A stretch of DNA of 32,664 nt from contig DNUI01000085.1 in the NCBI GenBank assembly GCA_003508565.1, positions 1 through 32,664 of the forward strand. The letters run 5' to 3'. Positions within the stretch are counted from its first letter, which is position 1. The number at the start of each line of letters is the position of its first letter. Source of the stretch: Syntrophaceae bacterium. Its GTDB lineage: Bacteria; Desulfobacterota; Syntrophia; Syntrophales; UBA2185. Made by a program: the position numbers and the translations under genes. Shown in pieces: positions 1 to 32,664 of the stretch. Under the pieces are notes generated by a model. That model was not told the DNA's origin. It did not search any database and saw only the letters and a list, made by a program, of their open reading frames with translations.

Positions 1-805
1 AGAAGGGCGAGAGCTGCTCCCAGGAATGAACCTCGAAAATGGATTGTCCCTCCTTGTTGATTTCCCGCGAAAGCTGTCCCTCGAGGTGACGGACTGCGGT
101 GGAAAGACCACTGAAGTCCTTCAGCCGGACAGCCACTTCGCTGACCTCGATCTCGGGCATGCGGAGAACCTCGGCGGCATCCTCGATATGGAGGTACCCG
201 TCCCTGCCGCCGGGGCCCGTGGCGCTCTCCAGTATGCCGGACACGACAAACTGCTTGCCGTTTACCGATCCGTCCACGTTGGTCGCCACGACGACAACAG
301 CGTCGCCAACCTTTACCTTCAATCCTCTGGCCAGGAGGGCGGGGATCATGATCTTACCCCGGCTCAGGGTTTTCTTGCCTTCTGAGATGCGGGAGGTCAG
401 CAGGGGAACGGTTTGGAATTCCCTGTCGGGATAGACGCCGTTCAGGCGGATGTTCGTCGTTTCGGTAAAGTTGCTAAACATGCCGCCGAATTTGAGACGG
501 GGCGAGAAGGCCTCGATCTCCGGCGCCGCGCCGAGGATTTCCGTGATCTTCTGATACGCCTTCGGTTTGATATTGAGATTAAGCGGCAGATTATCAATGG
601 AAGCGACGTAACCCTTCCGGTGGACCTGGAGGTGTCCCAGCATGGAATCGGTGATCTGGCCGATCATCATGGCCTTGAATGACCCGGTGACGGAGGTAAA
701 AACCAGGACGAAGACGACGCCGATGGTGATCAGTGATGCGGTCAGCAGGGTCCGTCGTTTGTATCTGAGAAGATTACGTATAGCGATTTTAAAGAGATTA
801 CCCAT
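1..805 (-). CDS. ABC transporter permease, FtsX/MacB/LolC-like (5' part; 3' end lies beyond window start)
   Basis: Absent from the ORF track because its stop is outside the window. The minus-strand ATG at 805..803 overlaps the ATPase stop (798..800). My translation starts [36 protein letters not shown], the canonical first TM of FtsX-family permeases, followed by a long extracytoplasmic segment. The + strand ORFs listed here are antisense artefacts. Confidence 0.75.
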   Translation of the reverse strand, partial: MGNLFKIAIRNLLRYKRRTLLTASLITIGVVFVLVFTSVTGSFKAMMIGQITDSMLGHLQVHRKGYVASIDNLPLNLNIKPKAYQKITEILGAAPEIEAFSPRLKFGGMFSNFTETTNIRLNGVYPDREFQTVPLLTSRISEGKKTLSRGKIMIPALLARGLKVKVGDAVVVVATNVDGSVNGKQFVVSGILESATGPGGRDGYLHIEDAAEVLRMPEIEVSEVAVRLKDFSGLSTAVRHLEGQLSREINKEGQSIFEVHSWEQLSPF

Positions 806-1502
806 GGATCGCCCCTCCTTTCGTTTCTCTATTTGCCAAACGCCCGTCCTCCAGGTGGAAGATGACCTCCGCCTCTCCGACGATCTTCTGGTCGTGGGTG
901 GAGAAGATAAAAGTGGTCGAAAGCTGGTCCCGCATCCGCTTCATGAGGTTGATGACGGCGTAGGCCGTTTGGGAATCGAGATTTGCTGTCGGTTCGTCGG
1001 CCAGGACAAGCTCCGGGTTTGTCACCAGGGCCCTTGCAATAGCGACCCGCTGCTTCTGGCCGCCGGAGATCTGATCCGGGTATTTATCCTTCTGATCCGC
1101 CATGCCAACGGCCGATAGGAGCCGTTCGATACGCCCTTTTCGCTCTGCCAGGGGGATGTTCTGGACCATCAACAGGGGGTATTCGATGTTCTCATAGACT
1201 GTCAGCACGGGAAGCAGGTTGAAATCCTGAAAAATGAAGCCGAGATGACGTCCCCGAAAGGCGGCGCTCTCCTTTCTGTCCATCCCTACCACATCCGTAT
1301 CGGCCACCCTCAACGTTCCCGATGATGGTTTGTCGAGGCAGCCGACGAGGTTCAGGAGGGTCGTCTTGCCGCTTCCCGATGGCCCCACGAAAGACACGAA
1401 GGAAGCCGGTTCGATTTCAAAACTGAGTCCATTCAACGCGGAAATGGTGATCTCACCAATCCGGTAATCCTTGTTGATGTTGTCCGCCACAATTAATGCC
1501 AT
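798..1502 (-). CDS. ABC transporter ATP-binding protein (LolD/MacB type)
   Basis: Walker [13 protein letters not shown] signature [15 protein letters not shown], Walker B LVLADEP and H-loop STHD. ATG start with AAAGGA upstream. Overlaps the downstream permease start. Confidence 0.95.
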
Positions 1503-1527
1503 TGCTTATTTATCCTTTCTTTTCAAT

Positions 1528-2628
1528 TCACGGCAGTTTATTTCTGGTAGTGCATGACGTGATATTTTTTTCTTTGTCGCTTTCATAGCGCGCCAGAAGT
1601 TCCTGAGATTCACCCCTTGCCTCGTGGAATGCCGAGCCGCCTCCCGTGAGGAGACGCTTGCCAAAATCCACGGGGATGCCGTAATTGCCGCCCTGGAATT
1701 CTTCCAGGTAGGCGGCGTTTACTCCGATAACCTTGCCGCTCCAATCCAGGACCGGCCCGCCGCTCCCGCCGCCCATGGTTCGGGCGTCATACACCAGGAC
1801 ATGGGGCAGGACGTCCCAGAGGAAGCCGCTGGTAATCGTAGCGCGCAGTTGCTTCTGTGCAGATAGTCGTTCCGCTGTTGCATAGCTGCATTCCCCTGTC
1901 TGCTCTTCTAATTCCGCCCGTTCTGTTTCTTCCAGCTTGGCCATGACCGCTTCGAGCCCCGTCGGGTAGCCGATGAGGAGAATAGGCTGTCCTTCCTCTG
2001 CCTTACCGGGGTTGGGGTGCAGGGCGAGGGGCTGTGCGGCAGGCGCCCAGCCCACAGTCCTGACCAGGGCGATGTCGTATTTCTCATCGACGCGCAAAAT
2101 CTCAATAGGGACGCCCCTTGAACGTTCCTGGAAAAAAGCGCGCAATCTTATAAAAACGGGTTTCATGCCCGCTGCCAACAGCGGCTCGCTCTCATCGTCT
2201 TCCCACCAGGGTTCGGCAATATGCCGATTCGTTAACATCTCTCCTTTGTGACCGACCAAGAAAGCCGTCCCGCAATAGTTTGAAACGGCAATTGGCCCGG
2301 TTCCCTTCACATCCACGAGAGGAACTCCCTGTGGATCGGCCACCGGTTCATTCAGATCATTGACGACATGCCGAAGAGGGCGTCCCTCTTTATCCACAAA
2401 AGTGTAGGTTCCCCATACATAGGCTACCGCCCCCCTTGTCCTGGCCAGGATGTCCACCATGTTTCGCTGACGGGCCTCTACGGCTTCCATGCGTCTTTCG
2501 AGATTCCCGATCTGTTGCGGGAGGTCTGCCAAGGAATCTTTCGGGGGGCCGAAGCTTGTTGCACATCCCATCATGACGACGATCATCGCCGCCACGAGAA
2601 GCAACCTGCCATAGACGTTTCGGTTCAT
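1528..2628 (-). CDS. trypsin-like (S1 family) serine protease, probable lipoprotein
   Basis: Signal peptide ends in the lipobox-like VMMGC. Catalytic contexts are NRHIAEP (His), YDIALVR (Asp) and GGGSGGPVLD (Ser). ATGA start/stop overlap with the upstream gene at 2625..2628. Confidence 0.8.
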   Translation of the reverse strand: MNRNVYGRLLLVAAMIVVMMGCATSFGPPKDSLADLPQQIGNLERRMEAVEARQRNMVDILARTRGAVAYVWGTYTFVDKEGRPLRHVVNDLNEPVADPQGVPLVDVKGTGPIAVSNYCGTAFLVGHKGEMLTNRHIAEPWWEDDESEPLLAAGMKPVFIRLRAFFQERSRGVPIEILRVDEKYDIALVRTVGWAPAAQPLALHPNPGKAEEGQPILLIGYPTGLEAVMAKLEETERAELEEQTGECSYATAERLSAQKQLRATITSGFLWDVLPHVLVYDARTMGGGSGGPVLDWSGKVIGVNAAYLEEFQGGNYGIPVDFGKRLLTGGGSAFHEARGESQELLARYESDKEKNITSCTTRNKLP

Positions 2629-3149
2629 GGCTTCCCCTCCCGGCTTCCTTCTTTATCGAAGCGTCGTGTGGACTTCCAGAGGGGAAGACCGTTTTCATCC
2701 CTAAGTTCCAGAAGATGGCCTGTCCGCAAATTCTTTATTTTCGCCGCGGTGAGATAAAGTTTCCCTTCCTGGGTTTTCATTTTTGAGCCTTTGACAGCGA
2801 GCTTGTCCCCGATCTTATAGTCAGCGCCCTGCCGGCGGAGATACCAGCCCGGACCGAGGGTCACAGTATATATCTCACCGCCCGATTCGACGCGCAAGGT
2901 CGAACCGCCGCCCCGCTGGGAGATGTCGACATGTAAAACAGTCCCGCTGACCTCTACCACGGAGGCGCGGTCGAAGCCGGGTGCAACGGGAGAACCCCAA
3001 TACCATCCCTGCGCCACAGCCATTACCGGAAAAGTTAATACCCATAATGCCAGGGCAACAAAAAGCCCCCATCCTTTGTTATTCATCTTCGAATCATAAC
3101 TGTCGAACAGGGATTGCCGCACAGTGCTTTTTTGTATCCATGTCTTCAT
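2625..3149 (-). CDS. exported protein of unknown function, OB-fold-like; paralogue of 7259..7723
   Basis: The track ORF starts at TTG 3164. ATG 3149 has GGAG about 11 nt upstream; alternative ATG 3086 gives the signal MNNKGWGLFVALALWVLTFPVMAVA. It shares TVTLGPGWYL / TVHLGPSWYL, a GDK-x-V/A-x-KG segment and LRDENGLPLW / LRDASGVPVW with the paralogue. Confidence 0.6.
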   Translation of the reverse strand: MKTWIQKSTVRQSLFDSYDSKMNNKGWGLFVALALWVLTFPVMAVAQGWYWGSPVAPGFDRASVVEVSGTVLHVDISQRGGGSTLRVESGGEIYTVTLGPGWYLRRQGADYKIGDKLAVKGSKMKTQEGKLYLTAAKIKNLRTGHLLELRDENGLPLWKSTRRFDKEGSREGKP

Positions 3150-3226
3150 TTTAAAAATCTCCAAAAGATGTTTTATCCATCATAAACGGCGTATCAAAAA
3201 AATCAATCCTTTTGTAAGGCAATAAC

Positions 3227-4678
3227 TTAGAAACCGTCACTCTTGATGTCTTTTTCGTAAAGCTCGCCATATTTTCTTACCTGATCGCGGAGTGTCGCGG
3301 CTTTCCCAATCAGGACAAATTGCAGATTATCTTTGGGGAAATGCTTCGCAATTATGTTCCGGGCCTCCTCAACGGTGACTTTCTCGACAATTTTCTGAAA
3401 ATCATTGACGTAGGATTCGTCAAAGCCATAGATGAACATGGCAGACAGCAGTCTTGCCAGGCTGCCCGGAGTCTCGTAAAGGGGAGGAAACTGGCCGATG
3501 AGGTAATTCCTGGCGGAGGTCAGCGTCTCCTGATCCACGCCTTCGTTGTGGAGACGGTCCAAAACGTCGAAGGCAAGATCAATGGCTTTGACGGTAGTAT
3601 CCGTGCGGGTGAAACTGCTGATTACAAAGGTTCCAGAATCTTTGTACGTTTTGAAGGAGCTGCCTGCGCCGTACGTAAGGCCGGCATTGATCCGCAGCGC
3701 GTCATTCAACCAGGAGGTAAAGCGGCCCCCCAGAATGGTATTGACCACCTGCACCGCCATATAATCGGGATGATTCCGCGGTATGCCAAGGGCGCCGAAT
3801 GCAAATTGGGTTTCCTTTGCGTCGCTTTTATTGACCAGGAGGACTCTGCTCTTATCGAATGCAGTGAGCGGTATCCGTTCCATCGGCGGTGGATTTTTCT
3901 TCGATCGCCATGCCTCAAAGAGTTCTTGTACCGTTTTTTTCATCCGGGCGGTCTGAAAATCTCCCACGATCACCAGGGCGGATTCTTCAGGTCGATAGTG
4001 GGCGTTATAGAAGGTCTGGGCATCAATGCTCCTGATTTTTTTGACGGAGGCACGGGTGCCGTAAACAGGGTTTCCATAACCATGACTCCCGAAAACGAAT
4101 TTGTTGAAATAGGCGCCGATCACCATGGAGGGCTGCTCTTTTTCCTGAGCCAGTTCCAGGAGCAGGCGTTTTTTCCTCTTTTCAAATTCGTCAGGATCGA
4201 AGACAGCATCCTGGATCACTTCCTTCACTATGGGGAACACCTTGTCCTGATCGGTATTGATAAAGGACATGGAAATTCCCGCCGATTCGAGATTTGCGTA
4301 GGCATAATAATTGGCCCCCAGAAATTCCAGGTTCTCTTCGATTTGTTTTTTGCGGTAATTTTTTGTTCCGGAAAAAAGAGTCTCAGCGGTGAGATAGGCC
4401 AGGCCGGCTTTGCCGGCGTCTTTTACGGCCCCGGCAGGGAATACGGCGGATACGTAAATCAAGGGCACACCGTGGTGTTCCATCAGGTAAACGGTCAGTC
4501 CGTTTTTCAGCGTGATTTTCTCGTACGTGGGTAACTTAAAGGACGGACTTTCCCGCTGTGCGGCATTGACAATCCCCGGCGACACAACAAGGCAGACAAC
4601 CGCCATCCAGGTCCCCAAAACGGCCATGATGAATATCCTTAACCAGAAGCTTTTGTTGTGTTTCTTTTTCAATGTCAT
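3227..4678 (-). CDS. M16 (pitrilysin) family peptidase, non-catalytic partner subunit
   Basis: 483 aa with a signal peptide and M16 two-domain architecture. The HxxEH position reads AYLTAE, so there is no zinc motif. ATGA overlap with the upstream M16 gene at 4675..4678. Confidence 0.85.
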   Translation of the reverse strand: MTLKKKHNKSFWLRIFIMAVLGTWMAVVCLVVSPGIVNAAQRESPSFKLPTYEKITLKNGLTVYLMEHHGVPLIYVSAVFPAGAVKDAGKAGLAYLTAETLFSGTKNYRKKQIEENLEFLGANYYAYANLESAGISMSFINTDQDKVFPIVKEVIQDAVFDPDEFEKRKKRLLLELAQEKEQPSMVIGAYFNKFVFGSHGYGNPVYGTRASVKKIRSIDAQTFYNAHYRPEESALVIVGDFQTARMKKTVQELFEAWRSKKNPPPMERIPLTAFDKSRVLLVNKSDAKETQFAFGALGIPRNHPDYMAVQVVNTILGGRFTSWLNDALRINAGLTYGAGSSFKTYKDSGTFVISSFTRTDTTVKAIDLAFDVLDRLHNEGVDQETLTSARNYLIGQFPPLYETPGSLARLLSAMFIYGFDESYVNDFQKIVEKVTVEEARNIIAKHFPKDNLQFVLIGKAATLRDQVRKYGELYEKDIKSDGF

Positions 4679-6000
4679 TCTCCCTTGTTTTTTTCCAGAA
4701 TGCCTACGGTGCGGTTGGTTATTTTGAAGTATCTTGCCGCTATGGTCTTGATATCCGTTGCGTTTACCTTTCTGTACGCTTCCGGGGCCGCGAAGAGCTT
4801 TTGATAACCGCCGAAAAAGATCTCATAGGTCCCAATCAGATCGGCTTTGTCGCTCATCGTCTCCAGGGAACGGTAGAAGGAAGAGACCACGTTGTTTTGG
4901 GCTTTCCGGAGCTCTTTTTCCGTCACGCCTTGTGCGACGACGTTATCGATTTCCCGGAGAATCGCCGTTTCCAGAGTATTCACGTTCACGCCGTCTGTGC
5001 AGATGGCGTAAATATAGAATAATGTCGCATCCAGTGCATTGGGCATGTAGGTTGATACTTCCGTCGCCAGCGGTTTATCGCTGATAAGTGCGCGGTAAAG
5101 ACGTGAAGATTTACCTTGGGAGAGAATGGCACTCAAGAGATCGAGGGCGTAATAATCGGTGGTTCCGGTCTCCGGCACATGGTAGGCAATCAGGATATGG
5201 GGAGAAGAGACGTCTTTATGGACAATGAGACGCTTTTCACCCCGTTGTTCCGGTTCCCGGGTGTACACGGGGCGGGAGGGCGCCCGGGCGGGAATGGGTT
5301 CCAGGTATTTTTCGGCCAGGGTTTTTACCTGCGCAAGCGTCACGTCACCCACCACGATGGTAATCGCGTTATTCGGTGCGTAGTACCGATCAAAATATTC
5401 CTTGATATCGCTCCGCCGCCAATTACGGATGTCCGATTCATAGCCGATGATCGGCCAGCGATAGGGGTGCGCCTGATAGGCAACGGATCTGAGCTGATCC
5501 TCTAAAAGCTCGTAATCGCTGTTTTCATAACCAGTGGTATATTCCGACAAGACAACGCCTCTTTCGCTTTCTACTATTTTCTCATCGAGGGCGAGGCTTC
5601 CCATCCTGTCTGCTTCCATTTCGAAGATCAAGTCCAGGGCGGATTTTGGGACCCAATCCTTGTAGGCAGTGATATCCTCCGTTGTGTAGGCGTTGCTGGA
5701 ACCCCCGGCGTTTTCCAGTACCCGGTCGAACATCTTCGGACCGTACGTCTTTGCGCCGTTGAACATCATGTGTTCGAGAAAGTGGGATAACCCGGTAATC
5801 CCCGGATATTCATTCCGGGAGCCGACCTTGAAGAAGATTTGCAGCGTCACATTGGGAATCCCGTGATCCTCCAGCACCAGAACTTTCATCCCGTTTTTCA
5901 GGGTGAACGTATGCACGTCTTCAACCGCAGGCATGGCGCAAAGAGGGGAAACCCCCGCCAGTAACAACATGGCCAATAATATTAAAATGATACGATTCAT
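4675..6000 (-). CDS. M16 family zinc peptidase (catalytic subunit)
   Basis: Inverted zinc motif HFLEH within GLSHFLEHMMFNG, with a downstream Glu in NAYTTEDITAY. Signal peptide present. The track start 6003 is TTG; ATG 6000 has GGGAGAG upstream. Confidence 0.9.
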   Translation of the reverse strand: MNRIILILLAMLLLAGVSPLCAMPAVEDVHTFTLKNGMKVLVLEDHGIPNVTLQIFFKVGSRNEYPGITGLSHFLEHMMFNGAKTYGPKMFDRVLENAGGSSNAYTTEDITAYKDWVPKSALDLIFEMEADRMGSLALDEKIVESERGVVLSEYTTGYENSDYELLEDQLRSVAYQAHPYRWPIIGYESDIRNWRRSDIKEYFDRYYAPNNAITIVVGDVTLAQVKTLAEKYLEPIPARAPSRPVYTREPEQRGEKRLIVHKDVSSPHILIAYHVPETGTTDYYALDLLSAILSQGKSSRLYRALISDKPLATEVSTYMPNALDATLFYIYAICTDGVNVNTLETAILREIDNVVAQGVTEKELRKAQNNVVSSFYRSLETMSDKADLIGTYEIFFGGYQKLFAAPEAYRKVNATDIKTIAARYFKITNRTVGILEKNKGE

Positions 6001-6150
6001 CAAACTTCTCTCCCTACCTATCCGATCCCCACCGGCAGGTGATTTTGATGGACGGTTTTAACGTTCAATCAAAACAGTTTTTTCATAACCGGAACAAGGG
6101 ATGCATAACGGTTTGCCTTCTTTCATACGCACATGTCGTATAGCCTTCCC

Positions 6151-7080
6151 TCAATTGCAGTGTTTGCAGTGCTCCATTTCCCCGGCTGCTCCGGGCAGAA
6201 TCTGGAGGGTGGTGTGGTTTATCCCGTACTTGTGAATCAGCATTTCCTGGGCCGAACGGATGACCGCTTCGCTGTCGAAGGATTCCTCCACCATCCGAAG
6301 ATGGGCGGACAAAAGCTTCTGATCGGCGCCGGTCTGCCAGATGTGGAGATCGTTGACCTCCAGCACGTTATCAATTGCCAACAGGTCGTTTCTGACCTGG
6401 ATGAAATCAATGCCCGGTGGAACGGCGTCCAGCAGTGAATTGACGGTCTGCCGGACGATCTTGTAGATTTCCCGGGCGATGAACAGGCTGATGGCGATCG
6501 AAATGAGCGGATCGATGACGTGCCAGCCGAAAAACATGATCAAGAGGGCGCCAACGATGACCCCAAGGGAAAACAGGGCGTCCTGGAGCGAGTGAAGCCA
6601 GGCGCTTCTCATGTTGAAGTTCCGCGCCGAGATTTTCTGCAGCAAAAGGGTGGCGGCCCCGTTTCCAACGAAGGCGATCACGGCCACCCAGAGCATCTCA
6701 TTCCCGGGGATTGCCGGCGGCGCCGTCAGTCTGCCGACTGCCTCCCAGAGGATAAACGCGATCGCAACGGATAGGACGATGCTGTTGACAAAGGCGGCGA
6801 TAAACTCGATTTTGTGGTAACCGTATGTCTTGCTTGCATTGGCGGGCCGGTGGGACACCTTCTCCGCCCAATAGCTGAAGCCCATGGCGGCAATGTCGCT
6901 CAGATTGTGGACGGCGTCCGAGATCAACGCCATACTCTGAATGAGCAGTCCGAAAACCATCTCGAAGGCCACGATCCCGCCGTTGATGACCATGGCGAAA
7001 ACCAGGTTTTTCATCGATGCAGGCGATTTATGAGTATGATTGTGGTTGTGTCCCAAGGTTATGTACCTTTCTGTGCACAT
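6151..7080 (-). CDS. cation diffusion facilitator (CDF) transporter, Zn/Co/Cd type
   Basis: Six predicted TMs. HxxxD pairs sit in TM2 (AVHNLSD) and TM5 (LHSLQD). His-rich N-terminus HNHNHTH and C-terminal HCKHC. Confidence 0.9.
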   Translation of the reverse strand: MCTERYITLGHNHNHTHKSPASMKNLVFAMVINGGIVAFEMVFGLLIQSMALISDAVHNLSDIAAMGFSYWAEKVSHRPANASKTYGYHKIEFIAAFVNSIVLSVAIAFILWEAVGRLTAPPAIPGNEMLWVAVIAFVGNGAATLLLQKISARNFNMRSAWLHSLQDALFSLGVIVGALLIMFFGWHVIDPLISIAISLFIAREIYKIVRQTVNSLLDAVPPGIDFIQVRNDLLAIDNVLEVNDLHIWQTGADQKLLSAHLRMVEESFDSEAVIRSAQEMLIHKYGINHTTLQILPGAAGEMEHCKHCN

Positions 7081-7212
7081 TCTACCGCAAGCCCTTTTGC
7101 AAATTGATGCTTTTATCTATTGTTACTCCTCTGCACAGCAAATATCTCATATACTGACTCGAATCATGGGTTTATATTTCCTTTTATATGCACGCTTAAT
7201 GAGACCGGATCA

Positions 7213-7248
7213 GCGAAAGGGCGATGCCCGAAAGCAGAACCCTTTCGC
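7213..7248 (-). terminator. hairpin downstream of the OB-like gene (weak terminator or alternative-structure element)
   Basis: GCGAAAGGG (7213..7221) pairs with CCCTTTCGC (7240..7248) as a 9-bp stem. An internal CTTTCG can pair alternatively with CGAAAG. There is no clear U-tract, so confidence is low. Confidence 0.3.
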
Positions 7249-7258
7249 CGGAATACGA

Positions 7259-7723
7259 TTATCTTCTCCAGCCCCAGCCGGCCCAGACGGGAACGCCGGA
7301 GGCGTCTCTGAGGACAAGAACATTATCGCCCTTTTTCACCTCAGCAGCAAGCACGACTGGTTTGCCCGCAATGGTCGTGCGAGCTCCCTTGATTTCAACT
7401 TTGTCGCCCTTGCCAATTTTCGTATCGAGACGTTCCAGGTACCAGCTCGGTCCGAGGTGGACGGTGACCGTTTCCTTCTCCGTTTTGACCACGAGGGCAA
7501 TCCCCTGATTCATCCGCTTCATGGGAACGGTCTGTTCCAGTCCGATCACTTCACCTGAAAAAGTTTCGAGATTGGCAGGGTTATACATCCCCTGGTAAGG
7601 GGTACCCATGCCCCAGCCGCCGCTTCCTCGCCCTCCCCACTTTCCGGGCCCTGCAAGAGCCAAAGAAGCGGTTAAAAGAAACATCATAACGATCATTAAA
7701 CCAGCAATCCTTTTTGTTTTCAT
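7259..7723 (-). CDS. exported Gly/Trp/Met-rich OB-fold-like protein; paralogue of 2625..3149
   Basis: Signal peptide MKTKRIAGLMIVMMFLLTASLALA, followed by GGRGSGGWGMGTPYQGMY. The core is shared with 2625..3149. C-terminus is WAGWGWRR. Good RBS GAGGAAAGGA. Confidence 0.7.
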   Translation of the reverse strand: MKTKRIAGLMIVMMFLLTASLALAGPGKWGGRGSGGWGMGTPYQGMYNPANLETFSGEVIGLEQTVPMKRMNQGIALVVKTEKETVTVHLGPSWYLERLDTKIGKGDKVEIKGARTTIAGKPVVLAAEVKKGDNVLVLRDASGVPVWAGWGWRR

Positions 7724-7776
7724 AGATCTTTTCCTTTCCTCTTTTTGTTGAAGATTATGTTGTCCTTAATTGTTGA

Positions 7777-8259
7777 TTAATAACCTCTCATGCCCATGCC
7801 GCCATGGCCTCTCATCTCCTTGCCGTAACCATAGCTCCGGCCCGGTCTGTATGCATTTATTTGCGCCTGTGCCTGCTGCTCCGGGGTCAGAACCTTCGTG
7901 GATTCCAGACGAAAAGTCGTTCCCTTTTCATACAGTTTGTCCCTTAAGGTCTGCAGCTCCTTCTGCACCGCCAGGATCTTCTTTTGATCAGGTGTCCGCT
8001 CCAGCCACAGGAGCCTCATTTCGCCCCTCTTGCTGTACATCTGATCTTGGAGGGGTTTAATGTCGCGCAGATGAGCCTCCCGCAACGTGTTCAGTTTCGT
8101 GACCTGTTCCGCATTCAAATTCAAACCGGGTGCGGTTGTAAGGTCATAATACCCCCCACCGGAATGTCCGCCCCCCCAGCCTCTACGGGCTTCTGCGGGG
8201 GACATTGCCAAGCTTGCCGCCAGGGCAATCACCGCCATTACTGTAATCATTTTTTTCAT
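7777..8259 (-). CDS. CpxP/Spy/ZraP-family periplasmic chaperone / metal-stress protein
   Basis: Signal peptide present. Two LTxxQ-type motifs (LNAEQVTKL, LTPEQQAQAQ) lie in a helical core. Gly/His/Met-rich ends are GWGGGHSGGGYY and GHGGMGMRGY. Confidence 0.8.
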   Translation of the reverse strand: MKKMITVMAVIALAASLAMSPAEARRGWGGGHSGGGYYDLTTAPGLNLNAEQVTKLNTLREAHLRDIKPLQDQMYSKRGEMRLLWLERTPDQKKILAVQKELQTLRDKLYEKGTTFRLESTKVLTPEQQAQAQINAYRPGRSYGYGKEMRGHGGMGMRGY

Positions 8260-8300
8260 TGTTCATGTCCCCTTTCACATAAATTGTTTATTAGCTATAC

Positions 8301-8316
8301 AGCAAGAGACATACCA
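8301..8316 (-). promoter_or_regulatory. sigma-54 (-24/-12) promoter for the ZraP-like gene
   Basis: The minus strand reads TTGGTATGTCTCTTGCTGT. GG and GC are spaced exactly as in the TGGCACG-N4-TTGCW consensus. It lies about 42 nt upstream of ATG 8259. Confidence 0.7.
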
Positions 8317-8400
8317 ATGATGATTAATTTCTATAAGCCATTTATATTATTAAGATATATGAATGTTGATGATAACTATTAAATTTGAATTGAATTACTA

Positions 8401-8453
8401 TGTGGATATATAGTATCCAATTGAAGGTATCCACATGGCTTAAAAGTATCCAC
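8401..8453. promoter_or_regulatory. cluster of GTATCCA(C) repeats, probable enhancer (UAS) for the 8301 sigma-54 promoter
   Basis: TGTGGATA (8401) and TATCCACA (8428) form an inverted repeat. Direct copies GTATCCA occur at 8413 and 8446. The cluster is 85-150 bp upstream of the -24/-12 element in an AT-rich spacer. Confidence 0.5.
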
Positions 8454-8573
8454 CCCATCATCATAATTGTTGGTGGTGGCAAAACGCTATGAATAAATAT
8501 GGAAAATATTTTTTGTGTTGTGAAGTCAGTTTTTAGAGATGAGATTGAACGTTTCCATGCCTTTTTCGTGGGT

Positions 8574-8715
8574 TCATGTCGTTGATGAAGTCTTTTGCCC
8601 TGTCCCCTCTCAGATACTCAGCCAGCCTGGAAAGTTCCTCTACAAGGTATTTTGACCGCTATTCGACTCATGTGAGAAATGTTCCGTCAATCCGACTCCG
8701 GTCATAATGCGGAGT
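8574..8715 (-). pseudogene. decayed 3' fragment of a rhodanese gene (copy of 10812..10950)
   Basis: About 140 nt align by eye at roughly 75% identity to the 3' end of the rhodanese gene. In that frame it reads HYDRSRIDGTFLT*VE*RSKYLVEELSRLAEYLRGDRAKDFINDM, with two in-frame stops and no 5' part. Confidence 0.7.
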
Positions 8716-8747
8716 TTAATCATGATAGGCCCAGCGTGATTGGATTA

Positions 8748-9131
8748 TCAATTCCGTCCAGCGGATTTATCCTCGATGCGCCGTTTGATGTCTTGTTTTA
8801 TCCTTACCTTCTCTGCTTCTTCGTAGGTCAGTTCGGAGGATTTCTTCACACCGTAATCCTCCGCCATTTCCACTCGGATATCAGGTTTCCGGCCCGTGTG
8901 CTCCTCCACGATCTTTGTGCAGCACATTACCGGGCAGCCCTCGATGATTACAAAGATCTCTGCATTTTTAACCTTGTTGATGCCGGTTTCCTTGTTGATG
9001 GCTACCGCAGGCAGGCAAAGCAGGTGAAAGTCTTCATTTTCCTTCACCAGTTCAGTGGTTATCGCTCCGGCCAGTTGTCCTGTGTTGGCTGCACCATAGC
9101 AGGTGGTCATCACAATTTTGAATTTTGACAT
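8748..9131 (-). CDS. DGC-domain (putative zinc-binding, Cys-rich) protein
   Basis: 127 aa with CYGAANTGQLAG near the N-terminus, LCLPAVA, and IIEGCPVMCC in place of the family DGC motif. RBS ACAGGAG. Confidence 0.7.
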   Translation of the reverse strand: MSKFKIVMTTCYGAANTGQLAGAITTELVKENEDFHLLCLPAVAINKETGINKVKNAEIFVIIEGCPVMCCTKIVEEHTGRKPDIRVEMAEDYGVKKSSELTYEEAEKVRIKQDIKRRIEDKSAGRN

Positions 9132-9311
9132 TATTTTGCTCCTGTCATGTCATGAAATTGATCTGATCGCTTCAAACAAATATTTTCTTTTATGTGCCGT
9201 CATTCATACTTTGGAAGTTCTACACAAACTGCACTGTACACATAGATAGGGAAAACAGCACCACCACAGAAGCCAAGATGCACCGATTTAAGTTTCATAT
9301 TCCTTCCATAT

Positions 9312-9917
9312 TTACTGCTGCTGCAGTTTCTGGAGGGCGTTGATAATGTCCTCACCCCCGACAAACATTTCCATATTGTCGCCCCTCACGATCACGCAGC
9401 TTGGCGTTGCATTGACTTTATCGTACTGGAGTAAGGAGTTGAACCATTCAAAGGTTGACTTAGGATCGAAGGCGGTAAAGGGTATTTTTTTGTTCCTGAA
9501 AAGATCCTCTATTCTCTCCGCCGTTGTGATATGCTTGTTATCGGTTGCCTCAAAAAGGGTGTTCCTTACCATCATGGCATGCTCGAAGTCATTTTTCGCT
9601 TGTATAGCATACAGAAAGTATCTAGCGTACAGGCCGCTATAGCGGTAGAAGGGGGTGTCCACCATGGTCAAGGTGATGATGTTTCTCTTGACTAGATCCT
9701 TCAACACCGGTTCAACGGCAGGTTTCATCCCCCTGCAGGGAGGGCAGAAAAAATCCGTATACATGCGCACTTGGACCGCTCCAGAACCATATGTAGGAAA
9801 TGAAACATTCTGAGCCTTTACGTCTCCATGGGATACAAAGAATAAAGCGATTGTTGTGAAGAACAATGTCAATAAGGGAACTAATGTACATTTCATGCTG
9901 TTTTTACCGATTTTCAT
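9312..9917 (-). CDS. exported DsbA-like thiol:disulfide oxidoreductase (CPPC), paralogue 1
   Basis: Signal/anchor present. Active site is DFFCPPC. It shares the signature D-x-P-F/I-x4-L-YA-R/K-Y-F/Y-LYA with 10134..10763 and with the C-terminal domain of 11333..12364. The track start is TTG 9923; ATG 9917 is preferred. Confidence 0.8.
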   Translation of the reverse strand: MKIGKNSMKCTLVPLLTLFFTTIALFFVSHGDVKAQNVSFPTYGSGAVQVRMYTDFFCPPCRGMKPAVEPVLKDLVKRNIITLTMVDTPFYRYSGLYARYFLYAIQAKNDFEHAMMVRNTLFEATDNKHITTAERIEDLFRNKKIPFTAFDPKSTFEWFNSLLQYDKVNATPSCVIVRGDNMEMFVGGEDIINALQKLQQQ

Positions 9918-9935
9918 TTTCAATCTATCCTTTCT

Positions 9936-10121
9936 TCATTTGTTACCTATGCAGTCCTTCTTCCATAGACAGTCGTCGTCATTACATGTATCTTTCGTGC
10001 GAAAACACGGCGAATATCCTTCAGCTCTCTGAATATCACGAATAATGTCCTGTTTGGTGCGACCTTTTCGGGCGTCAACACCCCATCCTTCGGCGATTTT
10101 CCGAATCTCTTCCAGTTTCAT
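9936..10121 (-). CDS. 61-aa Rho_N/SAP-like helical protein with C-terminal 4-Cys motif
   Basis: Strong RBS AAGGAGGA 7 nt upstream of the ATG. The N-terminus LEEIRKIAEGWGV..KQDIIRDIQ resembles the Rho_N/SAP fold. The C-terminus reads CFRTKDTCNDDDCLWKKDC (C-x7-C-x4-C-x6-C). Confidence 0.7.
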   Translation of the reverse strand: MKLEEIRKIAEGWGVDARKGRTKQDIIRDIQRAEGYSPCFRTKDTCNDDDCLWKKDCIGNK

Positions 10122-10133
10122 TGATCATCCTCC

Positions 10134-10763
10134 TTACTTTTTCGGGTGTCCAAGCGCGGTGCGCAGTTCGGACACCCCCTTCTTGATGTTCTTATCTCCC
10201 GAATATTTCCGGATATCCGTTGAAGAATAGACAAAGACAATGTTCGGCGTCCCTCGCACCTGGTACTTCCTCACGATGTCGTTGTATTGCTTGAAAACAG
10301 GCTTCACATCGTAGGGCTTCAGGGGAACGTTTCTGGCCTTCAAGGCGTTTTCCAATTGCGGCTCCGTGATGGCGCCGATGCGCGACGCCGTATCGAACAA
10401 CACTTTTCTCGCGAGGAGCACGTCTTTATATGATTGAGAAGCATTTGCCGCATACAAAAAGTACCTGGCGTAGAGAGGGGTCAATTTATAAATGGGGAAA
10501 TCCACAAAACTCACCGTGACGCCTCCATCGGCTAACAGTTCGTGGACCTCGTTGTCTAACCAATGTTCCAGTCTCTGGCAGGGCTGGCAGAAATAGTCTG
10601 AAAATATAAGCATCTGGTATGGGCCGGAACCATAGGATGGAACGAGTGCGTTTTCAGCGCTGTGCGCCGTCATCATCGATCCTGTGAATGTGAGCGTTAT
10701 GCAAAGGCACCCAAGAAACGCTACAACCGGTAGATACAACTTTTGCAACTTTAACATAGGCAA
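10134..10763 (-). CDS. exported DsbA-like thiol:disulfide oxidoreductase (CQPC), paralogue 2
   Basis: Signal anchor LKLQKLYLPVVAFLGCLCITLTF and active site DYFCQPC, with the same family signature as paralogues 1 and 3. TTG 10763 is 6 nt after GAGG; the alternative start is ATG 10757. Confidence 0.8.
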   Translation of the reverse strand: MPMLKLQKLYLPVVAFLGCLCITLTFTGSMMTAHSAENALVPSYGSGPYQMLIFSDYFCQPCQRLEHWLDNEVHELLADGGVTVSFVDFPIYKLTPLYARYFLYAANASQSYKDVLLARKVLFDTASRIGAITEPQLENALKARNVPLKPYDVKPVFKQYNDIVRKYQVRGTPNIVFVYSSTDIRKYSGDKNIKKGVSELRTALGHPKK

Positions 10764-10799
10764 TTTAAACCTCGATCGCTTGAGAACCTTCTTGTCATC

Positions 10800-11252
10800 T
10801 TATTGTGTCATTTCATGTATGAAGTCTTTAGCCCTGTCCCCTCTCAGATAGTCGGCCAGCCCAAGAAGACCCTCGACAAGGTATTTTGACTGGTAGCCCT
10901 TCAAGGTCAGAAATGTCCGGGCAATCTCGGCCCGGTCATAGTGAGGGCACACCGTGACGATAATCTTAGACCTGTCCAGTTCTTTCAGCCTGTCAGGAAG
11001 CTCATTGAGCGGGATGTGTTTTATAAATCCGAAACTATAGACCTGATGTTCTTCCCGGAAACGAATATCGATGATCTGAACGCTCCCTTGTTTGTAAAGG
11101 TGCAGCATTTCCTGAATGCCGATTTTCATGTTTCTGCGTTCCTGATAGTCAAAAGCTTTAAGATAGTTTTCAAACGAAACGCTTTCCCCTGCGTACACCT
11201 GTGTAGTCATCAACAACAGACACAACAATGCCAGAACTCCGTTTTTCACCAT
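10800..11252 (-). CDS. exported single-domain rhodanese (sulfurtransferase)
   Basis: Signal peptide MVKNGVLALLCLLLMTTQVYAGES and active-site loop VTVCPHYDRAEIA. The track start GTG 11273 reads through the RBS GAGGAGGAAGGA, so ATG 11252 is preferred. Confidence 0.85.
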   Translation of the reverse strand: MVKNGVLALLCLLLMTTQVYAGESVSFENYLKAFDYQERRNMKIGIQEMLHLYKQGSVQIIDIRFREEHQVYSFGFIKHIPLNELPDRLKELDRSKIIVTVCPHYDRAEIARTFLTLKGYQSKYLVEGLLGLADYLRGDRAKDFIHEMTQ

Positions 11253-11332
11253 TATTCCTTCCTCCTCGAACACTCAATGTCTTTCAACAGCGGCAACGCA
11301 CAATGGCGCCTTGGATGCCGCCACACTGGCAA

Positions 11333-12364
11333 TTACTTTTTCCCAGCACCTTTATACATTTTCAACGTTGCCAACCCGTCCAATATCTCGCCAGTTCCAA
11401 TGTATTTTCTTGAATAGGATGGAAAATACCGGATGATACATGTAGGAGTTGCGTCGATTCGATTTTGCTTGATACTATTGTTCAACGTCTGAAAGACCGG
11501 TTTCTCATCATATTCCGTCCAGGTGATCTTCTGTTCTTTCAGATACTTCACGAGAAGCTCTCTTGAGTGAATGTTTTGCTCCTGTGCCGCATGGAAGAGG
11601 TGGCTGCGAATCCGTAGAACCTCCCGTGCATCGGCACCGGCATGGACGGCATAGAGATAATACTTTGCATATAACGGGGTTGCTTTGGAAAAAGGAACAT
11701 CGATGAAGCTTATCTTTACATTGCCGTTGGCAAGCAACTCCTTGACCACTGGTTCAAGCGATGCATCAAGAATCCGGCAGGGTGGACAGAAATAGTCGGA
11801 AAAGAAAAACACCTCGTAAGAACCTTTGCCGAGAGAGGGGGTACGGGAGCCCTCTTGCCCGTACGCGGGTGTAACGGAACCGGAAAAGGTGAACAAAATA
11901 CCGAGATATCCCAGAAGGGCGATAATCAGTAGCGGAACCTTTTGTAATTTTAACATAGGCAAATCAACCTCCCCAAGAAAATAGAGCCACATCTTCCGCC
12001 TGTTTTCGCGCCAGGCGGCAGGGGCTTCATAGTTTATGATAAACGCCGCGAGGACCGTGACGGCAAAGGCGAGACAAAACGGACAATATATGTCGTTCTG
12101 CAATTGGAATGTAAATAAATGAATCTCGACGCCGATACCTGCCGCGAGAAGAATGAGGACAAATGGAATTTGCCGGAAGGCGGCAAATGCGATGACCACA
12201 AGCATATATGCAATGCCAACCCATTTCAGATCAATCCCCAAGATATCCCCCTGCAAATAACTGCACGACGTATCGCAGACCTCGTAAAATATCATGAGGG
12301 CGATGCCGGTGACAGCAAGAATAATCGTGATTATGTGTTTGTACTTTTTAACATGATTCATCAT
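11333..12364 (-). CDS. fusion protein: 4-TM VKOR/DsbB-like quinone-linked thiol oxidase domain + TM5 + DsbA-like CPPC domain (paralogue 3)
   Basis: Loop Cys pair C-DTS-C-S after TM1, CPFC at the start of TM4, a basic cytoplasmic linker, then TM5 and a DsbA-like domain with DYFCPPC. This is the topology known for bacterial VKOR-thioredoxin fusions. The VKOR assignment is tentative because loop 1 is short. Confidence 0.7.
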   Translation of the reverse strand: MMNHVKKYKHIITIILAVTGIALMIFYEVCDTSCSYLQGDILGIDLKWVGIAYMLVVIAFAAFRQIPFVLILLAAGIGVEIHLFTFQLQNDIYCPFCLAFAVTVLAAFIINYEAPAAWRENRRKMWLYFLGEVDLPMLKLQKVPLLIIALLGYLGILFTFSGSVTPAYGQEGSRTPSLGKGSYEVFFFSDYFCPPCRILDASLEPVVKELLANGNVKISFIDVPFSKATPLYAKYYLYAVHAGADAREVLRIRSHLFHAAQEQNIHSRELLVKYLKEQKITWTEYDEKPVFQTLNNSIKQNRIDATPTCIIRYFPSYSRKYIGTGEILDGLATLKMYKGAGKK

Positions 12365-12428
12365 TTCACACATATGCCTCCTGTTTCGTTGAGCTCCTTT
12401 TACCCTCTAAACTTTATTGATCCAAATG

Positions 12429-13220
12429 TTAAATGGCAACGCCGAAATAAATAAGAATATATTTCAGGGACACATAAAGAAAGAGCAATCCGAAAAGGAA
12501 CTTCAGTGCGGCGGGTTTGAACTTCGCCACAAGCTTGGCCCCATAGATGGCGCCGATCAGGGCGCCGACGCCAAGGGTTATTGCCACAGGAATGTTCACC
12601 ACGTTCTGATAGAATTTGAAAATAGCGCCGACCAGAGCCATCCAGACGAAAGAGGCCATGGACGTGCCGATGGCGAGCTTCATCGGCGCTTTGAACAGAT
12701 AGATGAACGAGGGCACCAGGGCATACCCGCCGCCGAGGCCCACGATACCAGTGAGAAAACCGATGGCCGATCCCAGGACACCTTTCTGGAAAGACGAACC
12801 CGGCATTCCTCCCCCGGCCGCCGGCTGCGGCAGGGGGTTCTTTCCTAACAGGCCCTTGCCGCCCTCGTAGAGCATCCGCAGGGTGACCAGCAGGAAGGCG
12901 ATGCCGATGATCAGATCGATCAGATCCCCGTAAGGCATGACGTAGGCGAAAACGACTGAGCCGATGATCACTCCCAAAACACCGCTCGCCCCCGTGACAT
13001 AGGCGGTCTGTTTGTCCACGTTGCCCATCCGGATGTGCTGAACAGCTCCGGATCCCGCCGTGAACACGACGGCCGTTAGTGTCGTTCCCACTGCAAAGGC
13101 TGGGTCGAAATCAAAACCGAAACGGATGACCGGCATCATCAGAGCACAGCCGCCCGTTCCTAAAAGTCCACCGACTACTCCGGCAGCAATACCAACCACA
13201 AAATAAATGAGAAAACTCAA
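12429..13220 (-). CDS. TauE/SafE (TSUP) family anion transporter
   Basis: 263 aa and about 8 TMs, with an internal repeat carrying GLLGTGGCALMMP and GIVGLGGGYALVP. TTG start 5 nt after AAGGAGGTG. TTGA overlap with the upstream gene. Confidence 0.9.
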   Translation of the reverse strand: MSFLIYFVVGIAAGVVGGLLGTGGCALMMPVIRFGFDFDPAFAVGTTLTAVVFTAGSGAVQHIRMGNVDKQTAYVTGASGVLGVIIGSVVFAYVMPYGDLIDLIIGIAFLLVTLRMLYEGGKGLLGKNPLPQPAAGGGMPGSSFQKGVLGSAIGFLTGIVGLGGGYALVPSFIYLFKAPMKLAIGTSMASFVWMALVGAIFKFYQNVVNIPVAITLGVGALIGAIYGAKLVAKFKPAALKFLFGLLFLYVSLKYILIYFGVAI

Positions 13221-13540
13221 TGTTCCACCTCCTTCAGGATAATTGATGTATTCAAATGTCTTCCAAGAATCTCCATGGCGTCTCCCATTTGATTATCTGT
13301 AACCCGGACACCCTTTCTTTCAAACCATCGCCTCGTCTCTCCGTCAATGCCGCCGCAAAGGAGAACGTCCGGAGCAAGAGCAAGAAGCTTGGCCTTTCTT
13401 AGGGATGGCGAACGGTCCTCCAAGGGGATCTTCAAAATAGAACATACAGTTCCGCCATCGACCTGGACCAGGAGAAGCTCCGGGGCGGTAAAAAAGTGAG
13501 GGGATACCCGGTTCTCAAAAAGAGGTATGGCCACCTTCAT
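13217..13540 (-). CDS. NifX/NifB-like (dinitrogenase FeMo-cofactor-binding fold) small protein
   Basis: MKVAIPLFENRVSPHF...LLCGGIDGETRRWFERKGVRV matches the Nitro_FeMo-Co domain pattern. ATG 13540 is preceded by AGGAG; the track start 13558 is TTG. Confidence 0.7.
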   Translation of the reverse strand: MKVAIPLFENRVSPHFFTAPELLLVQVDGGTVCSILKIPLEDRSPSLRKAKLLALAPDVLLCGGIDGETRRWFERKGVRVTDNQMGDAMEILGRHLNTSIILKEVEH

Positions 13541-13590
13541 GACATGGTGCTCCTGCAAAGTTTCGGTATAGAATTATTTGAGTATGACAT

Positions 13591-13606
13591 CGCAAGGTGC
13601 GTGCCA
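13591..13606 (-). promoter_or_regulatory. sigma-54 (-24/-12) promoter of the NifX-like/TauE/VKOR-DsbA/rhodanese operon
   Basis: The minus strand reads GTGGCACGCACCTTGCGAT, a near-perfect TGGCACG-N4-TTGC. It lies about 50 nt upstream of ATG 13540. Confidence 0.8.
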
Positions 13607-13689
13607 CGGACACACAAATCTCAGTAAATGTGTTTCCCCTTAAAATCCAGTATCTTATTGTTTGCATCGCATGGCATTTTCTGTTTGTA

Positions 13690-13707
13690 TGTTTCATTTA
13701 TGAAACA
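13690..13707. promoter_or_regulatory. enhancer-binding-protein site 1, perfect palindrome TGTTTCA-N4-TGAAACA
   Basis: TGTTTCATTTATGAAACA, about 90 bp upstream of the -24 element. Confidence 0.6.
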
Positions 13708-13720
13708 GTCCCGGAACTGG

Positions 13721-13738
13721 TGTTTCAGATGTGAAACA
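13721..13738. promoter_or_regulatory. enhancer-binding-protein site 2, perfect palindrome TGTTTCA-N4-TGAAACA
   Basis: TGTTTCAGATGTGAAACA. Its centre is 31 bp (about 3 helical turns) from site 1, the classic tandem bEBP UAS layout. Confidence 0.6.
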
Positions 13739-13830
13739 TGAAGGATAGTCAGGTGTGTCCGATCCATAGGAACCTGAATGACCCCTCTTATTTCTCTTCA
13801 ATCGTGTAAAAGTGGTACTGTCTTTAAATA

Positions 13831-13851
13831 ATAGTTGACATATACAACTAT
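13831..13851. promoter_or_regulatory. inverted repeat ATAGTTG-N7-CAACTAT, candidate MarR operator overlapping a TTGACA -35 box
   Basis: ATAGTTGACATATACAACTAT lies 44 nt upstream of the marR-type ATG. It contains the GTTGAC half-site that recurs at 14381..14408. Confidence 0.45.
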
Positions 13852-13894
13852 ATATGAAAGAAAGGCGTCACCAATTTCCAAGGAGGATGGATTA

Positions 13895-14347
13895 ATGGAC
13901 GAACAGGCCAGGCAGCTTGCCGGGAGCATTGAAAAAATTATGTATTATTTTGGTACGCAAAGCATGGAGGGAGAGTGTTGTGAAAATATTTCTCTCGGCG
14001 AATTTTTTGCCCTTCGCGCCGTATTGCATCGGAATATCTGTACCATGCAGGATATTGCAAAAAGCGCCGTGGTCACTAAAAGCGGTGCGACCCGCATTGT
14101 CAGTCGTCTGGAGGATAAGGGTCTCGCGCATCGCGAACAGGACCAGAAAGATGGGAGGATCTGTTGTGTGACGTTGACGGATGACGGCAAATCGCTCCTG
14201 AATCGTATCGAGGATCAACTCATGAATAAGATACAGACGATGCTGGTGGCGATGGACCCGGACATGCGCGAAATTCTGATGATTACCCTTCATGCATTTT
14301 GTCAGTCCGCAGACCGACAAATGACAAAATGGGAGAAACTGTCCTAA
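13895..14347 (+). CDS. MarR family transcriptional regulator
   Basis: Winged-helix core ICTMQDIAKSAVVTKSGATRIVSRLEDKGLAHREQDQKDGR. ATG 13895 is 7 nt after AAGGAGGA; the track start TTG 13835 lies in the promoter region. Confidence 0.9.
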   Translation: MDEQARQLAGSIEKIMYYFGTQSMEGECCENISLGEFFALRAVLHRNICTMQDIAKSAVVTKSGATRIVSRLEDKGLAHREQDQKDGRICCVTLTDDGKSLLNRIEDQLMNKIQTMLVAMDPDMREILMITLHAFCQSADRQMTKWEKLS

Positions 14348-14380
14348 ACGGATGGGCTTATTCAACGATAGATTCAGTCA

Positions 14381-14408
14381 GTCAACAAATGTTGAAATAG
14401 TCAACTAT
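14381..14408. promoter_or_regulatory. array of alternating GTCAAC/GTTGA half-sites, candidate second MarR operator
   Basis: GTCAACAAATGTTGAAATAGTCAACTAT contains the palindromes TCAACA-AA-TGTTGA and ATAGT-CA-ACTAT. It lies about 100 nt upstream of the permease start. Confidence 0.4.
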
Positions 14409-14505
14409 CATTACATAAACCAAATGAACTGCCTCGCTGCAAGGAGCGAAGTATTGTCTCTCGAAGAAATAGAGACCTCATTTAGAAGCATAGGAGGACT
14501 TACAG

Positions 14506-15618
14506 GTGTTTCAAATGAATAATTTTGTCACTGCCGGTCAATTTTTTATAGTGATTGCCGGGGAACTGATTCTGATTTTTGTGGCCGTTTCCTTTCTCAT
14601 CGGGGTCCTGACGGAATATCTCCCTCCATCCCGCATCAGGGATTTTCTTTCCAACAAGATTACGTCGGTACAATACCTGTTGGGTGCTGGCTTGGGCGCC
14701 CTCACGCCTTTCTGCTCTTGTTCAACCGTTCCTATCACGGCAGGGTTGCTAAAGGGCGGCGTACCATTTGGCCCGATTATGGCGTTCCTTTTTTCTTCAC
14801 CAGTTCTCAATCCTGTAATTATTGCTCTTTTGCTCTCGCTCCTGGGTCTTAAAGTGACGATGGCTTATGTCGTCATTACCTTTTTTGGTTCCATGGTAAC
14901 GGCGGCTCTCCTGTCGAAACTCGGAATGGAAGGACAGGTCAAGCCCTTGATGAATTTTCAGGCAGCCTGTTGCGCGGAAGAGAAAACAAAGCCTGATGTC
15001 GGCCTCGTGATGATCCAGCCGGCTGCCACCGGCTGTTGTTCTAATGAAAGTGCTCAACCTCAGAAGTTGTCTACCTTGCCCACCTATCAAGCTCCGAGCG
15101 CCTGCGGCGCGGGGGGAGCAGAGATGATGCTTGCAAAGCTACCGGCTGAAGCGTCATGCTGCACTGTCAATTTTGATGCGAAAGACTCGGCATATGTACC
15201 TTTTAAAGAAAAGATGAAAAACGCAGCGTCGTCAGCACTTGACACGTTCAAGGGGGTGTTCTGGTATCTGCTTTTGGGAGCAGGGATCGGCGCTTTCATC
15301 TACGGATTTTTCCCGCAGGATCTGTTTGTTAGATTGGCAGGACCGGGCAATTCATGGTCTATTCCTATTGCGGCGGCCATCGGCGTACCAATGTATATCA
15401 GGGCGGAAACGGTGATTCCCATCAGTGCCGCCCTTGTGGGAAAGGGTATGGGGGTGGGAACGGTGCTCGCCCTCATCATCGGCGGTGCCGGGGCAAGTAT
15501 TCCAGAGATGATCATTCTTGGTTCCATGTTCAGGAAGAAACTGATCGCCGCTTTTATACTGAACGTTTTTCTGGTCGCAATTGCGGCAGGGTATATTGTG
15601 GATAAACTGATATATTAA
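14506..15618 (+). CDS. ArsP-family (PF03773-like, 'predicted permease') transporter with Cys-rich central loop
   Basis: Family motif LTPFCSCSTVPITAGLLKGG. The central loop carries three vicinal Cys pairs (ACCAEE, TGCCSNE, ASCCTV) plus ACGAGG. GTG start 7 nt after TAGGAGGA. Confidence 0.85.
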   Translation: MFQMNNFVTAGQFFIVIAGELILIFVAVSFLIGVLTEYLPPSRIRDFLSNKITSVQYLLGAGLGALTPFCSCSTVPITAGLLKGGVPFGPIMAFLFSSPVLNPVIIALLLSLLGLKVTMAYVVITFFGSMVTAALLSKLGMEGQVKPLMNFQAACCAEEKTKPDVGLVMIQPAATGCCSNESAQPQKLSTLPTYQAPSACGAGGAEMMLAKLPAEASCCTVNFDAKDSAYVPFKEKMKNAASSALDTFKGVFWYLLLGAGIGAFIYGFFPQDLFVRLAGPGNSWSIPIAAAIGVPMYIRAETVIPISAALVGKGMGVGTVLALIIGGAGASIPEMIILGSMFRKKLIAAFILNVFLVAIAAGYIVDKLIY

Positions 15619-15650
15619 AAGAGAGCAGACACCAAGAACCTGGGAGCGGG

Positions 15651-15668
15651 TGTTTCAGATGCGAAAGG
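15651..15668. promoter_or_regulatory. degenerate third copy of the TGTTTCA-N4-TGAAACA element
   Basis: GGTGTTTCAGATGCGAAAGG has its first 13 nt identical to site 2 (13719..13731), but the second half-site is decayed. It lies between the convergent 3' ends of the permease and bEBP genes. Confidence 0.3.
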
Positions 15669-15684
15669 GCAGTGTCGATACGGT

Positions 15685-17070
15685 CTATTGCTTAAGGAGT
15701 TTCCTGCTTTTCCTCCATAGTGTCGTGCGGCTGATGCCGAGCTGACGGGCCGTTTTCATGCGGTGGCCGCCTTGCTCTCTAAGCGCCTCCTGGATAAGCT
15801 TCAGTTCCGAAGACACCAAGGGTGTAGGTGTTGAAGAATTCGTGAAATCATGGTTCGTCTTTTCGAGAAAATCGTAGGGTAGGTGCTTTTCTTCAATCAG
15901 CACCCCCCTGCACAGGACACAGGCATGTTCCAGGATATTTTCCAGTTCCCGGATGTTGCCGGGAAACGAATAATTCATGAGGCGGGCCATTACTTCTGTG
16001 GAAACCCCCGCAATATGTTTGCCTTTGAGCGCTTTCAGGCGAGCGATAAAGTTTTCCGTCAGAAGGGGAATGTCTTCTTTCCGTTCGCAGAGTGGCGGAA
16101 TCTCGATCTTAATAATGTTGAGGCGGTAGTAAAGATCCTCACGGAAAAGGCCGTCCCGGACCATTGCGGTTATATCTCTATGGGTGGCCGCCATGATACG
16201 TACGTCGACCTTTACGGGCTCAACTCCGCCTAATGGAATGAATATTTTCTCCTCCAGAACCCGCAAAAACTTGACCTGGAGAGAGGGAGAGGTATCACCG
16301 ATTTCGTCGAGAAAAAGAGTTCCACCATCAGCCAGAGAGAATCGACCAGGCTTGTTCTTCTTCGCATCCGTAAAGGCCCCCTGGACGTAACCGAACAGTT
16401 CCGATTCCAGAAGGGTGTCAGGAATGGAACCGCAATTGACCTTGATGAAGGGTCTTTCTTTCCGCGGGCTCAGATCATGGACCGCCCGGGCCAAGAGACC
16501 CTTTCCCGAACCGCTGGGCCCCTGGATCAGGAGGGTGCTGTCGCTTTCAGCCACGTCTGGCAGGATGTCAAAAATCTCTTGCATTCGTGGATTTTTGCTG
16601 ATCATGTCCCCCATACTGTAACGGCCCGCGACAGCCTTCCGGAGTGTCTCAATCATCGACAAATCGCGGAAGATCTCGACAGCGCCGACAACATCGCCCC
16701 GATGGTTGCGGATAAGAGCTGTGGTGACATTGACGGCAATCTCCTTTCCCGACTGGTTGATAATAACCGCGGGGTGATTGAACACCGGCTCGCCTGTCCT
16801 CAGAGTTCGCTCGAGGGGACAGTTGCTCTGGCAGGTATTGGAACGGAGAATGTCGAAGCAAAATTGGTTCACTGCTTCTTGAAAAGTGAATCCCGTGATC
16901 TCTTCAGCGGCCCGGTTAAAATATGTGTTGATCCGACGTTGAAGATCCACTGTAAAGACGCCGTCCGTCATGCTCTCCAAAATGGCGCAGCAAGGCAAGC
17001 TATCATCACTGCTTCGGCATGATGAGGTGTTTACAGAACCGGCATCATTTTTACTGCTTTTCCTTTTCAT
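15685..17070 (-). CDS. sigma-54-dependent transcriptional activator (bEBP) with N-terminal PAS sensor and C-terminal Fis-type HTH
   Basis: AAA+ core with Walker A GPSGSGKG, the sigma-54 contact loop GAFTDA and ESELFGY. C-terminal HTH TARQLGISRTTLWRK. There is no receiver domain; the PAS region carries Cys residues. Confidence 0.95.
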   Translation of the reverse strand: MKRKSSKNDAGSVNTSSCRSSDDSLPCCAILESMTDGVFTVDLQRRINTYFNRAAEEITGFTFQEAVNQFCFDILRSNTCQSNCPLERTLRTGEPVFNHPAVIINQSGKEIAVNVTTALIRNHRGDVVGAVEIFRDLSMIETLRKAVAGRYSMGDMISKNPRMQEIFDILPDVAESDSTLLIQGPSGSGKGLLARAVHDLSPRKERPFIKVNCGSIPDTLLESELFGYVQGAFTDAKKNKPGRFSLADGGTLFLDEIGDTSPSLQVKFLRVLEEKIFIPLGGVEPVKVDVRIMAATHRDITAMVRDGLFREDLYYRLNIIKIEIPPLCERKEDIPLLTENFIARLKALKGKHIAGVSTEVMARLMNYSFPGNIRELENILEHACVLCRGVLIEEKHLPYDFLEKTNHDFTNSSTPTPLVSSELKLIQEALREQGGHRMKTARQLGISRTTLWRKSRKLLKQ

Positions 17071-17108
17071 AATGATCCTGTATCTTTTCCCCGCTGAACC
17101 TTTATGAT

Positions 17109-17885
17109 CTATCCTTTCAACTTACTATACAGCCCCTGAAGTTTTGTTTGATACATGTTTCGGATGTTTTCCTCTTCCTCGCCAAGGGGTTTCACGGGGA
17201 TGAGATCCATGACATCGCTGGGGGACATGTTGGAATCGGTCATGGTTTTGAGCGTACCCTTCATCATTTTTAACAGGCTTTCTTTCACTTCATCCGGTGA
17301 CATCCCGAAGGTCTTTCCCAGTTCCTGCAACTCATAGAGCTGGAACCAGAAGTAGGTAGGCCCCATGGCGGTCAAGATAGCATACGCTTCAAGTTTTTCT
17401 TCCGCCACTTCGGGGCAGTCTCCCAGAATCTTGAACCATGACAGCATTTGTTTCTTTTCTTCCTTTGCAAATATGGCGGAGAATACGAGAGGATTGTACC
17501 CTTTATTCACCATTGATGGTGCGTTGGGAATCATCCGGACTATTCGTGAAAATCCGTCGAGGGCATTGGAAATCTTGGAGATGGAAACTTTCGGGGCCAG
17601 GGAAACGACAACCGCATCCCGGCGGAGCGTTGATTTTATTTCTCCCAGAATTCCCATGATCACCGGTGGATGGAGGGCAATAAAAACCACGTCGGCAGCA
17701 GCTGGTTTTTTAAGATCGCCTCCTGCCGCTTCAATTTTTGGGAATCGCTTTTGCAGATCTTTCAGAACATCGGCATTGGCGTCGCTGACAAACACCTTGC
17801 CGGGCCATTTCTTTTTTCGTTCCAACCCACTCAGAATGATCCTGGAGATCCTTCCGCCACCGATAAAACCGATGGATTTAAACAT
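17109..17885 (-). CDS. pyrroline-5-carboxylate reductase family NAD(P)H oxidoreductase
   Basis: Rossmann motif IGFIGGGRISR, MIPNAPSMVNKG (compare ProC MPNTP) and LTAMGPTYFW (compare GSGPAY). It diverges from housekeeping ProC at the C-terminus. Confidence 0.65.
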   Translation of the reverse strand: MFKSIGFIGGGRISRIILSGLERKKKWPGKVFVSDANADVLKDLQKRFPKIEAAGGDLKKPAAADVVFIALHPPVIMGILGEIKSTLRRDAVVVSLAPKVSISKISNALDGFSRIVRMIPNAPSMVNKGYNPLVFSAIFAKEEKKQMLSWFKILGDCPEVAEEKLEAYAILTAMGPTYFWFQLYELQELGKTFGMSPDEVKESLLKMMKGTLKTMTDSNMSPSDVMDLIPVKPLGEEEENIRNMYQTKLQGLYSKLKG

Positions 17886-17951
17886 GCGAACAAGCCTCCT
17901 TCCTTAATGTATTATGTTTTTTTACTTATCACCGAGGGGTCGTTACACTCA

Positions 17952-18659
17952 TTAGTTACCCCAAAAAGGATTCCCGATGAAGTAGATACCTAAAACAGCG
18001 ATGAGCGCCCCGGCGCCCTTGCGGAACCACAAACCCGCGCCCTGCCATGTCCGGTTTTCGATCAGTTTTCTCACCATGGCCGTTGAACTGCCCGCAATCA
18101 CGATAGGAAGGCAGTGCCCGAAGGCAAACAGCGTAATGAAAAGGATGCCCAGCCCTACCTTCTCCTGAATTGTAATAATGGCCAGAATGGGCGCGATGAA
18201 ACCGAACGTGCAGGAGCCGGACAGCACACCGTACGACAGGCCCAGTCCAAAGGCGCCCCAGAGCCCCCGCAGGTTAAGACGGTAGAGAAGGCTGCCGGAA
18301 GCGGAACATGCTTCGACCCCCATCATGCCTAATGCGACCCAGAGAAGGATCAGCCCTACCAGTATCTGCCAGTAATTCCCCACGTCGCCCAGCATCCGTC
18401 CCAGAATGACACACACGATGCCGACCAGCGCAATGGTAATAAAAAGTCCAAAGGTAAACGCAACGGAGTAGGCGCTGGCCTGCCGGGGTTCCAGTATCTG
18501 TTCCTGTCCACCCACATAGGCGACTATGAGGGGGATGGATGCAAGATGACAGGGACTGAACAGGACGCTGACCACGCCCCACAGAAAACACCCGAGGGCG
18601 GCCAGGATTGCTGCACCCATCATCCATTCGTTGATTGTCAAAAAGAAAGAATCGAACAT
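17952..18659 (-). CDS. ccdA: CcdA/DsbD-type transmembrane thiol:disulfide electron transporter
   Basis: Six TMs with the two conserved Cys contexts FSPCHLASIPL and SGSCTFGFIAPIL. ATG 18659 is preceded by GAGGGTGG; the track start is GTG 18668. Confidence 0.85.
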   Translation of the reverse strand: MFDSFFLTINEWMMGAAILAALGCFLWGVVSVLFSPCHLASIPLIVAYVGGQEQILEPRQASAYSVAFTFGLFITIALVGIVCVILGRMLGDVGNYWQILVGLILLWVALGMMGVEACSASGSLLYRLNLRGLWGAFGLGLSYGVLSGSCTFGFIAPILAIITIQEKVGLGILFITLFAFGHCLPIVIAGSSTAMVRKLIENRTWQGAGLWFRKGAGALIAVLGIYFIGNPFWGN

Positions 18660-18671
18660 TATATCCACCCT

Positions 18672-19058
18672 CTACTGTACGCCCATCGTCTTGAGCTGGG
18701 CCACAATAGCCTCCTCGCTCATATACCCGATGTGGCGGCTGATTTCCCTGCCTTTTTTGTCGAAAAAGATCTGCGTAGGAATAGCCCTGACTTGGAATTG
18801 CTGTATGGCTTCCCGGTTATATCGGAGGTCGATAAAAACAATAGCGGCCTTTCCCTGGTAGCGCTTCTCTAATCTGTCCAGGATCGGCGCCATCATCTTG
18901 CAGGGAATGCAGGAGGCGGCGCCCAGGTCGACCATGGTCACCATGCCCTTGACGGGGACCTTTTTATACTCTGTGGAAGACGACGTACAAGCCGCATTGA
19001 CGAAAAAAAAGATTGTAAAGATCAATGTACCGATTAGTGTAATACGCTTTATGCTCAT
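18672..19058 (-). CDS. exported/lipid-anchored thioredoxin-family protein (CIPC)
   Basis: Signal peptide ends FVNAAC. Thioredoxin active site GAASCIPCKMMAP and cis-Pro region RAIPTQIFF. It sits immediately upstream of ccdA. Confidence 0.85.
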   Translation of the reverse strand: MSIKRITLIGTLIFTIFFFVNAACTSSSTEYKKVPVKGMVTMVDLGAASCIPCKMMAPILDRLEKRYQGKAAIVFIDLRYNREAIQQFQVRAIPTQIFFDKKGREISRHIGYMSEEAIVAQLKTMGVQ

Positions 19059-19065
19059 AAATACC

Positions 19066-19377
19066 TCAACAATCGCAAGAACCTTCGCAGCCCGCGCTCG
19101 CCTTAAGGCTCGAGGTGAGTTTAAATCCAGATCCTCCGACAGACTCGATGAAATCGACGCGTATCGGCTTTACTTCATCGAACAAAGACTTGTCAATAAG
19201 ATAATGGATGTCTCTATCCGTGAATACCAGATCTTTTTCCTGTGGCTCGTCCAGAGCCATGCCCAGAGTGGGCCCGCCTCAACCAGCCTGCAAGAGTATC
19301 CTGATTGAAAGTGGTTCTTTCTGTTTTTCCAAAAAGTTCTTGATCATGCTGCTTGCATTTTCTGTAACTTCAAACAT
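19066..19377 (-). CDS. HesB/IscA-like selenoprotein (in-frame UGA = Sec at codon 33, 19279..19281)
   Basis: The ORF track shows only the 3' 64 codons. Extending upstream gives MFEVTENASSMIKNFLEKQKEPLSIRILLQAG-U-GGPTLGMALDEPQEKD... with RBS AGGAG 7 nt before ATG 19377. The U occupies the position of the first conserved Cys of IscA (R-x-x-x-x-GC-S/G-G). The C-terminal C-x3-C-x-C stands in for the IscA CGC. Confidence 0.8.
19240..19266 (-). promoter_or_regulatory. candidate bacterial SECIS hairpin
   Basis: On the RNA, 12 nt after the UGA: CUG-GGCA-U-GGCUC-UGGAC-GAGCC-A-CAG. This gives a 6-bp upper stem, a GG-containing 5-nt apical loop about 28 nt from the UGA, and a 3-bp lower stem. Folded by eye only. 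Confidence 0.5.
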
Positions 19378-19391
19378 AAATTCTCCTGTCT

Positions 19392-20672
19392 TTAATTTTT
19401 TAATCTTTCGATTAGCGTCTCCAGATATCGCGATTTCATCTGGCGGCTTGCCATCACCTGCTTGATAGGTGGCAACTTCAGGATGACGCCGAGTATTGCC
19501 GCCATCGCCCGGTGGCTCATAAGCAGTCTGTTGTCGAAGATCAGATTTTGCAGTTTTCCCCGTTCTATAGCCATGACAACTGCCCGATGGGTAGAATTGA
19601 GTGGTGTGATCACGCGTTTCGGCCTGGATTCAAGCCGGATCGCCTCGGCCGGACATTTACGAACACAGAGGCCGCAGCCGAGGCATATTTCCTCATTCAA
19701 TTTTGCCTTCTCCCGCTTTGGCAGGTGTGGATCACTCGCCGAGGCGAGGCCTATAGCCTCTACGGGACAGACCCTAACACAGCGGCCACAACCGGTACAT
19801 TCATCATCATTGACCTTGGGCAAAAAATTTGTCGTATGCACCGGATGCAGCATGCCGAAACGGCGGGCGGCGATCATGGCCTCACAGCAACAACCGCAGC
19901 AATTGCAGATGAAGTTGACCCGTTGCAGAACGTTTTCGCCAAATTGAACGAGGTTGTTTTCATAGGCCTGTCTTAGCAGATCAAGTCCCTCGGAAACGTC
20001 AATGGCGCGTGCAAATCCATGCCGGATCAGGGATGCGCCTGCATTGTTAAAGGTCATGCAGATGTCCATGGGCGCGTCGCAGGCCCGGCCGACATGCATC
20101 ATTTTGTGACGGCAGTAACACACACCGATCCCCCGGTGGGAGGCTGTGCGAATCACCTCGCTTGCCCTTTCGTAGTCGAGAACATGAAGGGCGTTCTCGG
20201 CACTCAGTGCCGGCTCGTGGATGAAAACACGTCCAAGCTGGGTCTCTCCATCAGTAAAGAGGGATTTGATGAAGTCTTCTTCAACGTTAATGTATTCGTA
20301 AAACAGTTCGCTTAACGCCTTCTGATTGATGTCGTCGCGAATTCGCATCAATGAGAACTCAAAAAACCCTGCCATGGGCGGCGGGAGGACGTACATCATT
20401 TCTCCTTCCTCTTGCATATCGAGGAGAAGCGCCTTGTCGGCAAGACGATCCAGGGTTTTTCGGGCATCTACCAGGGGGATTTTCCAGATCGCAGCGGCTT
20501 TCTTAGCGGTAAAAGGTTTGATCGGCAGCACAGAAACAAGGGCAGCTTCTCTTTCCGTGAAGAGGATGCTGAGAATTTTCTTGAGATGTGCCGACGGAGT
20601 TACACCCTGGGGAAAGCGGTTCAATCGCTCCGTCAACTCGGCATATCCGGATTTCAATGAATGGTGGGCCAT
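19392..20672 (-). CDS. Fe-S protein: N-terminal winged-helix-like region, CNCCGCCC cysteine cluster, 2x[4Fe-4S] ferredoxin domain
   Basis: FICNCCGCCCEAM, then CTGCGRCVRVCP and CLGCGLCVRKCP. ATG 20672 is preceded by GAGGAG; the track start is GTG 20684. Confidence 0.8.
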   Translation of the reverse strand: MAHHSLKSGYAELTERLNRFPQGVTPSAHLKKILSILFTEREAALVSVLPIKPFTAKKAAAIWKIPLVDARKTLDRLADKALLLDMQEEGEMMYVLPPPMAGFFEFSLMRIRDDINQKALSELFYEYINVEEDFIKSLFTDGETQLGRVFIHEPALSAENALHVLDYERASEVIRTASHRGIGVCYCRHKMMHVGRACDAPMDICMTFNNAGASLIRHGFARAIDVSEGLDLLRQAYENNLVQFGENVLQRVNFICNCCGCCCEAMIAARRFGMLHPVHTTNFLPKVNDDECTGCGRCVRVCPVEAIGLASASDPHLPKREKAKLNEEICLGCGLCVRKCPAEAIRLESRPKRVITPLNSTHRAVVMAIERGKLQNLIFDNRLLMSHRAMAAILGVILKLPPIKQVMASRQMKSRYLETLIERLKN

Positions 20673-20711
20673 ATCACTCCTCACCGAGGGGCTGTTTCAC
20701 CGCGTTACAAC

Positions 20712-21767
20712 TCACGTTTCCGCCGGGAATAATTTCCTTTTAAAAAGAAGGGCCACGTTGACCAGGATGATCAGGACCGGGACTTCAATCAGCGGCCCAA
20801 TGACCGTCGCGAAAGCCTGGCCAGAGTCTATGCCATAGATAGCAATGGCCACGGCAATGGCCAGCTCAAAATCGTTGCTCCCGGCAGTGAATGATACTGC
20901 AGTAGTCTGCGCGTAATTTGCACCCATCTTCCTCACAAAAAAGAATGTCATGAACCACATCACCGCAAAATACAGAGTAAGGGGTATGCCCACGATCAGG
21001 ACATCAAGAGGCGATTCAATGATCTTGTTTCCCTGGCTTGAGAACATCACGACAATTGTAAACAGAAGCGCGATCAGCGTAATGGGACTTATCTTCGGCA
21101 TGAATACTGTATCGAACCATTCTTCGCCTTTGGCATAGATGAGGGTATAGCGGGTGATGAGGCCCGCAAGGAAGGGAATTCCGAGATAGATAAAAACGGT
21201 TTTGGCCGATTCCGCCATAGAGACATTGATGTTGAGGTCTTTCGCAAGTCCAAGCCAGTTCAGGGCAAGGGTGATGAACACATAGATATAGACGGCGTAA
21301 AAAAGAACCTGGGCGATGGCGTTGAGGGCTACAAGGCCTACGGCGAATTCCCTGTCCCCACCGGCAAGTTCATTCCAGACGATAACCATGGCAATGCACC
21401 GGGCGAGCCCCACAAGAATGACGCCGATCATATATTCCGGGTAGTTCTGCAAAAAGATGACGGCCAGAACAAACATGACCACCGGGCCGATCACCCAGTT
21501 CTGCACAAGGGATACGGTCAGCAATGGTTTGTTGTTGAAAACTTTCCCTATTTTCTCATACTTCACCCGTGCAAGGGGAGGGTACATCATCAAAATCAGC
21601 CCGATAGCTATGGGAATGGATGTAGTACCGACCTGCAAGCCTATGATGAAATCTGATATTCCGGGAAGAAAATAACCGATAGCGATTCCCGCGCCGATGG
21701 CCAGGAATATCCACAACGTTAAGAAGCGATCCAGAAACGACAACTGTTTTATAATGCCATCCGACAT
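20712..21767 (-). CDS. acr3: ACR3-family arsenite efflux transporter
   Basis: 351 aa and about 10 TMs. Hallmark [19 protein letters not shown] contains the conserved essential Cys. N-terminus is [13 protein letters not shown]. Confidence 0.95.
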
Positions 21768-21782
21768 ATAGATTCTCCCCTC

Positions 21783-22016
21783 TTATTTTCCAATCCAGGC
21801 TTTGACTTCTTCTTTTCTAGGGATCTTCCCCACGGATTTGACCTTTCCGTCCACAACAACCGAGGGCGTGCCGAAGACACCATACGAGGCAATCTTCTTG
21901 AAATCCGTCACATGTTCGACCTCTGCAACCGTTCCCGTTTCGGCAAGTATCTCTTTAACCAGTTTTTCAACCTGGTGGCATTTTGCGCATCCGGGACCTA
22001 ATATCTTGATTTCCAT
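21783..22016 (-). CDS. small thioredoxin-fold protein (redox-active disulfide protein 2 type)
   Basis: 77 aa, MEIKILGPGCAKCH...GVFGTPSVVVDGKV. Strong RBS AAGGAGGA. Confidence 0.85.
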   Translation of the reverse strand: MEIKILGPGCAKCHQVEKLVKEILAETGTVAEVEHVTDFKKIASYGVFGTPSVVVDGKVKSVGKIPRKEEVKAWIGK

Positions 22017-22069
22017 AGGACATCCTCCTTAATAAATTTTATGGTTGATATTTACGCCATATTTTTTCC

Positions 22070-23242
22070 TTAATCCACCAGCCAGCCATAGCCCATTCCC
22101 GCGACCGTGGACAAAGCAATAACAATGATGCAGTAAACGGCGGTTTTTCTGATGCCCATAATCCCCGCAATGGTAATCATGCTGGGGAGCGACAAAGCTG
22201 GACCTGCGAGAAGCAATGCCAGGGCTGGCCCCTGACCCATGCCGGAACCGATGAGCCCCTGGAGGATGGGAACCTCTGTCAGGGTGGCAAAATACATGAG
22301 GGCACCGGATAGCGAGGCAAAGAGATTTGCCCAGAGAGAATTCCCCCCGACCAGGGATGCAATAATCTGTTCGGGAATGAGAGCGGGATAACCGGGACGG
22401 CCAAGGAGAAAACCGGCCACCAGCACGCCGCCAAGAAGCAAAGGGAATATCTGTTTCGTGAAGCCCCATGTCGCCTCCACCCATTCCCTCAGTTCATCCT
22501 TTGCAAACCAGAATTTAAGCACGATGGCCAGCACTCCCAGTAGAGCCGCCGTTAGATACCATTTGATGGAAAAGATCGTTTTCCAGAGAAAGGCATCTCC
22601 GTCGGCTGGTTTGGCGAAGGCGGCAAAGACAAGAATTAGAATTAAGGTCAGCATGAGTGACGCGTCCTGCCAGAGGGCCCGTGATTTTTCTCCCTCTTCG
22701 GGAATGTAAATCTGCCCTTCCGTCCGGTTCGCATCATCTTTTCGATAGATAACCGCCATCAGCAATCCTGCGACAATTGCAAAGACGACAGCGCCCACGG
22801 CGCGGGCGAGGCCGAGCTTCCAACCGAGAACCTTGGCAGTCAGCAGGATGGCAAGGACGTTGATGGCCGGGCCGGAGTAGAGAAATGCCGTTGCCGGGCC
22901 GATGCCGGCCCCGCGCATATAGATTCCGGCAAACAGAGGCAAAACAGTGCATGAACAGACGGCCAAAACCGTGCCGGACACAGAGGCCACAGAATAGGAG
23001 AGAATCTTGTTGGCCTTAGCGCCGAAATACTTGAGGACCGATGCCTGGGAGACAAAGACAGCGATGGCCCCGGCAATGAAAAACGCGGGAATGAGACACG
23101 TGAGGACATGCTCCCGGGCATATTCCTGCAGCATCATGAAGGATTCGAGGCCGGATTGGCGAATGACGGCATGATCCCACGGGATGAAATACGCCGCTGA
23201 GAACACCGCTACGATCAGTGCAAGTTTAGTCCATTCTTTCAT
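22070..23242 (-). CDS. ArsP-family (PF03773-like) permease
   Basis: The motif VSGTVLAVCSCTVLPLFAGIYMRGAG parallels the FCSCST motif of 14506..15618. It has about 10 TMs and sits between arsR and the thioredoxin-like gene. Confidence 0.85.
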   Translation of the reverse strand: MKEWTKLALIVAVFSAAYFIPWDHAVIRQSGLESFMMLQEYAREHVLTCLIPAFFIAGAIAVFVSQASVLKYFGAKANKILSYSVASVSGTVLAVCSCTVLPLFAGIYMRGAGIGPATAFLYSGPAINVLAILLTAKVLGWKLGLARAVGAVVFAIVAGLLMAVIYRKDDANRTEGQIYIPEEGEKSRALWQDASLMLTLILILVFAAFAKPADGDAFLWKTIFSIKWYLTAALLGVLAIVLKFWFAKDELREWVEATWGFTKQIFPLLLGGVLVAGFLLGRPGYPALIPEQIIASLVGGNSLWANLFASLSGALMYFATLTEVPILQGLIGSGMGQGPALALLLAGPALSLPSMITIAGIMGIRKTAVYCIIVIALSTVAGMGYGWLVD

Positions 23243-23288
23243 ACGCGATTCCTATATATATTCAATATCAGAAATATGGAAGGTAACT

Positions 23289-23633
23289 TCAAGATTTTTT
23301 GCATATCTTCTCACGTGTAATTTCCGAAAGTTTTTTCACGATCGCTCTTACTTCCGTATCATCGGAAAGCCAGTATCTCAGGTTTCCCATGAGTGTGGCC
23401 GCATAGGGGCTTGTGCCGTCAGCAAGATAGTAATTGACCCACAATCCTTCTTTTCTACGGTTTACGAGACCCGCATGTTCCAATATTTTCAAGTGTTTCG
23501 ACACCGTAGGCTGAGCGATCCCAAGAGCGGCCTGGATTTCACAGACGCACAGCTCTTTTTGCTGCAGGATTTTTAGGAGTTTCACACGATTTGGATCGGA
23601 AAGTGCCTTCATGACTTTAATGAATTGCTTCAT
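23289..23633 (-). CDS. arsR: ArsR/SmtB family metalloregulator
   Basis: ELCVCEIQAALGIAQPTVSKHLKILEHAGLV, a CVC metalloid-binding motif followed by the HTH. ATG 23633 is 9 nt after GAGGA; the track start TTG 23648 lies in the operator. Confidence 0.9.
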   Translation of the reverse strand: MKQFIKVMKALSDPNRVKLLKILQQKELCVCEIQAALGIAQPTVSKHLKILEHAGLVNRRKEGLWVNYYLADGTSPYAATLMGNLRYWLSDDTEVRAIVKKLSEITREKICKKS

Positions 23634-23646
23634 AGATATTATCCTC

Positions 23647-23694
23647 AACTATATTTCTATTGAGAAATATAGTTACCGACATTACTGATGTCAA
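23647..23694 (-). promoter_or_regulatory. sigma-70 promoter (TTGACA-N17-TATATT) with overlapping 12-bp perfect inverted repeat operator
   Basis: On the minus strand, TTGACA (23694..23689), a 17-nt spacer, then TATATT (23671..23666). The palindrome AACTATATTTCT-ATTG-AGAAATATAGTT (23647..23674) covers the -10 box. Confidence 0.65.
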
Positions 23695-23719
23695 GAATTT
23701 TTTACATTTACTTTTTTGG

Positions 23720-23748
23720 TTGACACATGCTTCTACTTCTTCTAAAGT
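23720..23748 (+). promoter_or_regulatory. candidate divergent sigma-70 promoter TTGACA-N17-TAAAGT
   Basis: It sits back to back with the arsR promoter; the -35 boxes are 25 bp apart. It is about 180 nt upstream of the IscU-like gene. The leader contains the palindromes CAGAAT-N7-ATTCTG and CGGACATGTGTCCG. Confidence 0.35.
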
Positions 23749-23927
23749 CGCGAGCCTGAAAGATGATCAATGGCTATGCCTCAGAATATAACAAATTCTG
23801 AATATATTAGAATAACTTAAGAAACGGACATGTGTCCGGCAGGTGGTGCCATGAAACAAAGATACGCAAAGAATAAATCTGATAGCTGGATGGATCTATA
23901 TAAAGAAAGGATCGCGAGGAGACCGAA

Positions 23928-24353
23928 ATGGAGTTGGGCAAGGAACTCCCTCACGGCCCCGTCCTTTTTTATAATGAACTGGTAATAGACCACTGTACAA
24001 ATCCCCGGAATGTCGGTGAAATAGCTGATGCCGATGGGTATGCTCACATCTGTGATCCCTCCTGCGGTGATAACATGAAATTATGGATTAAGGTGACTTC
24101 GGGCATAATCGCCGATATTAAATTCCTGTCCTCCGGCTGCGCCGGCGCTCTTGCAACCAGCAGCATGACGACCGTGCTGGCCAAAGGCAAAACCGTAGAA
24201 GAAGCGAAAAGGATAACCGACGCCGATGTTATTCTTGCCCTTGAGGGAGTTCCCGGACACCCTGGAAACTGTGTTCTTTCCGGTACTGCCGCATTACTCG
24301 AAGCCATCAGAGACTATGAGCGGAAGAACGACAGGAAAGGCAAGAGTGCGTGA
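23928..24353 (+). CDS. IscU/NifU-N-terminal-like Fe-S cluster scaffold protein
   Basis: VIDHCTNPRNVG and the three scaffold Cys contexts SCGDNM, SSGCAGA and HPGNCVLS. RBS GAGGAG. Confidence 0.8.
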   Translation: MELGKELPHGPVLFYNELVIDHCTNPRNVGEIADADGYAHICDPSCGDNMKLWIKVTSGIIADIKFLSSGCAGALATSSMTTVLAKGKTVEEAKRITDADVILALEGVPGHPGNCVLSGTAALLEAIRDYERKNDRKGKSA

Positions 24354-24603
24354 GGGGCCTGATCCGTTTTGCCTTCCTTAATCAAAAAATGTAGGTCAAA
24401 TTCAATTTCCCCATCCCGGTTTTTCTATCAGAAAATCTCCCTATCTCCCATGGGTGTACAACGCCAAGAACCAACGCCAGTTCTATGTATATTTGTTATA
24501 CTAACCCCGTAACTATTCATTATATCTATTTGACTTATTCAATTAAATAATATATTGGCCGCCATGTTTATTTGGATTCACTTCATATAAGGAGGCCATG
24601 AGA

Positions 24604-25761
24604 ATGCACAAGAATATTGAACCGCTTGTCAATGACGGTTTTGATGGACAGCACGCAAAAAGGATTTTGAGCTATATTCAATCGCAGCGCGAAAAAGGAA
24701 AAAACGCTGTCGGCATCTATTGCGGGTATGCCCCGATTGAAATTATTCAAGCAATGAATGCCGTTCCGACGGTGTTGTGTGCTTTTGCCGATAAAACAAT
24801 CGCCGCGGCGGAAGCGGTGCTTCCTGCCAACCTGTGCCCCCTCATCAAGTCAAGCTACGGATTCATCATCACCGATAACTGTCCGTTTTACGCCCTCTCT
24901 GAAGCCGTTGTTGCGGAGACTACATGCGATGGCAAGAAAAAAATGTTCGAACTCATTTCCCATATCAAGCCCATGTTCGTTATGGACCTGCCGCAGTTGC
25001 CCGATGAACGGGAGGCCAAGGACAACTGGATGACCATGATAAGGAAACTGCAGACGTTCCTGGAAAATACCTTTAACAAAAAGATCCATGATGAAGATGT
25101 GGAGGCGGCAATTAAAGACTCCAATAAAAGAAACGACATGATGAACCGGATATTCGATTTCGCGAAGCTCCAGCCCCCGGTCATTAACTGGAGCGAGATG
25201 TATGACATTACCTGGCTGGCGCAACCGGCGAATTTCAGCGATATAGCCCCATTGCTGGAAGAAACAATTCAAAAACTTGAGAAGAGAGCAGCGGATGAAG
25301 TTGTCTTTGGAAATGCAGACTCACCGAGGGTGCTTGTTACCGGATGTCCTGTAGGGGGAGATGCCAACAAGGTCTTCCGGATTATTGAAGAACTTGGCGG
25401 CAATGTTGTCGTTATTGACTCCTGCACGGGTATGAAACCATTCATGGAAAAGATCGCGGAGGATACAGATGATCCTTACGCCGCCATCGCGGAACGGTAT
25501 CTGAAACTCCCATGTTCCTGTATGACGCCGAATACGCACCGCTTGCAGGAACTGGATAAGATTATTGAACGATTTAAGCCGGATGCGATCATTGAAGTGG
25601 TTCTCCATGCCTGCCACTCCTACAACGTAGAAACCCACAAGATCAGGGAACATGCAAAAAATACACATGGTCTTCCTTATCTGAAGATCGAAACCGATTA
25701 TTCTGAAGGAGATATCGAGCAGATCCGCACACGGGTGGAGGCGCTGTTTGACAGTTTGTGA
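24604..25761 (+). CDS. 2-hydroxyacyl-CoA dehydratase / BcrC-BadD-HgdB family protein (single-subunit, double-cubane-cluster-protein-like)
   Basis: Conserved Cys contexts are IYCGYAP, NLCPLIKS, ETTCDGKKK, LVTGCPVGGD, IDSCTGMK and LHACHSY. ATG 24604 is 8 nt after AAGGAGG; ATG 24598 is too close to the RBS. Confidence 0.8.
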   Translation: MHKNIEPLVNDGFDGQHAKRILSYIQSQREKGKNAVGIYCGYAPIEIIQAMNAVPTVLCAFADKTIAAAEAVLPANLCPLIKSSYGFIITDNCPFYALSEAVVAETTCDGKKKMFELISHIKPMFVMDLPQLPDEREAKDNWMTMIRKLQTFLENTFNKKIHDEDVEAAIKDSNKRNDMMNRIFDFAKLQPPVINWSEMYDITWLAQPANFSDIAPLLEETIQKLEKRAADEVVFGNADSPRVLVTGCPVGGDANKVFRIIEELGGNVVVIDSCTGMKPFMEKIAEDTDDPYAAIAERYLKLPCSCMTPNTHRLQELDKIIERFKPDAIIEVVLHACHSYNVETHKIREHAKNTHGLPYLKIETDYSEGDIEQIRTRVEALFDSL

Positions 25762-25787
25762 TGGTAGTATGAAAATTGATTTACTCA

Positions 25788-25869
25788 CCCACTTTTTTAA
25801 AGGGGGCCGGGGGGATTTTTTCATTTTTCCTACAAAAGCCCTCTCAATCTCCCTTTACAAAAGGGAGAC
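25788..25869. repeat. two copies of a short G/C-tract element (CCCCTTT...AAAGGGG / GATTGAGAGGG type) including a 9-bp hairpin
   Basis: CCCACTTTTTTAAAGGGGGCCGGGGGGATTTTTT and CCCTCTCAATCTCCCTTTACAAAAGGGAGAC; the stem is 25848..25856 / 25860..25868. A related CCCCTCTGGTGGGAGGGATTGTGGGAGG occurs at 28828..28858. Confidence 0.4.
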
Positions 25870-25957
25870 TTAATAGAATCGATGATTTTCATGTTCTCCT
25901 CGCACCCACGGGACATGGGGGTTTATTACAGTTTTGTTTTCATACGAATAGGTAACT

Positions 25958-26703
25958 ATGATCATTGCAGGCATTGACATCGGGTCACGAACGGTCAAAC
26001 TCGTTGTCGTGGAAAACGGGGAGGTTGTTCTGACTCGAAGGAAACGAATTCGTACGATCCTCTGGAAATCTGCAGAAGAATTATCGATGGAGTACGCTAC
26101 GATACCATAACTGCCACAGGCTATGGGAGAAACCTGTTCCGCAATTATTAAGATTGCCGTGTAATCAGTGAAATCAAGGCTTTTGCCATCGGCGCCAGAA
26201 AAGTTTTTCCGGACTGCCGTACCATCCTGGATATCGGCGGGCAGGACACGAAGGCCATTTCCCTCAATGAAGAGGGGAACATTGAACGGTTTGAAATGAA
26301 CGACAAGTGCGCCGCAGGTACAGGCAAATTTCTTGAGATCATGGCAACGGCCCTTGGCTTCGGGATGAAAGAATTTATGGCGGCGGGGATGGCCGCGCAA
26401 CGGGCTGTCAAGATCAACAGCATGTGCACCGTATTTGCCGAGTCGGAGGTCATCTCCATGCTGGCTCGGGGACATGACCGTTCTGAAATTGCCCGCGGCA
26501 TTCACGAAACGATCTGCCGGCGCTCGGCTGCAATGCTGAGGCGTGTGCATGATGAGGGCAATATCGCCTTCTTCGGCGGGGTTGCCATAAATCCATGTGT
26601 CAATGAAATACTCACACAGGAAATCGGCCAGAATCTCATCGTTCCTGAAGACCCTCAGATCGTGGGAGCCCTCGGCTGTGCGTGTTTGATGAGCAAAAAA
26701 TAA
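25958..26703 (+). pseudogene. 2-hydroxyacyl-CoA dehydratase activase (BcrA/BcrD/HgdC ATPase family), disrupted
   Basis: It starts MIIAGIDIGSRTVKLVVVENGEVVL, then needs a frame change near 26030 to continue DSKETNSYDPLEICRRIIDGVRYDTITATGYGRNLFRNY. An in-frame TAA follows at 26149..26151, then DCRVISEIKAFAIGA...ILDIGGQDTK...MNDKCAAGTGKFLE to the stop at 26703. Confidence 0.8.
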
Positions 26704-26751
26704 TCATTATAGAAAAATATTTTGGAATCACAAACTTCTTCATCGTCTGCT

Positions 26752-27293
26752 ATGAAGCAACCCTCCATTCGCCGCCCTCTTCAAGAAATCATTGCGCATG
26801 TATCTGAGACATGCAAGGACTGCGGCCTATGCAGGCAGGAATGCGATTTTCTCGAAAAATACGGAACTCCGAAGGAGATCGCCGATTGCTATGATCCCAA
26901 GAAGAAAGAAGGGCAGGTCATGCCCTTTGAATGCAGTCTGTGCCGGCTCTGTGATGACGTCTGTCCTTTCGGCATAAATCCCTCACAAATGCTTCTTGAA
27001 ATACGACGGGAATCGGTCGAACGCGATGCCGGTTCATTTCCCGAACACACCGTACTCCTTGATTACGAAAGGCGGGGAATGTCGAAACGATTCACCTGGT
27101 AAGGCCTTCCCGAAGGCTGCCACACCGTTTTTTTCCTGGATGCGCCCTTTCGGGTACCCGTCCTGACAGAATGAAAGAGATTTACGAACTTCTCCGCACA
27201 AAAGATCCCGCCCTCGGCATTGTTCTCGACTGCTGCAGGAAGATTTCCCACGATTCAGCAGTACGCCGCCTGATTGGCCTAACGGGTGTTTAG
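26752..27293 (+). pseudogene. HdrD/GlpC-like Fe-S protein (2x[4Fe-4S] + CCG domain), disrupted
   Basis: CKDCGLCRQEC and CSLCRLCDDVCP are followed by an in-frame TAA (27100..27102). GLPEGCHTVFF is followed by a -1 frameshift in a T7 run (27128..27134), then PGCALSGTRP...GIVLDCCRKISHD (CCG motif) and TAG (27291..27293). The rest of CCG domain 1 appears deleted. Confidence 0.7.
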
Positions 27294-27302
27294 GCTCGTG
27301 AA

Positions 27303-28307
27303 ATGAACCATTGTGCGGAGCAAACCCTGTGCTGTGGGAGCGGGGCCGGTGTGAACTCCCTATCGCCTGAACTGGCTGATCAGTGGTCGGATCGTATCTG
27401 GAAGGAAGCGGGAGACCGCCCGATCATTACCTACTGCTGCGGCTGTGCTGGCCGTTTCAGCGGGAAGGGAACGGTAGTGCATATCCTCGATGTCCTCTGT
27501 GAACCGGAAGCGGCCCTGGCGGGAAAAAGCAAAGTATCTGGAGCGCCTTTCACCTATCTTAACCGGCTTCGTCTCAAGAATTATTTCAAAAAGTTCTCGG
27601 ACAATGTTGCCTCACGGGAAAGAACCTATACGGCTGCGGAAGAGAAGAAAAAAGGATGGGTGGGGCGGCGTCTGACCATTCTTGTTTTCCTTGTCGCTGC
27701 CATTGTCGCCGTCCGCATGACAGGGGCCACCCGCTATCTCGATCAGGAAACCCTCCGCCAATTGATTGCAAGCTATGGCATGCTGACGCCCATCATCTAT
27801 ATGCTCATCTATGCCGTGGCCCCTTCTTTGCTCCTGCCTGGGCTCCCCATTACCATCGCCGGGGGAATTCTCTTCGGACCCTTCTGGGGCGTCGTTTACA
27901 CCATCACCAGCGCAACGCTCGGAGCCTGCATCACCTTTCTCATTTCCCGTTATGTTGCCAGGGGATGGGTCGAAGGAAAACTCCGCAGTCCACGGTGGCG
28001 CCGTCTCGACGAGGGAGTGGAAAAGCACGGATGGAAAGTAGTCGCCTTCACCCGCCTCATTCCCCTGTTTCCGTTCAACCTTCTGAACTATGCCTTCGGG
28101 CTTAAGAAGATCGGCTTCTGGCCTTACACCGTAGCGACCTTTATCTGCATGCTTCCGGCCTGCATTGCCTTTATCGTCTTCTCCAGCTCCCTCCTGGATT
28201 TGATCCGGGGCAAAATTTCCGCCACGTTTGTCCTTGGGATTGCCTTGATTGTATTGGTGTCCCTGATATCACTTTTTACAGGCGCTATCAGAAAAAGAAA
28301 GGCGTAG
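27303..28307 (+). CDS. CCG-domain remnant fused to TVP38/TMEM64 (DedA/SNARE-associated) membrane domain; probably the 3' part of the disrupted gene upstream
   Basis: It is in the same frame as 27135..27293, separated only by the TAG. CCGSGAGV...IITYCCGCAGRF is the C-terminal half of a CCG domain, followed by LLPGLPITIAGGILFG...ATLGACITFLISRY. There is no convincing RBS at ATG 27303. Confidence 0.55.
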   Translation: MNHCAEQTLCCGSGAGVNSLSPELADQWSDRIWKEAGDRPIITYCCGCAGRFSGKGTVVHILDVLCEPEAALAGKSKVSGAPFTYLNRLRLKNYFKKFSDNVASRERTYTAAEEKKKGWVGRRLTILVFLVAAIVAVRMTGATRYLDQETLRQLIASYGMLTPIIYMLIYAVAPSLLLPGLPITIAGGILFGPFWGVVYTITSATLGACITFLISRYVARGWVEGKLRSPRWRRLDEGVEKHGWKVVAFTRLIPLFPFNLLNYAFGLKKIGFWPYTVATFICMLPACIAFIVFSSSLLDLIRGKISATFVLGIALIVLVSLISLFTGAIRKRKA

Positions 28308-28423
28308 AGGACCCATTGTAAAAATTATCCGCACACGTCAGTATTCAGTCAATCATACACAGCGCTTTATGAACAAATGATAATTCGGAATTCAATATTA
28401 ATGCGGCAGCCGTTGCCTTATTA

Positions 28424-28780
28424 TTGAAAACCATAACGAGGATAGTCCTCGAAAAAAGATCACGGCATATAGAATGGAAATGGGGTAACTGGGAAAAGGG
28501 TTACTGTCCTGTTTGCGGAACGTTCCCCACCATAGCAATGATAAAAGAAAAAATTGCCGAGCGCTGGCTCCATTGTTCCCATTTCTTTGTAGAGAATAAG
28601 GACAAAGAATGCGCCTTTGCCTGTGACAAGTGTAAACGGTATTTGATTACATTGACCCGCATGAGTGATTTGATCATCCGTGATCTTGACATATCTGCCA
28701 TCAGCCTTATCCACCTCGATATCATCATGCAGGGTAGGGGTTTCCAGCCCATGGCCACCTGTGAATGGAATGCAGTTTAA
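28424..28780 (+). pseudogene. truncated FdhE-like (formate dehydrogenase accessory) remnant
   Basis: It retains W-x2-GYCPVCG, RWLHCS, CDKCKRYL and the C-terminal DLDISAISLIHLDIIMQGRGF. It lacks the roughly 150-aa N-terminal domain (in-frame stop at 28370..28372) and the middle Cys pairs. Confidence 0.55.
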
Positions 28781-29159
28781 AATTCCCTTCCTAAATTTAC
28801 ATTCCTAAATCATCCGCCACAAGAAACTTTCCCCTCTGGTGGGAGGGATTGTGGGAGGTAACAATCAATCCTTTCTGTCTGCAAACAGTGGAACCTCCGA
28901 TACCTTCCGCATGATCTCCACAGGATAATTGAAGGTGCACATGAGGATGGAGCTTAAACCGATAAACACCCCGAGGTCATCAAGAAAATGGTGGTCTCTC
29001 CCCAGAACCCACTCTGGTTTTTCATGGTTATCCCAGACTCACATATCAATTCATCGACAAATGTGGTATAGTTCATCAAAAAAAGAATTCATGAAGTCAT
29101 CCTCACCCTGGCCGTCTCCCATCAAGGTAGAGGGTTAGTTAAAGCAATGAAACAAAATT

Positions 29160-29369
29160 ATGAGAAAATGCCCTTTCTGCGGAGAAGAAATCATCAGGAA
29201 AGAAACGACAGCCTGTCCGTTCTGCCGCGGTAACCTCCCCAACCCTGAGCCATGTTCCCGCCGCAGTATCTTTCACTGCCCATTATGCCACGCCGAAGAT
29301 TCATATTGTGATTCAACCAACAGAATATTCTGCCCCCACTGTCGAGAATATCTTAAAAGGTATGAGTAA
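29160..29369 (+). CDS. small double zinc-ribbon protein (four CxxC pairs)
   Basis: CPFC...CPFC...CPLC...CPHC within 69 aa. The RBS is weak, so coding status is uncertain. Confidence 0.4.
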   Translation: MRKCPFCGEEIIRKETTACPFCRGNLPNPEPCSRRSIFHCPLCHAEDSYCDSTNRIFCPHCREYLKRYE

Positions 29370-29400
29370 AGAGTGGCAGGATGTACAAATGCCCAGTTTG

Positions 29401-30039
29401 TTATGGCAATAAAAGACCGATGAGAGATAAAATTATCCACCGGAAAAATGCGATCAGGGGGTTTAGCGCGCCAAGATACAGCAGGCCGATAATGATGAAT
29501 AACCCATAAGGCTCAAGGCGTGAGAGATAATATTGAAACCTTTCCGACATGAAACCCATGAGGATTTTTGATCCGTCAAGAGGGGGGATCGGAATCAAGT
29601 TAAATGCGGCGAGGATAATATTTATCTGTGCCAGATAATAGAGAAAGGTTGCCGGAACACTGCCGGGCGCTGGTGATAAAAGACGAAAAAGGAGGAACGC
29701 AACGAAGGCAAAAATCATATTTGCGATGATTCCCGCCGAGGATACGAATATAAGCCCCTTGCGGGTATCATGGAGGTTACCGAAGTTTACCGGCACCGGC
29801 TTTGCCCAGCCAAAACCGAAGATGAAAAGCATGAGTGTACCAATAGGATCGAGGTGCTTTAAAGGACTCAGACTTAACCTGCCGAGCGATTTAGCCGTAG
29901 GATCACCCATCTGATACGCAACCCAGCCATGAGCCAGTTCATGAATGATGATAGAGTACAAAAGAGGTATGGCAAGAAGGATAAATGTCAAAGGATCATT
30001 GATTAGCAGATTTAGGAGTCCCATGTACGAACCTGTCAT
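29401..30039 (-). CDS. site-2 protease (M50) family membrane metalloprotease
   Basis: HELAHG zinc motif in TM1. About 6 TMs, with NLIPIPPLDGSK containing the third ligand Asp. Confidence 0.85.
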   Translation of the reverse strand: MTGSYMGLLNLLINDPLTFILLAIPLLYSIIIHELAHGWVAYQMGDPTAKSLGRLSLSPLKHLDPIGTLMLFIFGFGWAKPVPVNFGNLHDTRKGLIFVSSAGIIANMIFAFVAFLLFRLLSPAPGSVPATFLYYLAQINIILAAFNLIPIPPLDGSKILMGFMSERFQYYLSRLEPYGLFIIIGLLYLGALNPLIAFFRWIILSLIGLLLP

Positions 30040-30189
30040 GTAGCATTGTAATTTTTAAAATAATTTACGTTGTACGTATACTATATAATTGTTACGTTTT
30101 ACACTAATCTTTTTTCATTGGATTGACTTTTTACAAATGGTTGTAAGGTTCAAGGATACCATTTACAGCAAAGATTGAAGGATTGGTTT

Positions 30190-31131
30190 ATGGAAAAAAT
30201 CGACATATTGGTTATTGGCCGAAGCTGCGTAGATATTATTTCCGTTGTTGAACAATTCCCCCGTGAAGATACCAAAGTCCCGCTCTTGTACAGGATGAAG
30301 GAGGGGGGAGGGCAGGGTGGCACTGCTTCCTGTTGCATTGCCAGGCTCGGGGGGAAGGCGGCATATTATGGACATCTGGGGAATGATGATGAAGGCAAAT
30401 TTTGTCTGAAACGTTTACAAGACTTTCACGTGGAGACGAGATATGTGAAGATCGTGAGAGACTGCGCAACACCTGTGGCATATATCTTCATCACCCGTGA
30501 AAGCGGCAAAAGAACCATCATGTATGAACGCAGCACCCTGCCTGAATTGAAGCTGGATCGGAACTTACAGATGCTCATTAATTCCGTAAAGGTGATTCTG
30601 CTTGATCCCGAAGTAACATACCTCGCGAAGGATATGAAAAATGTAGTCGGTGACGGCACCAGCATAGTATATGATTGCGAAAGATGGCACAAGGATATGC
30701 CTCATATGATGGCAGTGGCTGATTATTTCATTCCCAATTTTGAATTTTTGCAGACGAGGGAATTGAATCTTTCCGGTATCTCTTTTGACCAACAGATATT
30801 TCATCTGGCAGAAATGATCAATGGATGTCTCGTGGTGACACATGGTGCAGAAGGCGCATATTATGTTTACAATGATCAACTTCTCCACGTTCAGGCTCCC
30901 ACAGTGACTATCAAAGATACTACCGGCGCGGGAGATAATTTTCATGCGGCCTTCAGCATGGCAGTAAGCCTTGGTTACGATCTTCCCGCAGCGGTGAAAT
31001 TTTCAGTAGCAGTGGCTTCCCTTTCCTGTCGGGAATATGGCGGTCGGCTGGGTATTCCCGATCTGGCCGAGGCGCACGCATTGGCATTCACGCTCGAAGA
31101 ACAGGTTGCATCGATCAAACATGCAAGATGA
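30190..31131 (+). CDS. PfkB/ribokinase-family sugar (or nucleoside) kinase
   Basis: N-terminal IDILVIGRSCVD, GGQGGTAS, and the C-terminal signature DTTGAGDNFHAAF. ATG 30190 is 8 nt after AAGGA; the track start is TTG 30175. Confidence 0.85.
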   Translation: MEKIDILVIGRSCVDIISVVEQFPREDTKVPLLYRMKEGGGQGGTASCCIARLGGKAAYYGHLGNDDEGKFCLKRLQDFHVETRYVKIVRDCATPVAYIFITRESGKRTIMYERSTLPELKLDRNLQMLINSVKVILLDPEVTYLAKDMKNVVGDGTSIVYDCERWHKDMPHMMAVADYFIPNFEFLQTRELNLSGISFDQQIFHLAEMINGCLVVTHGAEGAYYVYNDQLLHVQAPTVTIKDTTGAGDNFHAAFSMAVSLGYDLPAAVKFSVAVASLSCREYGGRLGIPDLAEAHALAFTLEEQVASIKHAR

Positions 31132-31166
31132 GATGCTATATGTAAAAATTTTGTCTGATTTTGAAA

Positions 31167-32033
31167 TCAGCGGGCGCACTGAACATGAGAGGATATCACT
31201 TCAACACGTTCCTCTTTCTGCTCAGTTTTCATCCTGATATATCTCTTGCGTAATTCCTGCAAACTTTCTTGTTTGCCTTCCCTTGCAGATGGAGTAAGGA
31301 AGGATGAGAGCCTTTTTTCCAATTTATAAAGGTTCTGCTCTTTCCCGATTTCAATTATGCCGTCTGTCATAATACTCTGCATGAAAAGTTCTTTTTGTGT
31401 TTTTGAATATATGTTCTCCGCAATGGGGACCAACACATAATAACTCAAAACTATGCCGTACAGTGTTGATGTCAATGCGATAGGAATAGTCTTGAGAATT
31501 ATTCCCGTATCACCCACGCCATACAGCATTCCTATAAGACCTATGATACTGCCCGCCACGCCGAACGCCGGGGCTACCAATGCCGTCGTCCTGAATACTC
31601 GTTCCGAATGCTGCCGTCTTGTTTTAAAATAGTACATTTCGTTGTGAAGGATACTTCGAATTTCATCTTCACTATAGCCGTCAACAAGCAACCCGAGAGC
31701 ATTTTTCAAAAACGTTATCGTTGTAGTCTTCTCTACTTTTTCCAGTGACAACACTCCATCAGACCTTGATCTGACAGAGATATCAAGGAGGATATTAACG
31801 ATTTGATCCGGTGAATTCACAATGTCTTTTTTGTATGAATTTAAGGCAACCTTATACGCATTCTTTAGTCTTTCATAAGGATAGCTGAGAAAAGCGACTC
31901 CAATTGTTCCGGATGAAACCACCAGAAAGCTTATAAGGTTGAAATAAAATACCATTCCCCCCTCTCCATAGAAAAAACAGCCTATGAAAATTATTGTACA
32001 AATCCCAACGCCAAGCAAATTCATCCTTATCAT
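31167..32033 (-). CDS. MotA/PomA/TolQ/ExbB-family proton-channel (stator) protein
   Basis: Two N-terminal TMs, a cytoplasmic loop, then TTALVAPAFGVAGSIIGLIGML and ALTSTLYGIVLSYYVLVPIA, typical of the MotA C-terminal TM pair. ATG 32033 is preferred because track start 32111 overlaps the upstream gene. Confidence 0.8.
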   Translation of the reverse strand: MIRMNLLGVGICTIIFIGCFFYGEGGMVFYFNLISFLVVSSGTIGVAFLSYPYERLKNAYKVALNSYKKDIVNSPDQIVNILLDISVRSRSDGVLSLEKVEKTTTITFLKNALGLLVDGYSEDEIRSILHNEMYYFKTRRQHSERVFRTTALVAPAFGVAGSIIGLIGMLYGVGDTGIILKTIPIALTSTLYGIVLSYYVLVPIAENIYSKTQKELFMQSIMTDGIIEIGKEQNLYKLEKRLSSFLTPSAREGKQESLQELRKRYIRMKTEQKEERVEVISSHVQCAR

Positions 32034-32058
32034 AATGACATCCCCTGTTATATATAAG

Positions 32059-32664
32059 TCATTCTTTATTAATAAATATTTCGACCCTTCTGTTTTTTGC
32101 TTTATTCTCAAGGCTAGTGTTTGGGAGAGCCGGCTTATACAAGGAATGACCGACTACTGTAAATCTTTCGGGCTCTATGCCTGTATCTTCTATGAGAAAT
32201 CTTGCAATAGTTACTGCCCTTATTGCCGAAAGTTCCCAGTTAGTGGGAAAAACAGAGGAATATATCGGGAATGAGTCGGTATGTCCCTCAATCCGGATAT
32301 TGGTTTTCGTTTTTCTTACAACTTCGGCAAAGTTTCTCAAGAATGTGACTGCTTCCGGTTTTATTTCTGCTTTTCCCAGATCGAAAAACAGAGAATCGCG
32401 GGCACTGACTTTTATCGAAAGATTTTTCTCAATGGCAACGGATATATTGTCAGGATTTGAATCTTTTATAAGACGCTGGCTCATCTCATTGAGGTGTTCA
32501 GGTGAAATTTCATGTATGACTTCTTGCTTTTGAATATCAACCTTCGTTACATTGGGAGCCTTGAACGCATCAGCGATGTCACGTTTTGACTGTGAATAAA
32601 TAAACAACACTGCAAACATAACAAAAACAACCATCATGATATCAGACCATGGAACTGCCCAATG
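32059..32664 (-). CDS. MotB-like stator protein with OmpA-type peptidoglycan-binding domain (5' end beyond window)
   Basis: The frame stays open to the window edge: HWAVPWSDIMMVVFVMFAVLF, a TM carrying the conserved Asp. The OmpA-like core is IRIEGHTDSFPI...NWELSAIRAVTIARFL...NRRVEI. Confidence 0.8.
   Translation of the reverse strand, partial: HWAVPWSDIMMVVFVMFAVLFIYSQSKRDIADAFKAPNVTKVDIQKQEVIHEISPEHLNEMSQRLIKDSNPDNISVAIEKNLSIKVSARDSLFFDLGKAEIKPEAVTFLRNFAEVVRKTKTNIRIEGHTDSFPIYSSVFPTNWELSAIRAVTIARFLIEDTGIEPERFTVVGHSLYKPALPNTSLENKAKNRRVEIFINKE

Follow-up and report, generated by a model that had tools for sequence, protein, structure and literature searches.

Downstream of a sigma-54 promoter in a 32,664-nt contig of a Syntrophaceae bacterium (DNUI01000085.1, analysed over its whole length and referred to here as the window) lie eight co-directional minus-strand genes, among them thiol-redox proteins, a rhodanese and an anion channel or permease, which raises the question of what such a combination does for the cell. 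A reading made from the sequence alone had proposed an inducible envelope module that couples quinone-linked thiol oxidation to the handling of sulfane sulfur and sulfite, or of selenium or metalloid thiols, with no characterised counterpart; we likewise found none for the operon. Because its parts have relatives within gene clusters for arsenic resistance, the operon looks like an uncharacterised addition to arsenic defence, one that deals with envelope thiol chemistry. Judging from sequence, our tentative reading, held at a little under even confidence, is that it may encode a sigma-54-dependent Dsb-type periplasmic thiol-oxidation module, which forms one arm of an extended island of arsenic/soft-metal(loid) resistance and is probably gated by redox state.

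Table 1. Features of the operon and its surroundings in the window
Feature	Position	Strand	Basis
3' remnant of a second, decayed rhodanese gene	8572..8715	-	tblastn E 1.7e-14
g8, DGC-domain Cys-rich cytoplasmic protein, EGC variant	8748..9131	-	Pfam DGC 67 bits
g7, free DsbA-like carrier, CPPC	9312..9923	-	Pfam Thioredoxin_4 30.6 bits
g6, 61-aa cytoplasmic SAP/Rho_N-like protein, C-x7-C-x5-C-x6-C	9936..10121	-	weak Pfam Rho_N
g5, free DsbA-like carrier, CQPC	10134..10763	-	Pfam Thioredoxin_2 29 bits
g4, exported single-cysteine rhodanese, active-site loop CPHYDR	10800..11252 (ORF 10800-11273)	-	Pfam 31.9 bits
g3, VKOR-like/DsbA-like fusion	11333..12373	-	Pfam, relatives, Foldseek
g2, TauE/TSUP anion channel or permease	12429..13220	-	Pfam TauE 153 bits
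g1, NifX/ORP-like small cytoplasmic protein, Nitro_FeMo-Co domain	13217..13540 (ORF 13217-13558)	-	
Sigma-54 -24/-12 promoter TGGCACGcaccTTGC	13592..13606	-	motif match, kept in L009
Upstream activator site 2, perfect palindrome TGTTTCAtaaaTGAAACA	13690..13707	-	motif search, partial L009 conservation
Upstream activator site 1, perfect palindrome TGTTTCAcatcTGAAACA	13721..13738	-	motif search, L009 conservation
Divergent MarR regulator and ArsP-type permease (TPFCSCS motif)	13835..15618	+	
Candidate cognate activator, PAS-AAA+(sigma-54)-HTH_8 enhancer-binding protein	15685..17070	-	
Adjoining ArsR-headed ars/thiol-redox cluster	17109..23648	-	

Promoter and gene content

The promoter had been placed at 13591..13606, and TGGCACGNNNNTTGC indeed has a single exact match in the window, at 13592-13606 on the minus strand. 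The relaxed sigma-54 pattern TGGYAYRNNNNTTGC matches twice in the window compared to 0.12 matches expected by chance, both times 5' of minus-strand genes and correctly placed. The two palindromic enhancers that had been described 5' of the promoter are a perfect TGTTTCA-N4-TGAAACA pair, whose centres are 31 bp apart and precede the -24 GG by ~94 and ~125 nt, and two such matches together occurred in 0 of 100 shuffles. On the 3' side of the promoter, an AGGAG ribosome-binding site is followed by the ATG at 13540, the likely start of g1. At the orthologous locus L009 (76% identity) the promoter (TGGCACAccccTTGC), activator site 1 (TGTTTCAaatcTGAAACA), part of activator site 2 and the ribosome-binding site are kept, while the surrounding background has diverged. 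Terminator-like or sigma-70-like sites inside the eight-gene run did not exceed chance. Every element of the sequence-only reading was found, at positions exact or off by 1-2 bases; its gap sizes were reproduced with internal ATG starts chosen, the 180-nt gap 5' of g8 being real, and its domain calls hold throughout, by Pfam and, for the VKOR-like domain, by transitive and fold evidence.

The first gene, g1, scores 25.1 bits against Nitro_FeMo-Co in Pfam, slightly below the cut-off of 26.3, and weakly matches the MrpORP C-terminus in NCBIfam; its counterpart in L075 clears the Nitro_FeMo-Co cut-off at 33 bits, and that in L044 shares 22% identity (E 8e-6). Its TGA stop is overlapped by the TTG start of g2, orthologues of which (73-75% identity) lie within the ars clusters of L035, L036, L045 and L059, with TauE genes present also in L091 and L094. 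The rhodanese g4 has relatives in 1357 clusters, and alignment of its orthologues showed the signal peptide and the CPHYDRAE motif to be invariant. With its single cysteine it is no classical disulfide-folding substrate, which counts against thiol oxidation. Both free carriers are paralogues of parts of g3, g5 of the fifth transmembrane helix (TM5) and DsbA-like part (41% identity) and g7 of the C-terminal part (30% identity). A counterpart of g6 lies 3' of the rhodanese gene in L009 and L011, and its homologues elsewhere occupy unrelated gene contexts. By alignment, g8 is without the Cys-rich tail typical of the ars-linked DGC clade. The fragment at the 3' end, 65% identical to g4 residues 102-149 and carrying in-frame stops and a catalytic Cys changed to Thr, is a rearrangement relic.

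A divergent VKOR fused to a DsbA-like carrier

From its N-terminus, g3 consists of a 4-TM VKOR-like domain with a C33-x3-C37 loop and C97PFC100, TM5, and a periplasmic DsbA-like domain with C196PPC199 and a Thr-cisPro (Pfam Thioredoxin_4, 38.6 bits). As the N-terminal domain reaches only 18.3 bits against Pfam VKOR, under the cut-off of 27.5, the VKOR-like call needed transitive and fold evidence: PF07884 is matched by 42 of 70 remote relatives of this domain (best E 4e-9), and the top three Foldseek matches to its model are Synechococcus VKOR, with TM-score ~0.67 compared to ~0.25 for the next. At the level of sequence and modelled fold the 4-TM domain is a divergent VKOR, as had been called. 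Matches to the C-terminal domain are DsbA, BdbD and ScsC, the best structural one being ScsC (4gxz). Across 56 homologues, each of the six redox cysteines is invariant or nearly so. For a DsbA-type oxidase, CPPC is an unusual motif and a point against the thiol-oxidation reading.

Relatives of the operon's parts in arsenic-resistance clusters

The 280 relatives of the g3 fusion are almost entirely from Syntrophales, where the family is found in most Smithella and Syntrophaceae bins. Neighbourhoods were counted in the 38 g3 loci flanked by 5 kb or more on each side. In 28 of them g3 is co-directional within an ars cluster (ArsR/ACR3/ArsP/ArsC), the usual order being ArsR, secreted Trx, DsbD_TM, ACR3, g3 fusion, ArsP. 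Co-directional neighbours across the 38 loci were ACR3 (27), ArsR (26), ArsP and Thioredoxin_3 (22 each), secreted Trx and DsbD_TM (20 each), DGC (10) and ArsC (9), and rhodanese, TauE and DGC genes recur in the g3-containing ars clusters. The same parts form single ArsR-headed arrays in L091/L092 and L094/L095. Ten of the 38 loci are free of ars genes and have ORP-type genes instead, as in L075, where DUF5320, Nitro_FeMo-Co, MinD/Fer4 ATPase and DUF134 genes lie downstream. The more distant relatives of the VKOR-like domain that we examined showed no ars linkage and, like the ten loci free of ars genes, speak against a role in arsenic defence.

The tightest conserved gene pair is that of a DsbA-like protein, VKOR-fused or free, and a rhodanese (L009, L011, L019, L024, L026, L029, L032, L081, L091 and L094). 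The objection that these families might not occur together elsewhere fails, since they are found together in other genomes in variable subsets. The exact eight-gene set was seen in this species alone, and part of it in one relative. Rather than a fixed operon, the module is an assembly that varies between loci. The earlier interpretation is partly supported: its domains, promoter and enhancers hold, and of its alternatives the 28 ars-linked loci favour metalloid (arsenic) over sulfite or selenium.

The candidate activator and the adjoining island

The enhancer-binding protein encoded at 15685-17070 carries an OrpR-type C71-x8-C80-x3-C84 triad with D73. Its orthologues lie directly 5' of NifX-like and g3 genes in L044, L056 and L075, a second lineage in which OrpR-like activator, sigma-54 promoter, NifX-like gene and g3 form a conserved unit. 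We infer that it controls the 13592-13606 promoter. In the window the MarR-ArsP gene pair lies between the activator gene and the operon, and MarR/ArsP-type pairs are also found near related islands (L019, L036, L043, L048, L054, L062, L076). The adjoining cluster encodes ArsR, an ArsP-type permease, Thioredoxin_3, ACR3, a Fer4 protein, a HesB-like selenoprotein candidate, secreted Trx, DsbD_TM and a P5CR-like reductase, and its ACR3 is a bona fide equivalog (442 bits vs a cut-off of 283). Since the operon is without ArsR-type control and its regulator resembles a redox sensor, its link to arsenic is one of gene neighbourhood only.

Proposed mechanism and alternatives

In the mechanism we propose for this Syntrophales (Smithella-like) bacterium, an OrpR-like protein with a PAS domain and an Fe-S cysteine triad would bind both TGTTTCA-N4-TGAAACA sites and activate the sigma-54 promoter according to the cellular redox state. 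By sequence and fold, the loop cysteines and CPFC of g3 face the periplasm and the fifth helix tethers the DsbA-like CPPC domain; electrons may pass from this carrier to the (methyl)menaquinone pool, an activity and an assumed direction taken by analogy from Synechococcus and Mycobacterium VKOR. Syntrophus uses 8-methylmenaquinone (PMC8805022), so a quinone acceptor exists in Syntrophales. The fused carrier and its two free paralogues (CQPC, CPPC) would oxidise periplasmic thiols, with the exported single-Cys rhodanese, as the most conserved neighbour of the carriers, their likeliest partner or substrate. In what would be a reducing, sulfidic habitat with a high load of metalloids that bind thiols, envelope cysteines kept as disulfides or persulfides could be shielded from As(III), methylarsenite and soft metals. 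The module would act beside the island's reducing arm (DsbD_TM and secreted Trx) and efflux pumps (ACR3, ArsP, CDF), and the TauE channel and cytoplasmic NifX-like, 4-Cys and DGC proteins would be accessory.

Quinone-linked oxidation may be coupled to sulfane sulfur, and in the full form of this idea, which we consider unlikely, the module would be a periplasmic sulfane-sulfur generator for arsenic thiolation. Oxidised DsbA-like carriers would form a persulfide with HS- and pass it to the exported rhodanese, while the VKOR-like domain delivered the two electrons to menaquinone, so that the relay of thiols would be analogous to sulfide:quinone oxidoreductase; the persulfidated rhodanese would convert exported As(III) to thioarsenate or detoxify other thiophiles, and TauE would move the sulfur or arsenic oxyanion product. 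The tight DsbA-like/rhodanese pair, the export, one cysteine and invariant CPHYDR loop of the rhodanese and the recurrence of TauE in the same islands fit this scheme, as does the S. aureus cst operon, where TauE, rhodaneses and a quinone-linked sulfide oxidase occur together. P. mercurii, too, up-regulates a rhodanese with As(III) and forms an unidentified thioarsenic compound (bioRxiv 10.1101/2022.10.17.512643). However, our literature search turned up no case of a rhodanese that thiolates arsenite enzymatically, a co-directional rhodanese lies within 6 kb of g3 in only 5 of the 38 fully flanked loci and is thus not obligatory for it, the acidic residue of the CPHYDR loop is atypical of anion-binding thiosulfate sulfurtransferases, and the scheme is inferential throughout. 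It is quite unlikely that the VKOR-like and DsbA-like proteins are instead thiol reductants or isomerases, comparable to Scs, DsbC/G or StoA, which hold the cysteine of the rhodanese, and other lone cysteines, in the thiol state or act as reductases of periplasmic arsenate or of metal-thiol adducts. CPPC is the motif of a reductase, B. subtilis StoA, the ScsC that best matches the DsbA-like domain belongs to a reducing copper-tolerance system, and a single-Cys rhodanese needs protection from over-oxidation; yet all characterised VKOR homologues that we know of pass electrons to quinone and none from it, menaquinol is by standard potentials too weak a reductant for Trx-type dithiols, and the islands already have their dedicated reducing arm.

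We regard as very unlikely a module for trafficking ORP-type metal-sulfur clusters or selenium, in which a metal-sulfide or selenium species would be handled by the NifX/ORP-like, DGC and 4-Cys proteins, with the envelope proteins in support of this pathway. The OrpR-like regulator and NifX-like first gene would suit it, as would the continuation of L075 into ORP-type genes, the cysteine desulfurase, TusA/DsrE and Se_S_carrier genes adjoining g3 in L093 (outside the 38-locus set) and the HesB-like selenoprotein candidate close by in the window, but such contexts are a minority, the window operon has no MinD/Mrp ATPase or selenium-specific gene, and ORP is itself of unresolved function (PMC8359166). 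Least probable of all is a general housekeeping oxidative-folding system of Syntrophales that lies near ars genes by chance. VKOR-DsbA pairs are the housekeeping disulfide system of many bacteria without DsbB, and the family's presence in most Smithella and Syntrophaceae bins agrees with such a role. Against it stand the consistent co-directional placement of g3 between ACR3 and ArsP, the two copies in several genomes (HGW-12, L015 and L068; SDB_sulfate1, L035 and L075), the canonical VKOR gene alongside the family member in the L007 genome, and the dedicated sigma-54 activator; the earlier view that this is not a housekeeping DsbAB pair holds.

Comparison with known systems

Findings in other bacteria favour the thiol-oxidation reading: loss of dsbA or dsbB makes E. 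coli hypersensitive to Cd and Hg, and copper tolerance is conferred by the Dsb-like Scs system. In P. mercurii ND132, an ArsR-ArsP-ArsE(PF13192)-DGC operon is arsenic-induced (bioRxiv 10.1101/2022.10.17.512643). OrpR of Desulfovibrio is a redox-potential sensor, active under reducing conditions, with the Fe-S cysteine triad C52/C61/C65 and an acidic residue at position 54 (PMC8359166). The resemblance of the nearby activator to this sensor suggests redox gating of the operon rather than induction by a toxicant. The window activator is like OrpR in its cysteine triad and acidic residue, whereas its putative site, TGTTTCA-N4-TGAAACA, differs from that of D. vulgaris OrpR.

The membrane component of the operon

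The third gene of the operon, g3, encodes a fusion protein whose N-terminal 4-TM domain had been described as VKOR/DsbB-like in the sequence-only reading. This domain aligned to the correct region of the Pfam VKOR model (PF07884) at 18.3 bits (E 0.003), missing the gathering cut-off of 27.5, and 8 of 20 close homologues likewise gave sub-threshold PF07884 matches. Searching 1.84 billion representative proteins with an N-terminal domain profile recovered only 140 clusters (50% identity). Among 70 remote relatives of the domain (24-41% identity), 42 matched PF07884 (E up to 0.01, best 4e-9), so the homology of g3 to VKOR is supported transitively; Thioredoxin_4 was present in 22 of the 70.

A PDB sequence search with a full-length g3 profile recovered the DsbA-like half alone, and Foldseek with the whole g3 model returned DsbA and ScsC at probability 1.0, with ScsC on top. 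Since the full-length fold search is dominated by the DsbA-like domain, the N-terminal 168 residues were modelled separately with AlphaFold, at a pLDDT of only 67. The top three Foldseek matches to this model were 4nv2, 3kp9 and 4nv6, all Synechococcus VKOR, with probability 1.00, E-values of 0.02-0.06 and query-normalised TM-scores of 0.57-0.68, compared with 0.38 or less for the remaining matches. The four-helix pattern of VKOR, with a loop cysteine pair and a CXXC motif at the start of TM4, was present, its helices appearing in both models, and the cysteines concerned (C33-x3-C37 and C97-P-F-C100) were invariant across 56 homologues. Charge distribution (positive-inside) predicts that both cysteine sites and the DsbA-like domain are periplasmic. 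A fifth helix joins the two domains, and the C-terminal one matched Thioredoxin_4 (38.6 bits) with a CPPC motif; a g3 profile search also matched S. aureus DsbA (E 1.6e-8) and BdbD. By fold and transitive homology, the 4-TM domain is a divergent member of the VKOR family with Synechococcus-type architecture, which upholds the VKOR half of the original call despite the low Pfam score. The DsbB-like identity was rejected, as no DsbB match was found in Pfam, the PDB sequence search or Foldseek.

Other proteins of the operon

Most of the domains initially assigned to the operon were recovered by Pfam, namely TauE in g2 (153 bits), DGC in g8 (67 bits), rhodanese in g4 and the DsbA-like domains. The NifX-like protein g1 scored 25.1 bits against Nitro_FeMo-Co, marginally below the cut-off of 26.3, and its counterpart in the related locus L075 lay above it at 33 bits. 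The free carriers g5 (Thioredoxin_2, PF13098, 29 bits) and g7 (Thioredoxin_4, 30.6 bits) are paralogues of the TM5 and DsbA-like part of g3 (41% and 30% identity, respectively), N-terminal membrane anchor included. All three proteins, g3, g5 and g7, were assigned to the exported DsbA-like thioredoxin fold (PF13462/PF01323) with its helical insertion, CXXC motif (CPPC, CQPC and CPPC) and cis-Pro loop, the latter seen as Thr-Pro. The 61-aa protein g6 is one of the 60-residue 'SAP domain' proteins of Syntrophales, a family of ~79 clusters; its homologues in long contigs had unrelated gene contexts and so gave no functional clue.

The rhodanese domain of g4 (PF00581, 31.9 bits against a cut-off of 22.2) marks it as a predicted sulfurtransferase. 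The protein is exported, a signal peptide being present in all full-length orthologue copies, and the only cysteine of the mature form lies within a CPHYDR loop shared without change by 10 of 11 intact orthologues, with CQFSER in L063. We also considered a Cdc25/Acr2-type arsenate reductase, which was judged unlikely given a loop of six residues (C-x4-R) rather than seven. Just downstream of g8 lies a decayed rhodanese 3' fragment with 65% identity to g4 residues 102-149, two in-frame stops and the catalytic Cys replaced by Thr; it is the relic of a second rhodanese and records a rearrangement of the module.

Promoter and transcription unit

The sigma-54 promoter and its two palindromic enhancers, claimed in the sequence-only reading, were found as an exact -24/-12 match and two perfect palindromes. 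In a scan of the window with TGGCACGNNNNTTGC this promoter was the sole exact match, while a relaxed sigma-54 pattern gave 2 matches against 0.12 expected by chance, both well placed ahead of minus-strand genes. The two-palindrome result was reached in 0 of 100 shuffles. The palindrome centres are 31 bp apart (~3 helical turns) and lie ~94 and ~125 nt upstream of the -24 element; downstream of the promoter, an AGGAG ribosome-binding site precedes an ATG at 13540. Since the -24 GG and -12 GC elements are canonically spaced, with enhancers upstream and an activator gene close by, the operon is a predicted member of a sigma-54 regulon. The related locus L009 (76% identity) retains the two enhancer sites, the ribosome-binding site and the -24/-12 elements, with ~110 nt of unrelated insert separating enhancers from promoter.

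The spacings reported for the eight co-directional ORFs were reproduced when internal ATG starts were allowed. Scans for terminator-like and sigma-70-like sites inside the gene run yielded none above chance, weak evidence either way, and a single transcript is therefore neither supported nor refuted. An Rfam scan of the whole window gave no match, and thus no riboswitch or RNA element to account for regulation. A second sigma-54-type promoter lies ~43 nt upstream of a ZraP/LTXXQ-like gene, and the inverted repeat ~85-135 nt upstream of it differs in sequence from the operon palindromes, implying a different activator. LTXXQ genes in five related loci (L013, L027, L040, L042 and L043) were also preceded by sigma-54 consensus matches.

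Features of the window and of related loci in other contigs (L-numbers)
Feature	Locus	Position	Strand	Remark
Exported Gly/Trp-rich protein, MamS_MamX-type domain	window	7259-7723	minus	after LTXXQ gene, before CDF transporter
ZraP/LTXXQ-like gene	window	7777-8259
Second sigma-54-type promoter	window	8302-8316	minus	TGGTATGtctcTTGC
Inverted repeat	window	8400-8436		ATGTGGATA-N19-TATCCACAT
Decayed rhodanese 3' fragment	window	8572-8715	minus	E 1.7e-14
Sigma-54 promoter	window	13592-13606	minus	TGGCACGcaccTTGC, exact consensus match
Palindromes TGTTTCA-N4-TGAAACA	window	13690-13707 and 13721-13738		upstream of promoter
Candidate activator	window	15685-17070	minus
ArsR-headed cluster	window	17109-23648
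HesB/IscA-like selenoprotein candidate	window	19066-19377	minus	inside ars cluster
430-aa ferredoxin-domain protein	window	19392-20684	minus	cysteine run NFICNCCGCCCEAM
NifU_N and HGD-D family genes	window	23928-25761	plus	flank ars cluster
Canonical stand-alone VKOR	L007	955-1419		PF07884, 154 aa
VKOR-like/Trx fusion relative (P0161) and UbiA-family gene	L090	4840-6685
Rho_N/SAP-like gene	L053	11040-11399	minus	Lys/Glu-rich, ~119 aa
Thioredoxin_3 fragment and glutaredoxin-like ORF	L091	9568-9943		36 aa, then 81 aa
Thioredoxin_3 fragment and glutaredoxin-like ORF	L092	8297-8672		36 aa, then 81 aa
HGD-D gene and following genes	L093	9233-12467
MamS_MamX-type gene	L094	13154-13603

The activator and its likeness to OrpR

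The window encodes a single sigma-54 activator, the candidate listed above, with PAS, AAA+ and HTH_8 domains. In Desulfovibrio vulgaris OrpR, the ligands of a redox-sensitive [4Fe-4S] cluster are C52, C61, C65 and an acidic residue at 54; low redox potential leaves OrpR active, and mild oxidation switches it off (PMC8359166). The PAS domain of the window activator carries C71-x8-C80-x3-C84 and D73, reproducing the OrpR spacing as a residue pattern match. Its cysteine triad, acidic residue, sigma-54 AAA+ domain and HTH class it as a putative OrpR-type activator by residue pattern.

An orthologous activator (49-54% identity) lies directly upstream of the fusion gene in three related loci, L044, L056 and L075, and that of L075 has the same triad and acidic pattern. 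In L044 and L075, where the sequence between activator and fusion gene was read, it includes a NifX-like gene and a sigma-54 promoter (TGGCATtgctcTTGC or TGGCATctgttTTGC); L075 goes on into ORP-type genes (DUF5320, Nitro_FeMo-Co, MinD/Fer4 ATPase and DUF134). We conclude that activator, sigma-54 promoter, NifX-like gene and VKOR/DsbA gene make up a conserved regulatory unit, and we infer that the window activator is likely the regulator of the g1-g8 promoter. The OrpR site GGGCGYRTTTTGCGCCC was ruled out for this operon because the window palindromes do not match the published site. Putative activator sites in L044 and L075 were unlike both the window palindromes and GGGCGYRTTTTGCGCCC. The locus would widen the targets of OrpR-type Fe-S redox-sensing sigma-54 activators to a new gene set, with DNA sites that can be tested.

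Gene neighbourhood across genomes

The window matched metagenome contigs, and the fusion protein had 280 relatives in GTDB contigs with one genome per species; the best 80 of the 280 were almost all from Smithella, Syntrophaceae or Syntrophales bins. The g3 clade is small, lineage-restricted and nearly confined to Syntrophales. For a neighbourhood survey, all ORFs lying up to 6 kb from the fusion gene were clustered, tblastn was also run with the window proteins, and counts were based on the 38 loci flanked by 5 kb or more on each side. At least one ars hallmark gene was present in 28 of these. The neighbours were ACR3 (27/38), ArsR (26/38), an ArsP-type permease (22/38), Thioredoxin_3 (22/38), secreted Trx (20/38), DsbD_TM (20/38), DGC (10/38), LMW-phosphatase ArsC (9/38) and rhodanese (5/38), nearly always co-directional with the fusion gene and usually in the order ArsR, Trx, DsbD_TM, ACR3, fusion, ArsP.

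Two pairs of Pfam-annotated loci had the window's parts list in single ArsR-headed arrays. L091 and L092 run ArsR, Thioredoxin_3, P5CR-like reductase, Trx, DsbD_TM, ArsC, ACR3 and fusion, followed by rhodanese, Grx, ArsP, a rhodanese/ZT_dimer protein, TauE and FmdE. L094 and L095 have TauE, Trx, DsbD_TM, ArsC, Thioredoxin_3 and ACR3, then Grx, a free DsbA-like protein, rhodanese, ArsP and CDF, with MamS_MamX beyond. In the window the same repertoire is held in two units, the ArsR-headed cluster, whose ACR3 scored 442 bits against a cut-off of 283, and the sigma-54 operon, with the MarR-ArsP pair and the activator gene between them and a ZraP/LTXXQ protein, a MamS_MamX-like protein and a CDF transporter downstream of the operon. 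The complete eight-gene set was found only in this species (L001-L006) and in part in L009 (g1, g2, g3, g4 and g6); its composition therefore varies from locus to locus. In L089 and L090, distant relatives of the N-terminal domain lay outside ars clusters; the link to arsenic is a feature of the Syntrophales clade only.

Several other genes of these loci were recorded. The canonical VKOR of L007 heads an ars cluster in a genome that also has a g3 orthologue, so that island has two VKOR-type genes. In L090, the distant fusion relative P0161 is directly downstream of the UbiA-family prenyltransferase gene, a possible link to quinone biosynthesis. The Rho_N/SAP-like gene is conserved in ~21 related loci, where it comes shortly after the fusion gene in the opposite orientation. 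The Thioredoxin_3 fragment and glutaredoxin-like ORF of L091 and L092, placed between the rhodanese and ArsP genes, may represent another selenoprotein or a split gene. In the window, the HesB/IscA-like candidate is a 103-codon frame with one in-frame TGA in LLQAG-U-GGP, which gene callers split into 32- and 64-aa products; the ferredoxin-domain protein lies between it and ACR3 and recurs in few related loci only (L012 and L082). The MamS_MamX-type family, a magnetosome-type domain here in a non-magnetotactic syntroph, recurs by related ars islands. In L093, an HGD-D gene directly follows the g3 homologue and precedes cysteine desulfurase, TusA/DsrE and Se_S_carrier genes; together with the HGD-D and NifU_N genes of the window, this context hints at a recurrent tie to sulfur or selenium trafficking.

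Proposed role and alternatives

The anatomy of the module (its domain identities, predicted periplasmic redox cysteines, conserved promoter architecture and neighbourhood statistics) is clear and testable; we infer its function from gene context alone. Dsb-like proteins have precedents in metal defence, since E. coli dsbA and dsbB mutants are hypersensitive to Cd and Hg and Scs is a copper-tolerance system. We propose that the VKOR-like domain would pass the electrons of the CPPC/CQPC carriers into (methyl)menaquinone and that the carriers would oxidise thiols of the periplasm. Beside the reducing DsbD_TM/Trx arm and the efflux pumps, the module would aid the island's defence against thiol-binding metalloids and metals, with redox state gating its expression. 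That g3 would reduce quinone while oxidising a Trx-fold partner is suggested by one observation, the presence of 8-methylmenaquinone in Syntrophus (PMC8805022). An arsenic-induced operon of related content, ArsR-ArsP-ArsE-DGC operon C, is on record in P. mercurii ND132 (bioRxiv 10.1101/2022.10.17.512643).

The most interesting rival holds that the module makes persulfide from sulfide in a quinone-linked step and then thiolates arsenic. The VKOR-like/DsbA-like carriers and exported rhodanese would act as a thiol-relay 'sulfide:quinone oxidoreductase' producing periplasmic persulfide, which would thiolate exported arsenite or methylarsenite to less thiol-reactive thioarsenicals, and the Fe-S sigma-54 activator would switch the system on at low redox potential only. 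The tight pairing of DsbA-like and rhodanese genes, plus TauE, speaks for it; a literature search found no test of the model, and we consider it improbable as a whole. If it is true, the VKOR family would gain a new physiological role, and arsenic detoxification an enzymatic step not described before. A role in ORP-type functions or selenium trafficking is suggested by the contexts of L075 and L093, which are a minority, and a reductive or isomerase role would be a further alternative. General housekeeping is argued against by the second copies, the canonical VKOR coexisting in L007 and the dedicated regulator.

VKOR/DsbA systems are viewed as machinery for oxidative folding in general, and ars islands as combining efflux with reduction in the cytoplasm. 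The placement of a VKOR-DsbA clade between the ACR3 and ArsP genes throughout an order of strict anaerobes, together with a TauE channel, an exported rhodanese and a DsbD/Trx arm for reduction, suggests that in sulfidic habitats the defence against arsenic or soft metals has an unstudied envelope thiol/persulfide component. Syntrophales play a key part in methanogenic degradation, in peat and in mercury-methylating communities, and their handling of metalloids bears on arsenic speciation in these settings.

Comparison with known systems

Scs and other metal-stress Dsb-like systems share with g1-g8 the combination of periplasmic DsbA-like carriers and a membrane redox partner with a role, proposed in the case of g1-g8, in tolerance of thiophilic metals. 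In Scs, however, the partner is ScsB, a DsbD-like reductant conduit and not a VKOR, and rhodanese, TauE and ars linkage are lacking. The operon is not Scs because its membrane partner is VKOR-like rather than DsbD-like; of the set ScsB, ScsC and ScsD, the one link is the structural likeness of the carrier domain to ScsC.

The extended ars operons of anaerobes (ArsR, ACR3, ArsC, ArsP, ArsE/Thioredoxin_3 and DGC) have ACR3, ArsP, Thioredoxin_3 and DGC in common with the window island, and parts of g1-g8 occur inside ars operons of other genomes. Lacking any ArsR, efflux pump or reductase of its own, the g1-g8 unit itself does not count as an ars operon; it has a sigma-54 promoter, and the ArsR-ArsP-ACR3 cluster is ~3.5 kb away. 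VKOR/DsbA-like proteins, exported rhodanese and TauE are not among the ars genes named for P. mercurii (bioRxiv 10.1101/2022.10.17.512643). Literature searches for VKOR or DsbA-like genes tied to ars clusters or arsenic found none, and those combining rhodanese with ars operons or thioarsenate, or Smithella with arsenic, found no characterised counterpart.

The S. aureus cst operon (CstR, TauE, CstA, CstB and SQR) serves sulfide detoxification and resembles g1-g8 in its TauE channel, rhodanese-type sulfurtransferases and quinone-linked oxidation step. In contrast, g1-g8 has no SQR, persulfide dioxygenase or CstR, and whereas cst chemistry is cytoplasmic and flavoenzyme-based, that of g1-g8 would be periplasmic and run by a thiol relay. 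The orp (orange protein complex) operons of D. vulgaris (PMC8359166) share a PAS-AAA+-HTH activator in which an acidic residue at +2 accompanies the C-x8-C-x3-C triad, palindromic enhancers upstream of a sigma-54 promoter, and a first gene with a Nitro_FeMo-Co (ORP-type) domain. Assignment of g1-g8 as an orp operon was rejected; the targets here are mainly envelope thiol-redox proteins, and the MarR-ArsP pair parts the activator gene from the operon.

A further close known system is bacterial VKOR with a Trx or DsbA-like partner, either fused or paired, as also in M. tuberculosis VKOR plus DsbA. Synechococcus VKOR-Trx (3KP9/4NV2), the best and sole convincing structural match to the g3 N-terminal model, has the same four-helix core, periplasmic loop Cys pair and CXXC at the start of TM4, with a fifth helix tethering a periplasmic thioredoxin-fold domain. 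From the known VKORs g3 differs in its C-x3-C loop pair, in a DsbA-like CPPC partner in place of a plain Trx, in being housed in ars islands and, in this genome, in its sigma-54 control.

Follow-up and report, generated by a model that had tools for sequence, protein, structure and literature searches.

A divergent VKOR-DsbA fusion gene of Syntrophales with a conserved, probably functional internal start at its domain joint

A single open reading frame on contig DNUI01000085.1 of a Syntrophaceae bacterium is predicted to encode a membrane disulfide-bond enzyme together with its periplasmic partner, and would constitute a complete disulfide-oxidation module in one frame. At the joint between the two domains lies an in-frame ATG preceded by a Shine-Dalgarno (SD)-like motif. 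Comparison of homologous genes points to selection at synonymous positions of this joint and to maintenance of the start site, which probably enables the cell to produce the DsbA-like partner also on its own, with the fifth transmembrane helix (TM5) of the fusion serving as its signal peptide. Since its VKOR half does not reach the Pfam threshold, current annotation of the fused family is limited to 'thioredoxin domain protein' or 'DsbA'. Disulfide-bond formation is poorly mapped in strict anaerobes such as the Syntrophales, and recognition of the fused family fills part of this gap. The window denotes the whole stretch of DNA that was analysed (32,664 nt), and its relevant features are compiled in Table 1.

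Table 1. Features of the fused gene and its surroundings; positions refer to the window, residues to the 346-aa frame.
Feature	Position	Strand	Basis
Fused VKOR-DsbA gene	11333..12373	(-)	ORF of 346 aa
Divergent VKOR-family membrane domain, aa 1-135, TM1-TM4 (predicted)	11969..12373	(-)	Pfam, fold matches
Loop Cys pair C33-x3-C37 after TM1, predicted periplasmic	12263..12277	(-)	conservation, charge counts
CPFC, aa 97-100, at predicted periplasmic start of TM4; putative quinone-coupled redox centre	12074..12085	(-)	invariance
Predicted cytoplasmic TM4-TM5 linker, aa 116-145, conserved motif MWLYFLGEVxxPM	11939..12028	(-)	conservation, topology
GC-rich hairpin CCGCCUG / CAGGCGG, 22 nt upstream of internal SD	11996..12018	(-)	folding
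Internal SD-like GGGGAGGT, codons Gly134-Glu135-Val136	11967..11974	(-)	codon choice
Conserved in-frame ATG, Met140, 11 nt past GGAGG	11954..11956	(-)	conservation
TM5, aa 146-163, fifth helix of full-length protein	11885..11938	(-)	homologous to signal anchor of free paralogue family
A170-Y-G-Q173, possible signal-peptidase I site (A-x-G|Q) after TM5	11855..11866	(-)	inference
DsbA-like domain, predicted periplasmic, aa 174-346	11336..11854	(-)	Pfam, PDB sequence and fold matches
CPPC of DsbA-like domain	11777..11788	(-)	
cis-Pro loop T309-P310 of DsbA-like domain	11444..11449	(-)	
Exported rhodanese (predicted), likely start ATG 11252	10800..11273	(-)	Pfam Rhodanese
Free-standing paralogue par1, 209 aa	10134..10773 with leader; ORF 10134..10763	(-)	alignment to fusion
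Second free DsbA-like paralogue par2, 203 aa	9312..9923	(-)	Pfam Thioredoxin_4

The fused gene carries its own SD, AGGAGG (12377..12382), and is likely to start at ATG 12364 or 12361, the former being the choice of gene callers, which yields a protein of 343 aa (P0001). Full-length homologues of about 340-350 aa were retrieved by database search in more than 120 clusters at 58-81% identity. Moreover, in 79 of 79 related genome loci, mostly from Syntrophales/Smithella, the fused match runs on from the N-domain into the C-domain and the linker is conserved; in a few of these loci the match is broken or shortened, apparently by frameshifts or contig ends. Short N-domain homologues of 145-200 aa, which stop just past TM5, were also observed and might be true split forms or fragments.

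Sequence and model comparisons indicate that the N-domain is a divergent VKOR with a four-helix core. The Pfam VKOR profile (PF07884) matches residues 33-114 of the window protein at 18.5 bits (E 0.0024), below the cut-off of 27.5 bits, and the match is sub-threshold in 19 of 20 family members, in which it invariably covers the same residues; distant profile-linked members exceed the cut-off (P0253, 30.2 bits; P0262, 33.8 bits). For the separately modelled N-domain (AF2, pLDDT 73.6; TM helices 81-86), the five best Foldseek matches in the PDB were all VKOR (4nv2, 4nv6, 6wvi, 6wv8 and 6wv6, originating from Synechococcus, Takifugu and human), with query-normalised TM-scores of 0.51-0.66 and weak E-values of 0.02-0.34. 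The fold search with the full-length model gave DsbA-type and related thioredoxin-fold proteins (DsbG, Scs) among the matches listed, and the N-domain profile found no match among PDB sequences up to E = 10. Among 71 sequences, C33 and C37 hardly vary, and the 20 N-domain sequences show no exception; both residues reside in a short loop (K+R = 1, D+E = 3) at the position right for the second Cys pair of a VKOR. In characterised VKORs, the loop Cys pair between TM1 and TM2 lies about 5-7 residues apart; throughout the fused family the spacing is CX3C. The second motif, Y96-C97-P98-F99-C100, is invariant in the 71 sequences and coincides in the alignment with the end of the VKOR profile.

Hydropathy and charge counts yield five TM segments with K+R counts of 3 (N-terminus), 1, 1, 0 and 6 (linker) along the topology, the loop before TM4 being devoid of K and R; from this distribution, Cys33/37, Cys97/100 and the CPPC domain are predicted to lie outside the membrane. 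TM5 was found in all fused family members inspected, irrespective of whether the linker is short or long. Other identities of the N-domain were considered and rejected: in DsbB the Cys pairs occur in the reverse order, and DsbB is absent among the fold and Pfam matches, the Cys pattern also differs from that of MauE-type oxidases, and Pfam assigns the N-domain to VKOR and not to MauE. In MauE, recently described in Thermodesulfobacteriota, the active site is a CXC between TM3 and TM4 (bioRxiv 10.64898/2026.03.05.709764).

The C-domain matches Pfam Thioredoxin_4 (PF13462) at 38.6 bits, above the threshold of 23.2, and DSBA (PF01323) at 23.2 bits, just under the threshold of 25.6. A profile of the full-length protein detected only DsbA-type chains among PDB sequences, the best matches of the C-domain being S. 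aureus DsbA (3bci) and B. subtilis BdbD (3eu3), and the top PDB fold matches are DsbA proteins as well. In the model, strands at 186-192 and 219-225, helices at 232-303 and strands at 311-325 correspond to a predicted thioredoxin fold that has a helical domain inserted, a CXXC where helix 1 begins, and a cis-Pro loop; C196 and C199 of the C196-P-P-C199 motif, T309 and P310 are invariant. Residues 164-346 are predicted to be extracytoplasmic from the five TM segments and their positive-inside charges. The region around A170-Q173, TFSGSVTPAYGQ, is strongly conserved, and its distance to the mature domain equals, by eye, that of the AxA-type signal-peptide ends in free homologues. The architecture proposed by the initial annotation, i.e. 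a VKOR-like N-domain and a DsbA-like C-domain with both Cys pairs and the CPPC domain on the periplasmic side, agrees with these matches and with the predicted topology.

The strongest peak of synonymous constraint in the whole gene spans residues 118-137, ahead of the conserved ATG (z up to 4.2, kinship ignored). Six-fold codon families inflate the signal of simple binomial or G-tests and were split for this analysis; some phylogenetic inertia remains (mean excess 0.10). A second peak covers residues 156-168, where Gly165 is encoded by GGT in 81% of genes. At the joint, Glu135 is encoded by GAG in 66 of 70 genes against a background of 26%, Gly134 by GGG in 56 of 71 against 17%, and the codon following this pair nearly always ends in T, which gives the pattern GGG-GAG-GTN. 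GGAGG occurs 97 times in the 70 genes, 53 times at the joint and only sporadically elsewhere. An ATG is present at Met140 in 64 of the 70 fused genes, and its presence or absence tracks that of the SD (62 / 2 / 2 / 4; Fisher p = 2e-4 with kinship ignored), an association that amounts to about five independent losses plus out-groups placed by NJ only. Met140 is missing from six Syntrophales genes, of which four read GAA and another GGC-GAG, while the sixth retains the motif in full. Likewise, GAA is used in 4 of 4 out-group fused genes that lack the Met and have Glu at position 135, as well as in L079, and distant fused relatives are devoid of both Met and SD. On the other hand, the SD is retained without the ATG in L039, and the ATG is retained with a weakened SD in L003 and L051.

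Further properties of the site were considered with regard to initiation. At +6..+24 of the ATG, the RNA folds about as weakly as anywhere in the gene (mean 40-nt MFE -2.1 to -3.8 kcal/mol, compared to a gene-wide mean of -5.85 kcal/mol). The spacing of 11 nt from GGAGG to the ATG is rather long. A second candidate start in the window, TTG 11960..11962, is better spaced at 5 nt past GGAGG and is confined to the window's subclade. No sigma-70-type promoter was called inside the fused ORF and no intrinsic terminator at the joint. A programmed frameshift of the SD-driven dnaX or prfB type was rejected, because ATG TTA/TTT AAA after the motif offers no in-frame slippery heptamer on inspection.

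At its 5' end, the free paralogue par1 has a counterpart of the joint GGGGAGGTTGATTTGCCTATG (11954..11974), and the homology extends over the entire protein: in an end-to-end alignment of fused residues 138-346 with par1 residues 1-209, 41% of the amino acids and 51% of the nucleotides are identical, and both sequences begin with the same eight residues, LPMLKLQK. The stretch TTGCCTATGTTAAAATTACAAAAG (11939..11962) shares 22 of 24 bases with 10740..10763, both differences being synonymous third positions, and none of 100 shuffles of the window yielded two matches. Immediately upstream, GGGGAGGTTGAT of the fusion corresponds to the untranslated leader CGAGGTTTAAA of par1 with a 1-nt indel; both contain GAGGTT, and the similarity consequently extends past the coding sequence of par1. 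The whole par1 leader reads GAGGTTTAAA-TTG-CCT-ATG (10755..10773) and appears to have been copied from a fusion-type joint. The similarity of linker and paralogue N-terminus, which had been noticed initially, is in this way corroborated as homology; it is situated in a charged stretch ahead of the TM helix and reaches into an untranslated leader, which argues against mere hydrophobic codon bias, and the same linker recurs across the related loci.

Orthologues of par1 form more than 20 clusters of free proteins at 58-94% identity that start with M-L-K-L-Q-K, and the leader GAGGTT-N3/4-TTGCCTATG is retained in par1 and in L082. An informative relative is P0267 (locus L080), in which TM4 and the linker, with an identical GGGGAGGTTGATTTGCCTATG, have survived the loss of the region from the middle of TM1 to TM3 and of all four VKOR cysteines. 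From this deletion intermediate, together with the start of the free family at the joint motif and ATG, it follows that the free gene descends from the fusion and not the reverse; intact fusion, core-deleted fusion (P0267) and free gene (par1, L082) would form a series among relatives. Distant orthologues of the free gene possess unrelated N-termini. The fusion itself is considered older than the internal start site, or at least as old.

According to the favoured interpretation, ribosomes would also initiate at Met140 from the SD held as GGG-GAG-GTN, and the same mRNA would give rise to a 207-aa pre-DsbA beside the full-length fusion. MLKLQK, followed by TM5 and AYG|Q, would act as the Sec signal peptide or anchor of this internal product, and the internal start would uncouple the amount of DsbA from that of VKOR. 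Initiation itself, export or cleavage of the product and coupling to quinone are features that we infer; by analogy with characterised VKOR-thioredoxin fusions, electrons would pass from substrate thiols via CPPC to C33/C37, further to C97/C100 and eventually to quinone. In the lineage of par1, the VKOR part of a fused gene was deleted, leaving the internal SD and ATG as the sole start. The wider scenario, in which the start arose within an already fused gene and was kept by selection, one mRNA providing both the tethered fusion and a free exported DsbA, with TM5 in a dual role and the gene pre-adapted to fission, is evenly poised in our judgement. If real, the internal start would represent a simple genetic setting of the oxidase:partner ratio from one transcript, as well as a clear natural example of an internal ribosome-binding site that allows a fused gene to split while its downstream domain is still expressed and exported. 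In general, synonymous-site analysis across metagenome-assembled genomes can flag hidden starts in unculturable organisms.

Several other explanations for the constrained joint need to be weighed against initiation at Met140. A programmed pause, during which GGGGAGGT pairs with the anti-SD of elongating ribosomes after TM4 has emerged, would allow membrane insertion or targeting to proceed before synthesis reaches TM5 and the exported domain, with Met140 kept for protein reasons and full-length protein as the only product. SD-induced pausing in vivo is disputed. The position of the motif in a cytoplasmic linker between two TM helices, its conservation at synonymous sites, a gap to the ATG that exceeds the optimum for initiation and the stable hairpin just upstream, which could add to the pause, suit this explanation. 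We nevertheless regard it as unlikely, in that it does not predict the decay of the SD to GAA in just the ATG-less lineages and out-groups and leaves unexplained that SD and ATG are the sole start in the free paralogue clusters. Alternatively, the conservation at codons 118-137 could reflect a structure in the mRNA or a signal for its processing, made up of a GC hairpin with a U-rich tract behind it; as RNase site, stabiliser or attenuator, this element would split or tune the transcript, the SD-like motif being part of it or incidental. The hairpin (-17 kcal/mol in its 40-nt context) occupies the most stable 40-nt window of the gene when averaged over 70 homologues, displays the most negative mean z in the gene against synonymous recodings and is preserved with differing Arg codons in different clades, which hints that part of the constraint may stem from a function of the RNA. 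This mean z is, however, just -1.13, RNAalifold yielded no consensus structure from 60 joint regions (-1.46 kcal/mol), Rfam gave no match at E <= 1 within 9000..14000, no terminator-like call was obtained at the hairpin, and the link between SD and ATG remains unaccounted for, which renders such an element improbable as the whole explanation; it would also be compatible with internal initiation, for instance if a processed transcript could be translated from Met140. Pairing of the two synonymous-constraint peaks over a long range was rejected, because duplex folding against synonymous recodings gave a z of about 0. Finally, G-E-V-x-x-P-M might be a structural linker motif retained by protein constraint and codon inertia, devoid of any function at the nucleotide level. 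LGE(V/A) is indeed conserved in distant fused relatives, and strong codon retention is also evident at Gly165 and Ser164; since, however, GAG and GGG are minority codons that are near-fixed at the joint, distant relatives encode the same amino acids with GAA, and the joint stays the top synonymous peak even with six-fold families split, this explanation is deemed very improbable.

Two further alternatives concern the history of the gene and the nature of its membrane domain. The initial annotation had offered two readings of the joint, either an internal start that still works, which is the one favoured by codon choice, the synonymous peak and the SD-ATG link, or the fossil of a recent fusion, in which adjacent VKOR-like and DsbA-like genes, the latter with its own ribosome-binding site and signal anchor, became joined and the former site has not yet decayed. 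The latter draws on the resemblance of the joint to the start of the neighbouring free gene, SD included, but is scarcely credible: one and the same linker joins the domains in the 79 loci and in more than 120 clusters, even at identities as low as 47-58%, close relatives with separate parts were not found among the loci, the synonymous sites of the SD show selection instead of drift, the site is missing from more distant fused relatives, and the unrelated N-termini of the free gene's distant orthologues, together with the deletion intermediate, indicate the direction from fusion to free gene. The proposal of a fusion bearing a start at its joint consequently holds with respect to architecture and joint similarity, whereas recency, fossil status, the direction of fusion and the donation of TM5 by the carrier's signal anchor, a helix common to the fused members inspected, find no support. 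As to the N-domain, it could be another thiol-redox membrane protein instead of a quinone-coupled VKOR-type oxidase, such as a reductant-transferring or metal(loid) module working with the rhodanese, TauE and CcdA-like genes, in which case the DsbA-like domains might be reductases or isomerases. The sub-threshold Pfam score, the lack of PDB sequence matches for the N-domain, the CX3C loop pair in place of the usual longer spacing and the presence of a CcdA-like/thioredoxin reductive pathway as well as metal or arsenic-type transporters nearby would be in line with this. Opposed to it are the order of the cysteines, with the loop pair preceding the CXXC at TM4 as in VKOR and unlike DsbB or MauE, the top fold matches, which are exclusively VKOR, the family members that reach the VKOR threshold, and a Clostridium VKOR-DsbA fusion that complements E. 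coli dsbA dsbB (PMC12453122); a different redox function is accordingly judged to be a poor prospect.

The oxidase and its partner can be compared with several known systems, the best structural match of the N-domain model being the Synechococcus sp. VKOR-thioredoxin-like fusion (PDB 4NV2/4NV6). 3KP9 is a further structure of the Synechococcus fusion. A four-helix VKOR core with a loop Cys pair and a CXXC at TM4, and a fifth TM helix to which a periplasmic thioredoxin-fold domain bearing a CXXC of its own is attached, all in the same topology, are features of the Synechococcus protein that are also predicted for the window protein. In contrast to the Synechococcus protein, the exported domain of the window protein is of the full DsbA/BdbD type with a helical insert, and the protein is distinguished by its CX3C loop pair, the long conserved TM4-TM5 linker and the sub-threshold Pfam VKOR match. 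We know of no internal start reported for the cyanobacterial VKOR fusion. Separate genes for DsbB or VKOR and DsbA are represented by DsbB-DsbA of E. coli, VKOR-DsbA of M. tuberculosis and BdbC-BdbD of B. subtilis. By analogy, the principle of a membrane quinone-coupled oxidase that re-oxidises a periplasmic DsbA-like protein would be shared with these pairs, but while they are expressed independently, one frame may give both the tethered and the free partner here. In functional terms, CsVKOR-DsbA of Clostridium sp. comes closest to a precedent for oxidation by a single-gene module in an anaerobe; it replaces both DsbA and DsbB in E. coli and is a recognised VKOR homologue whose CXnC and CXXC were aligned to the M. 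tuberculosis and Synechococcus VKOR; a text search of that paper retrieved no description of internal initiation (PMC12453122). The window protein differs from it by its sub-threshold Pfam VKOR match and by belonging to a different phylum.

With known internal starts, the joint has in common an in-frame SD and start at a domain boundary, from which the C-terminal domain is made, or in the present case would be made, as a separate protein beside the full-length product. Examples include ClpB, IF2 and CheA. In addition, in-frame internal starts that yield two polypeptides per gene occur in phage endolysins (PMC9430671), and such sites were mapped in E. coli with retapamulin (bioRxiv 10.1101/520783). 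Unlike in these cases, one and the same segment would serve as the N-terminal signal peptide of the predicted short form and as a TM helix in the long form, and the two predicted products would differ in membrane tethering and compartment logic.

Downstream of the fused gene, par2 shares 30% identity with the fused domain and is grouped by an NJ tree with the DsbA domains of short-linker fused genes; par1 and par2 may both use the VKOR domain in trans. The surroundings comprise genes for a rhodanese, TauE, a CcdA-like/thioredoxin reductive pathway and metal or arsenic-type transporters, among which the rhodanese is a recurrent downstream neighbour that adjoins the fusion in about 15 related loci.

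The C-terminal part of the fused protein is DsbA-like: it matches Pfam Thioredoxin_4 (38.6 bits), its PDB sequence matches are S. aureus DsbA and B. subtilis BdbD, the best fold matches of an AlphaFold model of the fusion (mean pLDDT 79) are DsbA proteins, and neither CPPC (196-199) nor the cis-Pro loop T309-P310 varies among 71 homologues. The N-terminal part of the window protein is devoid of an above-threshold Pfam match (VKOR, 18.5 bits vs a cut-off of 27.5). When 20 family members were scanned singly, Pfam VKOR was found in 19, sub-threshold matches counted, always aligning residues ~33-114 with profile positions ~42-133 (best E-value 3.9e-5). A profile search with this domain through 1.84 billion proteins retrieved no more than 142 representatives, the remotest of which, P0253 and P0262, exceed the VKOR threshold (30.2 and 33.8 bits, respectively). 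Moreover, the five best PDB matches of a separate N-domain model are all VKOR structures (Synechococcus 4nv2 and 4nv6, Takifugu 6wvi and 6wv8, human 6wv6; TM-score 0.51-0.66, with weak E-values of 0.02-0.34), and the cysteine pairs follow the VKOR order, the loop pair coming first and CXXC lying at TM4. Hence, we class the N-domain as a divergent member of the VKOR family, in line with the initial annotation, and infer coupling to quinone for it. DsbB, whose cysteine-pair order is not that of VKOR, was rejected as its identity on account of this difference. MauE was likewise dismissed, its active site being a CXC motif (bioRxiv 10.64898/2026.03.05.709764).

Hydropathy delimits five hydrophobic segments (residues 14-31, 51-66, 69-89, 100-115 and 146-163). 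Lysine plus arginine counts amount to 3 at the N-terminus, 1, 1 and 0 in the loops and 6 in the linker 116-145, which by the positive-inside rule assigns C33/C37, C97/C100 and the whole stretch beyond residue 164 to the outer side of the membrane, in agreement with the topology predicted beforehand. Taken alone, the VKOR-DsbA architecture is highly probable. It is a known one, since a Clostridium fusion complements E. coli dsbA dsbB (PMC12453122), and about 9% of the VKOR entries in InterPro carry a fused domain of the thioredoxin superfamily (bioRxiv 10.64898/2026.03.05.709764); the Synechococcus protein is a VKOR-thioredoxin fusion of the same kind. A nearly invariant third cysteine of the fused DsbA domain, Cys312 (11438..11440, minus strand), follows the cis-Pro loop (T309-P310-T311-C312) and would, in a DsbA fold, adjoin the active-site CPPC; its counterpart is present in par2, the second free DsbA-like paralogue (ATPSC), and missing from par1, the first (GTPNI).

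On one of two alternatives put forward earlier, the fusion was recent and the internal Shine-Dalgarno (SD) motif and start codon were its fossil. A protein search retrieved more than 120 clusters of 58-81% identity, nearly all 340-350 aa long and covering 97-100% of the query, and a genome scan with one genome per species yielded 79 loci, almost all from Syntrophales, Smithella or Syntrophaceae MAGs. In 79 of 79 loci, examined for split genes in relatives, the N-domain match runs on into the C-domain match, a few loci being broken or shortened, apparently by frameshifts or contig ends, and the linker MWLYFLGEVxxPMFK ranks with the best-conserved stretches of the protein. A recent fusion is therefore refuted, and the fossil reading retains a next to negligible probability. 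More than one copy of the fused gene occurs in several Smithella genomes: the copies of L033 (6001..7041 and 9391..10422) lie on the same strand 2.3 kb apart, and further cases are L027/L071, L033/L069 and L066/L072. Many N-domain homologues of 145-200 aa (P0135-P0218) end right after TM5 (...GSVxPxY) and may be genuine split forms, that is, the 5-TM protein alone, or fragments.

The alternative raised earlier, that the internal start is still functional, is favoured by codon choice at the joint, compared across 70 fused genes. Glu135 is GAG in 66 of 70, the share of GAG among Glu codons elsewhere in the same genes being 26%, and 56 of 71 genes use GGG for Gly134 (background 17%). T is nearly always the last base of the next Asp/Asn/Ser codon, which yields GGGGAGGT(N)(G/A)AT, and the ATG sits 11 nt after GGAGG. 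Altogether the genes hold 97 GGAGG pentamers, 53 of them at the joint position. A first per-column synonymous test was inflated by six-fold codon families; after these had been split, the pairwise synonymous-identity excess was highest at residues 118-137 (z up to 4.2, the gene maximum). Among the six Syntrophales genes without Met140 (L012, L036, L052, L069, L079, L039), four carry GAA, one GGC-GAG and one the full motif, so that SD and ATG are associated (62/2/2/4; Fisher p = 2e-4; about five independent lineages). Five remoter fused genes without Met (L083, L084, L085, L086 and L076) read GGA-GAA, GGA-GAA, GGC-GAA, GGG-GAC and GGG-GAA, respectively, hence none has an SD. A second synonymous peak covers residues 156-168 (TFSGSV; window ~11870..11908, minus strand), with Ser164 TCC in 89% and Gly165 GGT in 81%; no pairing of it with the upstream peak was found.

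At the RNA level, local folding right after the internal ATG is among the weakest of the gene. The strongest local structure, averaged over 70 homologues, lies ~48 nt before the ATG at a GC-rich hairpin, the most stable 40-nt window, which is followed by a U-rich tract (11975..11986). Its stability excess vs synonymous recodings is modest (mean z -1.13), yet the most negative value of the gene. The hairpin coincides with the synonymous-constraint peak and is kept in different clades with different Arg codons. A consensus structure, an Rfam family and a promoter-like site were each looked for at the joint and none was found.

We consider it rather probable that the gene combines a VKOR-DsbA module with initiation at Met140 giving a free pre-DsbA. 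The full-length protein would be a self-contained oxidase. Its electron route, drawn up after that of solved VKOR-Trx fusions, would run from CPPC via C33/C37 and C97/C100 to quinone. Ribosomes starting at Met140 would add free pre-DsbA, whose signal peptide would be the sequence serving as TM5 of the long form. Cleavage at AYG|Q appears plausible, because the conserved TFSGSVTPAYG|Q lies at the position of AxA-type signal-peptide ends in free homologues. In E. coli, DsbA is in great excess over DsbB; extra DsbA would here raise the partner-to-oxidase ratio. A pause of elongating ribosomes between TM4 and TM5 would likewise draw on the SD, and is unlikely beside the association of the SD with the ATG. 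An element of RNA processing or stability built around the hairpin, which would be compatible with initiation, is quite unlikely given the modest stability excess and the missing consensus structure. The same low probability is assigned to a non-VKOR redox role of the membrane domain, concerning function only: in its favour, all of the family has CX3C as the cysteine pair after TM1, a spacing that departs from that of characterised VKORs; against it, the fold matches are VKOR. Protein constraint and codon inertia with nothing else would fit the conserved linker and is very improbable in view of the synonymous excess. In-frame internal starts as such are already known (PMC9430671; bioRxiv 10.1101/520783); no literature report was found that places one in a disulfide-oxidation module of this architecture, or that describes a natural series from fusion to fission like the one below.

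Residues 138-346 of the fusion align end to end with par1, the neighbouring free ORF at 10134..10763 (41% amino-acid and 51% nucleotide identity), the first eight residues, LPMLKLQK, being identical. The 24-mer TTGCCTATGTTAAAATTACAAAAG at 11939..11962 has a second copy at 10740..10763 that differs at two synonymous sites, such a pair arising in none of 100 window shuffles, and upstream GGGGAGGTTGAT in the fusion corresponds to untranslated CGAGGTTTAAA of par1. The reported homology of linker and par1 N-terminus is therefore correct and no hydrophobic-codon effect. The closer par1 family (more than 20 clusters, 58-94% identity, ~205-220 aa) starts at M-L-K-L-Q-K, and several of its called ORFs still read ...ITEVELPMLKLQK upstream; remoter par1 orthologues adjoining the fusions of other genomes (L034, L035, L055, L057; 46-52% identity) have unrelated signal peptides. 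P0267, 85% identical to par1, aligns gap-free to residues 101-342 of the window fusion and retains TM4, the linker and an identical GGGGAGGTTGATTTGCCTATG, mid-TM1 to TM3 being gone with all four VKOR cysteines. In its contig it takes the fusion's place upstream of a rhodanese gene, and L082 shares the window's order of rhodanese and then par1, the leader there being GAGGTTGAATTGCCTATG. An NJ tree places par1 and par2 both among DsbA domains of fused genes, which is weak evidence, as the tree is midpoint-rooted and its sampling biased toward fused forms. Together, these sequence comparisons indicate that the free gene probably derives from the fused one, the reverse of the proposed donation of a signal anchor by a carrier gene, and we infer that the internal SD and ATG would suffice to express and export a DsbA-like protein. 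The par1 mature domain, which is closer to fusions of the L076/P0314 type than to the fused domain of the window itself, may have the same fused-gene origin or have been joined by recombination. P0279, a free par1-type protein, has a par1-type mature domain but a signal anchor, LPLLVVVLLGYLVILFTFSASV, that barely differs from TM5 of the L001 fused gene (LPLLVVALLGYLVILFTFSGSV), a hint that fused and free copies may have exchanged sequence by recombination or gene conversion. Rhodanese and par1 lie in one reading frame, only a single TAA stop and 36 nt devoid of further in-frame stops separating them (10764..10802, minus strand), a 1-in-3 coincidence or something more.

Positions of the fused gene, elements at its joint, its relatives and neighbouring genes (window coordinates unless a locus is named)
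Feature	Position	Strand	Remark
Fused gene	11333..12373	minus	346 aa; gene callers start at ATG 12364 (P0001)
GC-rich hairpin	11996..12018	minus	CCGCCUG-loop-CAGGCGG; 22 nt upstream of internal SD
P0267	L080 5001..5843		fusion with in-frame internal deletion of VKOR catalytic core; SD, ATG and par1-type DsbA domain intact
NifX-like	13217..13558	minus	
TauE	12429..13220	minus	
Small Rho_N-like ORF	9936..10121	minus	between par1 and par2
DGC-domain protein	8748..9131	minus	
MarR	13835..14347		divergent from minus-strand run
Thioredoxin	18672..19058	minus	paired with DsbD_TM/CcdA-like protein
DsbD_TM/CcdA-like membrane protein	17952..18668	minus	

The minus-strand run comprises, in order, NifX-like, TauE, fusion, rhodanese, par1, Rho_N-like ORF, par2 and DGC-domain protein. 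Further out lie a CDF efflux pump, a Metal_resist/LTXXQ protein, two ArsP permeases (ArsP_1), an SBF transporter and a sigma-54 PAS activator; window neighbours recur in L001 and L080. Judged by domain names, the surroundings look like an envelope thiol/metal(loid) stress island with oxidative and reductive branches, and their richness in metal(loid) functions suggests such an island, not housekeeping genes. Metal or metalloid-type functions are plentiful at 6151..8259 and 14506..23242. The thioredoxin and DsbD_TM/CcdA-like pair, a reductive envelope thiol pathway ~6 kb from the VKOR-DsbA gene, also occurs near the par1-type gene in L080.

Follow-up and report, generated by a model that had tools for sequence, protein, structure and literature searches.

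To our knowledge, OrpR is the only described sigma-54 activator of the bEBP class whose redox sensing relies on an Fe-S cluster in its PAS domain. The known system consists of the sigma-54 promoters of orp1 and orp2 in Desulfovibrio vulgaris Hildenborough (PMC8359166; PMC3897727; Fievet 2011 as cited there). OrpR (DVU2106) has a PAS-AAA+-HTH architecture, and its residues C52, C61 and C65 (C-x8-C-x3-C, with Asp/Glu at position 54) hold a redox-sensitive [4Fe-4S] cluster (PMC8359166, Fievet et al. 2021). The protein is required for anaerobic transcription of orp, is switched off as the redox potential rises and binds DNA whatever the redox state; in ChIP-seq its targets are the two orp operons only (PMC8359166). 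Deleting the PAS domain made the D. vulgaris protein constitutive. DVU2106 also appears in a table of GAFTDA proteins (Kazakov et al. 2015, PMC4641369).

The window considered here, the whole stretch of 32,664 nt that was analysed, belongs to a metagenome-assembled genome (MAG) of an uncultured organism, which is 82% complete and comprises 2.25 Mb in 298 contigs. We consider it highly likely that one intergenic region of this window, together with the surrounding genes, forms an OrpR-type sigma-54 switch, in which a local OrpR ortholog would act through two dyads on a promoter at 13606-13591. The elements of the proposed switch are as follows.

13591..13606, minus strand: candidate sigma-54 (-24/-12) promoter TGGCACGCACCTTGCG, put forward on the exact motif, its conservation and rpoN in the genome
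13690..13707: promoter-proximal UAS dyad TGTTTCATTTATGAAACA (TGTTTCA-TTTA-TGAAACA), centred at about -118.5, predicted OrpR dimer site
13721..13738: distal UAS dyad TGTTTCAGATGTGAAACA (TGTTTCA-GATG-TGAAACA), centred at about -149.5, predicted OrpR dimer site
13217..13540, minus strand: first operon gene, a small Nitro_FeMo-Co ("Di-Nase") protein of 107 aa that starts MKVAIPLFENRVSPHF
12429-13220, minus strand: TauE/TSUP gene (Pfam)
11333-12373, minus strand: VKOR-DsbA-like fusion protein (Pfam)
10800-11273, minus strand: rhodanese (Pfam)
10134-10763, minus strand: thioredoxin/DsbA-like protein (Pfam)
9312-9923, minus strand: thioredoxin/DsbA-like protein (Pfam)
8748-9131, minus strand: DGC-domain gene (Pfam), preceded by a 180-nt gap
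13895..14347, plus strand: divergent MarR-family gene (Pfam, NCBIfam), which has its intergenic region in common with the sigma-54 operon
14506-15618, plus strand: ArsP-family permease
15685..17070, minus strand: orpR ortholog, a PAS-AAA+-HTH_8 sigma-54 activator and predicted dyad binder (Pfam, signatures, reciprocal best hit, tree)

On the plus strand the promoter segment 13591-13606 reads CGCAAGGTGCGTGCCA; its minus-strand reading (13606..13591) is TGGCACGCACCTTGCG, that is, TGGCAC-N5-TTGC in a TGGCAC-N5-TTGCW context with GG-N10-GC spacing, matching 10 of the 11 sigma-54 consensus positions. In a pattern search of the whole window it is the sole TGGCAC-N5-TTGC with zero mismatches. Taking G13604 as -24 and C13592 as -12 places the predicted start near 13580, which leaves a predicted leader of about 40 nt ahead of the first minus-strand gene, whose ATG at 13540 lies behind GGAG. 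The genome encodes rpoN, as a 489-aa frame of contig C150 that matches PF04552 with 219 bits.

Upstream of this element, an initial annotation of the stretch had described two perfect TGTTTCA-N4-TGAAACA palindromes 31 bp apart, and the sequence bears this out. The dyads are centred at 13698.5 and 13729.5, their arms (7+7) are perfect, and the 4-bp spacers are not self-complementary. The dyad edges lie 84-132 bp upstream of the T in TGGCAC, and the spacer between enhancer and promoter measures 83 bp, with 63% A+T. The two dyads are the only matches to the motif in the window at up to two mismatches (shuffled sequences give a mean of 0.20, and 0 of 100 shuffles contain two), and they are also the only perfect copies genome-wide in the 2.25 Mb and 298 contigs. 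The initial annotation expected the motif to define a regulon. Genome scans for TGTTTCA-N4-TGAAACA with up to three mismatches, and for GTTKCA-N3/4-TGMAAC, found no second pair with a properly oriented strong -24/-12 element. A single paired-site target in an 82%-complete MAG means that the motif marks one operon and does not define a regulon.

The activator gene itself was placed correctly from the outset: Pfam confirms the PAS-AAA+-HTH architecture of the bEBP at 15685-17070, with PAS_9 at residues 36-138, Sigma54_activat at 156-323, AAA_lid_14, and HTH_8 at 422-457. Its PAS domain carries FCFDILRSNTCQSNC, within which the Cys triad C-x-D-x6-C-x3-C (C71, C80 and C84) takes the form CFDILRSNTCQSNC, and its AAA+ domain has the GAFTDA loop. 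The triad is present in all 21 aligned family members and GAFTDA in 20 of them; among the 16 full-length bEBPs encoded in the genome, the triad occurs in the 15685-17070 protein only. A reference orp locus was sought through the published OrpR site GGGCGYRTTTTGCGCCC in 400 genomes of the phylum. The locus L082, in a genome of 68% GC and taken as Desulfovibrio-type from the published motif and gene content alone, has GGGCGYRTTTTGCGCCC sites on both sides of its bEBP gene, a -24/-12 element after each site, and Di-Nase, Mrp and MinD-like genes alongside; by these marks it is an orp locus of the published type.

The L082 and window bEBPs are 47-49% identical over their full length and are reciprocal best hits. 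Searched against this genome, the L082 protein matches the window protein best (389 bits, over residues 9-433), while the other bEBPs align with it in the AAA+ domain only, at no more than 265 bits. The window protein, L082 and 19 relatives group together in a maximum-likelihood tree, in a long-stemmed clade that has 100/100 support and leaves out the 15 other bEBPs of the genome. NCBIfam holds no OrpR model, and the window protein matches its generic activator models, all below their cut-offs. Because of the signatures, the reciprocal best match with L082, the 100/100 clade and the unique Cys triad, we call the 15685-17070 gene orpR, which its sequence identifies as the ortholog of the Desulfovibrio gene for OrpR (DVU2106). 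The protein, an "uncharacterised activator" in the initial annotation, can therefore be given a name, that of the D. vulgaris regulator (PMC8359166).

We compared 45 full-length OrpR-family loci from Thermodesulfobacteriota, Ignavibacteria, Acidobacteriota, Spirochaetota and others. Within 450 bp of the bEBP gene, GTTKCA-N4-TGMAAC sites reach 4.4 times the density seen in the rest of the same loci (Poisson P ~1e-12). Site pairs 17-80 bp apart are spaced 31 or 32 bp in 12 of 19 cases, so the three-turn phasing noticed earlier in the window recurs as a family trait. At least 10 loci display a -24/-12 element 70-115 bp downstream of the sites, followed by a small Di-Nase gene in first position with the signature MK[IV]AIPLF..R[IV]SP[RH]F. 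Most of these Di-Nase copies score at or close to the Pfam threshold for Nitro_FeMo-Co, and the same holds for the first gene behind orpR in L082. In L082 the divergent flank of orpR also has the published motif twice in tandem (10325-10369), as GGGCGCGAAATGCGCCC and GGGCGCGAAACACGCCC at a distance of 28 bp, followed by a CGGCACGCAAGATGC element and a DUF5320-like first gene; paired sites thus occur in the GGGCGC class too.

TTTCA half-sites are confined to the subclade of the window protein (WIN) and those of L001, L002 and L003, which has 100/100 support; other lineages have TTGCA or mixed GTTTCA-N4-TGCAAC sites. The recognition helix reads STLWRK in the window protein, as against DTLRRI in the Desulfovibrio-type OrpR. 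A residue-to-base specificity code was considered and rejected, since the TTTCA and TTGCA classes share one helix, S/T-T-L-W-R-K, and there are hybrid sites of the form GTTTCA-N4-TGCAAC. The G/T position of the half-site is probably degenerate rather than a specificity switch. Just ahead of the helix (x in I-x-[RK]-[ST]-T-L-W-R-K), members of the TTTCA clade carry Ser or Gly, and lineages with TTGCA or mixed sites carry Asp, His or Asn; this residue is a possible specificity determinant, in a sample that is small and confounded by phylogeny.

Which of the activators encoded in this genome would occupy the dyads? Binding by the OrpR ortholog is argued from co-location, because both the DNA word and the recognition helix differ from those of the verified OrpR system. 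With 16 full-length bEBPs in the genome, and with orpR lying 2 kb off and separated from the target operon by marR and the ArsP permease gene, one might suppose that the promoter and enhancer are genuine and that one of the other 15 bEBPs binds the dyads. This alternative has to contend with the linkage of the motif family to OrpR-clade genes across phyla, where the sites often stand right behind the stop codon, and with the TTTCA sub-motif, which tracks the WIN/L001/L002/L003 subclade. We regard it as improbable, and the OrpR ortholog remains the preferred candidate.

Orthologous regions were footprinted in a set of five: the window locus, G408, G116, L003 and L002. G408, from the same family and another genus, has marR, two dyads 30 bp apart, TGGCACACCCCTTGCT, and then Di-Nase (87% identity), TauE, DsbA-like and rhodanese genes, a gene order that also occurs in the window. 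G116, from the same order, has a P5CR-like gene, orpR (79% identity), boxes right after its stop codon, TGGCGCGGAATTTGC, Di-Nase and TauE. L003, from Syntrophorhabdus, has orpR (61% identity), the sites GTTTCA-TAA-TGAAAC and GTTTCA-GTTA-TGAAAA, TGGCACGGGGATTGCT, Di-Nase and TauE. Only GTTTCA..GAAAC, a second GTTTCA, and TGGC.C...TTGC are invariant across the five regions. Both halves of the distal dyad, the left half GTTTCA of the proximal dyad, and the TGGC.C and TTGC blocks of the promoter are thus retained, with diverged flanks and a spacer between enhancer and promoter that varies from ~80 to ~200 bp. A position-flexible enhancer working with a -24/-12 promoter would be expected to leave just such invariant blocks and a variable spacer. 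The initial annotation had proposed a sigma-54 promoter with GG and GC at consensus spacing, served by a palindromic enhancer for the local PAS-bEBP. The reading of the minus-strand element 13606..13591 as a putative sigma-54-dependent promoter is supported by its sequence and by its invariance, and the wider proposal by the footprinting and by the conserved linkage between motif and ortholog.

The initial annotation had also pointed out that the same intergenic region serves a divergent marR-type gene, which indeed starts at 13895 on the plus strand. It could then be argued that the dyads are operators of MarR, or of another non-bEBP factor, and control marR-arsP rather than the sigma-54 operon. 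MarR proteins bind dyads of 16-20 bp, and marR adjoins the intergenic region both here and in G408. The dyads, however, are placed ~100-150 bp ahead of the marR start region, not at a position where repressor operators sit. A separate conserved inverted repeat at 13831-13851, ATAGTTGACATATACAACTAT (ATAGTTG-ACATATA-CAACTAT), overlaps a TTGACA just upstream of marR and is kept at the same place in G408 as GTTGACATAATCAAC (GTTGA-CATAA-TCAAC; L100, ~1940-1975); this repeat, separate from the OrpR dyads, probably serves as operator for MarR. In G116, L003 and L002 the same boxes and -24/-12 element come straight after the stop codon of orpR, and no marR is close by. The persistence of the boxes where marR is absent separates them from marR and makes MarR an unlikely dyad binder; control of marR-arsP through the dyads is, all told, even less probable than binding by another bEBP.

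The least credible alternative, that the -24/-12 match and the dyads are coincidence or relics and that a sigma-70 promoter, so far unrecognised, drives the operon, can appeal to L001 (orpR 81% identity), where one degenerate box with no promoter after it shows that sites can decay, but it is opposed by a joint occurrence of elements far beyond chance, by their invariance in orthologous regions otherwise diverged and variable in length, and, at the sequence level, by the finding of no sigma-70-like -35/-10 pair on the minus strand at 13541-13830, a sigma-70-driven start elsewhere being among the outcomes that the initial annotation had named as fatal to its reading.

How would the OrpR-type switch operate? 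TGGCACGCACCTTGCG (minus strand, 13606-13591) would hold sigma-54 RNA polymerase in a closed complex. The OrpR ortholog, whose gene lies at a distance of 2 kb (15685-17070), would bind both 7-N4-7 dyads as dimers through its C-terminal Fis-type HTH. With the dyads three helical turns apart, the two dimers would lie on one face of the DNA, at about -118 and -149, and we infer a dimer-of-dimers assembly there. The bound dimers would nucleate an AAA+ oligomer, DNA looping would bring this oligomer to the promoter, and ATP hydrolysis, acting through the GAFTDA loop, would open the closed complex. If the ortholog works as OrpR of Desulfovibrio does, a [4Fe-4S] cluster bound by the PAS triad would gate it, and it would be on at low redox potential and off once oxidised, with DNA binding unaffected. 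A transcript starting near 13580 would then encode the Orp7-like Di-Nase, TauE/TSUP, VKOR-DsbA, rhodanese and DsbA-like proteins.

The product of the first gene (13217-13540) scores 25.1 bits against PF02579, 1.2 bits under the cut-off, and matches the MrpORP Di-Nase domain. It has weak positional similarity to the first gene of L082, and a PDB sequence search returned only marginal NifB/NifX-like matches (E >= 0.08). By its position it would be an Orp7-like protein. Strand and spacing suggest that the whole minus-strand run 8748..13540 is co-transcribed, with the membership of the DGC-domain gene uncertain because of the 180-nt gap that precedes it. A ZraP-like gene with a Metal_resist Pfam match is found at 7777-8259 of the window.

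The operon is patchily distributed: of 31 relatives, only 3 carry its Di-Nase gene. In L001, the closest orpR relative, a single degenerate box, GTTTCC-TATC-TGAAAC (9404-9419), lies behind orpR, where there is no -24/-12 element and a convergent gene is present. Together with the count of Di-Nase genes this suggests that the target operon is gained and lost while orpR stays. The Syntrophaceae MAG locus L002 (orpR 75% identical) carries OrpR-type boxes and TGGCGCGGATTTTGCT at 9405-9980; the next gene there is a 111-aa fragment of a starch-synthase (Glyco_transf_5) N-terminus instead of Di-Nase, and this may be a rearranged or decayed target. A near-dyad, TGTTTCAGGGTTGAAACC, is identical in three relatives (L084 1502-1519, G405:C13:2579 and G408:C114:2643), ~95 bp beyond the end of a CcdA-like gene homologous to window 17952-18668; it may belong to the coding part of the gene that follows, or be an additional site.

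A classical orp-type cluster is also present in the genome, on the minus strand of contig C167 (~5288-9500), with a DUF5320-like gene, two Di-Nase genes, two MinD-like genes and one Mrp gene. A Fur-box-like sequence, GATGAAAATGATTATCATTAAC, lies ahead of the cluster. We discarded this cluster as a second OrpR target, as neither OrpR-type dyads nor a -24/-12 element were found upstream of it. The classical orp cluster thus seems, from its upstream sequence, to be uncoupled from OrpR in this organism.

What could be the significance of the arrangement? We hold the chances to be about even that in this Syntrophales lineage OrpR has been rewired from MinD/Mrp genes to a Di-Nase-led, exported disulfide-forming and sulfur-transfer operon, comprising VKOR-DsbA, two DsbA-like proteins, rhodanese and TSUP/TauE. 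If this is true, cytoplasmic redox potential would switch envelope thiol oxidation, and the operators GGGCGC, TTGCA and TTTCA would constitute a natural series for dissecting the DNA specificity of a Fis-type bEBP HTH. The locus offers the OrpR system a different, clean operator in the form of two perfect, phased dyads. It puts a name to the regulator, which becomes testable, and provides a motif by which OrpR targets could be annotated in Syntrophales-type genomes. It also hints that Di-Nase/Orp proteins and OrpR control are tied to sulfur and thiol handling, beyond cell division alone.

Among sigma-54 systems in general, the arrangement recalls E. coli glnAp2, where two strong NtrC dyads are centred near -140 and -108. 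A pair of dyads about three turns apart upstream of a sigma-54 start is the classic geometry for cooperative oligomer assembly, and in both systems the two bEBP dyads lie roughly -120 to -150 from the start. NtrC differs in having a phosphorylated receiver domain in place of an Fe-S PAS domain, in its DNA word and in its unrelated cargo.

A further comparison is with the GTTGCA-N3/4-TGCAAC loci of the OrpR family outside Desulfovibrio (L007, L015, L020, L024, L025, L035, L037, L044 and L047). They have dyads of 16-18 bp in the same register, with one position per half-site differing from the window (K = G or T), pairs 29-32 bp apart, a sigma-54 promoter 70-115 bp downstream and an MK.AIPLF Di-Nase gene first. 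Most of them run on into MinD/Mrp orp genes, whereas the TTTCA loci of the window, G408, G116 and L003 run on into TauE.

With the D. vulgaris system the window has in common the PAS-AAA+-HTH activator with its C-x-(D/E)-x6-C-x3-C triad and GAFTDA loop, palindromic upstream sites before a -24/-12 element, a Di-Nase gene in first place and a very narrow regulon, which resembles the narrow one seen in D. vulgaris by ChIP-seq. The operator words are unrelated, TGTTTCA-N4-TGAAACA in the window and GGGCGYRTTTTGCGCCC in D. vulgaris, and the latter has 0 matches in this genome. D. vulgaris has one site region on each side of orpR, whereas the window has two phased dyads at one promoter, and its orpR is separated from the target by marR-arsP. 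No site overlaps an orpR promoter in the window, so that no autoregulatory loop is evident. The orp promoters of D. vulgaris need IHF, while the window spacer has no good IHF consensus, the best matches to WATCARNNNNTTR in 13600-13700 carrying 2 mismatches. Unlike the classical orp operon, the window operon has no MinD-like or Mrp (Orp3/4/9) genes by Pfam; their place is taken by TauE/TSUP, VKOR-DsbA, rhodanese and DsbA-like genes. The locus reveals no new regulatory principle; by its sequence it is a variant of the known OrpR circuit whose operator word is new and whose cargo, for thiol and sulfur handling, is unusual.

Follow-up and report, generated by a model that had tools for sequence, protein, structure and literature searches.

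A string of five genes on the minus strand of the window (the whole stretch of DNA analysed, 32,664 nucleotides, from a MAG that is 82% complete) encodes a multi-cluster Fe-S protein (FeS), a selenoprotein of the IscA/HesB family (HesB-Sec), a thioredoxin, the membrane protein CcdA, and a relative of P5C reductase (ProC-like protein). Direct reading of the ORFs together with family matches bears out the positions, identities and spacings (14, 7, 12 and 66 nt) given in the initial annotation, as well as the placement of the string between acr3, whose end lies 39 nt upstream of the FeS gene, and a PAS/sigma-54 activator gene, whose start follows the ProC-like gene by 38 nt. The latter adjacency recurs in L202/L203, in G030 and, with inserted genes, in L056. 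A NifU/IscU-like gene is divergent from arsR. All features are listed in Table 1.

Table 1. Features of the arsenic-resistance locus, by position in the window.
Feature	Position	Strand	Match or remark
PAS/sigma-54 enhancer-binding protein	15685..17070	-	
ProC-like protein, P5C-reductase-superfamily paralogue	17109..17885	-	TIGR00112 proC, 109.3 bits (cut-off 196.75); Rossmann motif GFIGGGR kept
CcdA (DsbD transmembrane family) thiol-disulfide transporter	17952..18659	-	PF02683 DsbD_TM, 46.5 bits
Thioredoxin, exported or membrane-anchored	18672..19058	-	PF00085, 52.5 bits
HesB-Sec, IscA/HesB-family selenoprotein, 103 aa	19066..19377	-	NF038090 IscA_HesB_Se, 105.2 bits (cut-off 85)
SECIS-like mini-hairpin	19244..19258	-	GGCUC-UGGAC-GAGCC; begins 21 nt past UGA
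FeS, multi-cluster Fe-S protein, 426 aa	19392..20672	-	Fer4 dicluster, residues 285-348
Deletion scar, 3' tail of UXX-star glutaredoxin-like selenoprotein gene	20673..20711	-	NF041114; CGGTGAAACAGCCCCTCGGTGAGGAGT
Proximal operon half	20712..23648	-	arsR, ArsP-family permease, ArsE-like, acr3
acr3	20712-21767	-	TIGR00832, 442 bits
ArsE-like PF13192 thioredoxin-fold protein	21783-22016	-	TIGR00412, 95.6 bits
ArsP-family permease	22070-23242	-	
arsR	23289-23648	-	
Sigma-70-like promoter match	23666..23694	-	TTGACA-17-TATATT, 11/12; consensus match only
NifU/IscU-like gene	23928-24353		

In this uncultured syntrophic bacterium, the five genes probably make up the distal half of an operon for arsenic resistance that begins with arsR, with the order arsR, arsP, arsE-like, acr3, FeS, hesB(Sec), trx, ccdA, proC-like and a possible extension into the sigma-54 activator gene. 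This reading follows from nine co-directional genes with gaps of 7-66 nt and from the region's top sigma-70-like promoter match being located upstream of arsR; moreover, no intergenic terminator-like sites were found on the minus strand of the operon and no sigma-54 promoter matches within the five-gene string. Spacing and conserved order, taken by themselves, suggest that the nine genes are co-transcribed.

The thioredoxin carries an N-terminal signal or anchor sequence (MSIKRITLIGTLIFTIFFFVNAAC) and the active site C50-I-P-C53. CcdA has its Cys in SPC and GSC motifs, and the ATG preceded by AGGGTGG is a more plausible start than the GTG at 18668. The family matches of both proteins agree with the earlier proposal that the pair forms a conduit for reductant from the cytoplasm to the envelope. 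None of the operon's genes encodes a target for the exported thioredoxin.

The ProC-like protein is, judged by its sequence and gene context, an ars-operon-specific paralogue within the P5C-reductase superfamily and not a plain ProC, as had been suspected. The assignment follows from a score below the family cut-off, from the replacement of the substrate loop SPGGTT (P5C reductase 3TRI) by PVKPLGEEE, and from a better proC fragment elsewhere in the same genome (on C231). The loop reads PV(K/R)P(L/I)GE(E/D)E in nearly all 34 orthologues and PVTPLKHEE in two. It is therefore improbable that the gene encodes an ordinary or arsenic-tolerant P5C reductase isozyme securing proline synthesis, even though P5C reductases head its matches in PDB and NCBIfam and the protein has both a Rossmann motif and a dimerisation domain; NCBI names the relatives merely 'NAD(P)-binding domain-containing protein'. 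A total of 5865 protein clusters match the protein at E<=1e-40. Of 151 Syntrophales genomes, 36 have an orthologue; outside this order, only 3 genomes of a 301-genome phylum sample do.

Using the ProC-like gene, we collected 35 Syntrophales loci, 32 of them with ars-type genes no further than 10 kb away. The order that recurs is arsR-arsP-arsE-acr3-(GrxSec)-trx-ccdA-(arsC)-proC-like, GrxSec being a UXX-star glutaredoxin-like selenoprotein. Within 6 kb, Trx3/ArsE occurs in 25 of the 35 loci, Acr3 in 21, CcdA in 20, Trx in 19, ArsP in 17, ArsR in 16, ArsC in 10, GrxSec in 5, FeS in 4 (with L169, at 83%, the sole close homologue), and HesB-Sec in 2; in about 19 of the 35 the thioredoxin adjoins CcdA. 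Conservation of the five-gene order, a check suggested with the initial annotation, is restricted to very close relatives that also contain extra genes (L202/L203, G009/L056), and elsewhere the components occur separately. L202/L203 have the window's entire order plus GrxSec, with FeS at 88% identity. L168 has arsR-arsP-arsE-acr3-GrxSec-trx-ccdA-proC-like without FeS or HesB, and G006 and G001 have acr3-GrxSec-hesB-trx-ccdA without FeS. FeS and hesB are directly adjacent in the window, L202/L203, G003 and G009. The comparison shows trx, ccdA and the ProC-like gene as a regular accessory set of Syntrophales ars operons, and FeS and hesB(Sec) as recent arrivals within one shallow clade. The relatives also carry a GrxSec gene (NF041114, 87.7 bits versus a cut-off of 72) between acr3 and FeS or hesB, which is missing from the window; by the same comparison, the window later lost it through a deletion of ~290 bp.

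On balance, we consider the gene string a mosaic and not a single pathway. To the initial annotation it looked like a complete NAD(P)H-to-periplasm reducing chain; in such a chain, NAD(P)H would reduce the ProC-like enzyme, and the electrons would reach CcdA and the exported thioredoxin by way of FeS and HesB-Sec. The five genes are indeed tightly packed in the window, L202/L203 and G009, and the ProC-like gene neighbours trx-ccdA in ~20 of the 35 loci, but such a self-sufficient chain is very unlikely. Nearly all loci with trx-ccdA and the ProC-like gene are devoid of FeS and HesB-Sec, CcdA-Trx pairs exist without HesB-Sec, and 15 of the 35 loci have the ProC-like gene but no CcdA, the gene also being found straight after arsP-arsE. 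The ProC-like protein lacks a flavin domain, and its single Cys is shared by 29 of 34 orthologues; nothing marks it as an electron donor to the relay. It is known that proteins of the DsbD/CcdA family are reduced via thiol-disulfide exchange with cytoplasmic thioredoxin. Equally little speaks for chance juxtaposition in a variable island, in which unrelated and separately transcribed passengers share no arsenic function. Gene content does differ among close relatives (deleted GrxSec, FeS and ProC-like genes, an additional Trx copy, an ArsC fragment), but dozens of genomes combine the same families with ars genes, and do so in varying order, which argues for functional linkage instead of hitch-hiking.

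The FeS gene, with an ATG start preceded by GAGGAG, encodes a protein with a CxC-x10-C-x6-C motif (C185/187/198/205), the Cys cluster CNCCGCCC (C256-263), two ferredoxin CxxCxxCxxxCP motifs (C292-302 and C330-340) and a C-terminal helical extension. The Cys of FICNCCGCCCEAM are invariant or nearly so in 73 aligned homologues, and 16 Cys are invariant in the alignment, which includes two paralogues of the same genome. The Cys cluster and the ferredoxin motifs thus stand as initially described. For the N-terminus, described as winged-helix-like, the case is weaker: a search of residues 1-283 found no Pfam family, and the helix-helix-helix-hairpin pattern of an AF2 model (pLDDT 61) and domain-level Foldseek matches to MarR, TrmB and ArsR-type proteins (E 0.01-0.05) weakly suggest such a fold. 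More than 8000 homologues exist, stand-alone in other genomes; the gene's insertion into the ars operon is, judged by gene context, specific to this lineage.

HesB-Sec scores above the cut-off of its NCBIfam family (NF038090). Its in-frame TGA (19279-19281) corresponds to U33 in the context LLQAG-U-GGP, and its C-terminus contains C97, C101 and C103. Three findings at the sequence level support the initial annotation in reading this TGA as a true Sec codon, as opposed to a break in the gene. The position is kept in 75 of 77 full-length homologues, the genome contains selB (384 bits, above cut-off), and the mini-hairpin is conserved, with the consensus GGCUC-UGGAY-GAGCC (alifold, 74 distinct sequences) and a change of the GGCUC/GAGCC pairs to GACUC/GAGUC in L075/L076. 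The mini-hairpin supplies the outer base pairs of a larger local hairpin (19244-19288); hairpin folding gives a dG of -30.9 and a z of -3.0. No tRNA-Sec gene was found in the 82%-complete MAG.

About 13 of 79 HesB-Sec family loci lie inside ars clusters, where we estimate a chance expectation of roughly 2-3%. In the tree of this 103-aa protein, which is poorly resolved, the ars-linked loci are spread over at least three separate clades with well-supported branches between them. These copies often adjoin acr3 (L062, L067, L076) or arsE-arsP (L063, L075, L116), and in L073 the gene is placed between marR and a Cys-rich ArsP paralogue. Two divergent ars-linked copies (L073, L114) have a vicinal U-C or C-U. 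The remaining loci, about 65 of 79, are without ars genes; the arrangement in the majority is rdgB-hesB-yggS-ttcA-like, which suits a carrier of Fe-S clusters at least as well as one of metalloids. Of 41 related genomes, 36 have housekeeping paralogues, in many cases close to a gene for a TtcA-like PP-loop protein (Fe-S dependent); the genome that contains the window has such a second copy on C88. The ligand pattern is identical in ars-linked and housekeeping copies, hence there is no sequence mark of a ligand change.

Upon release of ArsR by As(III), Acr3 and ArsP/ArsE would export arsenite and organoarsenicals; ArsP/ArsE are regarded as organoarsenical resistance genes (bioRxiv 10.1101/2022.10.17.512643). 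CcdA would relay reducing power from the ordinary thioredoxin of the cytoplasm to the exported CIPC thioredoxin, which may keep cysteines on the envelope side, perhaps those of the permeases among them, reduced in arsenic stress. The ProC-like enzyme might be an NAD(P)H-dependent reductase whose changed substrate pocket accepts an arsenic-related or arsenic-sensitive metabolite. HesB-Sec would be a duplicate of the housekeeping A-type-carrier-like selenoprotein, and we tentatively propose that U33 and the C-terminal Cys triad form a putative high-affinity site for As(III) or trivalent organoarsenicals, which are buffered or handed to the permeases. For selenoproteins of metal(loid) resistance, it has been proposed that Sec residues serve as ligands of the metal (PMC13188914).

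The main rival to this arsenite-binding selenol carrier is Fe-S maintenance under arsenic stress, a possibility to which we give slightly less credence. Here, HesB-Sec would still be an A-type Fe-S carrier, and the ars-induced copy would re-supply clusters to As(III)-sensitive Fe-S proteins, including the neighbouring four-cluster FeS protein. Family membership with all three ligand positions retained, the housekeeping paralogues, the FeS/hesB adjacency and the NifU/IscU-like gene are in line with such a role, and folE is a precedent for a metabolic gene in an ars operon that protects the targeted pathway (PMC9144182). Most ars-linked copies, however, are found beside permease genes with no FeS gene near, and we found no direct evidence for arsenite targeting A-type carriers.

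Several known systems resemble parts of the locus. The reducing pathway of cytochrome c maturation, CcdA-ResA/CcmG/TlpA, likewise combines a six-helix CcdA with two membrane Cys and an exported CxxC thioredoxin partner, but the window's pair belongs to an ars operon, and genes for cytochrome c maturation are absent from its surroundings. CcdA and thioredoxin in ars operons were already described in 2010, in operons that share with the window an ArsR head, an ArsP-family permease, a PF13192 protein, acr3, thioredoxin and CcdA in co-directional arrangement. An arsenate-reductase system was proposed there, with arsC in 7 of 8 operons; by contrast, a search of the window's operon found no arsC, its thioredoxin is exported, and a selenoprotein, a multi-cluster Fe-S protein and a ProC-like gene are not described in the 2010 paper. 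With ProC (TIGR00112; PDB 3GT0, 3TRI, PYCR1) the ProC-like protein shares the N-terminal NAD(P)-binding Rossmann and dimerisation domains at 20-30% identity, but it has another sequence in place of the carboxylate-binding loop and is found in an ars context instead of proline synthesis. Of the UXX-star glutaredoxin-like selenoprotein family 1, which fills a slot in the relatives, the window retains only the 3' tail.

ArsD, studied by the Rosen laboratory, is an arsenite metallochaperone with a thioredoxin-like fold and the ArsA ATPase as partner. HesB-Sec may act in an ArsD-like manner, as a small cytoplasmic protein with a putative three-chalcogen site encoded beside an arsenite pump. The analogy is one of working only: HesB-Sec is outside the ArsD family, its fold is that of an A-type carrier, and the proposed partner is Acr3 or ArsP. 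With the IscA_HesB_Se family (NF038090, TIGR01911; PMC1794560; PMC13188914) it shares the UxGP motif with Sec at the first ligand position, the C-terminal Cys pair and an anaerobic host of deltaproteobacterial type. Neither Zhang et al. 2006 (PMC1794560) nor the review (PMC13188914) gives a function or an arsenic link for the family. Compared to the family at large, the window's copy is an accessory paralogue within an ars operon, and as such would provide the first testable arsenic link for a long-unexplained selenoprotein family.

The five genes are part of a mosaic ars operon of a general type that is already known. Ten co-directional genes extend along the minus strand of the window from 23648 to 15685, and the positions of the main features are collected in the table. 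The five genes themselves, encoding the Fe-S protein (FeS), the IscA/HesB-family selenoprotein (HesB-Sec), an exported CIPC thioredoxin, CcdA, and a protein resembling pyrroline-5-carboxylate reductase (ProC-like), follow each other with spacings of 14, 7, 12, and 66 nt, as the initial annotation had stated, and its description of the string is confirmed. Within the region, the closest match to a sigma-70-like promoter is located just 5' of arsR, and no terminator-like sites were found between the genes on the minus strand of the string. We infer co-transcription of the string, as well as each of the biochemical roles considered here. The window is one contig of a 2.25-Mb metagenome-assembled genome (MAG, 82% complete), whose relatives carry the names Syntrophaceae, Smithella or Syntrophales. 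A search of the window against Rfam at gathering thresholds returned no match. The scaffold gene that is divergent from arsR is NifU/IscU-like (TIGR03419, 132 bits, under the cut-off of 188) and has four paralogues elsewhere in the genome.

Positions of features in the window, in other contigs of the same genome (C-numbers), and in fetched loci (L-numbers)
Feature	Sequence	Position	Strand	Remark
arsR	window	23289-23648	minus	
ArsP-family permease	window	22070-23242	minus	
ArsE-like thioredoxin-fold protein, 77 aa	window	21783-22016	minus	PF13192 / TIGR00412 'MTH895/ArsE'
acr3	window	20712-21767	minus	TIGR00832, 442 bits
PAS/sigma-54 activator	window	15685-17070	minus	
Shared motif, acr3-side copy	window	20681-20708	minus	
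Shared motif, CcdA-side copy	window	17929-17946	minus	
NifU/IscU-like scaffold gene	window	23928-24353	plus	
UXX-star selenoprotein gene (GrxSec)	L056	7683-7925		UPFC motif
UXX-star selenoprotein gene (GrxSec)	L202	5724-5966		UPFC motif
UXX-star selenoprotein gene (GrxSec)	L055, L057, L058			UPFC motif
FeS paralogue	C100	27268-28374		
FeS paralogue	C199	71-1144		
ars-linked HesB-Sec	L062, L067, L076			directly beside acr3
ars-linked HesB-Sec	L063, L075, L116			directly beside arsE-arsP
ars-linked HesB-Sec	L073			between marR and Cys-rich ArsP paralogue

The only good sigma-54 promoter match of the window (13591-13606) fronts a different operon, and control of the gene string by sigma-54 is therefore rejected. 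We note that in at least four assemblies (the window, L176, L202, and L056 among them) the gene for the PAS/sigma-54 activator comes directly after the ProC-like gene. The activator gene may thus share a transcript with the ars operon, and its product may act on the sigma-54 promoter of the neighbouring thiol-oxidation operon.

Of 151 Syntrophales genomes, 36 encode an orthologue of the ProC-like protein (47-79% identity), and a sample of 301 genomes from the phylum yielded 5 matches, 3 of them outside Syntrophales. We fetched 35 loci anchored on the ProC-like gene, with up to 10 kb per side; ars-type genes are found at 32 of them. Within 6 kb of the ProC-like gene, the 35 loci harbor Trx3/ArsE (25 loci), Acr3 (21), CcdA (20), exported thioredoxin (19), ArsP (17), ArsR (16), ArsC (10), and the glutaredoxin-like UXX-star selenoprotein GrxSec (5). 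FeS-like genes are found at 4 loci (a close homologue, 83%, at L169 only) and HesB-Sec at 2. The recurring order is arsR-arsP-arsE-acr3-(GrxSec)-trx-ccdA-(arsC)-proC-like, together with a shorter form, arsR-arsP-arsE-proC-like, that lacks CcdA. From these counts and orders it follows that the thioredoxin, CcdA, and the ProC-like protein are regular members of Syntrophales ars operons, and that FeS and HesB-Sec are additions in one shallow clade.

The five-gene order is conserved in very close relatives and not beyond these. The metagenome contigs L202 and L203 (FeS 88% identical) have the order arsR-arsP-arsE-acr3-GrxSec-FeS-hesB-trx-ccdA-proC-like-bEBP, the last gene being the PAS/sigma-54 activator, followed by a divergent ArsP paralogue and MarR; except for GrxSec, this is the arrangement of the window. 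The related genome G009 has the same order as L202 and L203, with an extra copy of the thioredoxin and, ahead of the activator, an ArsC fragment plus one further gene. The ProC-like gene is missing in G003, and FeS in G006 and G001. In G001, which belongs to the same genus, all that is left of the ProC-like gene is the ribosome-binding site and the first five codons, after which the sequence is unrelated (L057, 2145-2250); this remnant reflects a recent gene deletion. The five genes had been read as one complete NAD(P)H-to-periplasm reducing chain. This reading is not supported, as the order is kept in very close relatives only and the string is a mosaic.

In relatives, the slot between acr3 and FeS or hesB holds a gene that has an in-frame TGA and encodes GrxSec (NF041114, 87.7 bits versus 72). 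Gene callers split or miss it, and a copy with 55% identity is found elsewhere in the genome of the window (C52). GrxSec has been lost from the window by a deletion of approximately 290 bp, and its 3' tail remains at 20673-20711, where it also holds the ribosome-binding site of FeS. The motif GAGT(T)GTAACG...CCCCTCGGTGA has exactly two copies in the 2.25-Mb genome, one in the spacer that precedes the ProC-like gene and one in that preceding FeS. Its interpretation as a regulatory element is rejected, because comparison with relatives identifies the acr3-side copy in part as the 3' end of the deleted selenoprotein gene. The CcdA-side copy, near-identical in G001, might be an RNA element or mark a recombination joint.

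The FeS protein (19392-20672) has 16 invariant cysteines, a number that would suffice for four clusters, arranged as CxC-x10-C-x6-C, CxCC-x3-C within CNCCGCCC, and two ferredoxin motifs. No Pfam family covers residues 1-283, even at E-values up to 5, and a PDB sequence search matched the ferredoxin part only, leaving residues 1-283 without a match to a solved structure. AlphaFold2 gave an unusable model from the single sequence (pLDDT 35) and a mediocre one from a 73-sequence alignment (pLDDT 61). In the model, residues 28-95 are predicted to form a helix-helix-helix-hairpin unit that pairs weakly in Foldseek with winged helices of the MarR, TrmB, and ArsR type; against the PDB, Foldseek returned matches to ferredoxin and winged-helix domains and none to the whole protein (TM 0.17 or less). 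With more than 8000 homologues the family is very large, and its sequence conservation is unusually high, as shown by 72% identity to a homologue from a Latescibacteria MAG. Homologues with 72-76% identity, in this MAG and other metagenome assemblies, stand alone among unrelated genes, and of the two paralogues in the same genome one is located beside hypA/hypB and the other beside a MacAB-like ABC efflux system. It follows that FeS is a recent and local arrival in the ars operon.

The ProC-like protein retains the NAD(P)-binding GxGxxG fold (GFIGGGR; PF03807, E 1.1e-10) and scores 109.3 bits on TIGR00112, below the cut-off of 196.75. A better proC fragment is found on another contig of the genome (137.7 bits over the first 154 positions). 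The SPGGTT loop of the P5C reductase 3TRI, which we take to hold the substrate carboxylate as in PYCR1 structures, aligns with KPLGEE in the ProC-like protein. SPGGTT is absent from all 34 orthologues examined and is replaced by PV(K/R)P(L/I)GE(E/D)E in nearly all of them, with PVTPLKHEE in two. Judged by its sequence, the protein is not ProC. The subfamily comprises 5865 protein clusters (E<=1e-40), which JGI names 'pyrroline-5-carboxylate reductase' and NCBI only 'NAD(P)-binding domain-containing protein'. The ars-operon behaviour at the 35 Syntrophales loci and the altered predicted substrate pocket together make the ProC-like protein a candidate new ars determinant. A precedent for a metabolic enzyme gene within an ars operon is folE (PMC9144182). 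The proposal that the enzyme feeds CcdA as a disulfide reductase lacks support, since the protein has a single cysteine (kept in 29 of 34 orthologues) and no flavin domain. CcdA itself (PF02683, 46.5 bits, gathering threshold 27.1; start most likely the ATG at 18659) has two membrane-embedded cysteines, in VLFSPCHL and LSGSCTFG. The thioredoxin with its signal-like N-terminus is encoded 12 nt upstream, and about 19 loci share this pairing.

HesB-like selenoproteins have been known since 2004-2006, without an assigned function (PMC1794560, PMC13188914), and are among the most widespread bacterial selenoprotein families. The gene in the window is a genuine selenoprotein gene of this known kind. 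With the TGA at 19279-19281 read as Sec, it encodes a HesB protein of 103 aa with U33 in AG-U-GGP (UxGP motif, first ligand position), which belongs to the family NF038090 (IscA_HesB_Se; 105.2 bits, cut-off 85). Genes of this type are present in 36 of 41 related genomes, nearly always with a single TGA at the same place, and the TGA is kept in 75 of 77 full-length homologues from public genomes. A SECIS-like hairpin, GGCUC-UGGAY-GAGCC, begins 21 nt 3' of the UGA and is conserved over 74 distinct sequences (the stem is GACUC/GAGUC in L075 and L076); the local RNA fold has a z-score of -3.0, and the Rfam search gave no match to a bacterial SECIS model at the hairpin. The genome harbors selB (384 bits, over the cut-off), and aragorn reported no tRNA-Sec among 26 tRNAs in this MAG, which is only 82% complete.

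The family occurs in several genomic contexts. Among 79 fetched HesB-Sec loci, 41 show a conserved housekeeping context, rdgB-hesB-(144-aa gene)-yggS-ttcA-like, and 11 adjoin a TPR gene and pilT-like genes, the context of the second hesB(Sec) copy of the window's genome (contig C88). About 13 of the 79 are found in ars clusters; on the basis of roughly two ars loci per genome, we estimate that ars genes would be encountered in only 2-3% of random 20-kb stretches. In a maximum-likelihood tree the ars-linked proteins fall into at least three groups with well-supported branches between them, many forks being unresolved for so short a protein. A vicinal U-C or C-U pair is found in two divergent copies (L073, L114). 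We read the ars contexts as repeated recruitment of a small Sec/Cys-rich protein to arsenic export. In three loci (L073, L195, L196) the HesB-Sec gene lies between or beside marR and a Cys-rich ArsP paralogue, forming a marR-hesB-arsP2 unit, and MarR and such a paralogue are also encoded in the window (13835-15618, plus strand). The second permease of the window may therefore also work with the HesB-Sec selenoprotein. In a Smithellaceae MAG (L116, 10001-10295) tblastn recovers the ars-linked gene in two separate pieces, and its read-through translation ends after 42 residues; as it looks frameshifted, it is possibly a broken copy. The ars-linked proteins of L059, L060, and L063 are 65-70% identical to that of the window and come from bins labelled Syntrophomonas and Methanobacterium, which points to mis-binning or lateral transfer of an arsenic island.

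As the preferred mechanism, HesB-Sec would offer As(III) or a trivalent organoarsenical a binding site of high affinity, and would buffer the metalloid or pass it on. Specifically, we tentatively propose that the ars-linked protein acts as a selenol carrier, with arsenite or methylarsenite bound at U33 and the C-terminal cysteines and delivered to Acr3 or ArsP. The likeness to ArsD is a functional analogy and not a family relationship. The main rival is that HesB-Sec remains an Fe-S carrier, induced to supply Fe-S proteins during arsenic stress. Its membership in the A-type carrier family, the neighbouring FeS gene in the clade of the window, and the NifU-like gene divergent from arsR all favour this explanation. 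The selenol carrier, if true, would give a first function to a family of selenoproteins that has been orphan for 20 years, and Acr3-type pumps would gain a chaperone. To our knowledge, a metallochaperone, namely ArsD, is so far known for ArsA/ArsB-type pumps only. The repeated recruitment of a HesB-Sec paralogue beside arsenic pumps leads to concrete and cheap assays of arsenic binding and resistance. In syntrophic anaerobes, which are of importance in digesters and in aquifers that bear arsenic, the ars operons prove to be built from a common pool of thiol and selenol proteins.

In word searches we found no literature that links pyrroline-5-carboxylate reductase to acr3 and arsR, and nothing relevant that joins a selenoprotein with acr3. 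Three points did not turn up in the literature that we were able to search: a P5C-reductase-like subfamily specific to ars operons, HesB-like and UXX-star selenoproteins that recur in one and the same slot, and the uncharacterised four-cluster Fe-S protein. The closest known system are the ars operons with CcdA and thioredoxin published in 2010. Unlike these, which contain arsC in 7 of 8 cases, the operon of the window lacks arsC; the window has no ArsC match, and one match of the LMW-PTP type is located on contig C63 of the same genome. Shared with the 2010 operons is the arrangement of the three redox genes, which in the window point the same way as the ars genes and fall under an ArsR-family regulator.
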